Source of the DNA: Mycolicibacterium smegmatis
GTDB taxonomy: Bacteria > Actinomycetota > Actinomycetes > Mycobacteriales > Mycobacteriaceae
Direction of reading: 5' to 3'
Length of the DNA stretch: 32,000 bases
Assembly: GCF_001457595.1 (NCBI RefSeq)
Contig: NZ_LN831039.1
Location: forward strand, 600,001 to 632,000
This document shows positions 1 through 32,000 of the stretch, one piece after another (within the stretch, counting starts at the first letter, position 1; every line of letters starts with the position of its first letter). The notes beneath the pieces are model-generated. The model did not search any database, had not been told where the DNA came from, and saw only the letters and a list, made by a program, of their open reading frames with translations. A program made the position numbers and the translations under genes.

Positions 1-38
1 CTTGTCCCAGCGTTCCATGTGGGCGAACAACGAAAACT

Positions 39-239
39 TCATGACTGCTGGTCCTTCATCTCCGCGATGGTGACATCACCGGTGGTCCAATGGGTTTGGG
101 GAACTTCGTGGACGATGACACGAATATGCTGCGGATGGGTGTCCACCGTTCTCAGCACCGCTGCGTGTACTTCGTGCATCATGGCGCGGATCTGATCAGG
201 TGAACGACCCGCGGCAAGAGTGACCTGGATTAGTGGCAT
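39..239 (-). CDS. 4-oxalocrotonate tautomerase family protein (66 aa)
   Basis: Short protein starting Met-Pro (MPLIQVTL...), giving the catalytic Pro1 after Met removal. Size and beta-alpha-beta pattern are typical of the 4-OT family. It starts 1 nt after the ALDH stop. Confidence 0.8.
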   Translation of the reverse strand: MPLIQVTLAAGRSPDQIRAMMHEVHAAVLRTVDTHPQHIRVIVHEVPQTHWTTGDVTIAEMKDQQS

Positions 240-240
240 C

Positions 241-1728
241 TCAGCTCCGCATCACGAACGGGTCGGGGACTGGGCCCTCGTCGGTGTTGATCCACACGCT
301 CTTCAGGCGCGTGTATTCCTTGATGGTCTCGGTGCCGTGCTCGACTCCTACCCCGCTGCTCTTGAACCCCTGTCGCGGCGACATCGGCGACATCGCACGG
401 TAGGTGTTGACCCAAACGGTCCCGGCGTCCAGGTGTGCGGCCATTCGGTGCGCACGAGCGAGATTCGACGTCCACACGCCGGCGGCGAGTCCGTACCGGG
501 TGTCGTTGGCCAGCGCCACCACTTCGTCCTCGGTGTCGAACGGCATGATCGCGGCGACCGGGCCAAAGATTTCTTCGCGGACGACTTGCATCTGGTTGTG
601 AACGTCGATGAGCACCGTGGGTTCGTAAAAGAAGCCACCGAGACCGGCGTCGGTGGCCTTGCCGCCGGTGAGCACACGTGCGCCCTCGGAACGGCCGAGG
701 TCGACGTAGGACGCCACCTTGTTTCGCTGGTCTTCGAAGGCGAGCGGCCCGAGTTCGGTGTCATCGAGCAGCGGGTCTCCCATGCGGATGCTGCCGGCGC
801 GGTCCGCGACACGTTCGAGCAGTTCGTCATAGATCGCCCGCTGGGCGAACACACGGCTACCTGCTATGCAGGTCTGGCCCGCCGCGGCGAAGATACCCGC
901 CACCACACCGGTGGCGGCGTTGGCGACGTTGGCGTCGTCGAACACGATGTTGGGCGATTTGCCGCCGAGCTCCAGTGTGGATCCGATGAACCGGCCTGCC
1001 GCGGCCGAGGCGATGCTGGCTCCGGTCGCGGTGCTGCCTGTGAACGAGATCTTCGCCAGCACAGGGTGATCCACGAGCGCCTGGCCGGCCTCCGCACCGA
1101 AGCCGGTGACCACGTTCACCGCCCCGGGGGGAAAGCCTGCTTCGATCACGAGTTCTGCGAGGGTCAGCACGGTTGCCGAGGTGTGCTCAGATGGCTTGAC
1201 CACGACAGTGTTTCCTGCACACAACGCCGGTGCCAGCTTGCTGGTGGTGAGCGTCAACGGCGAATTCCACGGGGTGATGGCGCCGACCACGCCCAGCGGC
1301 TCACGCATCGTGTAGTTGAGCACCCGCCGATCCGAGGTCGGGATGACATCACCCTGGATCTTGTCGGCAAGACCGGCGTAATAGTAGTAATACTCGGGCA
1401 GAGTGGCGAGTTGGCCCCGCATCTCGCGCAGCAGCTTGCCGTTGTCGAGAGATTCGGAACGGGCGAGTTCCTCGGCGTGCTCTCCGACGAGGTCGCCGAG
1501 ACGACGTAGCAGACGGCCCCGCTTGGTCTGGCTGAGGTCACGCCACCGAGGGTCGTTGAATGCCGCGGCGGCCGCGGTGACCGCAGCGTCCACGTCGGCG
1601 GCGTTGCCGCGAGCGGCCCGGTAGAGCACCTCACGGGTGGCAGGGTTGGTGCTCTCGAAATGCTCGCCTGACGACGGCGCGACGGGCTTGCCGTCGATGA
1701 AGTGCTGCAAAGTGCGCAGATCAGACAT
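241..1728 (-). CDS. NAD(P)+-dependent aldehyde dehydrogenase (495 aa)
   Basis: Full-length ALDH fold motifs are present: ELGGKSP (catalytic Glu), FAAAGQTCIAGSRVF (catalytic Cys), FTGSTATG and ITPWNSP. The ATG at 1728 overlaps the upstream hydrolase stop by 8 nt. Confidence 0.95.
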   Translation of the reverse strand: MSDLRTLQHFIDGKPVAPSSGEHFESTNPATREVLYRAARGNAADVDAAVTAAAAAFNDPRWRDLSQTKRGRLLRRLGDLVGEHAEELARSESLDNGKLLREMRGQLATLPEYYYYYAGLADKIQGDVIPTSDRRVLNYTMREPLGVVGAITPWNSPLTLTTSKLAPALCAGNTVVVKPSEHTSATVLTLAELVIEAGFPPGAVNVVTGFGAEAGQALVDHPVLAKISFTGSTATGASIASAAAGRFIGSTLELGGKSPNIVFDDANVANAATGVVAGIFAAAGQTCIAGSRVFAQRAIYDELLERVADRAGSIRMGDPLLDDTELGPLAFEDQRNKVASYVDLGRSEGARVLTGGKATDAGLGGFFYEPTVLIDVHNQMQVVREEIFGPVAAIMPFDTEDEVVALANDTRYGLAAGVWTSNLARAHRMAAHLDAGTVWVNTYRAMSPMSPRQGFKSSGVGVEHGTETIKEYTRLKSVWINTDEGPVPDPFVMRS

Positions 1729-2464
1729 GGATGTCGCCTCCTATGACTGTGCCGAGGAATGCGGTGATGGTGTCGGCTAGTTCACGTGGACACTGAACCG
1801 GAAGCATGTGGCGCGCACCGGGAATGATGTGCATGCGGCAGTGTGGTATCGCCGTGGCGAGCCGCCGCGACATCTCCGGTGTCGAGCCGGGATCGTCCGA
1901 ACCGGTTACCGCCAGGGCGGGAACGGTTATGCGTTCGAGAAGTGGTGCGATCTCGGCATCGGCGGTGGCGAACACCCGATAGCAGTTCAGGAAGCTGTCC
2001 GGGTCGATGGCCAGGAGCATGGCCTCTGTGCGGGCGACCTGATCGAGGGCGACGGAGGTACCGTCGTACCAACGCCTCAGAGAGGCAACTGAACTCGCGC
2101 GGATGTCGGTCGCTGCGGTATCGAGCCGGGTCAGGACTTGAGCGCGTTCCTCCGGAGTGCGCCGACATACCGAGGCCACCGACGTCAGCGAGGCCACCAG
2201 CTCCGGACGATGTATCGCCAGGTGCTGCGCGACCAGCGCGCCCAAAGAGAACCCCACGAGATGTGATCCGGCCGGAATCGCACTGGCCATCCCGTCGGCC
2301 AGGTCGGCGAGCGTCACGCCGGGCGGGGCGGGTGGCCGCTTGCCGTGGCCTGGCAGATCGGGAGCGATGACCTCGAACCGGTCGGCCAGGAGTGCTGCCA
2401 CCGTGTCCCACACGGAGTGATCGAGCCCCACACCGTGCAAAAGGACGAGCGTCGGCCTGGACAT
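1721..2464 (-). CDS. alpha/beta-fold hydrolase (247 aa)
   Basis: LVLLHGVGLDHSVW oxyanion region, nucleophile elbow GFSLGA (G-x-S-x-G) and a C-terminal GARHMLP His motif. It resembles meta-cleavage-product or enol-lactone hydrolases. Confidence 0.88.
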   Translation of the reverse strand: MSRPTLVLLHGVGLDHSVWDTVAALLADRFEVIAPDLPGHGKRPPAPPGVTLADLADGMASAIPAGSHLVGFSLGALVAQHLAIHRPELVASLTSVASVCRRTPEERAQVLTRLDTAATDIRASSVASLRRWYDGTSVALDQVARTEAMLLAIDPDSFLNCYRVFATADAEIAPLLERITVPALAVTGSDDPGSTPEMSRRLATAIPHCRMHIIPGARHMLPVQCPRELADTITAFLGTVIGGDIHV

Positions 2465-2466
2465 GT

Positions 2467-3018
2467 CTACTTCTCGCTGCTCAGCGGGGCCAGGCGTTGC
2501 TGGGGCCGTCCCTGTGACGCGGCGGCCAATGCGATGACGATCTCGCCGGCGTGCGGGGCGTCGGCGATACGTGCCTCCACGGTCTGGTGGTGCGATCGGA
2601 TGGTGGCGTCAGTGATGTGTTTGAGCGGGATGTCGAAGATGATTCCTGCTGGTCCACGCTTTTCGACGGCGGGTAGCAGCGTGGTGGCGTTGGCGGCCTT
2701 GCGGAAATGGTCACCGAACTTCAAGGTGTGGATGAGCCCGGATCCGTGCTCGATCTCGCCGTCCAATCCGACGATCGCTGCCTTGCCGTAAGCCTCGGCG
2801 GGTTCCTCGAGTGCATCCAGCACCAGCGGAGCCAGCAGAGCACCTAGATCCGATGCGGTGGCATCGATCCCCGGCGTCAGATCTTCGACAAAACCCTGAC
2901 CAGCCCACGGATTTTCGATCACCGCTGCCACGACAGCGACACGTGCCGGTGGATTGACCTCCCGATCACCCTCGGTGCGGATCTCTTCGACGATGGTGAC
3001 GATTTTGCGGAGCTTCAT
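2467..3018 (-). CDS. amino acid synthesis family protein (DUF1185/PF06684-like), copy 2 (183 aa)
   Basis: MKLRKIVTIVEEI...NPWAG...GEIEHGS...KHITDATIRSHHQT pattern is characteristic of this family. An ATGA start/stop overlap links it to the upstream paralogue. Confidence 0.75.
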   Translation of the reverse strand: MKLRKIVTIVEEIRTEGDREVNPPARVAVVAAVIENPWAGQGFVEDLTPGIDATASDLGALLAPLVLDALEEPAEAYGKAAIVGLDGEIEHGSGLIHTLKFGDHFRKAANATTLLPAVEKRGPAGIIFDIPLKHITDATIRSHHQTVEARIADAPHAGEIVIALAAASQGRPQQRLAPLSSEK

Positions 3019-3647
3019 GACAGGACACTCTCCAGACTCTTGATGGTGACTGCGGGGTCGGTGGTGCGGTCTCCGATGCGGGGATGGGGGCGGGGGCCGC
3101 TCGACCCCGCCGCAACGATGACGAGCTCATCGGGTCGCGGGGCATCGGACACCCGCGTACTGACCGTTTGATAGTGACTGCGAGTTGCGGCATGGGTCTT
3201 GTGCCACAGCGGGATCACGAGCGGGTCACCTGCTTCGGCGCGGGCATCGGCGAAACAGAGGATGGAGGTGCCATCGAGATATTCGCGCATCACATTGCCG
3301 AAGTACGGGGTGTGGATCAGCGCTGCCCCATGTTCGATCTCGCCGCCGCATCCGACGATGGCCGCCTTCCCGAACGCCTCGACAGCGTCGACGCCACCAA
3401 GAGCGCTCTGCAGGCGATCGGTGAGCAGGAGCGCAAGTGCCGGTGCGATGCGGGCGACCTCGTCTGACAGTTCGTGTGTCGGCGGCGTGCCAACCCATGG
3501 GTTGCGCAACACCGCGGCGACGCTGGCTTGCAGTGTGCGCCGGGCGGGCTGTTGACCGCCTTCGGTGATGACTGTCTCGCGGTAAACGACGACCTTCCGG
3601 AGTCCAATTCCCTCACCACGGAGGCTCTGTTGCATGCCACAGACCAT
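3015..3647 (-). CDS. amino acid synthesis family protein (DUF1185/PF06684-like), copy 1 (up to 210 aa)
   Basis: Paralogue of 2467..3018, sharing the blocks LRKVVVY...NPWVG...GGEIEHGAALIH...HKTHAATRSHYQT. The start is uncertain (ATG 3647 or ATG 3635) and neither has a clear SD. Confidence 0.75.
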   Translation of the reverse strand: MVCGMQQSLRGEGIGLRKVVVYRETVITEGGQQPARRTLQASVAAVLRNPWVGTPPTHELSDEVARIAPALALLLTDRLQSALGGVDAVEAFGKAAIVGCGGEIEHGAALIHTPYFGNVMREYLDGTSILCFADARAEAGDPLVIPLWHKTHAATRSHYQTVSTRVSDAPRPDELVIVAAGSSGPRPHPRIGDRTTDPAVTIKSLESVLS

Positions 3648-3783
3648 AGTTCGTAGTCGATGTGGCGGTCAAGAAACGATGATGTCGAATACGGTACTGA
3701 CCAAAAAGGCTATGAGATATACGCAGGTAACAAGCGTGTAATGCGACACTTGCTCAGTGCGGCGGAGCGACTTCTCGCCAGCC

Positions 3784-3814
3784 GTTGACACTCTGTTGTG
3801 GCTGCGCTTACATT
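3784..3814 (+). promoter_or_regulatory. candidate sigma-A type promoter for the BCCT operon, flanked by a TCTGTTGT direct repeat
   Basis: TTGACA at 3784..3789 and TACATT (TANNNT) at 3809..3814 with a 19-nt spacer. TCTGTTGT occurs at 3792..3799 and 3814..3821, 22 bp apart. The region is lower in GC and lies between divergent operons. Confidence 0.3.
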
Positions 3815-3856
3815 CTGTTGTATGCCAGAACCGATAGGCGCTCCCTGGAGAATCGC

Positions 3857-5443
3857 ATGACCAGTGACCTTGGCACCGCACCCGTCGCAGCCACCGCCTT
3901 TGAAAAACCGGATCGCTCGACCGGGAGGCTCGGATCCGTGTTCTGGACGTCGGTGGCCATCTCGGCCGTCTTCGTCGCATGGGCGGTGCTGTTCACCGAA
4001 AATCTCAACAAGGTCACGTCGGCATCGCTGAATTGGGTGACCGGCAGCTTCGGCTGGCTCTACCTCGTGATCACGCTGGGCATCCTGGTCTTCCTGGTCT
4101 TCTTGGCCTTCAGCCCCTACGGGAACACCAGGCTCGGCAAGGACACCGACCGGCCGGAGTTCAAGACCGTCACCTGGCTGGCGATGATCCTCAGCGCCGT
4201 GATGGGAATCGGATTGGTCTCATACGGTGTCGCTGAACCGATCTCGCATCTCAGCGCGCCGCCACACGGACTCGCCGAACCCGGCACACCGCAAGCCGCC
4301 GTGCGCGCGATGCAGTACTCCTACTTCGACTGGGGGCTGCACGCCTGGGCGGTTTTCGCCGTCTTCGGCCTGGCCATCGCGTATTCCACCTATCGCGTGG
4401 GCCGGCGCATGCTGGTCAGTCAACTGTTCGTGCCGCTGCTCGGGGACCGGGTCAACGGCCCGATCGGAAAGCTCATCGACGTGCTTGCGGTGTTCGCCAC
4501 GCTTTTCGGCACGACGACCTCATTGGGGCTTGGCGCTCTTCAGATCAACAACGGCCTTTTCTCGATGTTCGGCATCCCCGTCAACAGCATCAGTCAGGTC
4601 GTCATCATCGCGGCCGTCACCGCGATCTTCACGATGTCCGCAGTCACCGGGGTGAGTAGGGGAATCAAGCTCCTCAGCCAGGGAAGCACGGTGTTGGCCG
4701 TTGCGCTGTTCCTGTTCATGCTCGCGGCGGGACCGACCGTCTTCGTCGTCAATCTGTACATCGAATCACTCGGCACCTGGGCGACTGACTTCTTCCGAAT
4801 GAGTCTGCAGGGCACAGCGTTCGGTGACCTCCAATGGATGCAGTGGTGGACTTACTTCATGCTGGCCTGGTGGGTCGCGTGGGCCGCCTTTGTGGGAGTG
4901 TTCCTGGCCCGGATCTCGAGAGGCCGCACAATCCGCGGGTTCGTGGTCGGTGTCCTGGTCGTGCCTAGCGTGGTCTTCTTCACCTGGTTTACTGTGTTCG
5001 GCGGAACCGCAATACATGTCGACATGTACGAGGGTGGCGACATCGCCGAACAGACTGCCGCGGACATCAACAGCGCGTTCTTCGCGACGCTGGATCACTT
5101 CCCGTTGGCCTCGGTCACTTCGGTGGTGGCGATCCTGCTCGTGCTGATCTTCTTCATCTCCGGTGCCGACGCCAACACCTTCGTCCTCGGGATGATGACC
5201 AGCGGCGGCGCTCTGGCGCCGCGCCGCAGTGTGCTCATCCTCTGGGGTGTGCTCACAGGGGTCACGGCCATCGTGCTGATGTTCGCCGACGGCCTCGATG
5301 CACTGCAGAACACGGTGATCGTCGCGTCCCTGCCCTTCCTGATCATCATCGCCTGCCTGGCCGTGTCGTTCTGGAAGGACCTGATCGCCGACCAGCGGCG
5401 CACGACGCCACAAGCACCGATCGTTGACCTCATTGACGATTGA
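3857..5443 (+). CDS. BCCT family (betaine/carnitine/choline-type) transporter (528 aa)
   Basis: Twelve-TM-like hydrophobic profile. BCCT signature block QWWTYFMLAWWVAWAAFVGVFLARISRGRTIRGF. The ATG at 3857 is preceded by GGAG at 3847..3850; the longer ORF-track start at 3785 lies in promoter-like DNA. Confidence 0.9.
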   Translation: MTSDLGTAPVAATAFEKPDRSTGRLGSVFWTSVAISAVFVAWAVLFTENLNKVTSASLNWVTGSFGWLYLVITLGILVFLVFLAFSPYGNTRLGKDTDRPEFKTVTWLAMILSAVMGIGLVSYGVAEPISHLSAPPHGLAEPGTPQAAVRAMQYSYFDWGLHAWAVFAVFGLAIAYSTYRVGRRMLVSQLFVPLLGDRVNGPIGKLIDVLAVFATLFGTTTSLGLGALQINNGLFSMFGIPVNSISQVVIIAAVTAIFTMSAVTGVSRGIKLLSQGSTVLAVALFLFMLAAGPTVFVVNLYIESLGTWATDFFRMSLQGTAFGDLQWMQWWTYFMLAWWVAWAAFVGVFLARISRGRTIRGFVVGVLVVPSVVFFTWFTVFGGTAIHVDMYEGGDIAEQTAADINSAFFATLDHFPLASVTSVVAILLVLIFFISGADANTFVLGMMTSGGALAPRRSVLILWGVLTGVTAIVLMFADGLDALQNTVIVASLPFLIIIACLAVSFWKDLIADQRRTTPQAPIVDLIDD

Positions 5444-5457
5444 CCGAAAGGAACCCC

Positions 5458-5886
5458 ATGAGTGACAACGAGACTCGTCGGAAGCGCATCTCCTCCGCAT
5501 GGGGCGCCGCGTGGGATACCGGCGACGTCGATGCACTCGACGACCTCCTCTCCGAGTCGTACCAGCGGATCAGCGGCACGGGGAGCACGCAGAACCGCGA
5601 CGAGTTCAAATCCTCGATCACCGCGACCCGTTCGGCATTCCCTGATCTCGCCACCGTCGTCGACGAAGTGGTGGTGGAAGGCGACCGCGCGGCCATCCGC
5701 TGGCACAGCACCGGCAGCCACGAACACTCCTTTCTCGGGGTGCCCGCCACCAAACGTGAGGTCACTGTCAGCGGCGCAACCTTCGCGCGGTTCGACAACG
5801 ACCGCATCGTCGAAGAACACGTCACCTGGGACCCCCGCGCGCTGTTGACCGCGCTCGGAATCATCGCGATCGGGCAGGACCGATGA
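5458..5886 (+). CDS. SnoaL-like / predicted ester cyclase (NTF2 superfamily) protein (142 aa)
   Basis: WGAAWDTGDVDALDDLLSESY...GDRAAIRWHSTGSHEHSFLGVPATKREVTVSGATFARFDNDRIVEEHVTWD is typical of SnoaL/ester-cyclase proteins. AAAGGA SD lies 5-6 nt before ATG 5458. Confidence 0.75.
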   Translation: MSDNETRRKRISSAWGAAWDTGDVDALDDLLSESYQRISGTGSTQNRDEFKSSITATRSAFPDLATVVDEVVVEGDRAAIRWHSTGSHEHSFLGVPATKREVTVSGATFARFDNDRIVEEHVTWDPRALLTALGIIAIGQDR

Positions 5887-6380
5887 TCGAGGTGCCGACG
5901 CCCGGTATGGACCTGATGAAGCAGGTCAACCGGCAGTTCGTCACCGGTGTTACCGTGGTCACCGCACTCGACGGTGACGCCCCGCGAGGCCTTGCGGTGA
6001 ACGCGTACGCCAGTGTCTCGCTGGAACCGCCGACGGTCATGGTCGCGGTGCAGCACACGTCGGCGACCCACGCGTGCCTGTTTCGCTCCGACCATCTGGC
6101 AATCAACATCCTCTCTGCGGATCAACTCGACGTCGTGGGGCGGTTTGCATCGAAGTCCGAGGACAAGTTCGCCGGATTACGCTGGTCACCGGGTCCCTTC
6201 GGCAGCCCGCTGATCGACCGCAGTGCCGCGGCAATGGAAGCCGAGATTCGCGAGAGGCTGCAGGCCAGCACGCACACAGTGTTCATGTGCCGCGTGGTCC
6301 ACGCCGAGACATCAGGGCGAAGTCCGATGGTGTACAGCGACGGTAAGTTCTTCGACGGCGGCAATCTGGCCCCGCTGTGA
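5883..6380 (+). CDS. flavin reductase domain protein (split-barrel FMN-binding; 165 aa)
   Basis: FVTGVTVVTA...RGLAVNAYASVSLEPPTVMVAV block is typical of the small (reductase) component of two-component flavin monooxygenases. ATGA overlap with the preceding gene. Confidence 0.85.
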   Translation: MIEVPTPGMDLMKQVNRQFVTGVTVVTALDGDAPRGLAVNAYASVSLEPPTVMVAVQHTSATHACLFRSDHLAINILSADQLDVVGRFASKSEDKFAGLRWSPGPFGSPLIDRSAAAMEAEIRERLQASTHTVFMCRVVHAETSGRSPMVYSDGKFFDGGNLAPL

Positions 6381-7060
6381 GAGTTGACGAGGGAGCGGCA
6401 GTGACCAGCAAGAACGGCTCGATCCAGGGTCGGCTGATCGAAGAGATCCGGCGGCGCATCATCTCGGGAGAGATCAAGCCAGGCGTCAACATCTCCGAGC
6501 TGGCGATCGCCGAGGAGTTCGGCGTCTCTCGCACACCGGTGCGTGAGACGTTCAAGCAGCTGCAGACCGAGGGGCTCATCGAGATCCGGCCCAGAGTAGG
6601 AACGTTCGTCACCACTCCGTCGCGCCGTGAGATCACCGAGCTGTTCCAGATGAAGGAACTCCTGGAGGGGGCCGCGGCGCGATTGCTAGCGCAACGGGGG
6701 CGCGTACCGGAAATCGACAAGCTCGAGGAAAACCTCCGGCAGGCCGACGATGCTGTCGCGCGGGATGACCGCGTCCGTTACGCGGAATTGGTCGAGGAGT
6801 TCCACAACCTGCTCATCATGGGTGCCGACAACAACAAGCTGGAAGCCCACTACCGCATGCTGATGAATCAACTGGCCTATGCACGGCTGGTGCACACCTC
6901 GCTGAGCCAGCCGGGCCGGCCGCTGCAATCAGACCGCGAACATCACGTCGTGCTCGATCTCATCATCGCGAAGGATGGTGACAGTGCCGAACGGGTGATG
7001 CGCGAACATGTCCGGGCCAGCAGGCAGGCGCTGATGGCCGGCCTCGAACTGGACCTCTGA
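6377..7060 (+). CDS. GntR family transcriptional regulator (FadR/FCD subfamily; 227 aa)
   Basis: Winged-HTH block LAIAEEFGVSRTPVRETFKQLQTEGLIEIRPRVGTFV plus a helical FCD-like C-terminal domain. The GTG start is in a GTGA overlap with the flavin reductase stop; an alternative GTG lies at about 6410. Confidence 0.85.
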   Translation: MRVDEGAAVTSKNGSIQGRLIEEIRRRIISGEIKPGVNISELAIAEEFGVSRTPVRETFKQLQTEGLIEIRPRVGTFVTTPSRREITELFQMKELLEGAAARLLAQRGRVPEIDKLEENLRQADDAVARDDRVRYAELVEEFHNLLIMGADNNKLEAHYRMLMNQLAYARLVHTSLSQPGRPLQSDREHHVVLDLIIAKDGDSAERVMREHVRASRQALMAGLELDL

Positions 7061-7135
7061 TCGCACCTCCGAAACTTGCAGCGACAGAGTGATTGAAGAT
7101 CAGCCACCACAGGTTCGGGCGGCGTGCGAGCAGCA

Positions 7136-7963
7136 TCAGGGCTTGCGCGCCTGGATCGTATAGGTGAGGGGAAGACGTTCGGGGTGTTCGGCGAGCACGT
7201 ACTCACCCTCGAATTCGGTGCTCTCGATCATCCCCTGAACCAACGCCTTCCACGGCGCTTCTCGGTGCTCTTCGAGCGCGGTGACCGTGAGCCCGGCCTC
7301 GGTGAGGGCCGTGAAGACCTCGCCGAGGCCGTGGTTGAACGCCACCCCCTTCGGCGCGGACACGGTTCCTTCGCCGCCGTACGTGGTGGTTTCGGTGAAC
7401 GGGGATCCCGCTGTCTCGAAATAGGGGTAGTGCACCACCAGAAGGTCGTCGGATCGGGTCTCGTCGATCGTGTCGAGCATGGGATGACCTTCACGCATGA
7501 ACAGCCGGCCACCGGGGCGCAGCAGTTGGGCGACCACCGTGGCCCAACGCCGGATGTCGGGTAGCCAGCACAACGCACCGATGCCGGTGTAGACCAGATC
7601 GCACGACTCCCTGCCGAGGACCACGGCCGCGTCGTACACGTCGGACTCGACGAACGTGACGCGAGCGGCAGCGCGCGCCGCGAGGTCGTTGGCCGCGGCG
7701 ATCGCGGAGGGGGAGAAGTCCAGTCCGGTCACCGATTGGGCCCCGAGTCGGGCCAGCGACACGGTGTCGGTTCCGATATGGCATTGCAGGTGCACCACAT
7801 CCAGGCCCGTGATGTCACCGAGTCGCGGTAGGTCGTACCGTACGACGCCGGAAAGATGTCGAGGATCGCTGAAGCTGTCGAGGTCGTATCCCCCAGGGCT
7901 CACGTGCAGCGGGACCCGGGCCTCCCAGTTGGCCAGGTTCAGTGTCCGCCAGTCTTCGACCAC
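7136..7963 (-). CDS. class I SAM-dependent methyltransferase (275 aa)
   Basis: VVHLQCHIGTDTVSLARLGAQSVTGLDFSPSAI (motif I / post-I) and LLRPGGRLF (motif III-like). GTG start with no obvious SD. Confidence 0.8.
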   Translation of the reverse strand: MVEDWRTLNLANWEARVPLHVSPGGYDLDSFSDPRHLSGVVRYDLPRLGDITGLDVVHLQCHIGTDTVSLARLGAQSVTGLDFSPSAIAAANDLAARAAARVTFVESDVYDAAVVLGRESCDLVYTGIGALCWLPDIRRWATVVAQLLRPGGRLFMREGHPMLDTIDETRSDDLLVVHYPYFETAGSPFTETTTYGGEGTVSAPKGVAFNHGLGEVFTALTEAGLTVTALEEHREAPWKALVQGMIESTEFEGEYVLAEHPERLPLTYTIQARKP

Positions 7964-8037
7964 CCGAGGAGCTTCGCAGAGTCCTGGAGCGCTCGCACGT
8001 CATTTTGTCGGCGGCTCCCGGCCTTGGATAAGCCCAG

Positions 8038-8071
8038 TTGATCATCTGGCAATGCGATTAGCATCGCTTAC
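8038..8071 (+). promoter_or_regulatory. candidate leaderless promoter plus palindrome in front of the LysR gene
   Basis: TAGCAT (TANNNT) at 8059..8064, 7 nt before GTG 8072, with no SD. TTGATC at 8038..8043. The inverted repeat GCGAT-tagc-ATCGC at 8054..8067 spans the -10 element. Confidence 0.3.
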
Positions 8072-8950
8072 GTGCAGATCGACGGTCAGCAACTCGCGGC
8101 CTTCGCCGCGGTGATCGAACTCGGCAGCTTCGACGCGGCCGCGGCCCGGCTGCATGTGACGCCGTCAGCGGTCAGCCAGCGCATCAAAGCACTGGAGCAG
8201 CGGGTCGGCCAGGTTCTGGTCGTGCGGGAAAAGCCATGCACGGCAACACCTGCCGGTGTCCCGCTGCTGCGGCTGGCTGCACAGACGGCGTTGCTGGAAT
8301 CCGAGGCGCTGGCCGAGATGGGCGGTGGATCGTCGCACCGGCCACGAATGGCGTTGGCGGTCAACGCCGATTCGATGGCCTCGTGGTTCACCGGGGTGTT
8401 CCGGCGCCTGCCGGACGTCCTGTTCGACATCCGCATCGAGGACCAGGACCTGTCGGCGCGTTTCGTGCGCGAGGGCGTGGTGATGGGTGCGGTGACCACC
8501 GAGCGCACACCGGTGTCGGGGTGCCGCGTGCACCCACTGGGCGCCATGCGGTACAAACCGGTCGCCAGCGCCGAGTACACGGCCAGGTATCTGCCCGACG
8601 GATTCACCCGTGAGGCAGTGGCCGCGGCGCCCTCGCTGGCCTGGAATCGCGACGACCGCCTGCAGGATCAGCTGGTGCGCAAGGTGTTCCGTCGCGACAT
8701 CACCCGGCCCGTGCACTTCATCCCGACCGCGGAGGGCTTCGGCGCGGCCGTGCGCGCCGGCCTGGGCTGGGGCATGTATCCCGAGGACCTCGTCGACGCG
8801 TCGTTCGTGCCGATCACCGAGCATCACCTGGACGTGCCGCTGTTCTGGCAGTGCTGGAAACTCGACAGCCCGTTGGTACAGGCGATCACCGACGCGGTGC
8901 TGGCGGCGAGTGCGCGCCTGCGCGGCCGTCGAACGGCCGCAGAACTCTAG
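8072..8950 (+). CDS. argP: LysR family transcriptional regulator, ArgP/LysG subfamily (292 aa)
   Basis: The N-terminus QLAAFAAVIELGSFDAAAARLHVTPSAVSQRIKALEQRVGQVLVVREKPCTATPAG is near-diagnostic for ArgP/LysG-type regulators. Length and C-terminal co-inducer domain are consistent. Confidence 0.8.
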   Translation: MQIDGQQLAAFAAVIELGSFDAAAARLHVTPSAVSQRIKALEQRVGQVLVVREKPCTATPAGVPLLRLAAQTALLESEALAEMGGGSSHRPRMALAVNADSMASWFTGVFRRLPDVLFDIRIEDQDLSARFVREGVVMGAVTTERTPVSGCRVHPLGAMRYKPVASAEYTARYLPDGFTREAVAAAPSLAWNRDDRLQDQLVRKVFRRDITRPVHFIPTAEGFGAAVRAGLGWGMYPEDLVDASFVPITEHHLDVPLFWQCWKLDSPLVQAITDAVLAASARLRGRRTAAEL

Positions 8951-9720
8951 CTGCGCTTGCGCACCAGTCGCGCCTCGAAGATCCCGAACAGCGAGTCGGT
9001 GAGCTTGCCCAGCCCGGCCAAAAGCCCGATGGCCAACAGCATGATGTCGGTGCGCCCGGTGTTCTGGCTGTCGATGAGCATGAAGCCCAAGCCCTTCGAC
9101 GACGCGATCAGCTCGGCGGCGACCAGGAACAGCCACGCGTTGGCGAGTCCGAGTCGCAGGCCGTTCACCAGAGCGGGTGCCGCCGCGGGCAGCATCACCG
9201 TGGTCACCAGAGCCGCACCGCGACGTCCGTAGGCACGACCCACCTCGAGAAGCTGGGCGTCCACGTGTGAGAGGGCCGACGCCGTCGTCGTGTAGATCGG
9301 GAAGAACGCGCCGATCGCGACAAGCGTGACCTTCGGCGTCTCACCGATGCCGAACCACAACAGCAGCAACGGAACCCACGCCAGCGACGGCACCGTGCGC
9401 AACGCCGCGACCGTCGGCGCGAACAAGCGGCGCACAGTGGCCGACAGGCCGATCAGCGATCCGAGGACCAGTGCGACGGCCGCGCCCGCGAGATAGCCGG
9501 CGAACACACGCGACACACTGGTCTGCAGATGCGTCCACAGGTCGCCGCGACGCAACAACTCGCCGAGCGCCTCGAGCACGTCCCCGGGCGGGGGCAGCTG
9601 ACTGGGGGAGAACGCCCCGCTCTTGGCGACCAGATGCCAGATCACCAGCAGCGCCACCGGAACGATCAAGCCCACCACGAACAGTGAGAGCTTGTTCAGC
9701 AGCGCTGCGCGGATTCTCAG
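8947..9720 (-). CDS. ABC transporter permease, NitT/TauT (SsuC/TauC-like) family
   Basis: Six-TM permease with the conserved loop RTVPSLAWVPLLLLWFGIGETPKV. The ORF-track N-terminal extension (9721..9969) has low GC3 and lies inside the binding-protein gene, so I rejected it. There is no ATG/GTG/TTG between 9678 and 9969. The best start is CTG 9720..9718 (CTGA overlap with the upstream stop), or else GTG 9678. Confidence 0.8.
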   Translation of the reverse strand: MRIRAALLNKLSLFVVGLIVPVALLVIWHLVAKSGAFSPSQLPPPGDVLEALGELLRRGDLWTHLQTSVSRVFAGYLAGAAVALVLGSLIGLSATVRRLFAPTVAALRTVPSLAWVPLLLLWFGIGETPKVTLVAIGAFFPIYTTTASALSHVDAQLLEVGRAYGRRGAALVTTVMLPAAAPALVNGLRLGLANAWLFLVAAELIASSKGLGFMLIDSQNTGRTDIMLLAIGLLAGLGKLTDSLFGIFEARLVRKRS

Positions 9721-10685
9721 TCCGCGTTCTGCGCGAACTGCGGATCCAGCAGCGTCCCCAGCGCCTCCTGGGCGGCCTGCTCGGATTTGATGTCTCCGTC
9801 GGCCACCGCGATCGGAACGATCTTCTCCAGCACGGTCTTCTGCGCCGCCCCCGGCACCGGGTCGATGTCCAGAGCCGTCCGCTCCATCTCCTCCTCGGCC
9901 ACCGACTGGCTGATCTTCGCTTCCTGCGCCAGCAGCGTCGTCAGTTCGGCTGGGTGCTCCAGCGCCCATTTGCGGGCCTCCTCATAGCTGTTCACCACCG
10001 CCTGGACGGTGTCGGGATGCGCTGCGCTGAAGTCCTCGCGAACATTGAGCACCCCATAGGAATTGAACTCGGGATTGCGGTACAGCAGGCGGGCGCCCTG
10101 CTCCTGGACGGTCTGCGCCATGAACGGGTCCAGACCGGACCACGCGTCGACGTCACCGCGCTCGAGCGCCGTCTTGCCGTCCGCGTGCTGCAGATTCACG
10201 ATCTCGACGTCGCTTGCCGAAAGACCGTTCGCATCGAGGGCCTGCAGCAGGAAGAAGTACGGATCGGTGCCCTTGGTCACCGCGATCTTCTTGCCCTTGA
10301 GGTCGGCCACCGACTTGACCGGTGAATCCTTGGCGACCACCAGTGCGGTCCATTCCGGCTGGCTGTAGACGTCGACCACCTTCAGCGGGGTGCCGTTGGC
10401 GCGGGCGACCAGCGCCGCCGAGCCCGCTGTCGACCCGAAGTCCAGCGCGTTCGAGCGCACTCCCTCGTTGGCCTTGTTGCTGCCCGCGGACAAGATCCAG
10501 GTGACGTTGTACCCCTGGTTCTCCAGCAGCTTCTGGTCACGCACGACCAGGCTCAACGGGTTGTAGTAGGCGTAGTCGAGCCGGATGTCCTTGTCCGACG
10601 ACTCACTGCCCTCGGAACTGCAGGCGGCCGAGGTCGCGGCGAGGGCGACGGCCGTCAGCAATGTGGCCAAGTGACGAATTCTCAT
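9717..10685 (-). CDS. ABC transporter substrate-binding lipoprotein, NitT/TauT (SsuA-like) family (322 aa)
   Basis: Lipoprotein signal MRIRHLATLLTAVALAATSAAC with a lipobox Cys. Periplasmic binding protein fold typical of sulfonate/nitrate/taurine binders. Confidence 0.88.
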   Translation of the reverse strand: MRIRHLATLLTAVALAATSAACSSEGSESSDKDIRLDYAYYNPLSLVVRDQKLLENQGYNVTWILSAGSNKANEGVRSNALDFGSTAGSAALVARANGTPLKVVDVYSQPEWTALVVAKDSPVKSVADLKGKKIAVTKGTDPYFFLLQALDANGLSASDVEIVNLQHADGKTALERGDVDAWSGLDPFMAQTVQEQGARLLYRNPEFNSYGVLNVREDFSAAHPDTVQAVVNSYEEARKWALEHPAELTTLLAQEAKISQSVAEEEMERTALDIDPVPGAAQKTVLEKIVPIAVADGDIKSEQAAQEALGTLLDPQFAQNAD

Positions 10686-10733
10686 GTGTATTCCGCTTTC
10701 TCGGGCAGTGCGGCCTGGTTGTCCGGCCTGATG

Positions 10734-11516
10734 TCAGGTGGCTTCGGGTGCGGTGCGGGGGACGCCGAGTTCGTCGAGCAGCAGGTCGCGCAACTCGATG
10801 ACGCGTGGGTCACCGCGGTCGCGCGGCTTGGGGATGGTCACATCGAACGACGCGGCCAGGCCCGCGGTGCCGTCGTTGTCGGCGCGCAGGAGCAGGACTC
10901 GGTCGGCGAGGATCACGGCCTCCTCGACATCGTGGGTCACGAGAATCGTGGTGGTGCCGGCTTCCTGCTGGACCTTGTCGAGCAGCATCTGCATCTGCAG
11001 CCGGGTGAGGGCGTCGAGTGCGGCCAGCGGTTCGTCGAGCAGCAGTACACGCGGACGCCGGGCCAGTGCGCGCGCCAGGCCTGCGCGCTGGGCCATGCCG
11101 CCGGAGACCTGCCGCGGACGGTGGTCGGCGAACTCCTGCAGGCCGACGACCTCGAGCCAGTGGCGCACTGTCTCGGCGCCTTCGGTTCGGCTCGTACCCC
11201 GAGGCAGCCCGTAGGCGACGTTGCCGGCCAGTGAGCGCCATGGGAACAACCGTGGTTCCTGGAACACGATGGCGCAGCGCGGATCGGTCTCGCGGATGGC
11301 GTCGCCGTCGATCTCGATGAGGCCTTCGGTGGGTAGGTCGAGGCCCGCGATGAGGCGCAGCAACGTCGATTTCCCGCTGCCCGACGATCCGAGCAGCGCG
11401 ATGACCTCGCCCGGTTCGATCTCCAGGTCGATGTCACGCAACACCGTGTGTGTCCCGAAAGTCCGGCCCACGTTGCGCACCGAAACTCGTGCCGGCGCCA
11501 GGTCGGTCGAAGTCAC
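10734..11516 (-). CDS. ABC transporter ATP-binding protein, NitT/TauT (SsuB-like) family (260 aa)
   Basis: Walker A GSSGSGKST, ABC signature VSGGMAQRAGLARAL and Walker B LLLDEPLAALD. GTG start. Confidence 0.9.
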   Translation of the reverse strand: MTSTDLAPARVSVRNVGRTFGTHTVLRDIDLEIEPGEVIALLGSSGSGKSTLLRLIAGLDLPTEGLIEIDGDAIRETDPRCAIVFQEPRLFPWRSLAGNVAYGLPRGTSRTEGAETVRHWLEVVGLQEFADHRPRQVSGGMAQRAGLARALARRPRVLLLDEPLAALDALTRLQMQMLLDKVQQEAGTTTILVTHDVEEAVILADRVLLLRADNDGTAGLAASFDVTIPKPRDRGDPRVIELRDLLLDELGVPRTAPEAT

Positions 11517-11522
11517 CCGCGC

Positions 11523-11551
11523 AGGCTAGAGGCACCTCCGATCAAGGTCAA
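11523..11551 (-). promoter_or_regulatory. candidate promoter giving a leaderless mRNA for the ABC ATPase gene
   Basis: On the minus strand: TTGACC (11551..11546), N17, TAGCCT (11528..11523), N6, then GTG start at 11516. No SD is present. Confidence 0.4.
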
Positions 11552-11591
11552 GATTTTTGCTACGGGAAATTTTCTGGTTTGCGCGGATTGC

Positions 11592-11597
11592 TACCGT
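11592..11597 (+). promoter_or_regulatory. candidate -10 element for a leaderless OsmC-like gene
   Basis: TACCGT (TANNNT) lies 7 nt upstream of ATG 11605. There is no SD and the -35 element is weak. Confidence 0.3.
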
Positions 11598-11604
11598 CGG
11601 ATCC

Positions 11605-12099
11605 ATGGCAGCCGATCGAGGGCCCCGCACGCACCGCTACGAGGTCGAGGTGACCTGGACCGGCAACACCGGATCGGGGACGAGCGGATACCGCGCGTTC
11701 GAGCGTGACCACGAGGTCGCCGGGGTGGGTGTCACCGGCAAGCCGGTGATCGCCGGCAGCTCGGATCCGGCGTTCCGCGGCAAGGAACAGCGCTGGAATC
11801 CCGAAGAGCTTCTGGTGGCGAGCCTGTCGCAGTGCCACATGCTCTGGTACCTCGCGTTGTGTGCGCAGGCGGGGATCGTGGTGACGGCGTACCGCGACCG
11901 TCCCGCCGGGACGATGACCGAAAGCTCGGGCGGCAGTGGTGCATTCGTCGACGTGACGCTGCACCCCGAGGTCACGCTGGCCGACGGCTCGCGACGCGAG
12001 GACGCCGCTGCGCTGCACGAGAAGGCCCACGAGATGTGCTTCATCGCCAACTCGGTCAACTTCCCGGTGCGCGCCGAACCGGAATTCATCGTCGACTGA
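11605..12099 (+). CDS. OsmC family peroxiredoxin-like protein (164 aa)
   Basis: RYEVEVTWTGNTGSGTSGY...PEELLVASLSQCHMLWYL...HEMCFIANS carries the two conserved OsmC cysteines. The start is taken at ATG 11605 rather than the ORF-track start at 11557. Confidence 0.82.
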   Translation: MAADRGPRTHRYEVEVTWTGNTGSGTSGYRAFERDHEVAGVGVTGKPVIAGSSDPAFRGKEQRWNPEELLVASLSQCHMLWYLALCAQAGIVVTAYRDRPAGTMTESSGGSGAFVDVTLHPEVTLADGSRREDAAALHEKAHEMCFIANSVNFPVRAEPEFIVD

Positions 12100-12166
12100 T
12101 CGCATCAGGATCGGGCTGAGTTTTACTCTCCCCAACCTCCGGCGTCCCGGCATAGCCTCGCCGCTC

Positions 12167-13519
12167 GTGACTTCACCAGCCTTCACGCGCCGTCGGGCGC
12201 TGCAACTGCTCGGACTGGCCGGCGGCGCGGCCATGCTCGCTCCGGCCCTGGCGGCCTGCGGGTCCTCCGGTGGCAACAGCGCGCTCGCCGCCGACGCGCC
12301 CGTATCGGGCCGATTCGAAGGCGTCACGCTCAAGCTGCTGGTCAACCAGCCACACGTGACGTCGTTCCGCGACGTTCTGGCCCCGGCGTGGCAGGAGGCG
12401 ACCGGCGGCACCCTCGATGTCACCGCGGCGCCCTACGACCAGCTCACCAGCAAGCAGATTCTCGACGTCCAAAGCGGGACCGGTGAATTCGACGTCTTCG
12501 ACTACTTCTACTTCGGTCTCGGTGACCTCGTGGATGCCGATGCGCTCGTGGAGCTCACCGACTGGATCGACAACCGCCAGGGCGAACTGGACGTCAGCGG
12601 CTACCTGAAGTCGATCTACGATCCGTACACCCTGCTCGACGGCAAACGCTACGGCCTGCCCTACGACGGTGACATCCACATCCTGTTCTACAACGCCGAA
12701 CTGTTCGACCGCTACAAGGTCGAACCTCCCACGACGTGGGACGAGTACGACGAGGTGGCCGCCAAGATCACCAAGGACGCACGCGGAACGGCGTACGGCG
12801 CGATCGTCTCCGGCCAGCAGGTGCCCATGATCCTGGGCTGCTCCTACATCAACCGGCTGACGGGCTACGGCGGAAACCTGTTCGACGAGAACGGGAAACC
12901 GGCACTGACGTCCGACGCCTCGATCGCGGCGCTCGAGCATCTCGTCGCGGTGACCCCCGCCGCTTTGCCCACCCCGCTGCAGATCGGTTTCGACCAGGCC
13001 AACACCGCGTTCCTCAGCGGGCAGGGCGCCATGCTGGACACCTGGACCGACATGGCCTTGCGCGCGGAAGATCCGACCGCATCGAAGATCGCGGGACGCT
13101 GGGGCGCGGTCTCACTGCCCGTAGGTGGCGCCAACACCACACCGCGAACGGCGCTCGATGCCGGCTTCGGCCTCGGGATCTCCACGGCGTCCGAGAACAC
13201 CGACGCCGCTGCGGCATTCATCGCATGGGCCACCGCCGCCCCGCAGAACCTCGCCGTGTCCTCGACGGCCGGTGCGGGCATCGATCCGGTGCGCGGCGAG
13301 GTGCTCGACTCCGACGGCTACGCCAAGGTGGTCACCAATGCCGTCGCCCCGATCCGGCAGGGGCTGGGCGGTGACCCGCTGGTGTGGCCCAAGCAGGCCG
13401 GTGCGCCGAAGCTGTTGCAGGACCTCGTGGATCAGCTTGCGCTTGCCATCGCAGGCACGCAGACCGTCGAGCAGTCGCTGGAGCAGGCGCAGGCGAGCTG
13501 GGACAGCGCCTCGTCATGA
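12167..13519 (+). CDS. ABC transporter substrate-binding lipoprotein, carbohydrate (family 1) type (450 aa)
   Basis: Tat-like lipoprotein signal TRRRALQLLGLAGGAAMLAPALAACGSSGG. Family-1 extracellular solute-binding protein architecture. Confidence 0.88.
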   Translation: MTSPAFTRRRALQLLGLAGGAAMLAPALAACGSSGGNSALAADAPVSGRFEGVTLKLLVNQPHVTSFRDVLAPAWQEATGGTLDVTAAPYDQLTSKQILDVQSGTGEFDVFDYFYFGLGDLVDADALVELTDWIDNRQGELDVSGYLKSIYDPYTLLDGKRYGLPYDGDIHILFYNAELFDRYKVEPPTTWDEYDEVAAKITKDARGTAYGAIVSGQQVPMILGCSYINRLTGYGGNLFDENGKPALTSDASIAALEHLVAVTPAALPTPLQIGFDQANTAFLSGQGAMLDTWTDMALRAEDPTASKIAGRWGAVSLPVGGANTTPRTALDAGFGLGISTASENTDAAAAFIAWATAAPQNLAVSSTAGAGIDPVRGEVLDSDGYAKVVTNAVAPIRQGLGGDPLVWPKQAGAPKLLQDLVDQLALAIAGTQTVEQSLEQAQASWDSASS

Positions 13520-14385
13520 GCAAGCGGGTTCCGCTGTGGTTGGCGGTACCGGCGATGGCGGGGCTCGCGCTGTTCCTGGTGTACCCGATGGGGTACCTGG
13601 TGGCCTTGGCGCTGACGAAATCGTCGTTGGCCAAACCGCTTCGCGGTTTCGTCGGAGGCGACAACTTCACCGCCGCGTTCGCCTCGCCCGCGTTCACGCC
13701 GTCTCTGGTGCGGTCATCGGTATTCGCCGTCGTCGCGGCGATCGTGACCACGACCCTGGGACTGGCCATCGCACTGTTGTTGCGCCAGAAGGGGTCCCGG
13801 TTCGGGATCATCGGTGCGCTGTTCTTGCTGCCGCTGGTCACCGCGCCGGTGCTGGTCGGGGTGGCGTGGAAACTGCTGCTGGCGCCGGTGGGCGGAGGTC
13901 TGGCAGGGGTCTTCGACAGTGTGGGCCTGCACGGCTTCAATCCACTGGGTTCGGGCACCGGTGCGTTCGTGGTGCTCCTGCTCATCCACATCTGGCAGTG
14001 GACACCGTTCGCCGTACTGATCGCGTTCGCTGCGCTCGGCGTCGTGCGCCCGGAACTCCTCGAGTCCGCACGGATCGACGGCGCCAACTCGTGGCGCACC
14101 TTCACGACGGTGACCTGGCCTGCGATCGCCCCGACGCTCCTGGCCGTGGTGCTGCTGGAACTCGTGATCGGGTACAAGGTGTTCGACCTCATCGTGGTGG
14201 TCACCGCGGGCGGACCGGGATTCTCGACGTCGCTGTCGCCGTACGTGATCTACCAGACCGGATTGCGCGGCAGTTTCGACATGGGCACCGCGGCCGCCCA
14301 GACCCTGGTGTTCGGACTCGTCGTCGGCGCGGTCTCCACCGTCGTCACGACGCTGCGAGCACGCGCACTGAAGGGTGACGGATGA
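13516..14385 (+). CDS. carbohydrate ABC transporter permease (MalF/UgpA-like; 289 aa)
   Basis: EAA loop ESARIDGANSWRTFTTVTWPAIAP. ATG 13516 is in an ATGA overlap with the binding-protein stop. The upstream part of ORF 13384.. is a shadow. Confidence 0.9.
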   Translation: MSKRVPLWLAVPAMAGLALFLVYPMGYLVALALTKSSLAKPLRGFVGGDNFTAAFASPAFTPSLVRSSVFAVVAAIVTTTLGLAIALLLRQKGSRFGIIGALFLLPLVTAPVLVGVAWKLLLAPVGGGLAGVFDSVGLHGFNPLGSGTGAFVVLLLIHIWQWTPFAVLIAFAALGVVRPELLESARIDGANSWRTFTTVTWPAIAPTLLAVVLLELVIGYKVFDLIVVVTAGGPGFSTSLSPYVIYQTGLRGSFDMGTAAAQTLVFGLVVGAVSTVVTTLRARALKGDG

Positions 14386-15173
14386 AAGCCCGTGCTGCGC
14401 TGGTATTCGCTGTCCTCGTGGCGCTGATGCCCGTCGGCTATCTGGTCTCGCTGGCGCTGAGGCCGGCCGAGGACGTGTTGAACTCCAGCCTGTTTCCGAC
14501 GTCGTTGACGCTGAGCAACTTCGTCAAGGTCTTCGACACCATCGAGCTGGGCACCATGCTGCAGAACTCGTGGGTCGCGGCGGTGGGTGGGGCACTGCTC
14601 GCGGTGTTGATCGCCGCTCCCGCGGCATATTTCACGGCGCGCCACACCCGAGGCGAACGTCTGCTGACGGTGCTGCTGGCGAGCTATTGCGCACCGCCGA
14701 TCGTCGCGATCATCCCGCTGTTCTTCCTGCTGCGCCACGTGGGCCTCACCAACAACCTGGCCGGGCTGATCCTCGTGAACGGAATCGCCAACGTCCCGGT
14801 CGCGGTCTGGCTGCTCGACGGCTTCGTCCGACGGATCCCCATCGAGATCGACGAGGCGGCAGTGATCGACGGTCTGTCGGTGGCCGCGGCCTTCCGCAAG
14901 ATCATCCTGCCGCTGCTGTGGCCCGGCATCGTCGCGGCGCTACTCGTCGCCTTCTTCCTGAGCTACAACGACTTTCTGTTCGCCGTCTATCTCGCCGTGA
15001 CCAAGGAGAGCCAGACCCTGACCGTCGGTCTGTCGCTGTTCCAGGGCGACCGCAACGTGCAGTTCGGCCAGCAGGCCGCCGCCGGACTGCTCGGCCTGGC
15101 GCCGGTCTACGTACTCGCGCTCGCCGCGCAGCGTCACCTCGTCGGCGGCCTCACCACAGGAGCCACCAAGTGA
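14382..15173 (+). CDS. carbohydrate ABC transporter permease (MalG/UgpE-like; 263 aa)
   Basis: EAA loop DEAAVIDGLSVAAAFRKIILPLLWP. ATGA overlap with the preceding permease. Confidence 0.9.
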   Translation: MKARAALVFAVLVALMPVGYLVSLALRPAEDVLNSSLFPTSLTLSNFVKVFDTIELGTMLQNSWVAAVGGALLAVLIAAPAAYFTARHTRGERLLTVLLASYCAPPIVAIIPLFFLLRHVGLTNNLAGLILVNGIANVPVAVWLLDGFVRRIPIEIDEAAVIDGLSVAAAFRKIILPLLWPGIVAALLVAFFLSYNDFLFAVYLAVTKESQTLTVGLSLFQGDRNVQFGQQAAAGLLGLAPVYVLALAAQRHLVGGLTTGATK

Positions 15174-16225
15174 GCACCATCGAACTCAGCGGAATCACCA
15201 AGACCTACGGCGGCAGCGCCGTGGTCGACGGGCTGGACCTGACCCTGCGTGACGGCACGCTGACGGTGCTCGTCGGCCCTTCGGGCTGTGGGAAATCGAC
15301 CACCCTGCGCATCGTCGCCGGCCTGGAGACCGCCGACAAGGGTGCGGTGCGCATCGCCGGCCGTGACGTCACGAGTGCCACCCCGCGCGAACGCGACGTC
15401 GCGATGGTCTTCCAGAACTACGCCCTGTACCCGCATCTGACGGTCGCGGGCAATGTCGGTTTTCCGTTGAGGAACAGCGGAGTGGCCAAAACCGAAGTGG
15501 AGCAACGCGTTGCCCAGGCGGCCGAACGTGTGGGGATCACCGCGCTGTTGGACCGCAGGCCGCGTCAGCTCTCGGGCGGACAGCAGCAACGCGTGGCCAT
15601 CGCACGCGCCCTGGTGCGGACGCCTTCGGTGTTCCTGTTCGACGAGCCGTTGAGCAATCTGGACGCCAAGCTGCGTGTCGAACTGCGCTCCGAGATCCGG
15701 CGTCTGCAAACCGAAACGGGCATCACGTCGCTGTACGTCACCCACGACCAGGAAGAGGCGATGACCATCGCCGATCAGCTCGTCGTGCTCGACGCGGGTT
15801 CGATCGCTCAGGTCGGCACGCCCGAGGAGCTCTACCGGCGCCCGGCCAACACGTTTGTCGCCGGGTTCATCGGATCGCCGAGCATGAACCTCGTGCCGGG
15901 ACGGCTGCGGGCGGGTCGATTCGAGGCCGACGGGCTGACCCTGGTGGTTGCGGGCGACGACCGGGACGACGTGACGCTCGGGGTGCGTCCAGAGGATCTT
16001 CTGGTGGCCCCGGATCCCTCCGGCCCGGGCCGTGTGGAGCTGGTCGAGTTGCTCGGCCCGCGCTACGTGCTGATCATCCGGGCGGGTGCGCACCGGCTCA
16101 CCGCGGTCGCCGAGGCCGCCACGGTGTCGGAGTGGGCCGGCGTTCCAGCGGCCGGGGACCCGGTCTCGGTGCAGGCGCGCCCGGGGCGCACGCATCTGTT
16201 CGACAGCACCGGAGCGCGCATCTGA
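15170..16225 (+). CDS. carbohydrate ABC transporter ATP-binding protein (MalK/UgpC/SugC-like; 351 aa)
   Basis: Walker A GPSGCGKST, signature LSGGQQQRVAIARAL, Walker B FLFDEPLSNLD and a C-terminal MalK-type regulatory domain. The GTG start is in a GTGA overlap. The 616-aa ORF-track version is an Arg/Pro-rich shadow extension. Confidence 0.92.
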   Translation: MSTIELSGITKTYGGSAVVDGLDLTLRDGTLTVLVGPSGCGKSTTLRIVAGLETADKGAVRIAGRDVTSATPRERDVAMVFQNYALYPHLTVAGNVGFPLRNSGVAKTEVEQRVAQAAERVGITALLDRRPRQLSGGQQQRVAIARALVRTPSVFLFDEPLSNLDAKLRVELRSEIRRLQTETGITSLYVTHDQEEAMTIADQLVVLDAGSIAQVGTPEELYRRPANTFVAGFIGSPSMNLVPGRLRAGRFEADGLTLVVAGDDRDDVTLGVRPEDLLVAPDPSGPGRVELVELLGPRYVLIIRAGAHRLTAVAEAATVSEWAGVPAAGDPVSVQARPGRTHLFDSTGARI

Positions 16226-16409
16226 CCACGGTTGCTGGGTCCTGCGCGCGTGCAGGGTGTAGATTCGAAGGTAGGCCGCTCTCGTCAGCGTTACACCTCT
16301 GGCGTCCGACGCCTCACCTGACACCCCATCGAACGGCCGGCCTGCGAAATCTTCTTCGCTCGCCCGCAACTACGTGTGTGGGTCGAACCCGCACTTCAAG
16401 GACTTGTTT

Positions 16410-16547
16410 ATGGATACGTCCAACCTGTTTTCACACCCCGAGAAGCACGAGACCATGCCGCCCGAGAAGCGCACGGCCGAGCCGGTCACGGGACCGCTCT
16501 TCTCGGATCGCCCCCACCAACAGCGCGCCGACAAGCGGCCGTCGTGA
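16410..16547 (+). CDS. unannotated small ORF (45 aa: MDTSNLFSHPEKHETMPPEKRTAEPVTGPLFSDRPHQQRADKRPS)
   Basis: Below the 60-aa cutoff of the ORF track. AAGGA SD at 16398..16402, 7 nt before the ATG. 39 of 45 codons end in G/C, against 26 of 56 in the competing frame. Its TGA overlaps the GTG of the next gene (GTGA). Confidence 0.45.
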   Translation: MDTSNLFSHPEKHETMPPEKRTAEPVTGPLFSDRPHQQRADKRPS

Positions 16548-17071
16548 ACGGGCTGGTCGGGTCGCGACGGCTGGCGAGCCCGGTTCGTCTGACCCTGGCC
16601 AAGAGACTGGGGCGCGATATCGACGGGGCCTGGTGGCCTCGCAGCGCGTCGGTCGCCAAGGAACTGCCTGAGCTCGTCGAGGTGCTGCAACGCCCGCTCG
16701 GCGAGATCGTCGACATCAACATCAACTGGTCACCGGGCGAGGGTCAGTTGGACCTCAACACCATCGCCGCGGGCAGCCGGACTCAGGCCGCCTTCAAGCC
16801 GACGCGTCCGCGGGTGATGTCGGTGGCCGGCCGTGCGGAGTGCGTGAAACTCCTCGTCGTTCCCCACATGACGTCCGAAGCTCTCGGTGGCATCGTCATG
16901 CGTTGTGCGGCAGGAATGTTGATCGAGAGCACCGTGCGCAGCACCCCGCTGTACGACACTGCCGTGCGCATCATGGGTGCCGCCCAACAGGAGTCGGCGC
17001 GATGGCTGGGACGCCGTGCTGAAGGCGCGGGGGTTCCGACCGCCAGTGTGGAGTCGCCTGCCGGGGCGTGA
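16544..17071 (+). CDS. DUF5994 family protein (175 aa)
   Basis: The core RLTLAKRLGRDIDGAWWPRSASVAKELPELVEVL...VDININWS...LLVVPHMTSE is characteristic of the actinobacterial DUF5994 family. GC3 drops upstream of 16544, so the ORF-track start at 16376 is rejected in favour of GTG 16544. Confidence 0.72.
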   Translation: MNGLVGSRRLASPVRLTLAKRLGRDIDGAWWPRSASVAKELPELVEVLQRPLGEIVDININWSPGEGQLDLNTIAAGSRTQAAFKPTRPRVMSVAGRAECVKLLVVPHMTSEALGGIVMRCAAGMLIESTVRSTPLYDTAVRIMGAAQQESARWLGRRAEGAGVPTASVESPAGA

Positions 17072-17095
17072 TCCGGTAGCACAAACAGAAATGGA

Positions 17096-17119
17096 CTGGT
17101 ACGGAAAATTCCGTACCAG
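17096..17119 (-). terminator. intrinsic terminator hairpin downstream of cspA (possibly bidirectional)
   Basis: Perfect 9-bp stem CTGGTACGG / CCGTACCAG with loop AAAATT. On the minus strand it is followed by the T-rich TCCATTTCTGTTTGTG. It sits between the convergent DUF5994 and cspA genes. Confidence 0.6.
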
Positions 17120-17143
17120 CCCACTGTTACGTCTGGGGGTCGA

Positions 17144-17347
17144 TCAGACCGCGGTAACGCCAACTGCCTGGGGGCCCTTGGCACCCTGCGTGATCTCGAA
17201 CTCGACGCGCTGATTCTCCTCGAGCGAGCGGAAACCGCTGCCGCTGATCTCGGAGTAGTGGACGAAGACGTCCGGAGCGCCGCCATCAGGGGCGATGAAG
17301 CCGAAGCCCTTTTCGCCGTTGAACCATTTCACAGTTCCCTGTGCCAT
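17144..17347 (-). CDS. cspA: cold-shock protein CspA (67 aa)
   Basis: [32 protein letters not shown] contains the RNP1 (KGFGFI) and RNP2 (VFVHY) motifs. The start is taken at the conserved MAQGTVKWF rather than the upstream ATG of the ORF track. Confidence 0.95.
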
Positions 17348-17367
17348 ATGTTTACTTCTCTCATTCA

Positions 17368-17393
17368 ATCCGGACGAACCAAAAACGCCGGAT
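17368..17393 (-). promoter_or_regulatory. stem-loop in the probable cspA 5' leader
   Basis: ATCCGG (17368..17373) pairs with CCGGAT (17388..17393) across a 14-nt loop. It lies 21 nt upstream of the cspA ATG within a 117-bp relatively AT-rich intergenic region. Confidence 0.3.
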
Positions 17394-17464
17394 CGCCCAC
17401 CCTAGCACATCTCTGGGCAGGAAATGAAAATTATTGAGCCAGTTTGCCTTTCCTATCCCATGCA

Positions 17465-18529
17465 CTAAGGTGTCGGCACCACGCCCCGCGGCAGGATCAG
17501 CGGCAGGTCGTTGTAGGTGACGATGCCGGGGGGCGCGGCCACCACTGCGGGGATCGCATTGAGCGGAGGCGTGGCGGTCATGATGTGGCCGAGCACCATG
17601 AATTCTTCGAGTGTGGTGGCCTCGAAATCGGGCGGCGGGAGGAAGCCGACCTTCATGGTGACCGTCGGCCTGCCTGCCACCTCGATGACCCAACCGTCCT
17701 GATCGATCTTCCAATCCGGTTGCAGCGTCTGGCCTTTGCGCCAGCGGACGTTGATCTCGACACGGGTATGGCCGGCGACGATGCCCTTCCAGCTCGCATA
17801 CACGCCCGCCACGCAGCCCGCCGGGATGGTCCACGAGCCCAGGTCGAGATCCTCTGTGGTCTGGGCGTATTCGGCATCGCAGCGTACTTCGTCGAGTTCG
17901 ATGCCGAGGGCGTCGGCGACCATCCGCACAGCCTCGCCGAACACGCCCGTGCCGTGCGCGGTCATCGCCTGCAGGTCGGGGTGATCGATGGGTTGGCCGA
18001 AGCTGACGGGTTTCTCGGTGGCGGGGGAGTCGTAGAACGTGGTGTCGGCGGCCTCGTTGACGGTGATCTTGTCGACGCGGTCGCAGATCCCCGCGGCGAC
18101 CACCGACAACTGGTTGACGTAGCCGGGGCTGATGCCCGAGCCGAACATCGACGACCCGCCCCGTGCGCAGGCCTCGGCGATCCGGTCACGGCCGGTGCCC
18201 TGGTTGTGCCCGGTGATGAACGACGCCGTCGCGACCACGTTCACGCCGGACTCGAGGATGCGCACCAGTTCGTCGACGTTGATCCACATGGGGTTGTACA
18301 CGACCACGTCGGGCTTGAGCGCCAGCAGGGCATCGACGTCGTCGGTCGCGCTCACCCCGAGCGGCTCGATTCCGCACAATTCGCCGACGTCCTTGCCCAC
18401 CTTGTCCCCTGACCAGGCATAACAGCCCACCAGCTCCAGGGTCGGGTTCTTGGCGATCGCGGCCACCGAACTCTTGCCCACGTTGCCGGTGGTCCATTGG
18501 ACGACCCGGTAGCGAGTGGTGTCAGGCAC
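17465..18529 (-). CDS. NAD(P)-binding oxidoreductase, dihydrodipicolinate-reductase-like / amine dehydrogenase-like family (354 aa)
   Basis: N-terminal Rossmann block YRVVQWTTGNVGKSSVAAIAKNPTLELVGCYAWS, as in DapB-N-domain proteins. GTG start with a GGGAG SD 9 nt upstream. Confidence 0.75.
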   Translation of the reverse strand: MPDTTRYRVVQWTTGNVGKSSVAAIAKNPTLELVGCYAWSGDKVGKDVGELCGIEPLGVSATDDVDALLALKPDVVVYNPMWINVDELVRILESGVNVVATASFITGHNQGTGRDRIAEACARGGSSMFGSGISPGYVNQLSVVAAGICDRVDKITVNEAADTTFYDSPATEKPVSFGQPIDHPDLQAMTAHGTGVFGEAVRMVADALGIELDEVRCDAEYAQTTEDLDLGSWTIPAGCVAGVYASWKGIVAGHTRVEINVRWRKGQTLQPDWKIDQDGWVIEVAGRPTVTMKVGFLPPPDFEATTLEEFMVLGHIMTATPPLNAIPAVVAAPPGIVTYNDLPLILPRGVVPTP

Positions 18530-18574
18530 TTGTCGGACTCCCTTCGTCGGGCGCTTCGTCGCGGCCGCACGGAT

Positions 18575-18592
18575 TTTTCACGAGCGTGAGAA
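18575..18592. promoter_or_regulatory. candidate TetR operator (imperfect palindrome)
   Basis: TTtTCACG-ag-CGTGAgAA, with core TCACG/CGTGA at 18578..18589. It lies in the 136-bp divergent region between the oxidoreductase and TetR genes. Confidence 0.35.
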
Positions 18593-18630
18593 AAGTAACA
18601 CGCGATGTCAATGCCCGGACCGGATCACAG

Positions 18631-18658
18631 TTGCCGGTCGTCGTGGGTGTCCTACTGT
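18631..18658 (+). promoter_or_regulatory. candidate promoter giving a leaderless TetR mRNA
   Basis: TTGCCG (18631..18636), N16, TACTGT (18653..18658), N7, then GTG 18666. No SD. Confidence 0.35.
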
Positions 18659-18665
18659 TGGCGAC

Positions 18666-19346
18666 GTGACGGCCGGGCGAGCAGAAGACGGTGCACGCCG
18701 GCGGCGTCGCGGCAGGCCGCGTCGCATCGATCGCGATCAGATCGTCGCAGCCGCGCGGCAGATCGCCCCCGAGTCGCTCACCATGCAGGCCGTGGCCGAT
18801 GCGCTCGGCGTCGACCGCACGGCGCTGCACTACTACGTCGGCGATCGTGACGGCCTTCTCGAACTCGTCGTGGCCGATCTGTTCGACACCGAACTGGGCG
18901 CCATCGATCTGCCCGCCGACGCGGCCTGGCAGGACGTCCTGCGGGCCTATGCCAACGCGATTCACCAAGGCGTGCTCAAATACGGCGCGACCCGCATGAA
19001 CTTCCGGATCAGCGGTGTCGGTGGCGCGGCGAGCCTGGGCTTGACCGAGCGCGTGCTGGCCACGCTCACCGCCGTCGGGTTCGGCATCGACGACGCCGGA
19101 CGGATCCTCACGCTGGTGTCCGGGTTGGCGATGTCGGCGGCCCATGACGTGCTGGGTGCCGCCGATTCGCGCTTGCACCACCAGATGCCCGAGGTGGCCC
19201 GTGCCCTGCAGGACTTCGACGCCGACCACTTTCCACTGCTCGGCGCAGTCGTCGCGCGTCGCACCGAGGCGAGCGCGACCGACCTGGACTTCAACCTCGG
19301 CATCGTCGTCGCCGGTCTCGAACGCATCTTGGAGCGTGGCGACTAG
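18666..19346 (+). CDS. TetR family transcriptional regulator (226 aa)
   Basis: HTH block LTMQAVADALGVDRTALHYYVGDRDGLLE. The start is taken at GTG 18666; the upstream part of the ORF-track ORF overlaps the divergent gene and looks non-coding. Confidence 0.85.
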   Translation: MTAGRAEDGARRRRRGRPRRIDRDQIVAAARQIAPESLTMQAVADALGVDRTALHYYVGDRDGLLELVVADLFDTELGAIDLPADAAWQDVLRAYANAIHQGVLKYGATRMNFRISGVGGAASLGLTERVLATLTAVGFGIDDAGRILTLVSGLAMSAAHDVLGAADSRLHHQMPEVARALQDFDADHFPLLGAVVARRTEASATDLDFNLGIVVAGLERILERGD

Positions 19347-19393
19347 TTCGTCCTGTCGCGTGCCCGTGCCGCTCCGTACAGCAAGATGACGGC

Positions 19394-20149
19394 ATGGCAC
19401 TCATACCCATGCCGCATGTGGACGTCGCCGACGAGCAGGTCGCTGCCGTGCTGAGCCGGGCGGTCGGACCGATCGGCCTGATCCTCGACGCGATCGCCGA
19501 CCTGGACCCGCTGGGGCTGCGGCGCCGGACGCACTACCTCGGCGAGGGCGACGGCGTCGTCGGCACCGTGCTCGACCGGATCGCCTGCGTGCTCGACTGC
19601 GCCGACATCCCGGGCACCAGGTCGTGGGAGGGCAAGGACCGTGCCGAGCGGATCGGCTGGTGGGTGCACCGGGTCGGCGCGCTGGACACCGTCATCGTGG
19701 CGTTCCCGGGGGTGTTCGGGGTGGTCGCCGATCGGCTACCGCTGCAGGACCTGCTCGGGTTCACCAACCAGGCTCTCGTGCTGTGTGCGGTCGCCCGCGA
19801 GTGCGGTGTGACAGACCATGACACGCAGGTCCGGATGCTCGCGGCGGTGCTGTGCGGCCGCGACCTGACCCAGACGCCGCGGGCGCAGACCGAGGACGAA
19901 CCGGCCGACATGTCGCTCGTGCAGCGGGTGTGGCATCTGGCCGGGATACTCAACGCGATCGGCGACGAGCTGGACAGGCGGCCGCATCCCCGCGCGCCGT
20001 TCCGCTACCTGGGCATGCTTCCGTGGATCGGTGCGGTGGCCGACTATCTCGGCGAGTACGGGGCGTTGGTGCGGGCCGCCGATGCCGGGCAGAAGTGGAT
20101 CGCGCAGCACGGCGCGCCAGCCGACGACCGGGCGCCGCTACGCGTGTGA
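19394..20149 (+). CDS. hypothetical protein (251 aa), function unknown
   Basis: High GC3 throughout with non-repetitive composition, and a hydrophobic central segment (VGALDTVIVAFPGVFGVVADRL). I recognise no motif. The start is uncertain (ATG 19394 or ATG 19409). Confidence 0.6.
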   Translation: MALIPMPHVDVADEQVAAVLSRAVGPIGLILDAIADLDPLGLRRRTHYLGEGDGVVGTVLDRIACVLDCADIPGTRSWEGKDRAERIGWWVHRVGALDTVIVAFPGVFGVVADRLPLQDLLGFTNQALVLCAVARECGVTDHDTQVRMLAAVLCGRDLTQTPRAQTEDEPADMSLVQRVWHLAGILNAIGDELDRRPHPRAPFRYLGMLPWIGAVADYLGEYGALVRAADAGQKWIAQHGAPADDRAPLRV

Positions 20150-21124
20150 CGCGTCCTTGTCGTCTTTCTTCGCGTCCTTCTTCGCGTCCTTCTTGCCGAA
20201 CGGCAACAGATGCATCACGAGGACGACGATCGCGCCCACGACCAGTCCGATTACCGCGGAGATGCCGGTGTTGACCAGCCAGGCGAGCACCGCGCCGGCA
20301 CCCGGCACCGCGTGGTGCACGGCTTCCTCGAGGTGGTGGACGACACCGTAGGGCGAGTGCCAGCCGAGCGTGTCGGTGCCGACCAGCAGGATGTGACCGC
20401 CCACCCACAGCATCGCCACGGTGCCGATCGTGGCCAGCGCCGACAGCAGCTTGGGCATGCCCGCGACGAGGCCGCGGCCGATCTTGCGTGCGATGCGCGA
20501 ACTGCGCTGCGCGAGGTGCAGGCCGATGTCGTCCATCTTCACGATCGCCGCGACCACGCCGTACACGCCCGCGGTGATCACGAACGCCACCACCACCAGG
20601 ATCGCCAGCCGCGGGAGGAAGGCCTCGCTCGCCACCTCGTTGAGCGCGATCACCATGATCTCGGCCGACAGGATGAGGTCGGTGCGAATCGCGCCGGACA
20701 CCACGGATTTCTCGGCGTCGGCGCCGGTCACCGCGCTCGGCGTGGCATGCGGGTCGTGGCCGTGGTGACCGGGGAACCAGCCCCACACCTTTTCGGCGCC
20801 CTCGTAGCAGAGGTAGGTGGCGCCCACCATCAGGATCGGCGTCAGCAGCACGGGGACGAACTGGCTGAGCAGCAAAATCGCCGGGAGGATGAACACGATC
20901 TTGTTGCGGATCGACCCGATTGCGATCTTCTTGATGATCGGCAACTCACGCTCGGCGGTGATGCCGTGCACGTACTGCGGTGTCACCGCGGTGTCGTCGA
21001 TGACCACACCGGCCGCTTTCGCGGTCGCGCGTCCGGCCGCCGCGCCGATGTCGTCGACCGAGGCCGCGGCGAGGCGCGCGAGTGCGGCCACGTCGTCGAG
21101 AAGGCCGAACAGACCGGCGCTCAT
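20138..21124 (-). CDS. DUF808 (YedI-like) inner membrane protein (328 aa)
   Basis: The N-terminus MSAGLFGLLDDVAALARLAAASVDDIGAAAGRATAKAAGVVIDDTAVTPQYV is typical of DUF808, followed by multiple TM segments. Lys/Asp-rich C-terminal tail. Confidence 0.82.
   Translation of the reverse strand: MSAGLFGLLDDVAALARLAAASVDDIGAAAGRATAKAAGVVIDDTAVTPQYVHGITAERELPIIKKIAIGSIRNKIVFILPAILLLSQFVPVLLTPILMVGATYLCYEGAEKVWGWFPGHHGHDPHATPSAVTGADAEKSVVSGAIRTDLILSAEIMVIALNEVASEAFLPRLAILVVVAFVITAGVYGVVAAIVKMDDIGLHLAQRSSRIARKIGRGLVAGMPKLLSALATIGTVAMLWVGGHILLVGTDTLGWHSPYGVVHHLEEAVHHAVPGAGAVLAWLVNTGISAVIGLVVGAIVVLVMHLLPFGKKDAKKDAKKDDKDASHA
20150..20194. repeat. 12-nt tandem repeat encoding the (KKDA)n tail of DUF808
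   Basis: CGCGTCCTTCTT occurs twice perfectly (20171..20182 and 20183..20194), preceded by degenerate copies from 20150. It translates on the minus strand to KKDAKKDAKKDDKD. Confidence 0.8.
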
Positions 21125-21158
21125 CGCGTCATCCCCATGGTGGGAAGGCTACCGGCGT

Positions 21159-22571
21159 TCACATGCCGATGAAGGACTCGATCCACCCGCGCGCGAAGTA
21201 CAGCACGAATCCGAGCGCCACGACCCACAGCAAAGGACTGATCTCGCGGAACTTCCCGGCCGCGGACCGCAGCACCACCCACGCCACGAAGCCGACGCCG
21301 ATGCCGTTGGCAATCGAGTAGCTGAACGCCATGGTCGCCACCGTGAGGACGACCGGCAGGGCCACGGAGAACTCGGAGAGGTCGATGTGGCGCAGATGCG
21401 ACACCATCATGGCGCCGACGACCACGAGCGCGGCCGCGGCCACCTCGGTCGGCACGACCGACGCCAGCGGCGCCACGAACATCGCCGCCAGGAACAGCAC
21501 ACCCGTGATCAGGTTGGCCAGGCCCGTGCGGGCGCCTTCCTCGATGCCCGCACCGGATTCGATGAAGACCGTGTTCGACGATGCCGACGAGGCGCCGCCG
21601 ACGACGGCGCCGGTGCCCTCGACGATCAGCGCCGATTTCAACCGGGGGAACGTGCCCTGCGGGTCGGACAGGCCGGCCTCGCGGGACAGACCCGTCATGG
21701 TGCCCATGGCATCGAAGAAGTTGGCGAAGACCAGGGTGAACACCAGCATGATGGCCGCCAGCGCGCCGATGCGGCTGAAGCTGCCGAGGCTCACCTCGCC
21801 CACCAGTGACAGATCGGGCATGGCGAACGGAGAACCCGACAGCGACGGCACCGAAAGTCCCCAGCCGCCGGGCTTTTCGACGGCCGAGCCGAGGTGCCAG
21901 ATCGCCTCGATCACGACGGCGACGACGGTGCCTGCCACGAGCCCGATCAGGATGCCGCCGCGTACGCGGCGCGCGACAAGGATCCCGGTGACCAGCAGCG
22001 TGAACACGAACACGACGGTCGGCACGGTGTTGATGGAGCCCTCGCCGCCCGCGCCCAGTCCCACCGGCGGCGACGGCAGGCCCGTCGAACCGATGAAGCC
22101 CGCGTCGACCACACCGATGAACAGGATGAACAACCCGATGCCCGCGGTGATCGCGAGCTTGAGCTGCATGGGGACGGCGTCGAAGACCAGGCGTCGCAGC
22201 CCGGTCGCGGCCAGCAGCACGATGATCAGACCGTTGATGACCACCAGGCCCATCGCCTCGGGCCACGTGACGGAGCCGACGACGGTGGTGGCGAGGAACG
22301 AGTTGATGCCGAGGCCCGCGGCGAACGCGAACGGCAATCGCGCGACGAGGCCGAACAGAATCGTCATGACGCCCGCGGCCAGCGACGTGACCGCCGACAC
22401 CTGAGCGAACTCCAGATTGTTGCCGTCCACGTCGGGCGCACTGGAGAGGATGACCGGGTTCAGCACGATGATGTACGCCATCGCGATGAACGTGACGACA
22501 CCACCGCGGATCTCAGCGGTGAGGGTCGACCCGCGCGCCGTGATGTCGAAGAAGCGATCGAGGCGATTCAT
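21159..22571 (-). CDS. NCS2 family purine permease (AzgA/PbuG-like adenine/guanine/hypoxanthine; 470 aa)
   Basis: MNRLDRFFDITARGSTLTAEIRGGVVTFIAMAYIIVLNP is the hallmark N-terminus of AzgA-type permeases, followed by about 13 TM segments. The start is taken at ATG 22571; the ORF-track extension to 22655 overlaps the upstream gene. Confidence 0.9.
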   Translation of the reverse strand: MNRLDRFFDITARGSTLTAEIRGGVVTFIAMAYIIVLNPVILSSAPDVDGNNLEFAQVSAVTSLAAGVMTILFGLVARLPFAFAAGLGINSFLATTVVGSVTWPEAMGLVVINGLIIVLLAATGLRRLVFDAVPMQLKLAITAGIGLFILFIGVVDAGFIGSTGLPSPPVGLGAGGEGSINTVPTVVFVFTLLVTGILVARRVRGGILIGLVAGTVVAVVIEAIWHLGSAVEKPGGWGLSVPSLSGSPFAMPDLSLVGEVSLGSFSRIGALAAIMLVFTLVFANFFDAMGTMTGLSREAGLSDPQGTFPRLKSALIVEGTGAVVGGASSASSNTVFIESGAGIEEGARTGLANLITGVLFLAAMFVAPLASVVPTEVAAAALVVVGAMMVSHLRHIDLSEFSVALPVVLTVATMAFSYSIANGIGVGFVAWVVLRSAAGKFREISPLLWVVALGFVLYFARGWIESFIGM

Positions 22572-22582
22572 AAGTGATGACC

Positions 22583-23680
22583 CTATGGGTGCGGGCCGTC
22601 CTGTGTGCGGAGTGTGCGGTAGAAGTTGACGTGTGTCTTCGCGGCCTGCGTCCACGTCATGGCTGCGGCGAGCGTCCGGCCGGGCGCGGGGTCGGCCGGT
22701 TCTTCCAGCGCCGCAGTCATTTCCCGGGCGAATCCGGCCGGATCGGCCGCGAAGCCGACGGTGTCGCCGAACACCTCGCGCAGCACGGGAAGATCGCGCG
22801 TCACCACTGGGCGCCCGGCCGCCAGCGCCTCCATCGCGGCCAGCCCGAAACCTTCCTTGGTCGAAGGAAACGCGAACACGTCACAACCTGCCACGAGGCC
22901 GGGCAGTTCGTCGTCGGCGACCGCGCCCAGAATCACCGGTTCCACGCCCAGTTCCGTGCAGCGTCGCTCGAACGCGCTGCGGTAGTCGCGGTAGTCGAAC
23001 AACGTCTCGCCGCCGCCGATTACGAGCGACACCTCCGGGTGCCGTTGCCGCAGCATGGCATAGGCCTCGACCAGATCGAGGGTGCCCTTGCGCGGTTCGA
23101 TTCCGCCCACCGTCAGCACATAGGAGCCCAACTCGTCGCGCCAGCGCCGGATCCCGGCCTCCTGGGCCGCGGCGGCGCTGAACCGTTGCGCGTCAACACC
23201 GTTCGGGATGACGACCGGGTCGAACCCCCACCCGGCGCGCACCTCGGCGGCGACCGCCGCGGACACACAGATCCGGGCGTAGGGTTCTGCGATGGCCTTC
23301 TCGTGGCATTCCGCGAGCACCGGAGTCTTGAACTGGTCGAGGTGGTGGATGGTGCGGATGCACGGACCGACCGCGTTGGCGCTGATGCAGTCCTGCGCGT
23401 GGACGATGTCGTAATCGGCCGGGGTGAAGGCGTCGCGCAGGGTCTCGATGGACCGCAGGATCCGGTCGGTGACCGTATCGCCGGGATGGTCGACGAATTC
23501 GACGAGACGGACCGTGACGGCGGGATTGATCTCACGGAAGAAACCGCGGTCGCCGCTGCGTGCCAGAGACCACACGGTCACGTCGACGCCCAGGCGTGCC
23601 ATCGCCTCGGCGAGGTACAGCGTGTGCACCACACCGCCGCGAGGCTTGGTGGAATAGGTCAGCAACGCCACCCGCATCAT
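22583..23680 (-). CDS. GT4-type glycosyltransferase, MSMEG_0565-family-like (365 aa)
   Basis: MMRVALLTYSTKPRGGVVHTLYLAEAM... and the E-x7-E block EGFGLAAMEALAAGRPVV. GGAGG SD, and ATGA overlap with the upstream gene. ORF-track residues upstream of 23680 are a shadow extension. Confidence 0.88.
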   Translation of the reverse strand: MMRVALLTYSTKPRGGVVHTLYLAEAMARLGVDVTVWSLARSGDRGFFREINPAVTVRLVEFVDHPGDTVTDRILRSIETLRDAFTPADYDIVHAQDCISANAVGPCIRTIHHLDQFKTPVLAECHEKAIAEPYARICVSAAVAAEVRAGWGFDPVVIPNGVDAQRFSAAAAQEAGIRRWRDELGSYVLTVGGIEPRKGTLDLVEAYAMLRQRHPEVSLVIGGGETLFDYRDYRSAFERRCTELGVEPVILGAVADDELPGLVAGCDVFAFPSTKEGFGLAAMEALAAGRPVVTRDLPVLREVFGDTVGFAADPAGFAREMTAALEEPADPAPGRTLAAAMTWTQAAKTHVNFYRTLRTQDGPHP

Positions 23681-24525
23681 CGGTCCGCCTCCGACGCTAC
23701 GTGGTAACTGCCCGGACGCAACTCGGTGAGGTGGTTCAAAACTCTTCTGGCACGCGTGATCTCGGCATGAACATCGATCTCGACCTTGGCCAGCCCGCCT
23801 TTGGACCGCGTGGTCGCCAGGATGTCGCCGCCGGGCCCGACCACCTTGGCCTGCCCGAGGAAACGCAGATTCCCCATCACGCCGGTCTGGTTGGACGACA
23901 CCAGCACCACCTGGTTCTCGGCCGCGCGCGCGCAGTCGTAGAGATCGAACAGCCGCGACTGGCGGTCTGCGGGCAGGCGCGAGGCGCGGTCGGTGACGCT
24001 GGCCGGCCACGCGGACAGCGCGGCGATGATGTCGGCGCCGCCCATGGCAAGTGTTCGTGCGGCCTCGGGGAACGTCTTGTCGTAGTCGATGAGCATGCCC
24101 ACGCGGCCGACCGGCGTGTGGAACGTGCTGAAGGTGTCGCCCGCCAGATACGTCAGCGATTCCCCGACCGGTTGGTGCACCTTGCGGTACGTGCCCAAAA
24201 CCCCGTCTCCGCAGACACATACCGCCGCGTTGTACCGTCCCCCGCCCGGCGCGGACTCGGCATAGCCCACGCACACCGTCATCGGCCCCGCGGCCGAGAC
24301 CACGGCCGCGATCTCGGGGCCGTCAAGTGTCAGCGCGGGCGGTGGATCGTCGGGATCGGGCCGGTGGAAGTCGCCGATGTAGCCGCCCAGGCACGCATCG
24401 GGAAACACCAGGAAATCGACTCCGTCACGCGCCGCCGACTCGATGATGCCGACGACCTTGGTCACGCCGCGGTCCAGGTCACGGCCGAAATGCGCCGCGA
24501 CCGCGCCCAGGGTGACCGGTGCCAT
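23677..24525 (-). CDS. carbon-nitrogen hydrolase (nitrilase superfamily) paralogue with a degenerate catalytic triad (282 aa)
   Basis: Clear CN-hydrolase fold (DFLVFPDA, YRKVHQP, GRVGMLIDYDKTFPEAAR). Asp43 replaces the catalytic Glu and Asp147 replaces the catalytic Cys; Lys115 is retained. GAGGAG SD lies in the 9-nt gap upstream. Confidence 0.85.
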   Translation of the reverse strand: MAPVTLGAVAAHFGRDLDRGVTKVVGIIESAARDGVDFLVFPDACLGGYIGDFHRPDPDDPPPALTLDGPEIAAVVSAAGPMTVCVGYAESAPGGGRYNAAVCVCGDGVLGTYRKVHQPVGESLTYLAGDTFSTFHTPVGRVGMLIDYDKTFPEAARTLAMGGADIIAALSAWPASVTDRASRLPADRQSRLFDLYDCARAAENQVVLVSSNQTGVMGNLRFLGQAKVVGPGGDILATTRSKGGLAKVEIDVHAEITRARRVLNHLTELRPGSYHVASEADR

Positions 24526-24534
24526 GCGCTCCTC

Positions 24535-25956
24535 TCACGCCTTCCCGAGACCCGTGACCGGCGACGTCAGCGCCGTCGTCGTCACGCCGTCCGGCCAGCG
24601 TAGGCGCACGCCCGGTTCGGCGGTCAACGACCCGCACTCGGAACTCGCCACACCTGCCGGCACCGCCGCGGATCCCAGCGCGCCGCCCACGGTGAGCATG
24701 CCGAAACCCGGAAAACACGTCAGCCAGGGGGCCATGCCGGCCGACGCGGGTCGCGGGATCGTCGCGACATCCAATTCGGCCCCGGTCCCGCTCGCTTCGG
24801 CCAGCATGCCCACGGTGCCGACGACGCCCGCCATGCTGACATCCTTGGCCGCGCGGGGCGCCATGCGGGCGACCAGACCGGCCATCGACGCCAGTTCCGC
24901 ACTGTTGCGCGATGTTGTCGAATCCCATTGGCGTCCGGTGTATCCCCGACGCCACCGACCGGTGGTGTCGGCGGTCAACCGCACCCGGTCCCCGGCGACG
25001 CCGCCACCCGCGGGTACCGGCGACACGGTGTGGCCCAGTGCGGTGACCGATAACGCGGCGGGCACGCCGAGTTGCGTGTGGCCGCCGAGCACCGGCACAG
25101 CCCACGCCGAGGATGCCGCCGCGATGCCGCCGATGATGCGGTCCAGCACCGCGCGCGTCGGGGCGGCCACTGCGTCGAGCAGTCCCGTCGGCGTCGCCCC
25201 CATGGCCGAGAGGTCGTTGATGTTGACCAGAACCGAGCACCAGCCCGCCCATTCCGGGTCGCGTTCCACCAATGACGGGATGATGGCGTCGCAGGCCGCG
25301 ACCAGGTCGGTGCCGGGAACAGGTGAGCCGTCGTCGCCGACGAATCCGGCCGGTCCCAGTGCGCCGTCGACCGCGCGAAGCGGGTTCAACGCCGCGCCGA
25401 GGAACGATTTGGTGGCCGCGGCGAGCGCATCGAAGGGGTTGATCTGTCGGCGCATCCACACGTGTGGGCGCGCGGCGATCTCGACGTCGCCCAGGGGGTC
25501 CCAGCCGAGCGCGGTGAACATCGGCTGGTATCGACGCTGCACGGTGGCCTCGAACCGGAGCACACCGGCGGATTCGGCGTACGCACATGCGGCGCGGACC
25601 AGCGCCGCCCCGATGCCGGTGATGCGCGTCGACCTGTCGACCACGAGCCGGCTGCCGGTCCACCAGCCCAGGTCGACTCCACCGACGGGTGCCAGACGTA
25701 CCCCGCCCAGGACCGATCCGTCGGCAGCGGCCGCGATCAGCACCACGACGCGCGGGTCATCGTCGATGTCGTCGTGGTCGCTGCCCGAGAACATGCCCTG
25801 GTCGACCACGAACGAATCGCGGCGCAGCCGACGGTAACTCGCGAGGTCGTCGGCGTTCTCGGCCGGGCGGATGAGAAACGGTGCGGTAGGTCGTGATCCG
25901 GCCAAAATGGACAGGTCGCCGGGCAGTGATGGTGTGCTGACGTCGAACTCGATCAT
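24535..25956 (-). CDS. GNAT N-acetyltransferase / PurM-like (AIR-synthase-related) fusion protein, MSMEG_0567/sll0787-family-like (473 aa)
   Basis: The N-terminal GNAT domain has an acyl-CoA motif RITGIGAALV (R-x-x-G-x-G). The C-terminal PurM-superfamily domain has NINDLSAMGATP and GGHTQ blocks. ATG 25956 overlaps the radical SAM stop by 1 nt (TGATG). Confidence 0.85.
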   Translation of the reverse strand: MIEFDVSTPSLPGDLSILAGSRPTAPFLIRPAENADDLASYRRLRRDSFVVDQGMFSGSDHDDIDDDPRVVVLIAAAADGSVLGGVRLAPVGGVDLGWWTGSRLVVDRSTRITGIGAALVRAACAYAESAGVLRFEATVQRRYQPMFTALGWDPLGDVEIAARPHVWMRRQINPFDALAAATKSFLGAALNPLRAVDGALGPAGFVGDDGSPVPGTDLVAACDAIIPSLVERDPEWAGWCSVLVNINDLSAMGATPTGLLDAVAAPTRAVLDRIIGGIAAASSAWAVPVLGGHTQLGVPAALSVTALGHTVSPVPAGGGVAGDRVRLTADTTGRWRRGYTGRQWDSTTSRNSAELASMAGLVARMAPRAAKDVSMAGVVGTVGMLAEASGTGAELDVATIPRPASAGMAPWLTCFPGFGMLTVGGALGSAAVPAGVASSECGSLTAEPGVRLRWPDGVTTTALTSPVTGLGKA

Positions 25957-27011
25957 CAGGCCCCCAGATTCTGCAGCACCGAGCAGGCGCCGCAGGCCGC
26001 GCACCCGGCCCGCTGATCGGCGCCTGACATTCCGGCCTGCCGCAGCAGGTCGGCGACGGCGCGTGACACCTTTTCGACCAGCCCGGAGTCCGGCGCGATC
26101 GCCCCATCGACGTCGGTGGCCAGCGAGCCGGACTGCGGACGGAACGGCACCACGAACGGATAGACACCCATGTCGATGAGTTCGCCGGCACCCGCGACGA
26201 GCTCATCGGGGTTCTCACCGAGCCCCACCAGCAGATACGTCGACACCTGGTTGCGGCCGAACACGCGCACCGCCTCACGCCACGCGGCCCGGTAGGCATC
26301 CAGCGCGACCGTGGCCTTACCCGGCATCCACCGGCTTCGCACCTCGTCATCGAGTGACTCCACGTGGATCCCGATGGCATCGGCCCCGGCCGCACGCAGT
26401 TCGGACAGCACGGCGAGGTCGGCGGGCGGTTCGCACTGGACCTGAATCGGCAGCGCAGGCACCGCGGCCTTCACGGCTCGCACGCAGCGCGCCAGATGCC
26501 GTGCCCCGCGGTCGGTTCCGGCCGACGTGCCGGTGGTCATGACCATCTGTGTCACACCGTCGAGGCGTACCGCGGCAGCGGCGACCTCGGCGAGTTCGGC
26601 GGGCCGCTTGACGGCCGTGGTGGCACCGGACCGCAGGGATTCCTCGATGGTGCAGAACCGGCAGCGCTGATCGGGGGAGTAGCGGATACACGTCTGCACG
26701 ACGGTGGTGGCCAGTACGTTGCGGCCGTGCAGACGTGCGAGTTTCTCGTAGGGGACGCCGTCGCCGGTCGTGAGGTCATAGAAGCGGGGCCGGTCGATGA
26801 CCTCGACGTCCAGTCCGGTGTCCTCGCCGTCGAGCAGCACGCGTGTGCCGTCGAAGACGAACGGGCTGAGCGGGTTACGCGGGATCGCGGCGTTGAGGCC
26901 GTCGATGACGAGGTGGCCGTCGGCGCTGGGGCCCGCGCCGGCGTTCCGGTGCACCGGGGGCCGGCCGCGGAAACCCAGGAGCGCGAGGTCGACTCGTGTG
27001 GACACTGTCAT
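25956..27011 (-). CDS. radical SAM protein, MSMEG_0568-family-like (351 aa)
   Basis: Cys triad C108-x8-C117-x2-C120 (CIRYSPDQRCRFC) ahead of a TIM-barrel-like region (MVMTTGTSAG, GIHVESLD). C-terminal C337-x2-C340-x2-C343. Confidence 0.82.
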   Translation of the reverse strand: MTVSTRVDLALLGFRGRPPVHRNAGAGPSADGHLVIDGLNAAIPRNPLSPFVFDGTRVLLDGEDTGLDVEVIDRPRFYDLTTGDGVPYEKLARLHGRNVLATTVVQTCIRYSPDQRCRFCTIEESLRSGATTAVKRPAELAEVAAAAVRLDGVTQMVMTTGTSAGTDRGARHLARCVRAVKAAVPALPIQVQCEPPADLAVLSELRAAGADAIGIHVESLDDEVRSRWMPGKATVALDAYRAAWREAVRVFGRNQVSTYLLVGLGENPDELVAGAGELIDMGVYPFVVPFRPQSGSLATDVDGAIAPDSGLVEKVSRAVADLLRQAGMSGADQRAGCAACGACSVLQNLGA

Positions 27012-27018
27012 GGCATAC

Positions 27019-28290
27019 CTACACCTTCATGGCGAGCCGCAAAACCGACTCGTGGTAGCTGCTGATGATCGTCGCGGCGATGTGCCGGGCATCGCGGTCG
27101 ATGCCGAGGAAGCGGCCGGATCCCCAGGTGTGCATCCACGGCAGCCCGACGAAGCTCAGGCCGGCGACATTGGTGATCCCGCGGGTCTGCATCGGCCGGC
27201 CCGCGCCGTCGAAGGCGCTGGCCGCTATCCACCGGTAATCCGGCCGGTAGCCGATCGCCCACACGATGCTGGTGATCCCGGCCGCAGCGAGATCCAGTGT
27301 GGTGGTCTCGGTTTCGGGCTTCCATACCGGTTCGTACCGTGAGGCAGGTGGTGCGTCGATCCCGTTGCGCTCGATGTGGGCATCGATGTCCGAACAGATC
27401 GAGTTGTAGACCGAATCGGCGTGATCCAGCGCTTCGGCCAGCGTGGGTTCGAACCGCAGCGTCGAGTCCTTCCCGTCTGCGAGCGTGCCGTAGAGCCTCA
27501 TCCCTTCGGTCGCGAACTGGCGCAGGTCCACATCGCGTCCACCGTCTCGTCCGGTGACGTAGTGGTTGGTCTTCTCGATCGCGGCCTGGCCTCCCGGATA
27601 CTGCTGGGCGGGCCGGTCGTACACGCCCATGTCGGCAAGCCAGGTCATGCAGTCCCTGCCACGGTAGAACCGCGCCACGCGTGGCGCGCCGCCCACCGCG
27701 AGGTGGACCCGGCGTCCGGCCAGGTGCAGGTCCTCGGCGATCTGGGCGCCGGACTGTCCGGTGCCGACCACCAACACGGCCCCGTCGGGCAGTGTGCCTG
27801 CGTTGCGGTACTGCTCCGAGTGGATCTGGAGGATGGTCTCGTCGAGTTGGGCGGCATACGACGGGATGACAGGCACGGGGTATCCGCCGGTCGCGATGAC
27901 GGCGTGGTCACACGTGAGCGTCGACTGACCGGATTCGTCCCGCAGGGTCACCTCGAAGCCGCCACCGGCGCGGTTCTGCAACCGGGTGACCTGGGTGTGG
28001 TTGCGCAGCGGCGGGTCGAAGGTGTCGAGCCAACCGGCCAGCCAGTCGACGACCTCGTCACGGGTCATGAAGCCGTCGGGGTCGGGTCCGGCATACGGGT
28101 AGCCGGGGAGCCTACAGTGCCAGTTCGGGGTGACGAGAGTGAAGTTGTCCCAGCGGGTGTCGGCCCACGCGTGCATCGGGGTCTTCGATTCGATCACGAT
28201 GTGCTCGATGCCTGCCCGCACCAGGTACCAGCTGACCGACAGGCCGGCCTGCCCACCGCCGATGACGGCCACGGGGACGTGGGTGGTCAT
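27019..28290 (-). CDS. FAD/NAD(P)-binding flavoprotein (class B monooxygenase-like), MSMEG_0569-family-like (423 aa)
   Basis: Two dinucleotide-binding motifs, VAVIGGGQAG (N-terminal) and LVVGTGQSGAQIAEDL (central). The ATG at 28290 is in an ATGA overlap with the preceding gene. ORF-track residues upstream are a shadow. Confidence 0.86.
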   Translation of the reverse strand: MTTHVPVAVIGGGQAGLSVSWYLVRAGIEHIVIESKTPMHAWADTRWDNFTLVTPNWHCRLPGYPYAGPDPDGFMTRDEVVDWLAGWLDTFDPPLRNHTQVTRLQNRAGGGFEVTLRDESGQSTLTCDHAVIATGGYPVPVIPSYAAQLDETILQIHSEQYRNAGTLPDGAVLVVGTGQSGAQIAEDLHLAGRRVHLAVGGAPRVARFYRGRDCMTWLADMGVYDRPAQQYPGGQAAIEKTNHYVTGRDGGRDVDLRQFATEGMRLYGTLADGKDSTLRFEPTLAEALDHADSVYNSICSDIDAHIERNGIDAPPASRYEPVWKPETETTTLDLAAAGITSIVWAIGYRPDYRWIAASAFDGAGRPMQTRGITNVAGLSFVGLPWMHTWGSGRFLGIDRDARHIAATIISSYHESVLRLAMKV

Positions 28291-28583
28291 GACGGCCCCG
28301 GTTCGGGGTGCATGGCGACGACCTCGAGCACCGCATCCCCGCTGAACCGCCGGGCGACGTTGACGATGCGCTGACGGGTCTCTGCCGCCGAGGTGCAGGC
28401 GAAGCCGTACTTGGCGCGTACCCGCTCGCTCGCCTCGGCCAGTGCTCGGCTCGAGCGCTCCACGAAATCGTCGACGGCGTAATGCGTTCCCGCGGTCAGA
28501 TGGTCGTGGATCACCAGGCTCGGGGAATAGCAACGCTGGGTGCTGCCGTCCGGCCACCGGACTTCGAAGGTCATCTCAGGCAT
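28287..28583 (-). CDS. small conserved protein, MSMEG_0570-family-like (98 aa)
   Basis: Compact high-GC3 ORF wedged between the nitrilase and flavoprotein genes with overlapping junctions. The start is ATG 28583 (8-nt overlap) or ATG 28574. Confidence 0.75.
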   Translation of the reverse strand: MPEMTFEVRWPDGSTQRCYSPSLVIHDHLTAGTHYAVDDFVERSSRALAEASERVRAKYGFACTSAAETRQRIVNVARRFSGDAVLEVVAMHPEPGPS

Positions 28584-29478
28584 GGGCGAGTTCCCGCCAC
28601 TTCGCGGTGCGCGGACCGTCGGAGTCGGTCAAAGGTGCGTAGACGTCGGGTCGGCGGTCGCGCAGATGGAACATCCCGGCCCGCATGGTGCGGAACGTCT
28701 CGTCGATGTCGACCTCGGCGACCGCCATACCGCTGTCGAGAAGAGTTGTGGCCAAGACGTTTCCACCCGGATCGACCACCTTGGCGTTGCCGACGTATCG
28801 CAATGAGCCGAAGCTCCCGCTCTGGTTGGACGCGACCCAGAACACCTGGTTGTCCAGTGCGCGGGCCATGTCGAACAGATTGAACCGGTAGGTCCAGCGG
28901 TCATCCTGGAGGTTCTGGGCTGTGGCGGTGCGGGCGGCCGGCCACGCCGACAGACTGGCGATGATCTGCGCGCCACCGAGTGCCATCAGCCGGGCGGCTT
29001 CCGGAAAGGCCTTGTCGTAGCAGATCTGCAGCCCGACCCGTCCGACCGGTGTGTCGAAGACCCCGTAGTCCGAGCCCGCCGAATACGACATGCCCTCGCC
29101 GAGTGGCTGGTGCACCTTGCGGTAGCTGCCGTAGACGTCGAATCCGTCGAGCACCGCGGCGGCGTTGTACCGCGTCTCGCCGTCGTCGGCCAGTTCGCAG
29201 AAGCCGATCGCGACCACGAGGTCACCGACGATCTGCTGGACCCGGGCGATCTCCGGGCCGTCGAGGCGGATGGCGGGCGGAAGCGACCGGCTCGTGGCCC
29301 GCACGGTGTCTCCGTGATTGCCCAGTGACGAGAGGTAGCCGCCGATGGCGGCTTCCGGAAGTACCAGGAAGTCGACGCCTTTCTCGCGGGCCTGCTCTGC
29401 CAGATCGGCGATGAGCGCGAAATTCTGTTCCAGGTCGCGGGTGAAGTTCGCCGAAACGGCGGCGAGTGTGGTCATCAT
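28576..29478 (-). CDS. nitrilase-superfamily enzyme with intact Glu-Lys-Cys triad (Nit1C / sll0784-type; 300 aa)
   Basis: DFLVLPEAA (Glu42), YRKVHQP (Lys121) and GLQICYDKAFPE (Cys153, second Glu). Confidence 0.9.
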   Translation of the reverse strand: MMTTLAAVSANFTRDLEQNFALIADLAEQAREKGVDFLVLPEAAIGGYLSSLGNHGDTVRATSRSLPPAIRLDGPEIARVQQIVGDLVVAIGFCELADDGETRYNAAAVLDGFDVYGSYRKVHQPLGEGMSYSAGSDYGVFDTPVGRVGLQICYDKAFPEAARLMALGGAQIIASLSAWPAARTATAQNLQDDRWTYRFNLFDMARALDNQVFWVASNQSGSFGSLRYVGNAKVVDPGGNVLATTLLDSGMAVAEVDIDETFRTMRAGMFHLRDRRPDVYAPLTDSDGPRTAKWRELAHA

Positions 29479-29487
29479 GGCGCGGCC

Positions 29488-30009
29488 TCAAACCATGTAG
29501 GTGGAGTTGATGATGGCGCCTTTGCGGGCGTAGTAGATGAGCGCGTCCTGGACGTCCAGCGGGTGCGCCGGAATGACGCCCTCGATGAGGTCTTCTTCGC
29601 GTCCGCCGTGCAGGCCGAGCCCGAACCGGCAGCAGAACACCGTGCCGCCCTCCTTGATGAAGGTGGCCAGCGCGTCGTTGATGTTCTGTTCACCCGGGAA
29701 ACCGGAGTCTCCGGTCTTCGGAAATCCGCGTGTGGCAAGGCAGTTGATCGATCCCGGCCCGTAGAAGTAGATGGCCGATTCGAACCCCTTGCGCAGCGCG
29801 CGGGTGGCCTGCAGCACGGCGACGAATGCGACCGACGACTCATGCGCGATGCCGTGCACCAGCGTGAAATAGCTTTCGCCGTCCTCGGCCTGGTAGTCGG
29901 GGAAGATCTTGGTACCGCCATATATGCTGGAGCCCTTCGGCAGCGCCGGATGCGGGATCTCGGCCAGCGAACTCTTGATGTTCTCGGTGATGGATTCGTC
30001 GAACGGCAT
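29488..30009 (-). CDS. MSMEG_0572/Sll0783-family-like (nitrogen starvation response) protein (173 aa)
   Basis: First gene of the operon. GGAGAG SD lies before ATG 30009. The 45-codon upstream extension in the ORF track (to 30144) runs into lower-GC regulatory DNA, so the start is not fully certain. Confidence 0.8.
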   Translation of the reverse strand: MPFDESITENIKSSLAEIPHPALPKGSSIYGGTKIFPDYQAEDGESYFTLVHGIAHESSVAFVAVLQATRALRKGFESAIYFYGPGSINCLATRGFPKTGDSGFPGEQNINDALATFIKEGGTVFCCRFGLGLHGGREEDLIEGVIPAHPLDVQDALIYYARKGAIINSTYMV

Positions 30010-30095
30010 GGGTCTCTCCAGGGAGGCGATGAGGGTGCGGGCGGCGACAGTGCCGGGAGCCGGATGATCGGCTGGGTCAATTACAGGCCCCGGCC

Positions 30096-30153
30096 ATTGC
30101 CGTGTGGTTAGGGATGGACTACTTCTGAATTGCCGAAATCTCACAGCGGCAAT
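30096..30153. promoter_or_regulatory. ATTGCCG repeat set in the Nit1C-operon upstream region
   Basis: ATTGCCG occurs at 30096..30102 and 30129..30135, with its inverted copy CGGCAAT at 30147..30153. The last two form a 7-bp stem with an 11-nt spacer. Confidence 0.35.
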
Positions 30154-30244
30154 GTGCTCGTAATAAGTGCAGCATGCGCCTTGACCTCAACCTCACTTGA
30201 GGTGCCAGGCTGGCTCTCATGACATGTGGACTCCAGTGGCCAGA

Positions 30245-30280
30245 GGCGGTAAACCGCCGCGAACCCGGGGGTAAACCCCC
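30245..30280. promoter_or_regulatory. twin hairpin/half-palindrome motif GGNGG-TAAA-CCNCC (possible activator site, GlnR-box-like)
   Basis: GGCGGTAAACCGCC at 30245..30258 and GGGGGTAAACCCCC at 30267..30280, spaced 22 bp centre to centre. The embedded GGTAAACC direct repeat loosely resembles actinobacterial GlnR half-sites. Confidence 0.35.
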
Positions 30281-30366
30281 TGGGGACCTGGATCGGCACG
30301 CAGTAACTTTCGTGGTGTTCCTGGATGAAAGAGTTCACACCGCATCGACAATGGCAGGAGCGGGTC

Positions 30367-30978
30367 ATGGCAGTGACCGCTGAGGCACAAGTGACCGACC
30401 ACGGCAGCAGCGCCGAGAGGTTCGAACGCGACGCACTGCCGCTGCTGGACCAGCTCTACGGCGTCGCGCGCCGGTACACGCGCAATCAGGCCGACGCCGA
30501 GGACCTGGTGCAGGAGACGATGGTCAAGGCGTACGGCAGTTTTCACACGTATCGCGACGGCACCAACATCAGGGCATGGCTGTTCAAGATCCTCACGAAC
30601 ACGTGGATCAACGCCTACCACACCGCCCAGCGACGACCAGATGTCGTGGTCACCGACACGATCAGTGACGCGCAACTGGCCGCGGTCGCGACGCGGTCGG
30701 AGACCGAACTGGCCTCGGCCGAGTTGGCGGCGCTGGAGTCCATGGGGGATTCAGAGGTGCGCGACGCGGTCGCGGCGCTGCCGGAACATCAGCGGATGGC
30801 CGTGTACTACGCCGACGTGGTCGGCATGCGGTACCAGGAGATCGCCGATGTGCTGGGTGTCCCCGTGGGAACCGTCATGTCCCGGTTGCACCGTGGGCGC
30901 AGGCGTCTGCGCGAACACCTCATCGGGTTCGCTTACCAGAGTGGCTATCTCGCCCGCCCGGCGGGCAGCGCAGCCTGA
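30367..30978 (+). CDS. ECF RNA polymerase sigma factor, SigH-like paralogue (203 aa)
   Basis: Region 2 [40 protein letters not shown] and region 4 [49 protein letters not shown] lies 7 nt before ATG 30367. Confidence 0.9.
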
Positions 30979-31541
30979 TGGTCGGCGAGTAGAACGCGCA
31001 ACCTGGCACGTCCGCGTGCCAGCCGTGACATGACCGTGCCGATGGGAGTGTCCATCAGCGTGGCGATTTCGCGGTAGGGGTAGCCCTCGACGTCGGCGTA
31101 GTAGACCACCATCCGGTTGGCCTGGGGGATCGCGCGCAGCGCTTCCAGGACCGCGTCGTCGGGAAGGTGTGCGAGAGCTTCGTTCTCGGCTGAACGTGCA
31201 CCGTCTGCCCCGTGGCGCAGACCGGCCGAGAGTTGTGCGTCGGTGAAATCCTCACACAACTGCTCGACCGGATTGCGCTGCTGGGCACGGAAATTGGATA
31301 TCCACGTGTTACGCATGATGCGGAAGAGCCATGCCTGCATGTTGGTCCCGCCCTCGAAGGTGTGAAAACCGTTGTACGCCTTGAGGAGTGTTTCCTGCAC
31401 CAGATCCTCGGCGTCGTAGCGGTTGGTCGTCAGGCGGCGTGCGCCGCGCTCGATCGCCTCGACGAACGGCAGTGCTGTCGCGATGAACTCGGTGGCGTCG
31501 CGTGCCGACGCGGCCGAGGAGTGGACGTTGTCGATGCGCAC
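30945..31541 (-). CDS. ECF RNA polymerase sigma factor, SigH-like paralogue (198 aa)
   Basis: Region 2 [40 protein letters not shown] and region 4 [43 protein letters not shown] prefer GTG 31541 (GGGAGG SD 5 nt upstream) over the ORF-track GTG 31547, which abuts the SD. Confidence 0.88.
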
Positions 31542-31782
31542 GGGCACCTCCCAGATGTATAGACAGACTATGTATAGAAAAATAGTCGATTGCTCGGCGG
31601 CGCGTCCAATCGCCCGAAATCGCCGACGGCCGAGTTAATTTCAGCATGTACGCAGGGACCTCACAGGAAATATCCCTGCGCTGCACCTGGTTGTGTGCGT
31701 GTGTAAAGTTGCTCCACGCTGTACATAGGTAAACGAACTAATTCGCCAGGTGTGACTGGGTGCCGGGGTCGGGAGGTCTTGG

Positions 31783-32000
31783 GTGAACACTGGCTTGCTC
31801 TCACGTGTGCTGAAGCAGGCGTGGATCCCGCTGGTTCTGGCGGTGGTCCTTCCTGTCTCGGGACTTGTGGTGTGGCGGCTGCACGAGAAATTCGGCTCGG
31901 AGGATCTGAATGCCAACGCCGGGGCCGGGATCGAGATTGTGCAGTTCAACCCCAAGATCCTGGTCTACGAGGTGTACGGGCCACCCGGCAGCACGGCCCA
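31783..32000 (+). CDS. mmpS: MmpS family membrane protein, 5' part (runs off the window)
   Basis: Not in the ORF track because there is no stop in the window. GTG 31783 is preceded by GGGAGG at 31771..31776. It translates to VNTGLLSRVLKQAWIPLVLAVVLPVSGLVVWRLHEKFGSEDLNANAGAGIEIVQFNPKILVYEVYGPPGSTA, the typical MmpS N-terminal TM helix followed by FNPK..EV.G.PG. Confidence 0.85.
   Translation, partial: MNTGLLSRVLKQAWIPLVLAVVLPVSGLVVWRLHEKFGSEDLNANAGAGIEIVQFNPKILVYEVYGPPGSTA

Follow-up and report, generated by a model that had tools for sequence, protein, structure and literature searches.

What is the eight-gene set at positions 22583–30009 of the window (the whole stretch of Mycolicibacterium smegmatis DNA that was analysed, 32,000 nucleotides), and what do its products do together? 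The set is the M. smegmatis gpr operon, MSMEG_0572 to MSMEG_0565, and the explanation that we judge best overall, and quite probable, combines this identity, the regulation described for the operon and a joint action of its products on a small molecule made by the cell. All eight ORFs, as computed from the window, have ATG starts, zero internal stops and a GC3 of 0.83–0.87. Ten window proteins, among them the permease and the ECF sigma factor encoded on either side, match M. smegmatis entries exactly (eight of them entries from strain mc2 155, the two C-N hydrolases entries from another M. smegmatis strain); because of the identity to mc2 155 entries, the locus is literally MSMEG_0565–0572, from which the NCBIfam models take their names. 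Domains and families were assigned with curated NCBIfam (TIGR) cut-offs and Pfam, and six of the proteins scored above the NCBIfam cut-offs, passing seven models between them (Table 1). The initial annotation had made the same assignment to MSMEG_0565–0572, which the seven models and the protein identities bear out, as Pfam and NCBIfam do its domain calls. The operon is already published, so the observation is correct but not new; its name (for GlnR-dependent peroxide resistance), deletion mutant and phenotypes (Yang et al, 2018; PMC6039565) went unmentioned in that annotation.

The eight minus-strand genes with coupling junctions that had been described were recovered in full, with every ORF and all seven junctions reproduced. 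From 5′ to 3′, these are a 9-nt gap, an 8-nt overlap, a 4-nt ATGA overlap and a 7-nt gap (genes 1–5), followed by a 1-nt TGATG overlap, a 9-nt gap holding GAGGAG and a 4-nt ATGA overlap (genes 5–8). At the gene 2/gene 3 junction the 8-nt overlap is real and the alternative 1-nt gap is not, since residues M1-P2-E3-M4 of the 98-aa protein are invariant in 34 homologues. Transcription of the operon may extend into the NCS2 permease gene that follows; this gene lies outside the conserved gene set, none of the 80 related loci has it next to the cluster, and it has no entry in the GlnR regulon table.

Table 1. Features of the gpr locus, in window coordinates, with family-model scores and identical database entries.
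Feature	Position	Strand	Size or placement	Family model, bits (cut-off)	Identical entry
Gene 1, MSMEG_0572, NitB/Sll0783 family	29488–30009	-	173 aa	TIGR04044, 259.7 (109.85)	ABK69987.1
Gene 2, MSMEG_0571, C-N hydrolase	28576–29478	-	300 aa	PF00795, 137	
Gene 3, MSMEG_0570, NitG family, small alpha/beta protein	28287–28583	-	98 aa	TIGR04042, 133.3 (79.85)	ABK75524.1
Gene 4, MSMEG_0569, FAD/NAD(P)H flavoprotein, flavin-monooxygenase type	27019–28290	-	423 aa	TIGR04046, 646.6 (498.35)	
Gene 5, MSMEG_0568, radical SAM enzyme	25956–27011	-	351 aa	TIGR04043, 523.6 (303.7)	
Gene 6, MSMEG_0567, fusion of GNAT acyltransferase and PurM/AIRS-like ATP-dependent domain	24535–25956	-	473 aa	TIGR04045, 94.6 (68.45); TIGR04050, 519.8 (312.2)	ABK70770.1
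Gene 7, MSMEG_0566, C-N hydrolase paralogue	23677–24525	-	282 aa		
Gene 8, MSMEG_0565, GT4 glycosyltransferase	22583–23680	-	365 aa	TIGR04047, 461.9 (259.85)	ABK69577.1
NCS2 (xanthine/uracil family) permease, ninth minus-strand gene	21159–22571	-	starts 11 nt after gene 8 stop	PF00860, 107.6	ABK72060.1
GlnR binding site GGCAATGTGCTCGTAATA	30148–30165	+	139–156 nt upstream of the operon's first ATG		
SoxR-box-like palindrome CCTCAA-N6-TTGAGG	30185–30202	.	intergenic, shared with divergent ECF sigma gene		

About 60 of the 80 actinobacterial loci compared carry all eight families together, arranged in no fewer than four ways; gene order is evidently shuffled across Actinobacteria, a detail new to this analysis. 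Across the 80 loci the cluster is accompanied by no conserved transporter or uptake system, and an Amidohydro_2 gene joins it in 24.

The set had been labelled Nit1C-type, and MSMEG_0571 a nitrilase with an intact E-K-C triad. The triad stands (E42, K121 and C153, which together with E160 form an intact catalytic set kept in 69/70 loci), but the nitrilase name does not: against a cut-off of 502.6 bits, genes 2 and 7 reach 30.3 and 28.3 bits with the sll0784-type nitrilase model TIGR04048, which true Nit1C loci pass at 559.7 and 574.7 bits. A Nit1C/Nit6803 nitrilase identity is thereby ruled out for either C-N hydrolase, and the Nit1C-type label falls with it; in the HMM comparison that the initial annotation had proposed, the MSMEG-named models were all exceeded and the sll0784-type model failed. 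The best PDB sequence matches of MSMEG_0571 are 5h8i (an N-carbamoylputrescine amidohydrolase), PH0642 and D-carbamoylases, and both C-N hydrolases resemble carbamoylases and amidases. In MSMEG_0566, which is 49% identical to MSMEG_0571, D43 replaces the catalytic Glu and D147 the Cys nucleophile; its family has D-K-E-D in 65/68 loci and the Cys-to-Asp change in 68/68, and is conserved across loci at least as well as MSMEG_0571. Judged by these residues, MSMEG_0566 is a conserved, catalytically dead paralogue, which is also a new detail.

These assignments bear on whether the operon has the canonical Nit1C function, in which a true nitrilase would, as in Pseudomonas, assimilate or detoxify cyanide or nitriles, with the PurM-like domain possibly making the nitrile. 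HypE, a PurM-superfamily enzyme, converts a carboxamide into a cyano group by dehydration and so provides a precedent; moreover, five of the proteins are orthologous to Nit1C proteins, the active hydrolase has a sub-threshold match (85 bits) to the archaeal nitrilase model NF040852, and 3ivz, among its near solved relatives, is deposited as a nitrilase. However, the defining Nit6803-type nitrilase is absent (scores above), NitC is matched at 25% identity, the AIRS-like domain falls into the sister subfamily TIGR04050 rather than TIGR04049, and literature searches found no report linking the M. smegmatis operon to cyanide; we hold this function to be very unlikely. The initial annotation's proposal of a PurM-made nitrile later hydrolysed by the nitrilase finds no specific support in the cluster, the active hydrolase having N-carbamoylputrescine and N-carbamoyl-D-amino-acid amidohydrolases as its nearest relatives of known structure, whereas the link it drew between Nit1C itself and cyanide assimilation is in print (PMC7815647; PMC11049912).

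Yang et al (2018) read the terminal UGA of MSMEG_0571 as selenocysteine, yielding an 818-aa nitrilase–flavoprotein fusion that regenerates NADPH, with MSMEG_0567 as selenophosphate synthetase. The frame past this TGA is open for 95 codons in the window, reaching the flavoprotein gene, and TGA is the stop in 32/32 related loci, an invariance explained by its position over the conserved codons for Pro2 and Glu3 in gene 3. The linking frame nevertheless contains stop codons in 18/32 related loci, and has a GC3 of 0.53, compared with 0.85 for the MSMEG_0570 frame that it overlaps; the latter encodes a conserved family passing TIGR04042, and in many genomes the MSMEG_0571 and flavoprotein genes are not even adjacent. 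SelD does match gene 6 weakly, but at 29 bits this lies far under the cut-off of 125. By these comparisons, a further addition to the published account, the read-through is without comparative support, and we consider the selenoprotein extremely improbable.

The remaining proteins inform on the chemistry that might be carried out. For the AF2 model of MSMEG_0572 (pLDDT 79.9), proteins of the DsrE/YchN/TusD type make up the first nine Foldseek PDB matches and 12 of the first 13, and MSMEG_0572 is accordingly predicted, as a new detail, to have a DsrE/YchN-like fold; its Cys127 is invariant (80/80 loci), and the Pfam DsrE model gives no match at E ≤ 0.001. The model of MSMEG_0570 (pLDDT 93.6) matches no solved structure (best Foldseek PDB E = 1.4), likewise a new detail. 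MSMEG_0569 matches Pyr_redox_3, FMO-like and Lys_Orn_oxgnase in Pfam, and the closest chains of known structure, 4usr and 4a9w, were both deposited as monooxygenases. MSMEG_0568 carries a CX8CX2C radical-SAM motif, whose non-canonical form is newly described here, and a C-terminal CX2CX2C motif (Cys108, 117 and 120 kept in 71/71 loci; Cys337, 340 and 343 in 54/54), with weak matches to LipA/LipS2. Pfam assigns AIRS, AIRS_C and Acetyltransf_1 to MSMEG_0567, and Glycos_transf_1 and Glyco_transf_4 to MSMEG_0565.

GlnR activates gpr when nitrogen runs out, via an AT-n9-AT variant box upstream of the first gene. The site in the window is identical to the MEME site listed for peak 4 of the ChIP-seq data (MSMEG_0572; PMC3662644, supplement 8) and is unique in the window, where 0 chance matches are expected; in published EMSA experiments GlnR binds upstream of msmeg_0572. 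Induction by nitrogen starvation, which the initial annotation had stated for members of the set, is in print (PMC3662644; PMC4222082), and GlnR-dependent induction declines along the operon from 263-fold at MSMEG_0572 to 4.4-fold at MSMEG_0565, the MSMEG_0571 hydrolase being the second most induced gene (110-fold in the published GlnR-regulon values). A SoxR box upstream of gpr has been reported (PMC6039565); the SoxR-box-like palindrome occurs once in the window (0 expected) and does not occur upstream of the other related loci that were examined. Nitrogen-starved Δgpr cells are peroxide sensitive with a reduced NADPH/NADP ratio, and Δgpr biofilm formation demands more nitrogen (PMC6039565); a parallel NADPH defect has been published for a Synechocystis sll0783 mutant.

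Such behaviour could reflect nitrogen-scavenging catabolism, in which a compound bearing an amide, carbamoyl or nitrile group, drawn from the environment or from expendable cell material, would be dismantled to yield ammonia for growth under nitrogen scarcity, the other enzymes preparing the substrate of the hydrolase. The operon is GlnR-activated together with ureases, amidases and permeases, and the strong induction of the hydrolase gene, the nitrogen requirement of Δgpr biofilms and the Amidohydro_2 gene that joins the cluster in 24 loci all agree with this. The reported phenotypes are, however, ones of redox balance and peroxide tolerance, conserved uptake systems number zero, and a glycosyltransferase, a GNAT, an ATP-dependent PurM-like domain and a radical SAM enzyme represent costly build-up activities, unusual for starvation salvage. 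We regard scavenging as possible, if somewhat unlikely.

In the reading that we favour, the eight products work together on a small molecule of endogenous origin rather than on a nitrile taken up from outside; the eight families travel together, and do so with no conserved transporter. Enzymes that draw on ATP, acyl donors and NDP-sugars typify biosynthesis. The GNAT–PurM-like fusion would acylate an intermediate and activate it with ATP; MSMEG_0568, with its extra C-terminal Cys cluster, would perform C-H functionalisation, which may be a sulfur insertion, the sulfur coming from DsrE-like MSMEG_0572 via its invariant cysteine (fold similarity at 13–17% identity and the weak LipA-type matches point this way). 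The flavoprotein MSMEG_0569 would oxygenate the intermediate, spending NAD(P)H, MSMEG_0565 would attach a sugar, and MSMEG_0571, the single active C-N hydrolase, would release ammonia from an amide or carbamoyl group, probably in a complex with its catalytically dead paralogue (a putative heteromer). Step order, and whether a molecule is built or degraded, are taken from domain types only, and the whole scheme, which we advance tentatively, is unlikely to be right throughout. Hints toward it are the carbamoylase/amidase-near hydrolase, the Cys-to-Asp paralogue, the invariant radical SAM cysteines, the DsrE-type fold and the weak LipA/LipS2 matches. An NAD(P)H-consuming flavoprotein monooxygenase gives no obvious reason for the operon raising NADPH/NADP, and the related Pseudomonas Nit1C cluster is needed for cyanide assimilation, a catabolic, nitrogen-gaining role. 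Our literature searches found no paper assigning a substrate or product to the cluster, consistent with what the initial annotation had stated, and a 2024 paper still remarks on the absence of experimental evidence on its function.

Comparison with known systems places the locus more precisely. It is the published M. smegmatis gpr locus (PMC6039565; Jenkins et al, 2013, PMC3662644), complete with the published GlnR site and with no locus-level difference, the two C-N hydrolases matching a non-mc2 155 strain exactly, which may mean that the window derives from another isolate. MSMEG_0571 has E-K-E-C in common with its best solved relatives, the N-carbamoylputrescine and N-carbamoyl-D-amino-acid amidohydrolases (non-nitrilase branches of the nitrilase superfamily), but it is paired with a conserved Cys-to-Asp paralogue and scores far under their family cut-offs (106.9 bits against 410 for the AguB model), so that its substrate is not one of theirs. 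The predicted fold of MSMEG_0572 matches DsrE, DsrEFH, TusBCD and YchN of the DsrE/TusD/YchN sulfur-relay family (Foldseek E 1e-5 to 3e-3, probability 1.0), although identity is only 10–17% and an extra N-terminal helix and loops are present.

Nit1C (nitBCDEFGH, Podar et al, 2005; Synechocystis sll0783–0787; Pseudomonas cyanotrophs) shares with gpr the five orthologous proteins, among them the NitB/Sll0783, NitD (radical SAM), NitG and NitH (flavoprotein) families under the same NCBIfam models, as well as GNAT and AIRS-like activities and control by nitrogen status. Identity to the Brenneria Nit1C proteins is 46–51% for NitB, NitD, NitG and NitH, 34–35% for NitE and NitF, and lowest for NitC. 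Nit1C, defined by Podar et al as strictly confined to subfamily-1 nitrilases, has a subfamily-1 (Nit6803) nitrilase, whereas gpr has two carbamoylase/amidase-like C-N hydrolases, one without the Cys nucleophile; which type of hydrolase a locus has goes along with the TIGR04049/TIGR04050 split and with whether the GNAT is fused, the GNAT/AIRS pair being diverged and fused in gpr. A GT4 glycosyltransferase is a constant member of the gpr type, and regulation is by GlnR rather than by sigma-54/NitA. Since neither C-N hydrolase is a Nit1C/Nit6803 nitrilase, the cluster is the actinobacterial sister type of Nit1C and not Nit1C proper.

Exact protein identities and family-model scores agree that the eight packed minus-strand genes are MSMEG_0572 down to MSMEG_0565 themselves, the gene set first proposed. 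All eight ORFs are borne out (each starts with ATG, none holds an internal stop) with GC3 values of 0.83–0.87, the coding signature for a 67% G+C genome, and reading the seven junctions off the sequence gives those first listed: +9, −8, −4 (ATGA), +7, −1 (TGATG), +9 (with GAGGAG) and −4 (ATGA). The second of these, between MSMEG_0571 and MSMEG_0570, is truly an 8-nt overlap, since the MPEM N-terminus of the 98-aa MSMEG_0570 is invariant in 34 homologues. Pfam upholds the domain calls (two CN_hydrolase proteins, a flavoprotein, a radical SAM protein, a GNAT + AIRS + AIRS_C fusion and a GT4 glycosyltransferase), MSMEG_0569 being a flavin-monooxygenase-type flavoprotein with two dinucleotide-binding parts. 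Membership was judged by bit score against the curated NCBIfam cut-offs of models named after the cluster; six proteins pass, because the window carries the eponymous M. smegmatis locus itself, and the one anticipated match that fell away is that to the Nit6803-type nitrilase model, for both hydrolases. By exact-sequence look-up MSMEG_0572, 0570, 0569, 0568, 0567 and 0565 are identical to mc2 155 entries (ABK69987.1, ABK75524.1, ABK74414.1, AFP37034.1, ABK70770.1 and ABK69577.1), as are the downstream permease and upstream ECF sigma factor; both hydrolases (MSMEG_0571 and MSMEG_0566) exactly match entries of another M. smegmatis strain, not mc2 155.

Scores of the operon proteins against NCBIfam models named after the cluster
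Model	Protein	Score (bits)	Cut-off (bits)
TIGR04044	MSMEG_0572	259.7	109.85
TIGR04042	MSMEG_0570	133.3	79.85
TIGR04046	MSMEG_0569	646.6	498.35
TIGR04043	MSMEG_0568	523.6	303.7
TIGR04045	MSMEG_0567	94.6	68.45
TIGR04050	MSMEG_0567	519.8	312.2
TIGR04047	MSMEG_0565	461.9	259.85

Positions of the operon, its surroundings and features of related loci
Sequence	Feature	Position	Strand	Remark
Window	Two adjacent paralogous PF06684 'Amino acid synthesis' genes	2467-3647	-	unrelated to gpr
Window	NCS2 (xanthine/uracil family) permease	21159-22571	-	11 nt after MSMEG_0565 stop
Window	gpr operon, eight genes	22583-30009	-	
Window	MSMEG_0566, C-N hydrolase paralogue	23677-24525	-	
Window	MSMEG_0568, radical SAM	25956-27011	-	
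Window	MSMEG_0570	28287-28583	-	
Window	Linking frame MSMEG_0571-0569	28291-28578	-	open
Window	Published GlnR peak-4 site	30148-30165		139-156 nt 5' of first ATG
Window	SoxR-box-like palindrome CCTCAA-N6-TTGAGG	30185-30202		123-140 nt 5' of divergent MSMEG_0573
Window	MSMEG_0573, ECF sigma gene	30325-30978	+	
Actinobacterial locus L036	Amidohydro_2 gene	9001-9984		between flavoprotein and first gene
Actinobacterial locus L012	AMP-binding ligase gene	8054-9568		between flavoprotein and radical SAM genes
Brenneria goodwinii L081	MocR-type regulator	7285-8763	-	upstream of Nit1C, opposite strand
Brenneria goodwinii L081	Propionate/acetate-CoA-ligase-like (AMP-binding) gene	15703-17415		overlaps nitH end
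Massilia L082	MocR-type regulator	6134-7546	-	upstream of Nit1C, opposite strand

The locus is already known as a type example that has been named, deleted and phenotyped; the name gpr comes from Yang et al (2018; PMC6039565), and this name, the deletion mutant and its phenotypes were in print but absent from the initial annotation. All eight genes are GlnR-dependent, with fold changes along the operon of 263, 110, 28, 37, 30, 26, 6.8 and 4.4 in the published regulon table; GlnR ChIP-seq peak 4 sits upstream of MSMEG_0572 (PMC3662644), binding there is backed by published EMSA, and RT-qPCR has taken in all eight ORFs (Yang et al, 2018; PMC6039565). The published MEME site of peak 4, GGCAATGTGCTCGTAATA, is present once in the window and was located via the published table; it is an AT-n9-AT variant, and the strict GlnR pattern GNNAC-N6-GNAAC has no match in the window. 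A simple sigma-70 promoter scan likewise returned no promoter, and terminator matches stood at chance level. That the eight genes are the gpr operon and are regulated in this way we regard as virtually certain.

Upstream of the divergent MSMEG_0573, a gene reportedly induced 136-fold by 7 mM H2O2, lies a SoxR-box-like palindrome. We rejected it as an element of cluster control that is conserved, because among the related loci examined M. smegmatis alone has it in front of the cluster; as the published SoxR effect on gpr is also only about 2-fold, it may serve MSMEG_0573.

Without gpr, nitrogen-starved cells lose the peroxide resistance that depends on GlnR and have a lower NADPH/NADP; constitutive gpr expression rescues a glnR mutant, and the operon is not induced by peroxide itself (Yang et al, 2018; PMC6039565). 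A parallel NADPH/NADP defect is on record for a Synechocystis sll0783 mutant, and growth of Pseudomonas on cyanide needs the related Nit1C cluster, in which only the nitrilase has a known role (PMC7815647, PMC11049912); our literature search found no report linking the M. smegmatis operon to growth on cyanide or nitriles. The gpr operon and its Nit1C relatives occur in at least 594 species genomes; Actinobacteria, Proteobacteria and cyanobacteria all have such clusters. In their hosts they rank with the genes under the strongest nitrogen control, and they influence redox balance, tolerance of peroxide, storage of PHB and the use of cyanide. The statement that no substrate or product has been assigned to them stands, in that we found no paper in the open-access literature assigning either; solving the chemistry would therefore fill a real gap.

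Yang et al (2018; PMC6039565) also suggested selenocysteine decoding of the UGA at the end of MSMEG_0571, to give an 818-aa fusion with the flavoprotein. The frame linking MSMEG_0571 to MSMEG_0569 is indeed open in the window; however, 18 of the 32 related loci carry in-frame stops there, the frame has a GC3 of 0.53 versus 0.85 in the overlapping MSMEG_0570 frame, and homologues of the two genes are non-adjacent in many genomes. The TGA of MSMEG_0571 is invariant because it overlaps the conserved Pro2-Glu3 codons of MSMEG_0570. On these sequence grounds we rejected the selenoprotein fusion, and the read-through claim is not supported.

Of the two C–N hydrolases, MSMEG_0571 has the intact E-K-C triad first described (E42, K121 and C153) plus E160, and the E-K-E-C set is retained in 69 of 70 actinobacterial loci. 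Its designation as a nitrilase could not be sustained: no nitrilase family model reaches its cut-off, the best family-model scores of the hydrolases all being sub-cut-off (106.9 against 410 bits for AguB, 85.1 against 500 for an archaeal nitrilase model), and among proteins of solved structure it lies closest to N-carbamoylputrescine amidohydrolase, PH0642 and D-carbamoylases. MSMEG_0566 carries D43, K115 and D147 and so lacks the triad; Asp replaces its nucleophile Cys in 68 of 68 actinobacterial loci (D-K-E-D in 65 of them). This paralogue is at least as conserved across loci as the active MSMEG_0571, which argues for a kept partner (non-hydrolytic or chemically altered) rather than a decaying copy; it has the look of a pseudoenzyme that has been maintained, or of an enzyme whose chemistry has changed.

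The related loci also inform on how the families travel together. The loci listed by a search with a trimmed alignment were all actinobacterial, giving a comparison set of 80 loci. About 60 of these hold all eight families, in at least four gene orders, examples being (numbering MSMEG_0572 to MSMEG_0565 as 1 to 8) 1-2-3-4-5-6-7-8 in mycobacteria and Gordonia, 1-5-6-2-3-4-7-8 in Rhodococcus and Nocardia, 5-6-1-2-3-4-7-8 in Promicromonospora and Janibacter, and 4...1-5-6-2-7-8 in Amycolatopsis and Kribbella. Co-occurrence in shuffled orders speaks for a functional link between the families and against synteny by descent. Conservation does not extend to any flanking gene among the 80 loci, the M. 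smegmatis permease and ECF sigma gene not being cluster neighbours elsewhere; the permease, absent from all 80 and from the GlnR regulon table, was rejected as a ninth member of the conserved system, and low-level read-through from the operon into it may occur. Accessory genes do lie inside the cluster: in 24 loci an Amidohydro_2 gene separates the flavoprotein gene from the first gene, and in six an AMP-binding ligase gene separates it from the radical SAM gene; a further AMP-binding gene directly follows nitH in Brenneria (table). Elsewhere in the window, the PF06684 pair is adjoined by genes for an alpha/beta hydrolase, an aldehyde dehydrogenase and a BCCT transporter.

Three further proteins show features bearing on function. 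In MSMEG_0568 of the actinobacterial loci an invariant C108-X8-C117-X2-C120 replaces the radical SAM CX3CX2C, and the protein passes PF04055 and the 'variant_rSAM' model NF045502 despite this non-canonical motif; a C-terminal C-X2-C-X2-C, also invariant, could hold a second cluster within the enzyme. A model of MSMEG_0572 (pLDDT 79.9) matches DsrE, DsrEFH, TusBCD and YchN structures in a Foldseek search of the PDB (top matches 3pnx, 1jx7, 2pd2, 3mc3, 2qs7, 2hy5 and 2d1p; E 1e-5 to 7e-4), and this predicted DsrE-like fold confirms an older fold assignment; a sequence search against PDB chains gave no match. All 80 loci keep its Cys127, a candidate for the DsrE/TusD active-site Cys. The family is small: of a library that holds 1.84 billion proteins, only 202 clusters (50% identity) match it at E ≤ 0.001. 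For MSMEG_0570 the AlphaFold model is confident (pLDDT 93.6), but Foldseek finds nothing significant for it among PDB structures (best E = 1.4).

Regulation and physiology are demonstrated; the chemistry we infer from these components. We favour an endogenous small molecule as substrate, because no transporter travels with the cluster, because several of its members are of the build-up type (ATP, acyl donor, SAM, NDP-sugar) and because the phenotypes concern redox balance. An amide or carbamoyl group would be a likelier target of the C–N cleavage than a nitrile, and there is a faint hint of a possible sulfur step, in which the DsrE-like carrier MSMEG_0572 might feed the LipA/BioB-like radical SAM enzyme. 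This chemistry is put forward tentatively and is unlikely to hold as proposed. The main rival, nitrogen scavenging, is itself doubtful: it fits both the GlnR regulon and the Pseudomonas data, but does not fit the enzyme mix. The operon might, although we think this highly improbable, supply nitrogen-starved cells with a redox buffer or cofactor not previously described, a small molecule that is glycosylated and contains sulfur. The pieces of such a pathway would be the DsrE-like sulfur carrier MSMEG_0572 with its invariant Cys127, a LipA/BioB-like radical SAM whose C-terminus holds an auxiliary cluster, the GT4 glycosyltransferase (the family including MshA and BshA) and the GNAT, while the universally conserved Cys-to-Asp paralogue would hold substrate for the active hydrolase with no catalysis of its own. 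Such a product, if real, would explain the NADPH/NADP and peroxide phenotypes common to mycobacteria and cyanobacteria.

The window, as the type locus, adds no new locus and leaves a long-standing question no more testable than before; what it offers is a sharper set of hypotheses, namely that the substrate is an amide or carbamoyl compound instead of a nitrile, that the dead paralogue is obligatory and that one step may involve sulfur. New details from the 80 loci include the Cys-to-Asp conservation, the radical SAM Cys motifs, the gene-order shuffling and the accessory genes. The original interpretation had the right cluster and a pathway that is still an orphan; it missed the gpr papers, and its Nit1C and nitrilase labels are wrong.

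By its original definition, Nit1C is a cluster of seven genes that occurs strictly with nitrilases of subfamily 1 (Podar et al, 2005). Two control Nit1C loci, obtained by a second homologue search and contig look-ups, pass the Nit6803 nitrilase model (TIGR04048, cut-off 502.6) with 559.7 bits in Brenneria goodwinii and 574.7 in Massilia; the window hydrolases score 30.3 and 28.3 bits, and by this sequence measure the cluster is not Nit1C in the strict sense. The sigma-54 regulator NitA described in Pseudomonas is absent among the called genes of both controls, and a MocR-type regulator (GntR HTH plus aminotransferase domain) lies upstream of Nit1C in each (table). The proteobacterial loci combine a Nit6803 nitrilase with a separate GNAT gene and a TIGR04049-type (sll0787-type) AIRS-like protein, whereas in the actinobacterial ones (the window, Kutzneria L047 and Rhodococcus L030) neither of the two hydrolases is a nitrilase, the GNAT is fused to a TIGR04050-type domain and a GT4 is present; MSMEG_0567 accordingly reaches 171.3 bits against the TIGR04049 cut-off of 321.3 and passes TIGR04050 instead. 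Hydrolase type thus co-varies with GNAT fusion state and with TIGR04049/TIGR04050 type, a split already known, since the NCBIfam curators encode it in separate models. The likeness to Nit1C resides in the NitB, NitD, NitG and NitH families, which meet the same NCBIfam models as in Brenneria and share 46, 48, 50 and 51% identity with the Brenneria proteins; NitE, NitF and NitC share 35, 34 and 25%, and the separate NitE (GNAT) and NitF (AIRS-like) genes of Nit1C are in the window a single fused gene.

What the first reader, a model, noticed from the sequence alone, without database searches (positions are those of the whole stretch)
23677..24525. Second nitrilase-superfamily gene in the operon has lost the catalytic Cys and Glu (Asp-Lys-Asp instead of Glu-Lys-Cys)
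SEEN: the two CN-hydrolase paralogues align unambiguously.
- Nucleophile block: the active copy (28576..29478) reads TPVGRVGLQICYDKAFPEAAR. This copy reads TPVGRVGMLIDYDKTFPEAAR, so Cys153 is replaced by Asp147. I checked the codon: GAC on the minus strand at 24085..24087.
- Catalytic Glu block: DFLVLPEAA in the active copy against DFLVFPDAC here, so Glu is replaced by Asp43.
- The Lys block YRKVHQP is identical in both.

ESTABLISHED: all characterised nitrilase-superfamily reactions proceed through a thioimidate or thioester on the conserved Cys.

INFERENCE: this protein cannot be a conventional nitrilase or amidase. It could be a pseudoenzyme subunit, since nitrilases act as homo-oligomeric spirals and a hetero-oligomer with the active paralogue is plausible. 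It could be a binding or carrier protein for the pathway intermediate. It could also carry different chemistry using a carboxylate.
Basis: partly seen in the sequence, partly recalled or inferred. Interest (0 to 1): 0.7.

Follow-up and report, generated by a model that had tools for sequence, protein, structure and literature searches.

The report
Conserved dead nitrilase-fold paralogue beside glycosyltransferase
This gene encodes a nitrilase-superfamily protein whose catalytic cysteine was replaced by aspartate long ago and has been kept that way by selection across Actinomycetota, always just upstream of a glycosyltransferase in a nitrogen-starvation gene cluster, so it is not the "amidase" the literature calls it.

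Summary
Window 23677-24525 (-) encodes a 282-aa CN_hydrolase protein, 49% identical to the operon's active copy (28576-29478). It reads Asp43/Lys115/Glu122/Asp147 where the active copy reads Glu/Lys/Glu/Cys.

This is neither a sequencing error nor decay:
- Asp147 is invariant in 120/120 close homologues and in 81/81 genome orthologues, with synonymous GAC/GAT variation. It is present in 118/121 more distant homologues.
- dN/dS is about 0.22, no higher than for the active copy (0.28).
- An AlphaFold model (pLDDT 93) keeps the fold and puts Asp147 on the nucleophile elbow.

Position 43 is not fixed (Asp, Gly, His, Tyr, Ala), so "Asp-Lys-Asp" is not a conserved triad. Lys-Glu-Asp is.

The operon is the actinobacterial Nit1C-like "gpr" cluster (MSMEG_0565-0572), and this gene is the positional orthologue of MSMEG_0566. 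It sits directly upstream of the MSMEG_0565-family glycosyltransferase in 79/80 genomes, usually with overlapping stop and start codons, whatever the order of the other genes. It shows no specific co-variation with the active paralogue. Proteobacterial clusters have the glycosyltransferase but no such gene.

Best reading: a non-hydrolytic, ligand-binding pseudoenzyme working with the glycosyltransferase. New carboxylate chemistry is not excluded.

The parts
23677..24525 (-). Gene for the Cys-less CN_hydrolase paralogue (282 aa), positional orthologue of MSMEG_0566
   Evidence: ORF and translation. Pfam PF00795 E = 2.8e-30. No NCBIfam model reaches its cut-off. AF2 model pLDDT 93.1 with nitrilase-superfamily fold.
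24085..24087 (-). Codon GAC = Asp147, at the position of the nucleophile Cys
   Evidence: Sequence read. Aligned to Cys153 of the paralogue and Cys146 of PH0642. It is the first residue of helix 147-151, after strand 140-146, in the model. Invariant in 120/120 and 81/81 sequences.
24397..24399 (-). Codon GAT = Asp43, at the position of the first catalytic Glu; variable in orthologues
   Evidence: Sequence read. Orthologues: Asp 77, His 3, Tyr 1. Wider set: Asp 97, Gly 18, His 2, Ala 1, plus 3 outliers.
24181..24183 (-). Codon AAG = Lys115, catalytic Lys retained
   Evidence: Present in 81/81 orthologues.
24160..24162 (-). Codon GAA = Glu122, second catalytic Glu retained
   Evidence: Present in 81/81 orthologues.
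23677..23680 (-). ATGA: the stop codon of the Cys-less gene overlaps the start codon of the glycosyltransferase gene
   Evidence: Sequence cgATGAtgcgg. The same 4-nt overlap is the commonest junction in other genomes (29-30 of 79); 73 of 79 junctions lie between -19 and +6 nt.
22583..23680 (-). MSMEG_0565-family GT4 glycosyltransferase, invariant downstream neighbour
   Evidence: NCBIfam TIGR04047, 461.9 bits against a cut-off of 259.85. Pfam Glycos_transf_1 and Glyco_transf_4. Adjacent in 79/80 loci.
24535..26004 (-). Fused GNAT + AIR-synthase-like protein (MSMEG_0567 family); start codon uncertain
   Evidence: NCBIfam TIGR04050 (519.6 bits) and TIGR04045 (94.5 bits).
25956..27011 (-). MSMEG_0568-family radical SAM protein
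   Evidence: NCBIfam TIGR04043, 523.6 bits.
27019..28302 (-). MSMEG_0569-family flavin-dependent oxidoreductase. The mechanical ORF runs up to 28557, but the family match starts at residue 95 of that ORF.
   Evidence: NCBIfam TIGR04046, 645.7 bits.
28287..28583 (-). MSMEG_0570-family small protein
   Evidence: NCBIfam TIGR04042, 133.3 bits.
28576..29478 (-). Catalytically complete CN_hydrolase paralogue (Glu42/Lys121/Glu128/Cys153); amidase-like, not a Nit6803-type nitrilase
   Evidence: TIGR04048 scores 30 bits against a cut-off of 502. Glu/Lys/Glu/Cys in 74/74 orthologues.
29488..30144 (-). MSMEG_0572/Sll0783-family (DsrE-like) protein, first gene of the operon. The family match covers residues 61-218 of the mechanical ORF.
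   Evidence: NCBIfam TIGR04044, 258.7 bits.

Best explanation
The gene encodes a pseudoenzyme: a nitrilase-superfamily protein that can no longer hydrolyse C-N bonds through the Cys thioester route but is kept for another job.

Origin. It arose by one duplication of the amidase-like CN hydrolase of the actinobacterial Nit1C-like / gpr cluster (MSMEG_0565-0572). The nucleophile Cys became Asp, and the first catalytic Glu was released from constraint.

What was kept. The fold, the four active-site loops, Lys115 and Glu122 are unchanged.

Most likely function. It still binds the same kind of small molecule as its active paralogue (an amide- or carbamoyl-type pathway intermediate, or its product) without cleaving it. 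It works with the MSMEG_0565-family GT4 glycosyltransferase, whose gene it always precedes and whose translation is coupled to its own. It may hold or present the acceptor for glycosylation, or shield it from hydrolysis.

Shown: loss of Cys and Glu; deep conservation of Asp147, Lys115 and Glu122; purifying selection; intact fold; invariant synteny with the glycosyltransferase; restriction to Actinomycetota among the clusters examined.

Inferred: ligand binding, lack of catalysis, and the glycosyltransferase as functional partner.
For: 1. Catalytic residues. The tetrad is Asp/Lys/Glu/Asp against Glu/Lys/Glu/Cys in the paralogue and in PH0642.

2. Conservation. Asp147 is present in 120/120 homologues, in 81/81 genome orthologues with synonymous codons, and in 118/121 more distant homologues. 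Lys115 and Glu122 are present in 81/81.

3. Selection. Median Nei-Gojobori dN/dS is 0.22, against 0.28 for the active copy, 0.26 for the glycosyltransferase and 0.20 for the radical SAM gene, over 1070 genome pairs. Mean pairwise protein distance is 0.25, against 0.32 for the active copy.

4. Structure. The AF2 model has pLDDT 93.1 and pTM 0.92, with Asp147 at the strand-helix elbow. Foldseek top hits are PH0642 amidase, N-carbamoylputrescine amidase and Nit2, with TM about 0.8.

5. Pocket. Every active-site loop motif is identical in the 196 Cys-less and 74 active sequences (P42, G47 G48 Y49, R114-H117, P119, G121, E122, Y148 D149 K150 F152 P153 E154, S171-P174, N212, G215). Only six positions are fixed differently in the two clades; Asp147/Cys is one of them.

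6. Synteny. The gene lies directly upstream of the glycosyltransferase in 79/80 genome loci, in two different orders of the other genes. The same holds in Microlunatus, in Streptomyces and an unnamed metagenome contig, and on a Rhodococcus plasmid. The stop/start junction is between -19 and +6 nt in 73/79 loci, and ATGA in the window.

7. Copies outside the cluster. The three copies looked up that lie outside the cluster have no glycosyltransferase beside them. Two of them (P0128, P0132) have also lost Lys and Glu2, so those residues are constrained only in the cluster context. The third, P0125, keeps the full Asp/Lys/Glu/Asp set.

8. Phylogeny. An NJ tree shows one Cys-less clade, sister to the cluster's active clade, with shorter branches.

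9. Expression. According to the literature, the M. smegmatis gene is transcribed and induced under nitrogen limitation: 8.9-fold (PMC4222082) and 3.0-fold (PMC4617892). All eight ORFs are expressed (PMC6039565).
Against: - No biochemical data exist. Inactivity is inferred from the mechanism established for the superfamily, not measured.
- Strict conservation of Lys115, Glu122 and Asp147 would fit a working catalytic site as well as a binding site.
- The glycosyltransferase works without such a partner in the four proteobacterial clusters examined, so the partnership is not intrinsic to that glycosyltransferase family.
- Tight gene junctions are common throughout this operon, so overlap alone is not specific.
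- The mirror-tree partial correlation with the glycosyltransferase is only 0.28. It is no higher than with the radical SAM gene (0.39) or the GNAT/AIRS gene (0.43).
- One orthologue, on a short MAG contig (L070), has no glycosyltransferase next to it.
- Asp147 could be conserved simply as a good helix N-cap at the elbow.
- No atomic coordinates were available, so the pocket could not be inspected.
Confidence: 0.45

Rival explanations
1. It is a real enzyme with changed chemistry. A Lys115-Glu122-Asp147 site in the nitrilase fold uses the carboxylate as nucleophile or general base on a different electrophile. Candidates are an ester, an activated acyl or carbamoyl group, an epoxide- or halide-like carbon, or a step on the glycosylated product. 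The parallel is alpha/beta-hydrolases, which swap Ser/Cys for Asp in dehalogenases and epoxide hydrolases (own knowledge).
For: - Lys115, Glu122 and Asp147 are invariant in every in-cluster orthologue. Lys and Glu2 drift in two of the three copies looked up that have left the cluster.
- All the pocket loops are as conserved as in the active paralogue.
- Purifying selection is as strong as on the active enzymes of the operon.
- A carboxylate nucleophile needs no general base, which would explain why position 43 is free to vary.
Against: - Neither the literature searches nor my own knowledge turned up a nitrilase-superfamily member with a non-Cys nucleophile.
- An anhydride intermediate formed from an amide is chemically unfavourable.
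- Asp at a helix N-terminus can be purely structural.
- No candidate substrate is known, because the product of the cluster is unknown.
Confidence: 0.25
2. It is a prozyme-like subunit. The dead paralogue forms a heterodimer or hetero-oligomer with the active CN hydrolase (28576-29478) and activates, stabilises or retunes it.
For: - The two proteins are 49% identical paralogues.
- They co-occur in every locus with enough flanking sequence.
- Their genes are directly adjacent in Streptomyces and Cryptosporangium.
- CN hydrolases are obligate dimers (own knowledge).
- Four of the six clade-specific fixed differences lie in helix 188-204 and the C-terminal helices (Q189/W, L192/R, L263/M, E268/D). 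These could be interface elements.
Against: - The gene is positioned with the glycosyltransferase, not with the active copy. The active copy instead travels as a CN-0570-flavoprotein block.
- The pairwise-distance partial correlation with the active copy is -0.17, whereas the active copy and the flavoprotein give 0.83. The active clade has a deep split between the two gene orders that the Cys-less clade lacks.
- These proteins are not spiral-forming branch-1 nitrilases.
Confidence: 0.15
3. It is a decaying pseudogene, or the substitutions are sequencing errors.
For: None beyond the missing catalytic residues.
Against: - The ORF is intact, with a good ribosome-binding site (gaggag, 5 nt upstream).
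- Asp147 is invariant in more than 300 sequences from many genera, with synonymous variation.
- dN/dS is 0.22.
- The fold is predicted with high confidence.
Confidence: 0.01

Closest known systems
Small amidase-type members of the nitrilase superfamily: Pyrococcus horikoshii PH0642 amidase (1j31, 6ypa), P. abyssi nitrilase (3ivz), plant N-carbamoylputrescine amidase (5h8i-l), Nit2 (2w1v)
   Same: Same alpha-beta-beta-alpha fold (TM about 0.8, Foldseek E about 1e-22). Same length class. Same positions for Lys, the second Glu and the nucleophile elbow.
   Different: Cys is replaced by Asp and the first Glu by Asp/Gly/His. Sequence identity is 21-26%. There is an insertion of about 11 residues before helix 188-204. 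No activity is expected through the thioester route.
The active CN hydrolase of the same operon (window 28576-29478; MSMEG_0571 position)
   Same: 49% identical, with identical active-site loop motifs. Same operon, and sister clades in the tree.
   Different: It has Glu/Lys/Glu/Cys in 74/74 orthologues. It travels with MSMEG_0570 and the flavoprotein, not with the glycosyltransferase. It evolves faster.
Nit1C cluster (Podar et al. 2005, PMC1199592) and its nitrilase NitC/Nit6803; M. smegmatis gpr operon MSMEG_0565-0572 (Yang et al. 2018, PMC6039565)
   Same: The neighbours belong to the same NCBIfam families (0565, 0567, 0568, 0569, 0570, 0572). According to the literature the cluster is induced by nitrogen starvation.
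   Different: Proteobacterial clusters carry one Nit6803-type nitrilase, separate GNAT and AIRS genes, often a Pnap_2097 protein, and no second CN hydrolase. The actinobacterial cluster has an amidase-like hydrolase instead, plus this Cys-less copy.
Dead-paralogue pseudoenzymes such as trypanosomatid AdoMetDC prozyme and deoxyhypusine synthase (PMC5201418, PMC3663545, listed)
   Same: A paralogue that lacks catalytic residues, is kept under selection, and is encoded alongside the active enzyme.
   Different: Here there is no evidence for a complex with the active paralogue. Gene order points to a different partner, the glycosyltransferase.

Membership tests
Nitrilase superfamily (CN_hydrolase, PF00795) | Sequence match to the family profile and the alpha-beta-beta-alpha sandwich fold | tested here: met
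   Pfam E = 2.8e-30, 105.9 bits against a cut-off of 23.2. AF2 model pLDDT 93.1. Foldseek matches to solved members, TM about 0.8.
Nitrilase superfamily (CN_hydrolase, PF00795) | Catalytic Glu-Lys-Cys triad plus second Glu | tested here: not met
   The protein has Asp43, Lys115, Glu122 and Asp147. The elbow Cys is absent in all orthologues.
Nit6803-family nitrilase of Nit1C (TIGR04048) | Score above the curated cut-off of the equivalog model | tested here: not met
   28.3 bits against a cut-off of 502.6. The active paralogue also fails, at 30.3 bits.
Aliphatic amidase (the name used for MSMEG_0566 in PMC4222082, PMC4617892 and PMC6039565) | Match to the aliphatic amidase model, and the Cys nucleophile | tested here: not met
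   NF009802 scores 21.1 bits against a cut-off of 427. There is no Cys at the elbow.
N-carbamoylputrescine amidase (TIGR03381) / archaeal nitrilase (NF040852) | Score above the curated cut-off | tested here: not met
   67.7 bits against 410 for TIGR03381, and 84 bits against 500 for NF040852.
MSMEG_0565-0572 / Nit1C-like nitrogen-starvation cluster | Neighbouring genes belong to the cluster's curated families, in a conserved operon | tested here: met
   TIGR04047, 04050/04045, 04043, 04046, 04042 and 04044 all score above their cut-offs. The same gene set is found in 80 actinobacterial loci.
Pseudoenzyme | Homologue of an enzyme family that lacks essential catalytic residues yet is under purifying selection | tested here: met
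Pseudoenzyme | Demonstrated absence of the ancestral activity | not testable with these tools
   Needs an enzyme assay of the purified protein.
Prozyme-type heteromer with the active paralogue | Physical complex with the active copy, and co-evolution with it | tested here: inconclusive
   The mirror-tree partial correlation is -0.17 and gene order favours the glycosyltransferase. No complex prediction or experiment was possible.

The most novel reading that the evidence does not exclude
The Lys115-Glu122-Asp147 site is catalytic. This would be the first nitrilase-fold enzyme with a carboxylate in place of the Cys nucleophile. It would carry out a non-thioester reaction on the unknown metabolite made by the nitrogen-starvation (Nit1C/gpr) cluster, immediately before or after its glycosylation.
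Probability: 0.2. Interest if true: 0.85.

Novelty: new variant of a known kind. Interest (0 to 1): 0.55.

Why it matters
- **Annotation.** The gene is annotated, and discussed in nitrogen-metabolism papers, as an "aliphatic amidase" or "nitrilase" that scavenges nitrogen. That cannot be right by the superfamily's known mechanism.
- **The superfamily.** In the papers searched I found no description of a deeply conserved Cys-less clade in the nitrilase superfamily. This one would be either a clean example of a bacterial pseudoenzyme or the seed of a new chemistry in this fold.
- **The cluster.** It gives a concrete handle on the Nit1C/gpr cluster. That cluster is widespread, induced by nitrogen starvation and linked to peroxide resistance, and its product is unknown. 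The invariant pairing of the Cys-less protein with the glycosyltransferase suggests a glycosylation step that, in Actinomycetota, needs a dedicated binding partner.

Tried and rejected
1. **Sequencing error or decay.** Rejected by conservation and dN/dS.
2. **Another Cys serving as nucleophile.** Cys45 is not conserved; it is Ala in most of the wider clade. Cys85 and Cys103 are conserved, but they lie on core strands 83-91 and 97-105, away from the elbow in sequence and secondary structure. No coordinates were available to measure distances.
3. **A natural fusion as evidence of interaction.** P0123 (669 aa) looked like a fusion of the Cys-less protein and the glycosyltransferase. It is a frameshift-riddled assembly artefact.
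4. **Pnap_2097 as a distant homologue.** The Pnap_2097 protein of proteobacterial clusters is about 280 aa. It shows no similarity to this protein and only weak hot-dog-fold hints.
5. **Literature.** Searches for a described nitrilase-superfamily pseudoenzyme, or for the product of the cluster, found nothing relevant.
6. **Divergent copies.** The copies with Ala-Gln-x-Asp (P0128, P0132) and the deep-branching copy P0125 lie outside the cluster on short contigs. They say little about the cluster's function.
7. **Not done.** The M. smegmatis MSMEG_0566 sequence itself was not retrieved; orthology rests on position and on the neighbouring families. GlnR-box scanning upstream of 30144 was not attempted.
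Full report
**The observation**

Window 23677-24525 (-) is an intact 282-codon ORF. It is preceded by a gaggag ribosome-binding site. It matches Pfam CN_hydrolase at E = 2.8e-30 and is 49% identical (E = 1e-90) to the second CN_hydrolase gene of the operon, 28576-29478 (-).

The codons, read directly, are:
- GAT (24399-24397) for Asp43
- AAG (24183-24181) for Lys115
- GAA (24162-24160) for Glu122
- GAC (24087-24085) for Asp147

The paralogue has Glu42, Lys121, Glu128 and Cys153 at the matching positions.

An independent anchor agrees. In the HMMER alignment to Pyrococcus horikoshii PH0642 (1j31), Asp147 falls on Cys146. In the C146A variants (6ypa, 7ovg) it falls on the engineered Ala.

**Error, decay or selection**

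- All 120 nearest 90%-identity cluster representatives (78-98% identity; Mycolicibacterium, Mycobacterium, Gordonia) read Asp/Lys/Glu/Asp.
- In 80 species-level genomes plus the window, Asp147 is present in 81/81, with both codons used (GAC 77, GAT 4). Lys115 and Glu122 are present in 81/81. Position 43 is Asp 77, His 3, Tyr 1. The active paralogue is Glu/Lys/Glu/Cys in 74/74.
- In 121 more distant homologues (Amycolatopsis, Streptomyces, Actinomadura, Microlunatus and others) the pattern is Asp-Lys-Glu-Asp 97, Gly-Lys-Glu-Asp 18, His-Lys-Glu-Asp 2 and Ala-Lys-Glu-Asp 1, plus three outliers.
- Median pairwise dN/dS over 1070 genome pairs is 0.22 for this gene. It is 0.28 for the active copy, 0.26 for the glycosyltransferase, 0.20 for the radical SAM gene and 0.09 for the 0572 gene. 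dS is close to saturation, so only the comparison between genes is meaningful.

The replacement is therefore old and maintained by selection. The protein evolves slightly more slowly than its active paralogue. Position 43 is free to vary, while Lys115, Glu122 and Asp147 are the fixed set.

**Structure**

An AlphaFold2 model built on 61 sequences has mean pLDDT 93.1 and pTM 0.92. Asp147 is the first residue of helix 147-151, straight after strand 140-146. That is the classical nucleophile elbow.

Foldseek finds PH0642 amidase, N-carbamoylputrescine amidase, P. abyssi nitrilase and Nit2 at TM about 0.8. No Cys is available at the elbow. Cys45 is not conserved. I could not obtain coordinates, so I did not inspect pocket geometry.

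Comparing 196 Cys-less with 74 active sequences:
- All active-site loop motifs are identical in both clades.
- Only six positions are fixed differently: D147/C, Q189/W, L192/R, L223/V, L263/M and E268/D.

The pocket has been kept, the nucleophile has not.

**Context**

NCBIfam places the neighbours in these families, all above cut-off:
- MSMEG_0565 (GT4 glycosyltransferase)
- MSMEG_0567 (fused GNAT and AIR-synthase-like)
- MSMEG_0568 (radical SAM)
- MSMEG_0569 (flavoprotein)
- MSMEG_0570
- MSMEG_0572/Sll0783

This is the actinobacterial form of the Nit1C cluster (PMC1199592). In M. smegmatis it is called the GlnR-dependent peroxide-resistance (gpr) operon (PMC6039565). The gene studied here is the positional orthologue of MSMEG_0566.

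Neither CN hydrolase is a Nit6803-type nitrilase (28 and 30 bits against a cut-off of 502). Their nearest relatives are small amidases.

**Gene order across genomes**

The other genes occur in at least two orders:
- 0572, CN, 0570, flavoprotein, rSAM, GNAT/AIRS in Mycolicibacterium and Gordonia.
- 0572, rSAM, GNAT/AIRS, CN, 0570, flavoprotein in Rhodococcus, Nocardia, Nocardioides and Microlunatus.

The Cys-less gene lies immediately upstream of the glycosyltransferase in 79 of the 80 loci. The pair lies at the downstream end of the cluster in every locus tabulated. The same holds in Microlunatus (the Gly43 type), in Streptomyces and an unnamed His43-type metagenome contig, and on a Rhodococcus linear plasmid.

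In the window the stop and start codons overlap as ATGA. In 73/79 loci the junction lies between -19 and +6 nt. The only exception to the pairing is a short MAG contig.

The four proteobacterial plasmid clusters examined have the glycosyltransferase but no second CN hydrolase. They are from Burkholderia, Agrobacterium, Acetobacter and Methylocystis.

The three copies looked up that lie outside the cluster have no glycosyltransferase beside them. Two of them, P0128 and P0132, have also lost Lys and Glu2. The third, P0125, keeps the full Asp/Lys/Glu/Asp set.

**Which partner**

- An NJ tree shows a single Cys-less clade, sister to the cluster's active clade.
- Pairwise-distance (mirror-tree) analysis shows the active copy co-varying strongly with the flavoprotein (r = 0.93, partial 0.83).
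- The Cys-less copy has a partial correlation of -0.17 with the active copy. Its partial correlations are 0.28 with the glycosyltransferase, 0.39 with the radical SAM gene and 0.43 with GNAT/AIRS.

These numbers are descriptive, because the sequences are not phylogenetically independent. They give no support to an obligate heteromer with the active paralogue. An apparent natural fusion of the Cys-less protein and the glycosyltransferase (P0123) is an assembly artefact.

**Mechanism**

What is shown:
- The protein cannot form the thioimidate or thioester. This follows from the established mechanism of the superfamily together with the missing Cys.
- It is nevertheless under purifying selection.
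- The pocket, Lys and second Glu are preserved.
- It is genetically tied to the glycosyltransferase.

My best inference (about 0.45) is a non-hydrolytic ligand-binding subunit. It would recognise the same class of molecule as the active amidase-like enzyme and act with the glycosyltransferase. With Asp43, Glu122 and Asp147 against Lys115 the pocket would be more acidic than in the active copy. This is an inference from residue charges and was not computed. It might favour a cationic group such as an amine or amidine.

Rivals:
- **A true enzyme using the carboxylate (about 0.25).** The invariant Lys-Glu-Asp set fits this well. I found no precedent for it in this superfamily.
- **A prozyme-like heteromer with the active copy (about 0.15).**
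- **Decay or error (about 0.01).**

These estimates do not add up to 1; the remainder covers explanations I have not thought of.

Asp147 might also be kept simply because Asp is a good helix N-cap. That would fit any non-catalytic reading.

**Comparison with what is known, and novelty**

The gene is known and expressed. It is induced 8.9-fold and 3.0-fold under nitrogen limitation. It is called an "aliphatic amidase" that could contribute to nitrogen assimilation. The aliphatic-amidase model scores only 21 bits against a cut-off of 427, and the nucleophile is absent.

PGAP names it only "carbon-nitrogen hydrolase family protein", and no NCBIfam model is specific to it. Full-text searches found no description of a Cys-less nitrilase-superfamily clade, nor of the cluster's product.

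I rate it a new variant of a known kind: a conserved pseudoenzyme, or possibly an enzyme with altered chemistry, within the nitrilase superfamily. Interest is moderate, at 0.55.

Noticed in passing
window 27019-29478 (-); loci L001-L080: The active CN hydrolase gene ends in TGA, and its reading frame stays open through the MSMEG_0570 region into the flavoprotein ORF. In 70 genomes the flavoprotein is in the same frame as the CN gene in 61, and the CN stop is the only stop between them in 30. The CN stop is TGA in 69/70. This echoes the speculative Sec read-through fusion proposed for MSMEG_0571-0569 in PMC6039565. NTGA start/stop overlaps and high GC content could also explain it.
   Followed up: partly
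window 24271-24273 and 24217-24219 (-), i.e. Cys85 and Cys103 of the 282-aa protein: A pair of cysteines is at least 95% conserved in the Cys-less clade but under 60% conserved in the active clade. They lie on neighbouring antiparallel strands 83-91 and 97-105 of the model. They could be a cross-strand pair. Any redox or metal role is unknown.
   Followed up: no
window 28576-29478 (-) compared with L085, L086 and L093: The actinobacterial cluster does not contain the Nit6803-type nitrilase that defines Nit1C in Proteobacteria. An amidase-like CN hydrolase occupies its place (30 bits against a cut-off of 502). GNAT and the AIRS-like protein are fused. The Pnap_2097 protein present in three of the four proteobacterial clusters examined is missing.
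   Followed up: partly
L001-L080: The cluster behaves as modules: [0572], [rSAM-GNAT/AIRS], [CN-0570-flavoprotein] and [Cys-less CN-glycosyltransferase]. The CN-0570-flavoprotein block moves as a unit between two positions and shows a deep sequence split between the two arrangements (55-60% against 78-89% identity to the window). The other genes lack this split.
   Followed up: partly
L087 (Rhodococcus qingshengii N9T-4 linear plasmid pN9T4-1): The whole eight-gene cluster, including the Cys-less gene, sits on a 565-kb linear plasmid next to an IS256 transposase. The proteobacterial versions are also often plasmid-borne. The cluster is therefore mobile.
   Followed up: no
P0126 and P0138: Two divergent homologues carry Tyr and Gly at position 147. 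These are the two possible single-nucleotide intermediates between Cys (TGY) and Asp (GAY).
   Followed up: no
window 20138-22655 (-) and 30325-31547: Downstream of the operon lie a xanthine/uracil-family permease (21159-22655) and a DUF808 membrane protein (20138-21124). Upstream lie two convergent ORFs, overlapping at their 3' ends, that look by eye like ECF-type sigma factors (30325-30978 on +, 30945-31547 on -). These were not scanned against profiles.
   Followed up: no
window 25956-26004 (-): The mechanical ORFs of the radical SAM gene and the GNAT/AIRS gene overlap by 49 nt. The GNAT/AIRS family match starts at residue 43, so the true start is probably further downstream.
   Followed up: no
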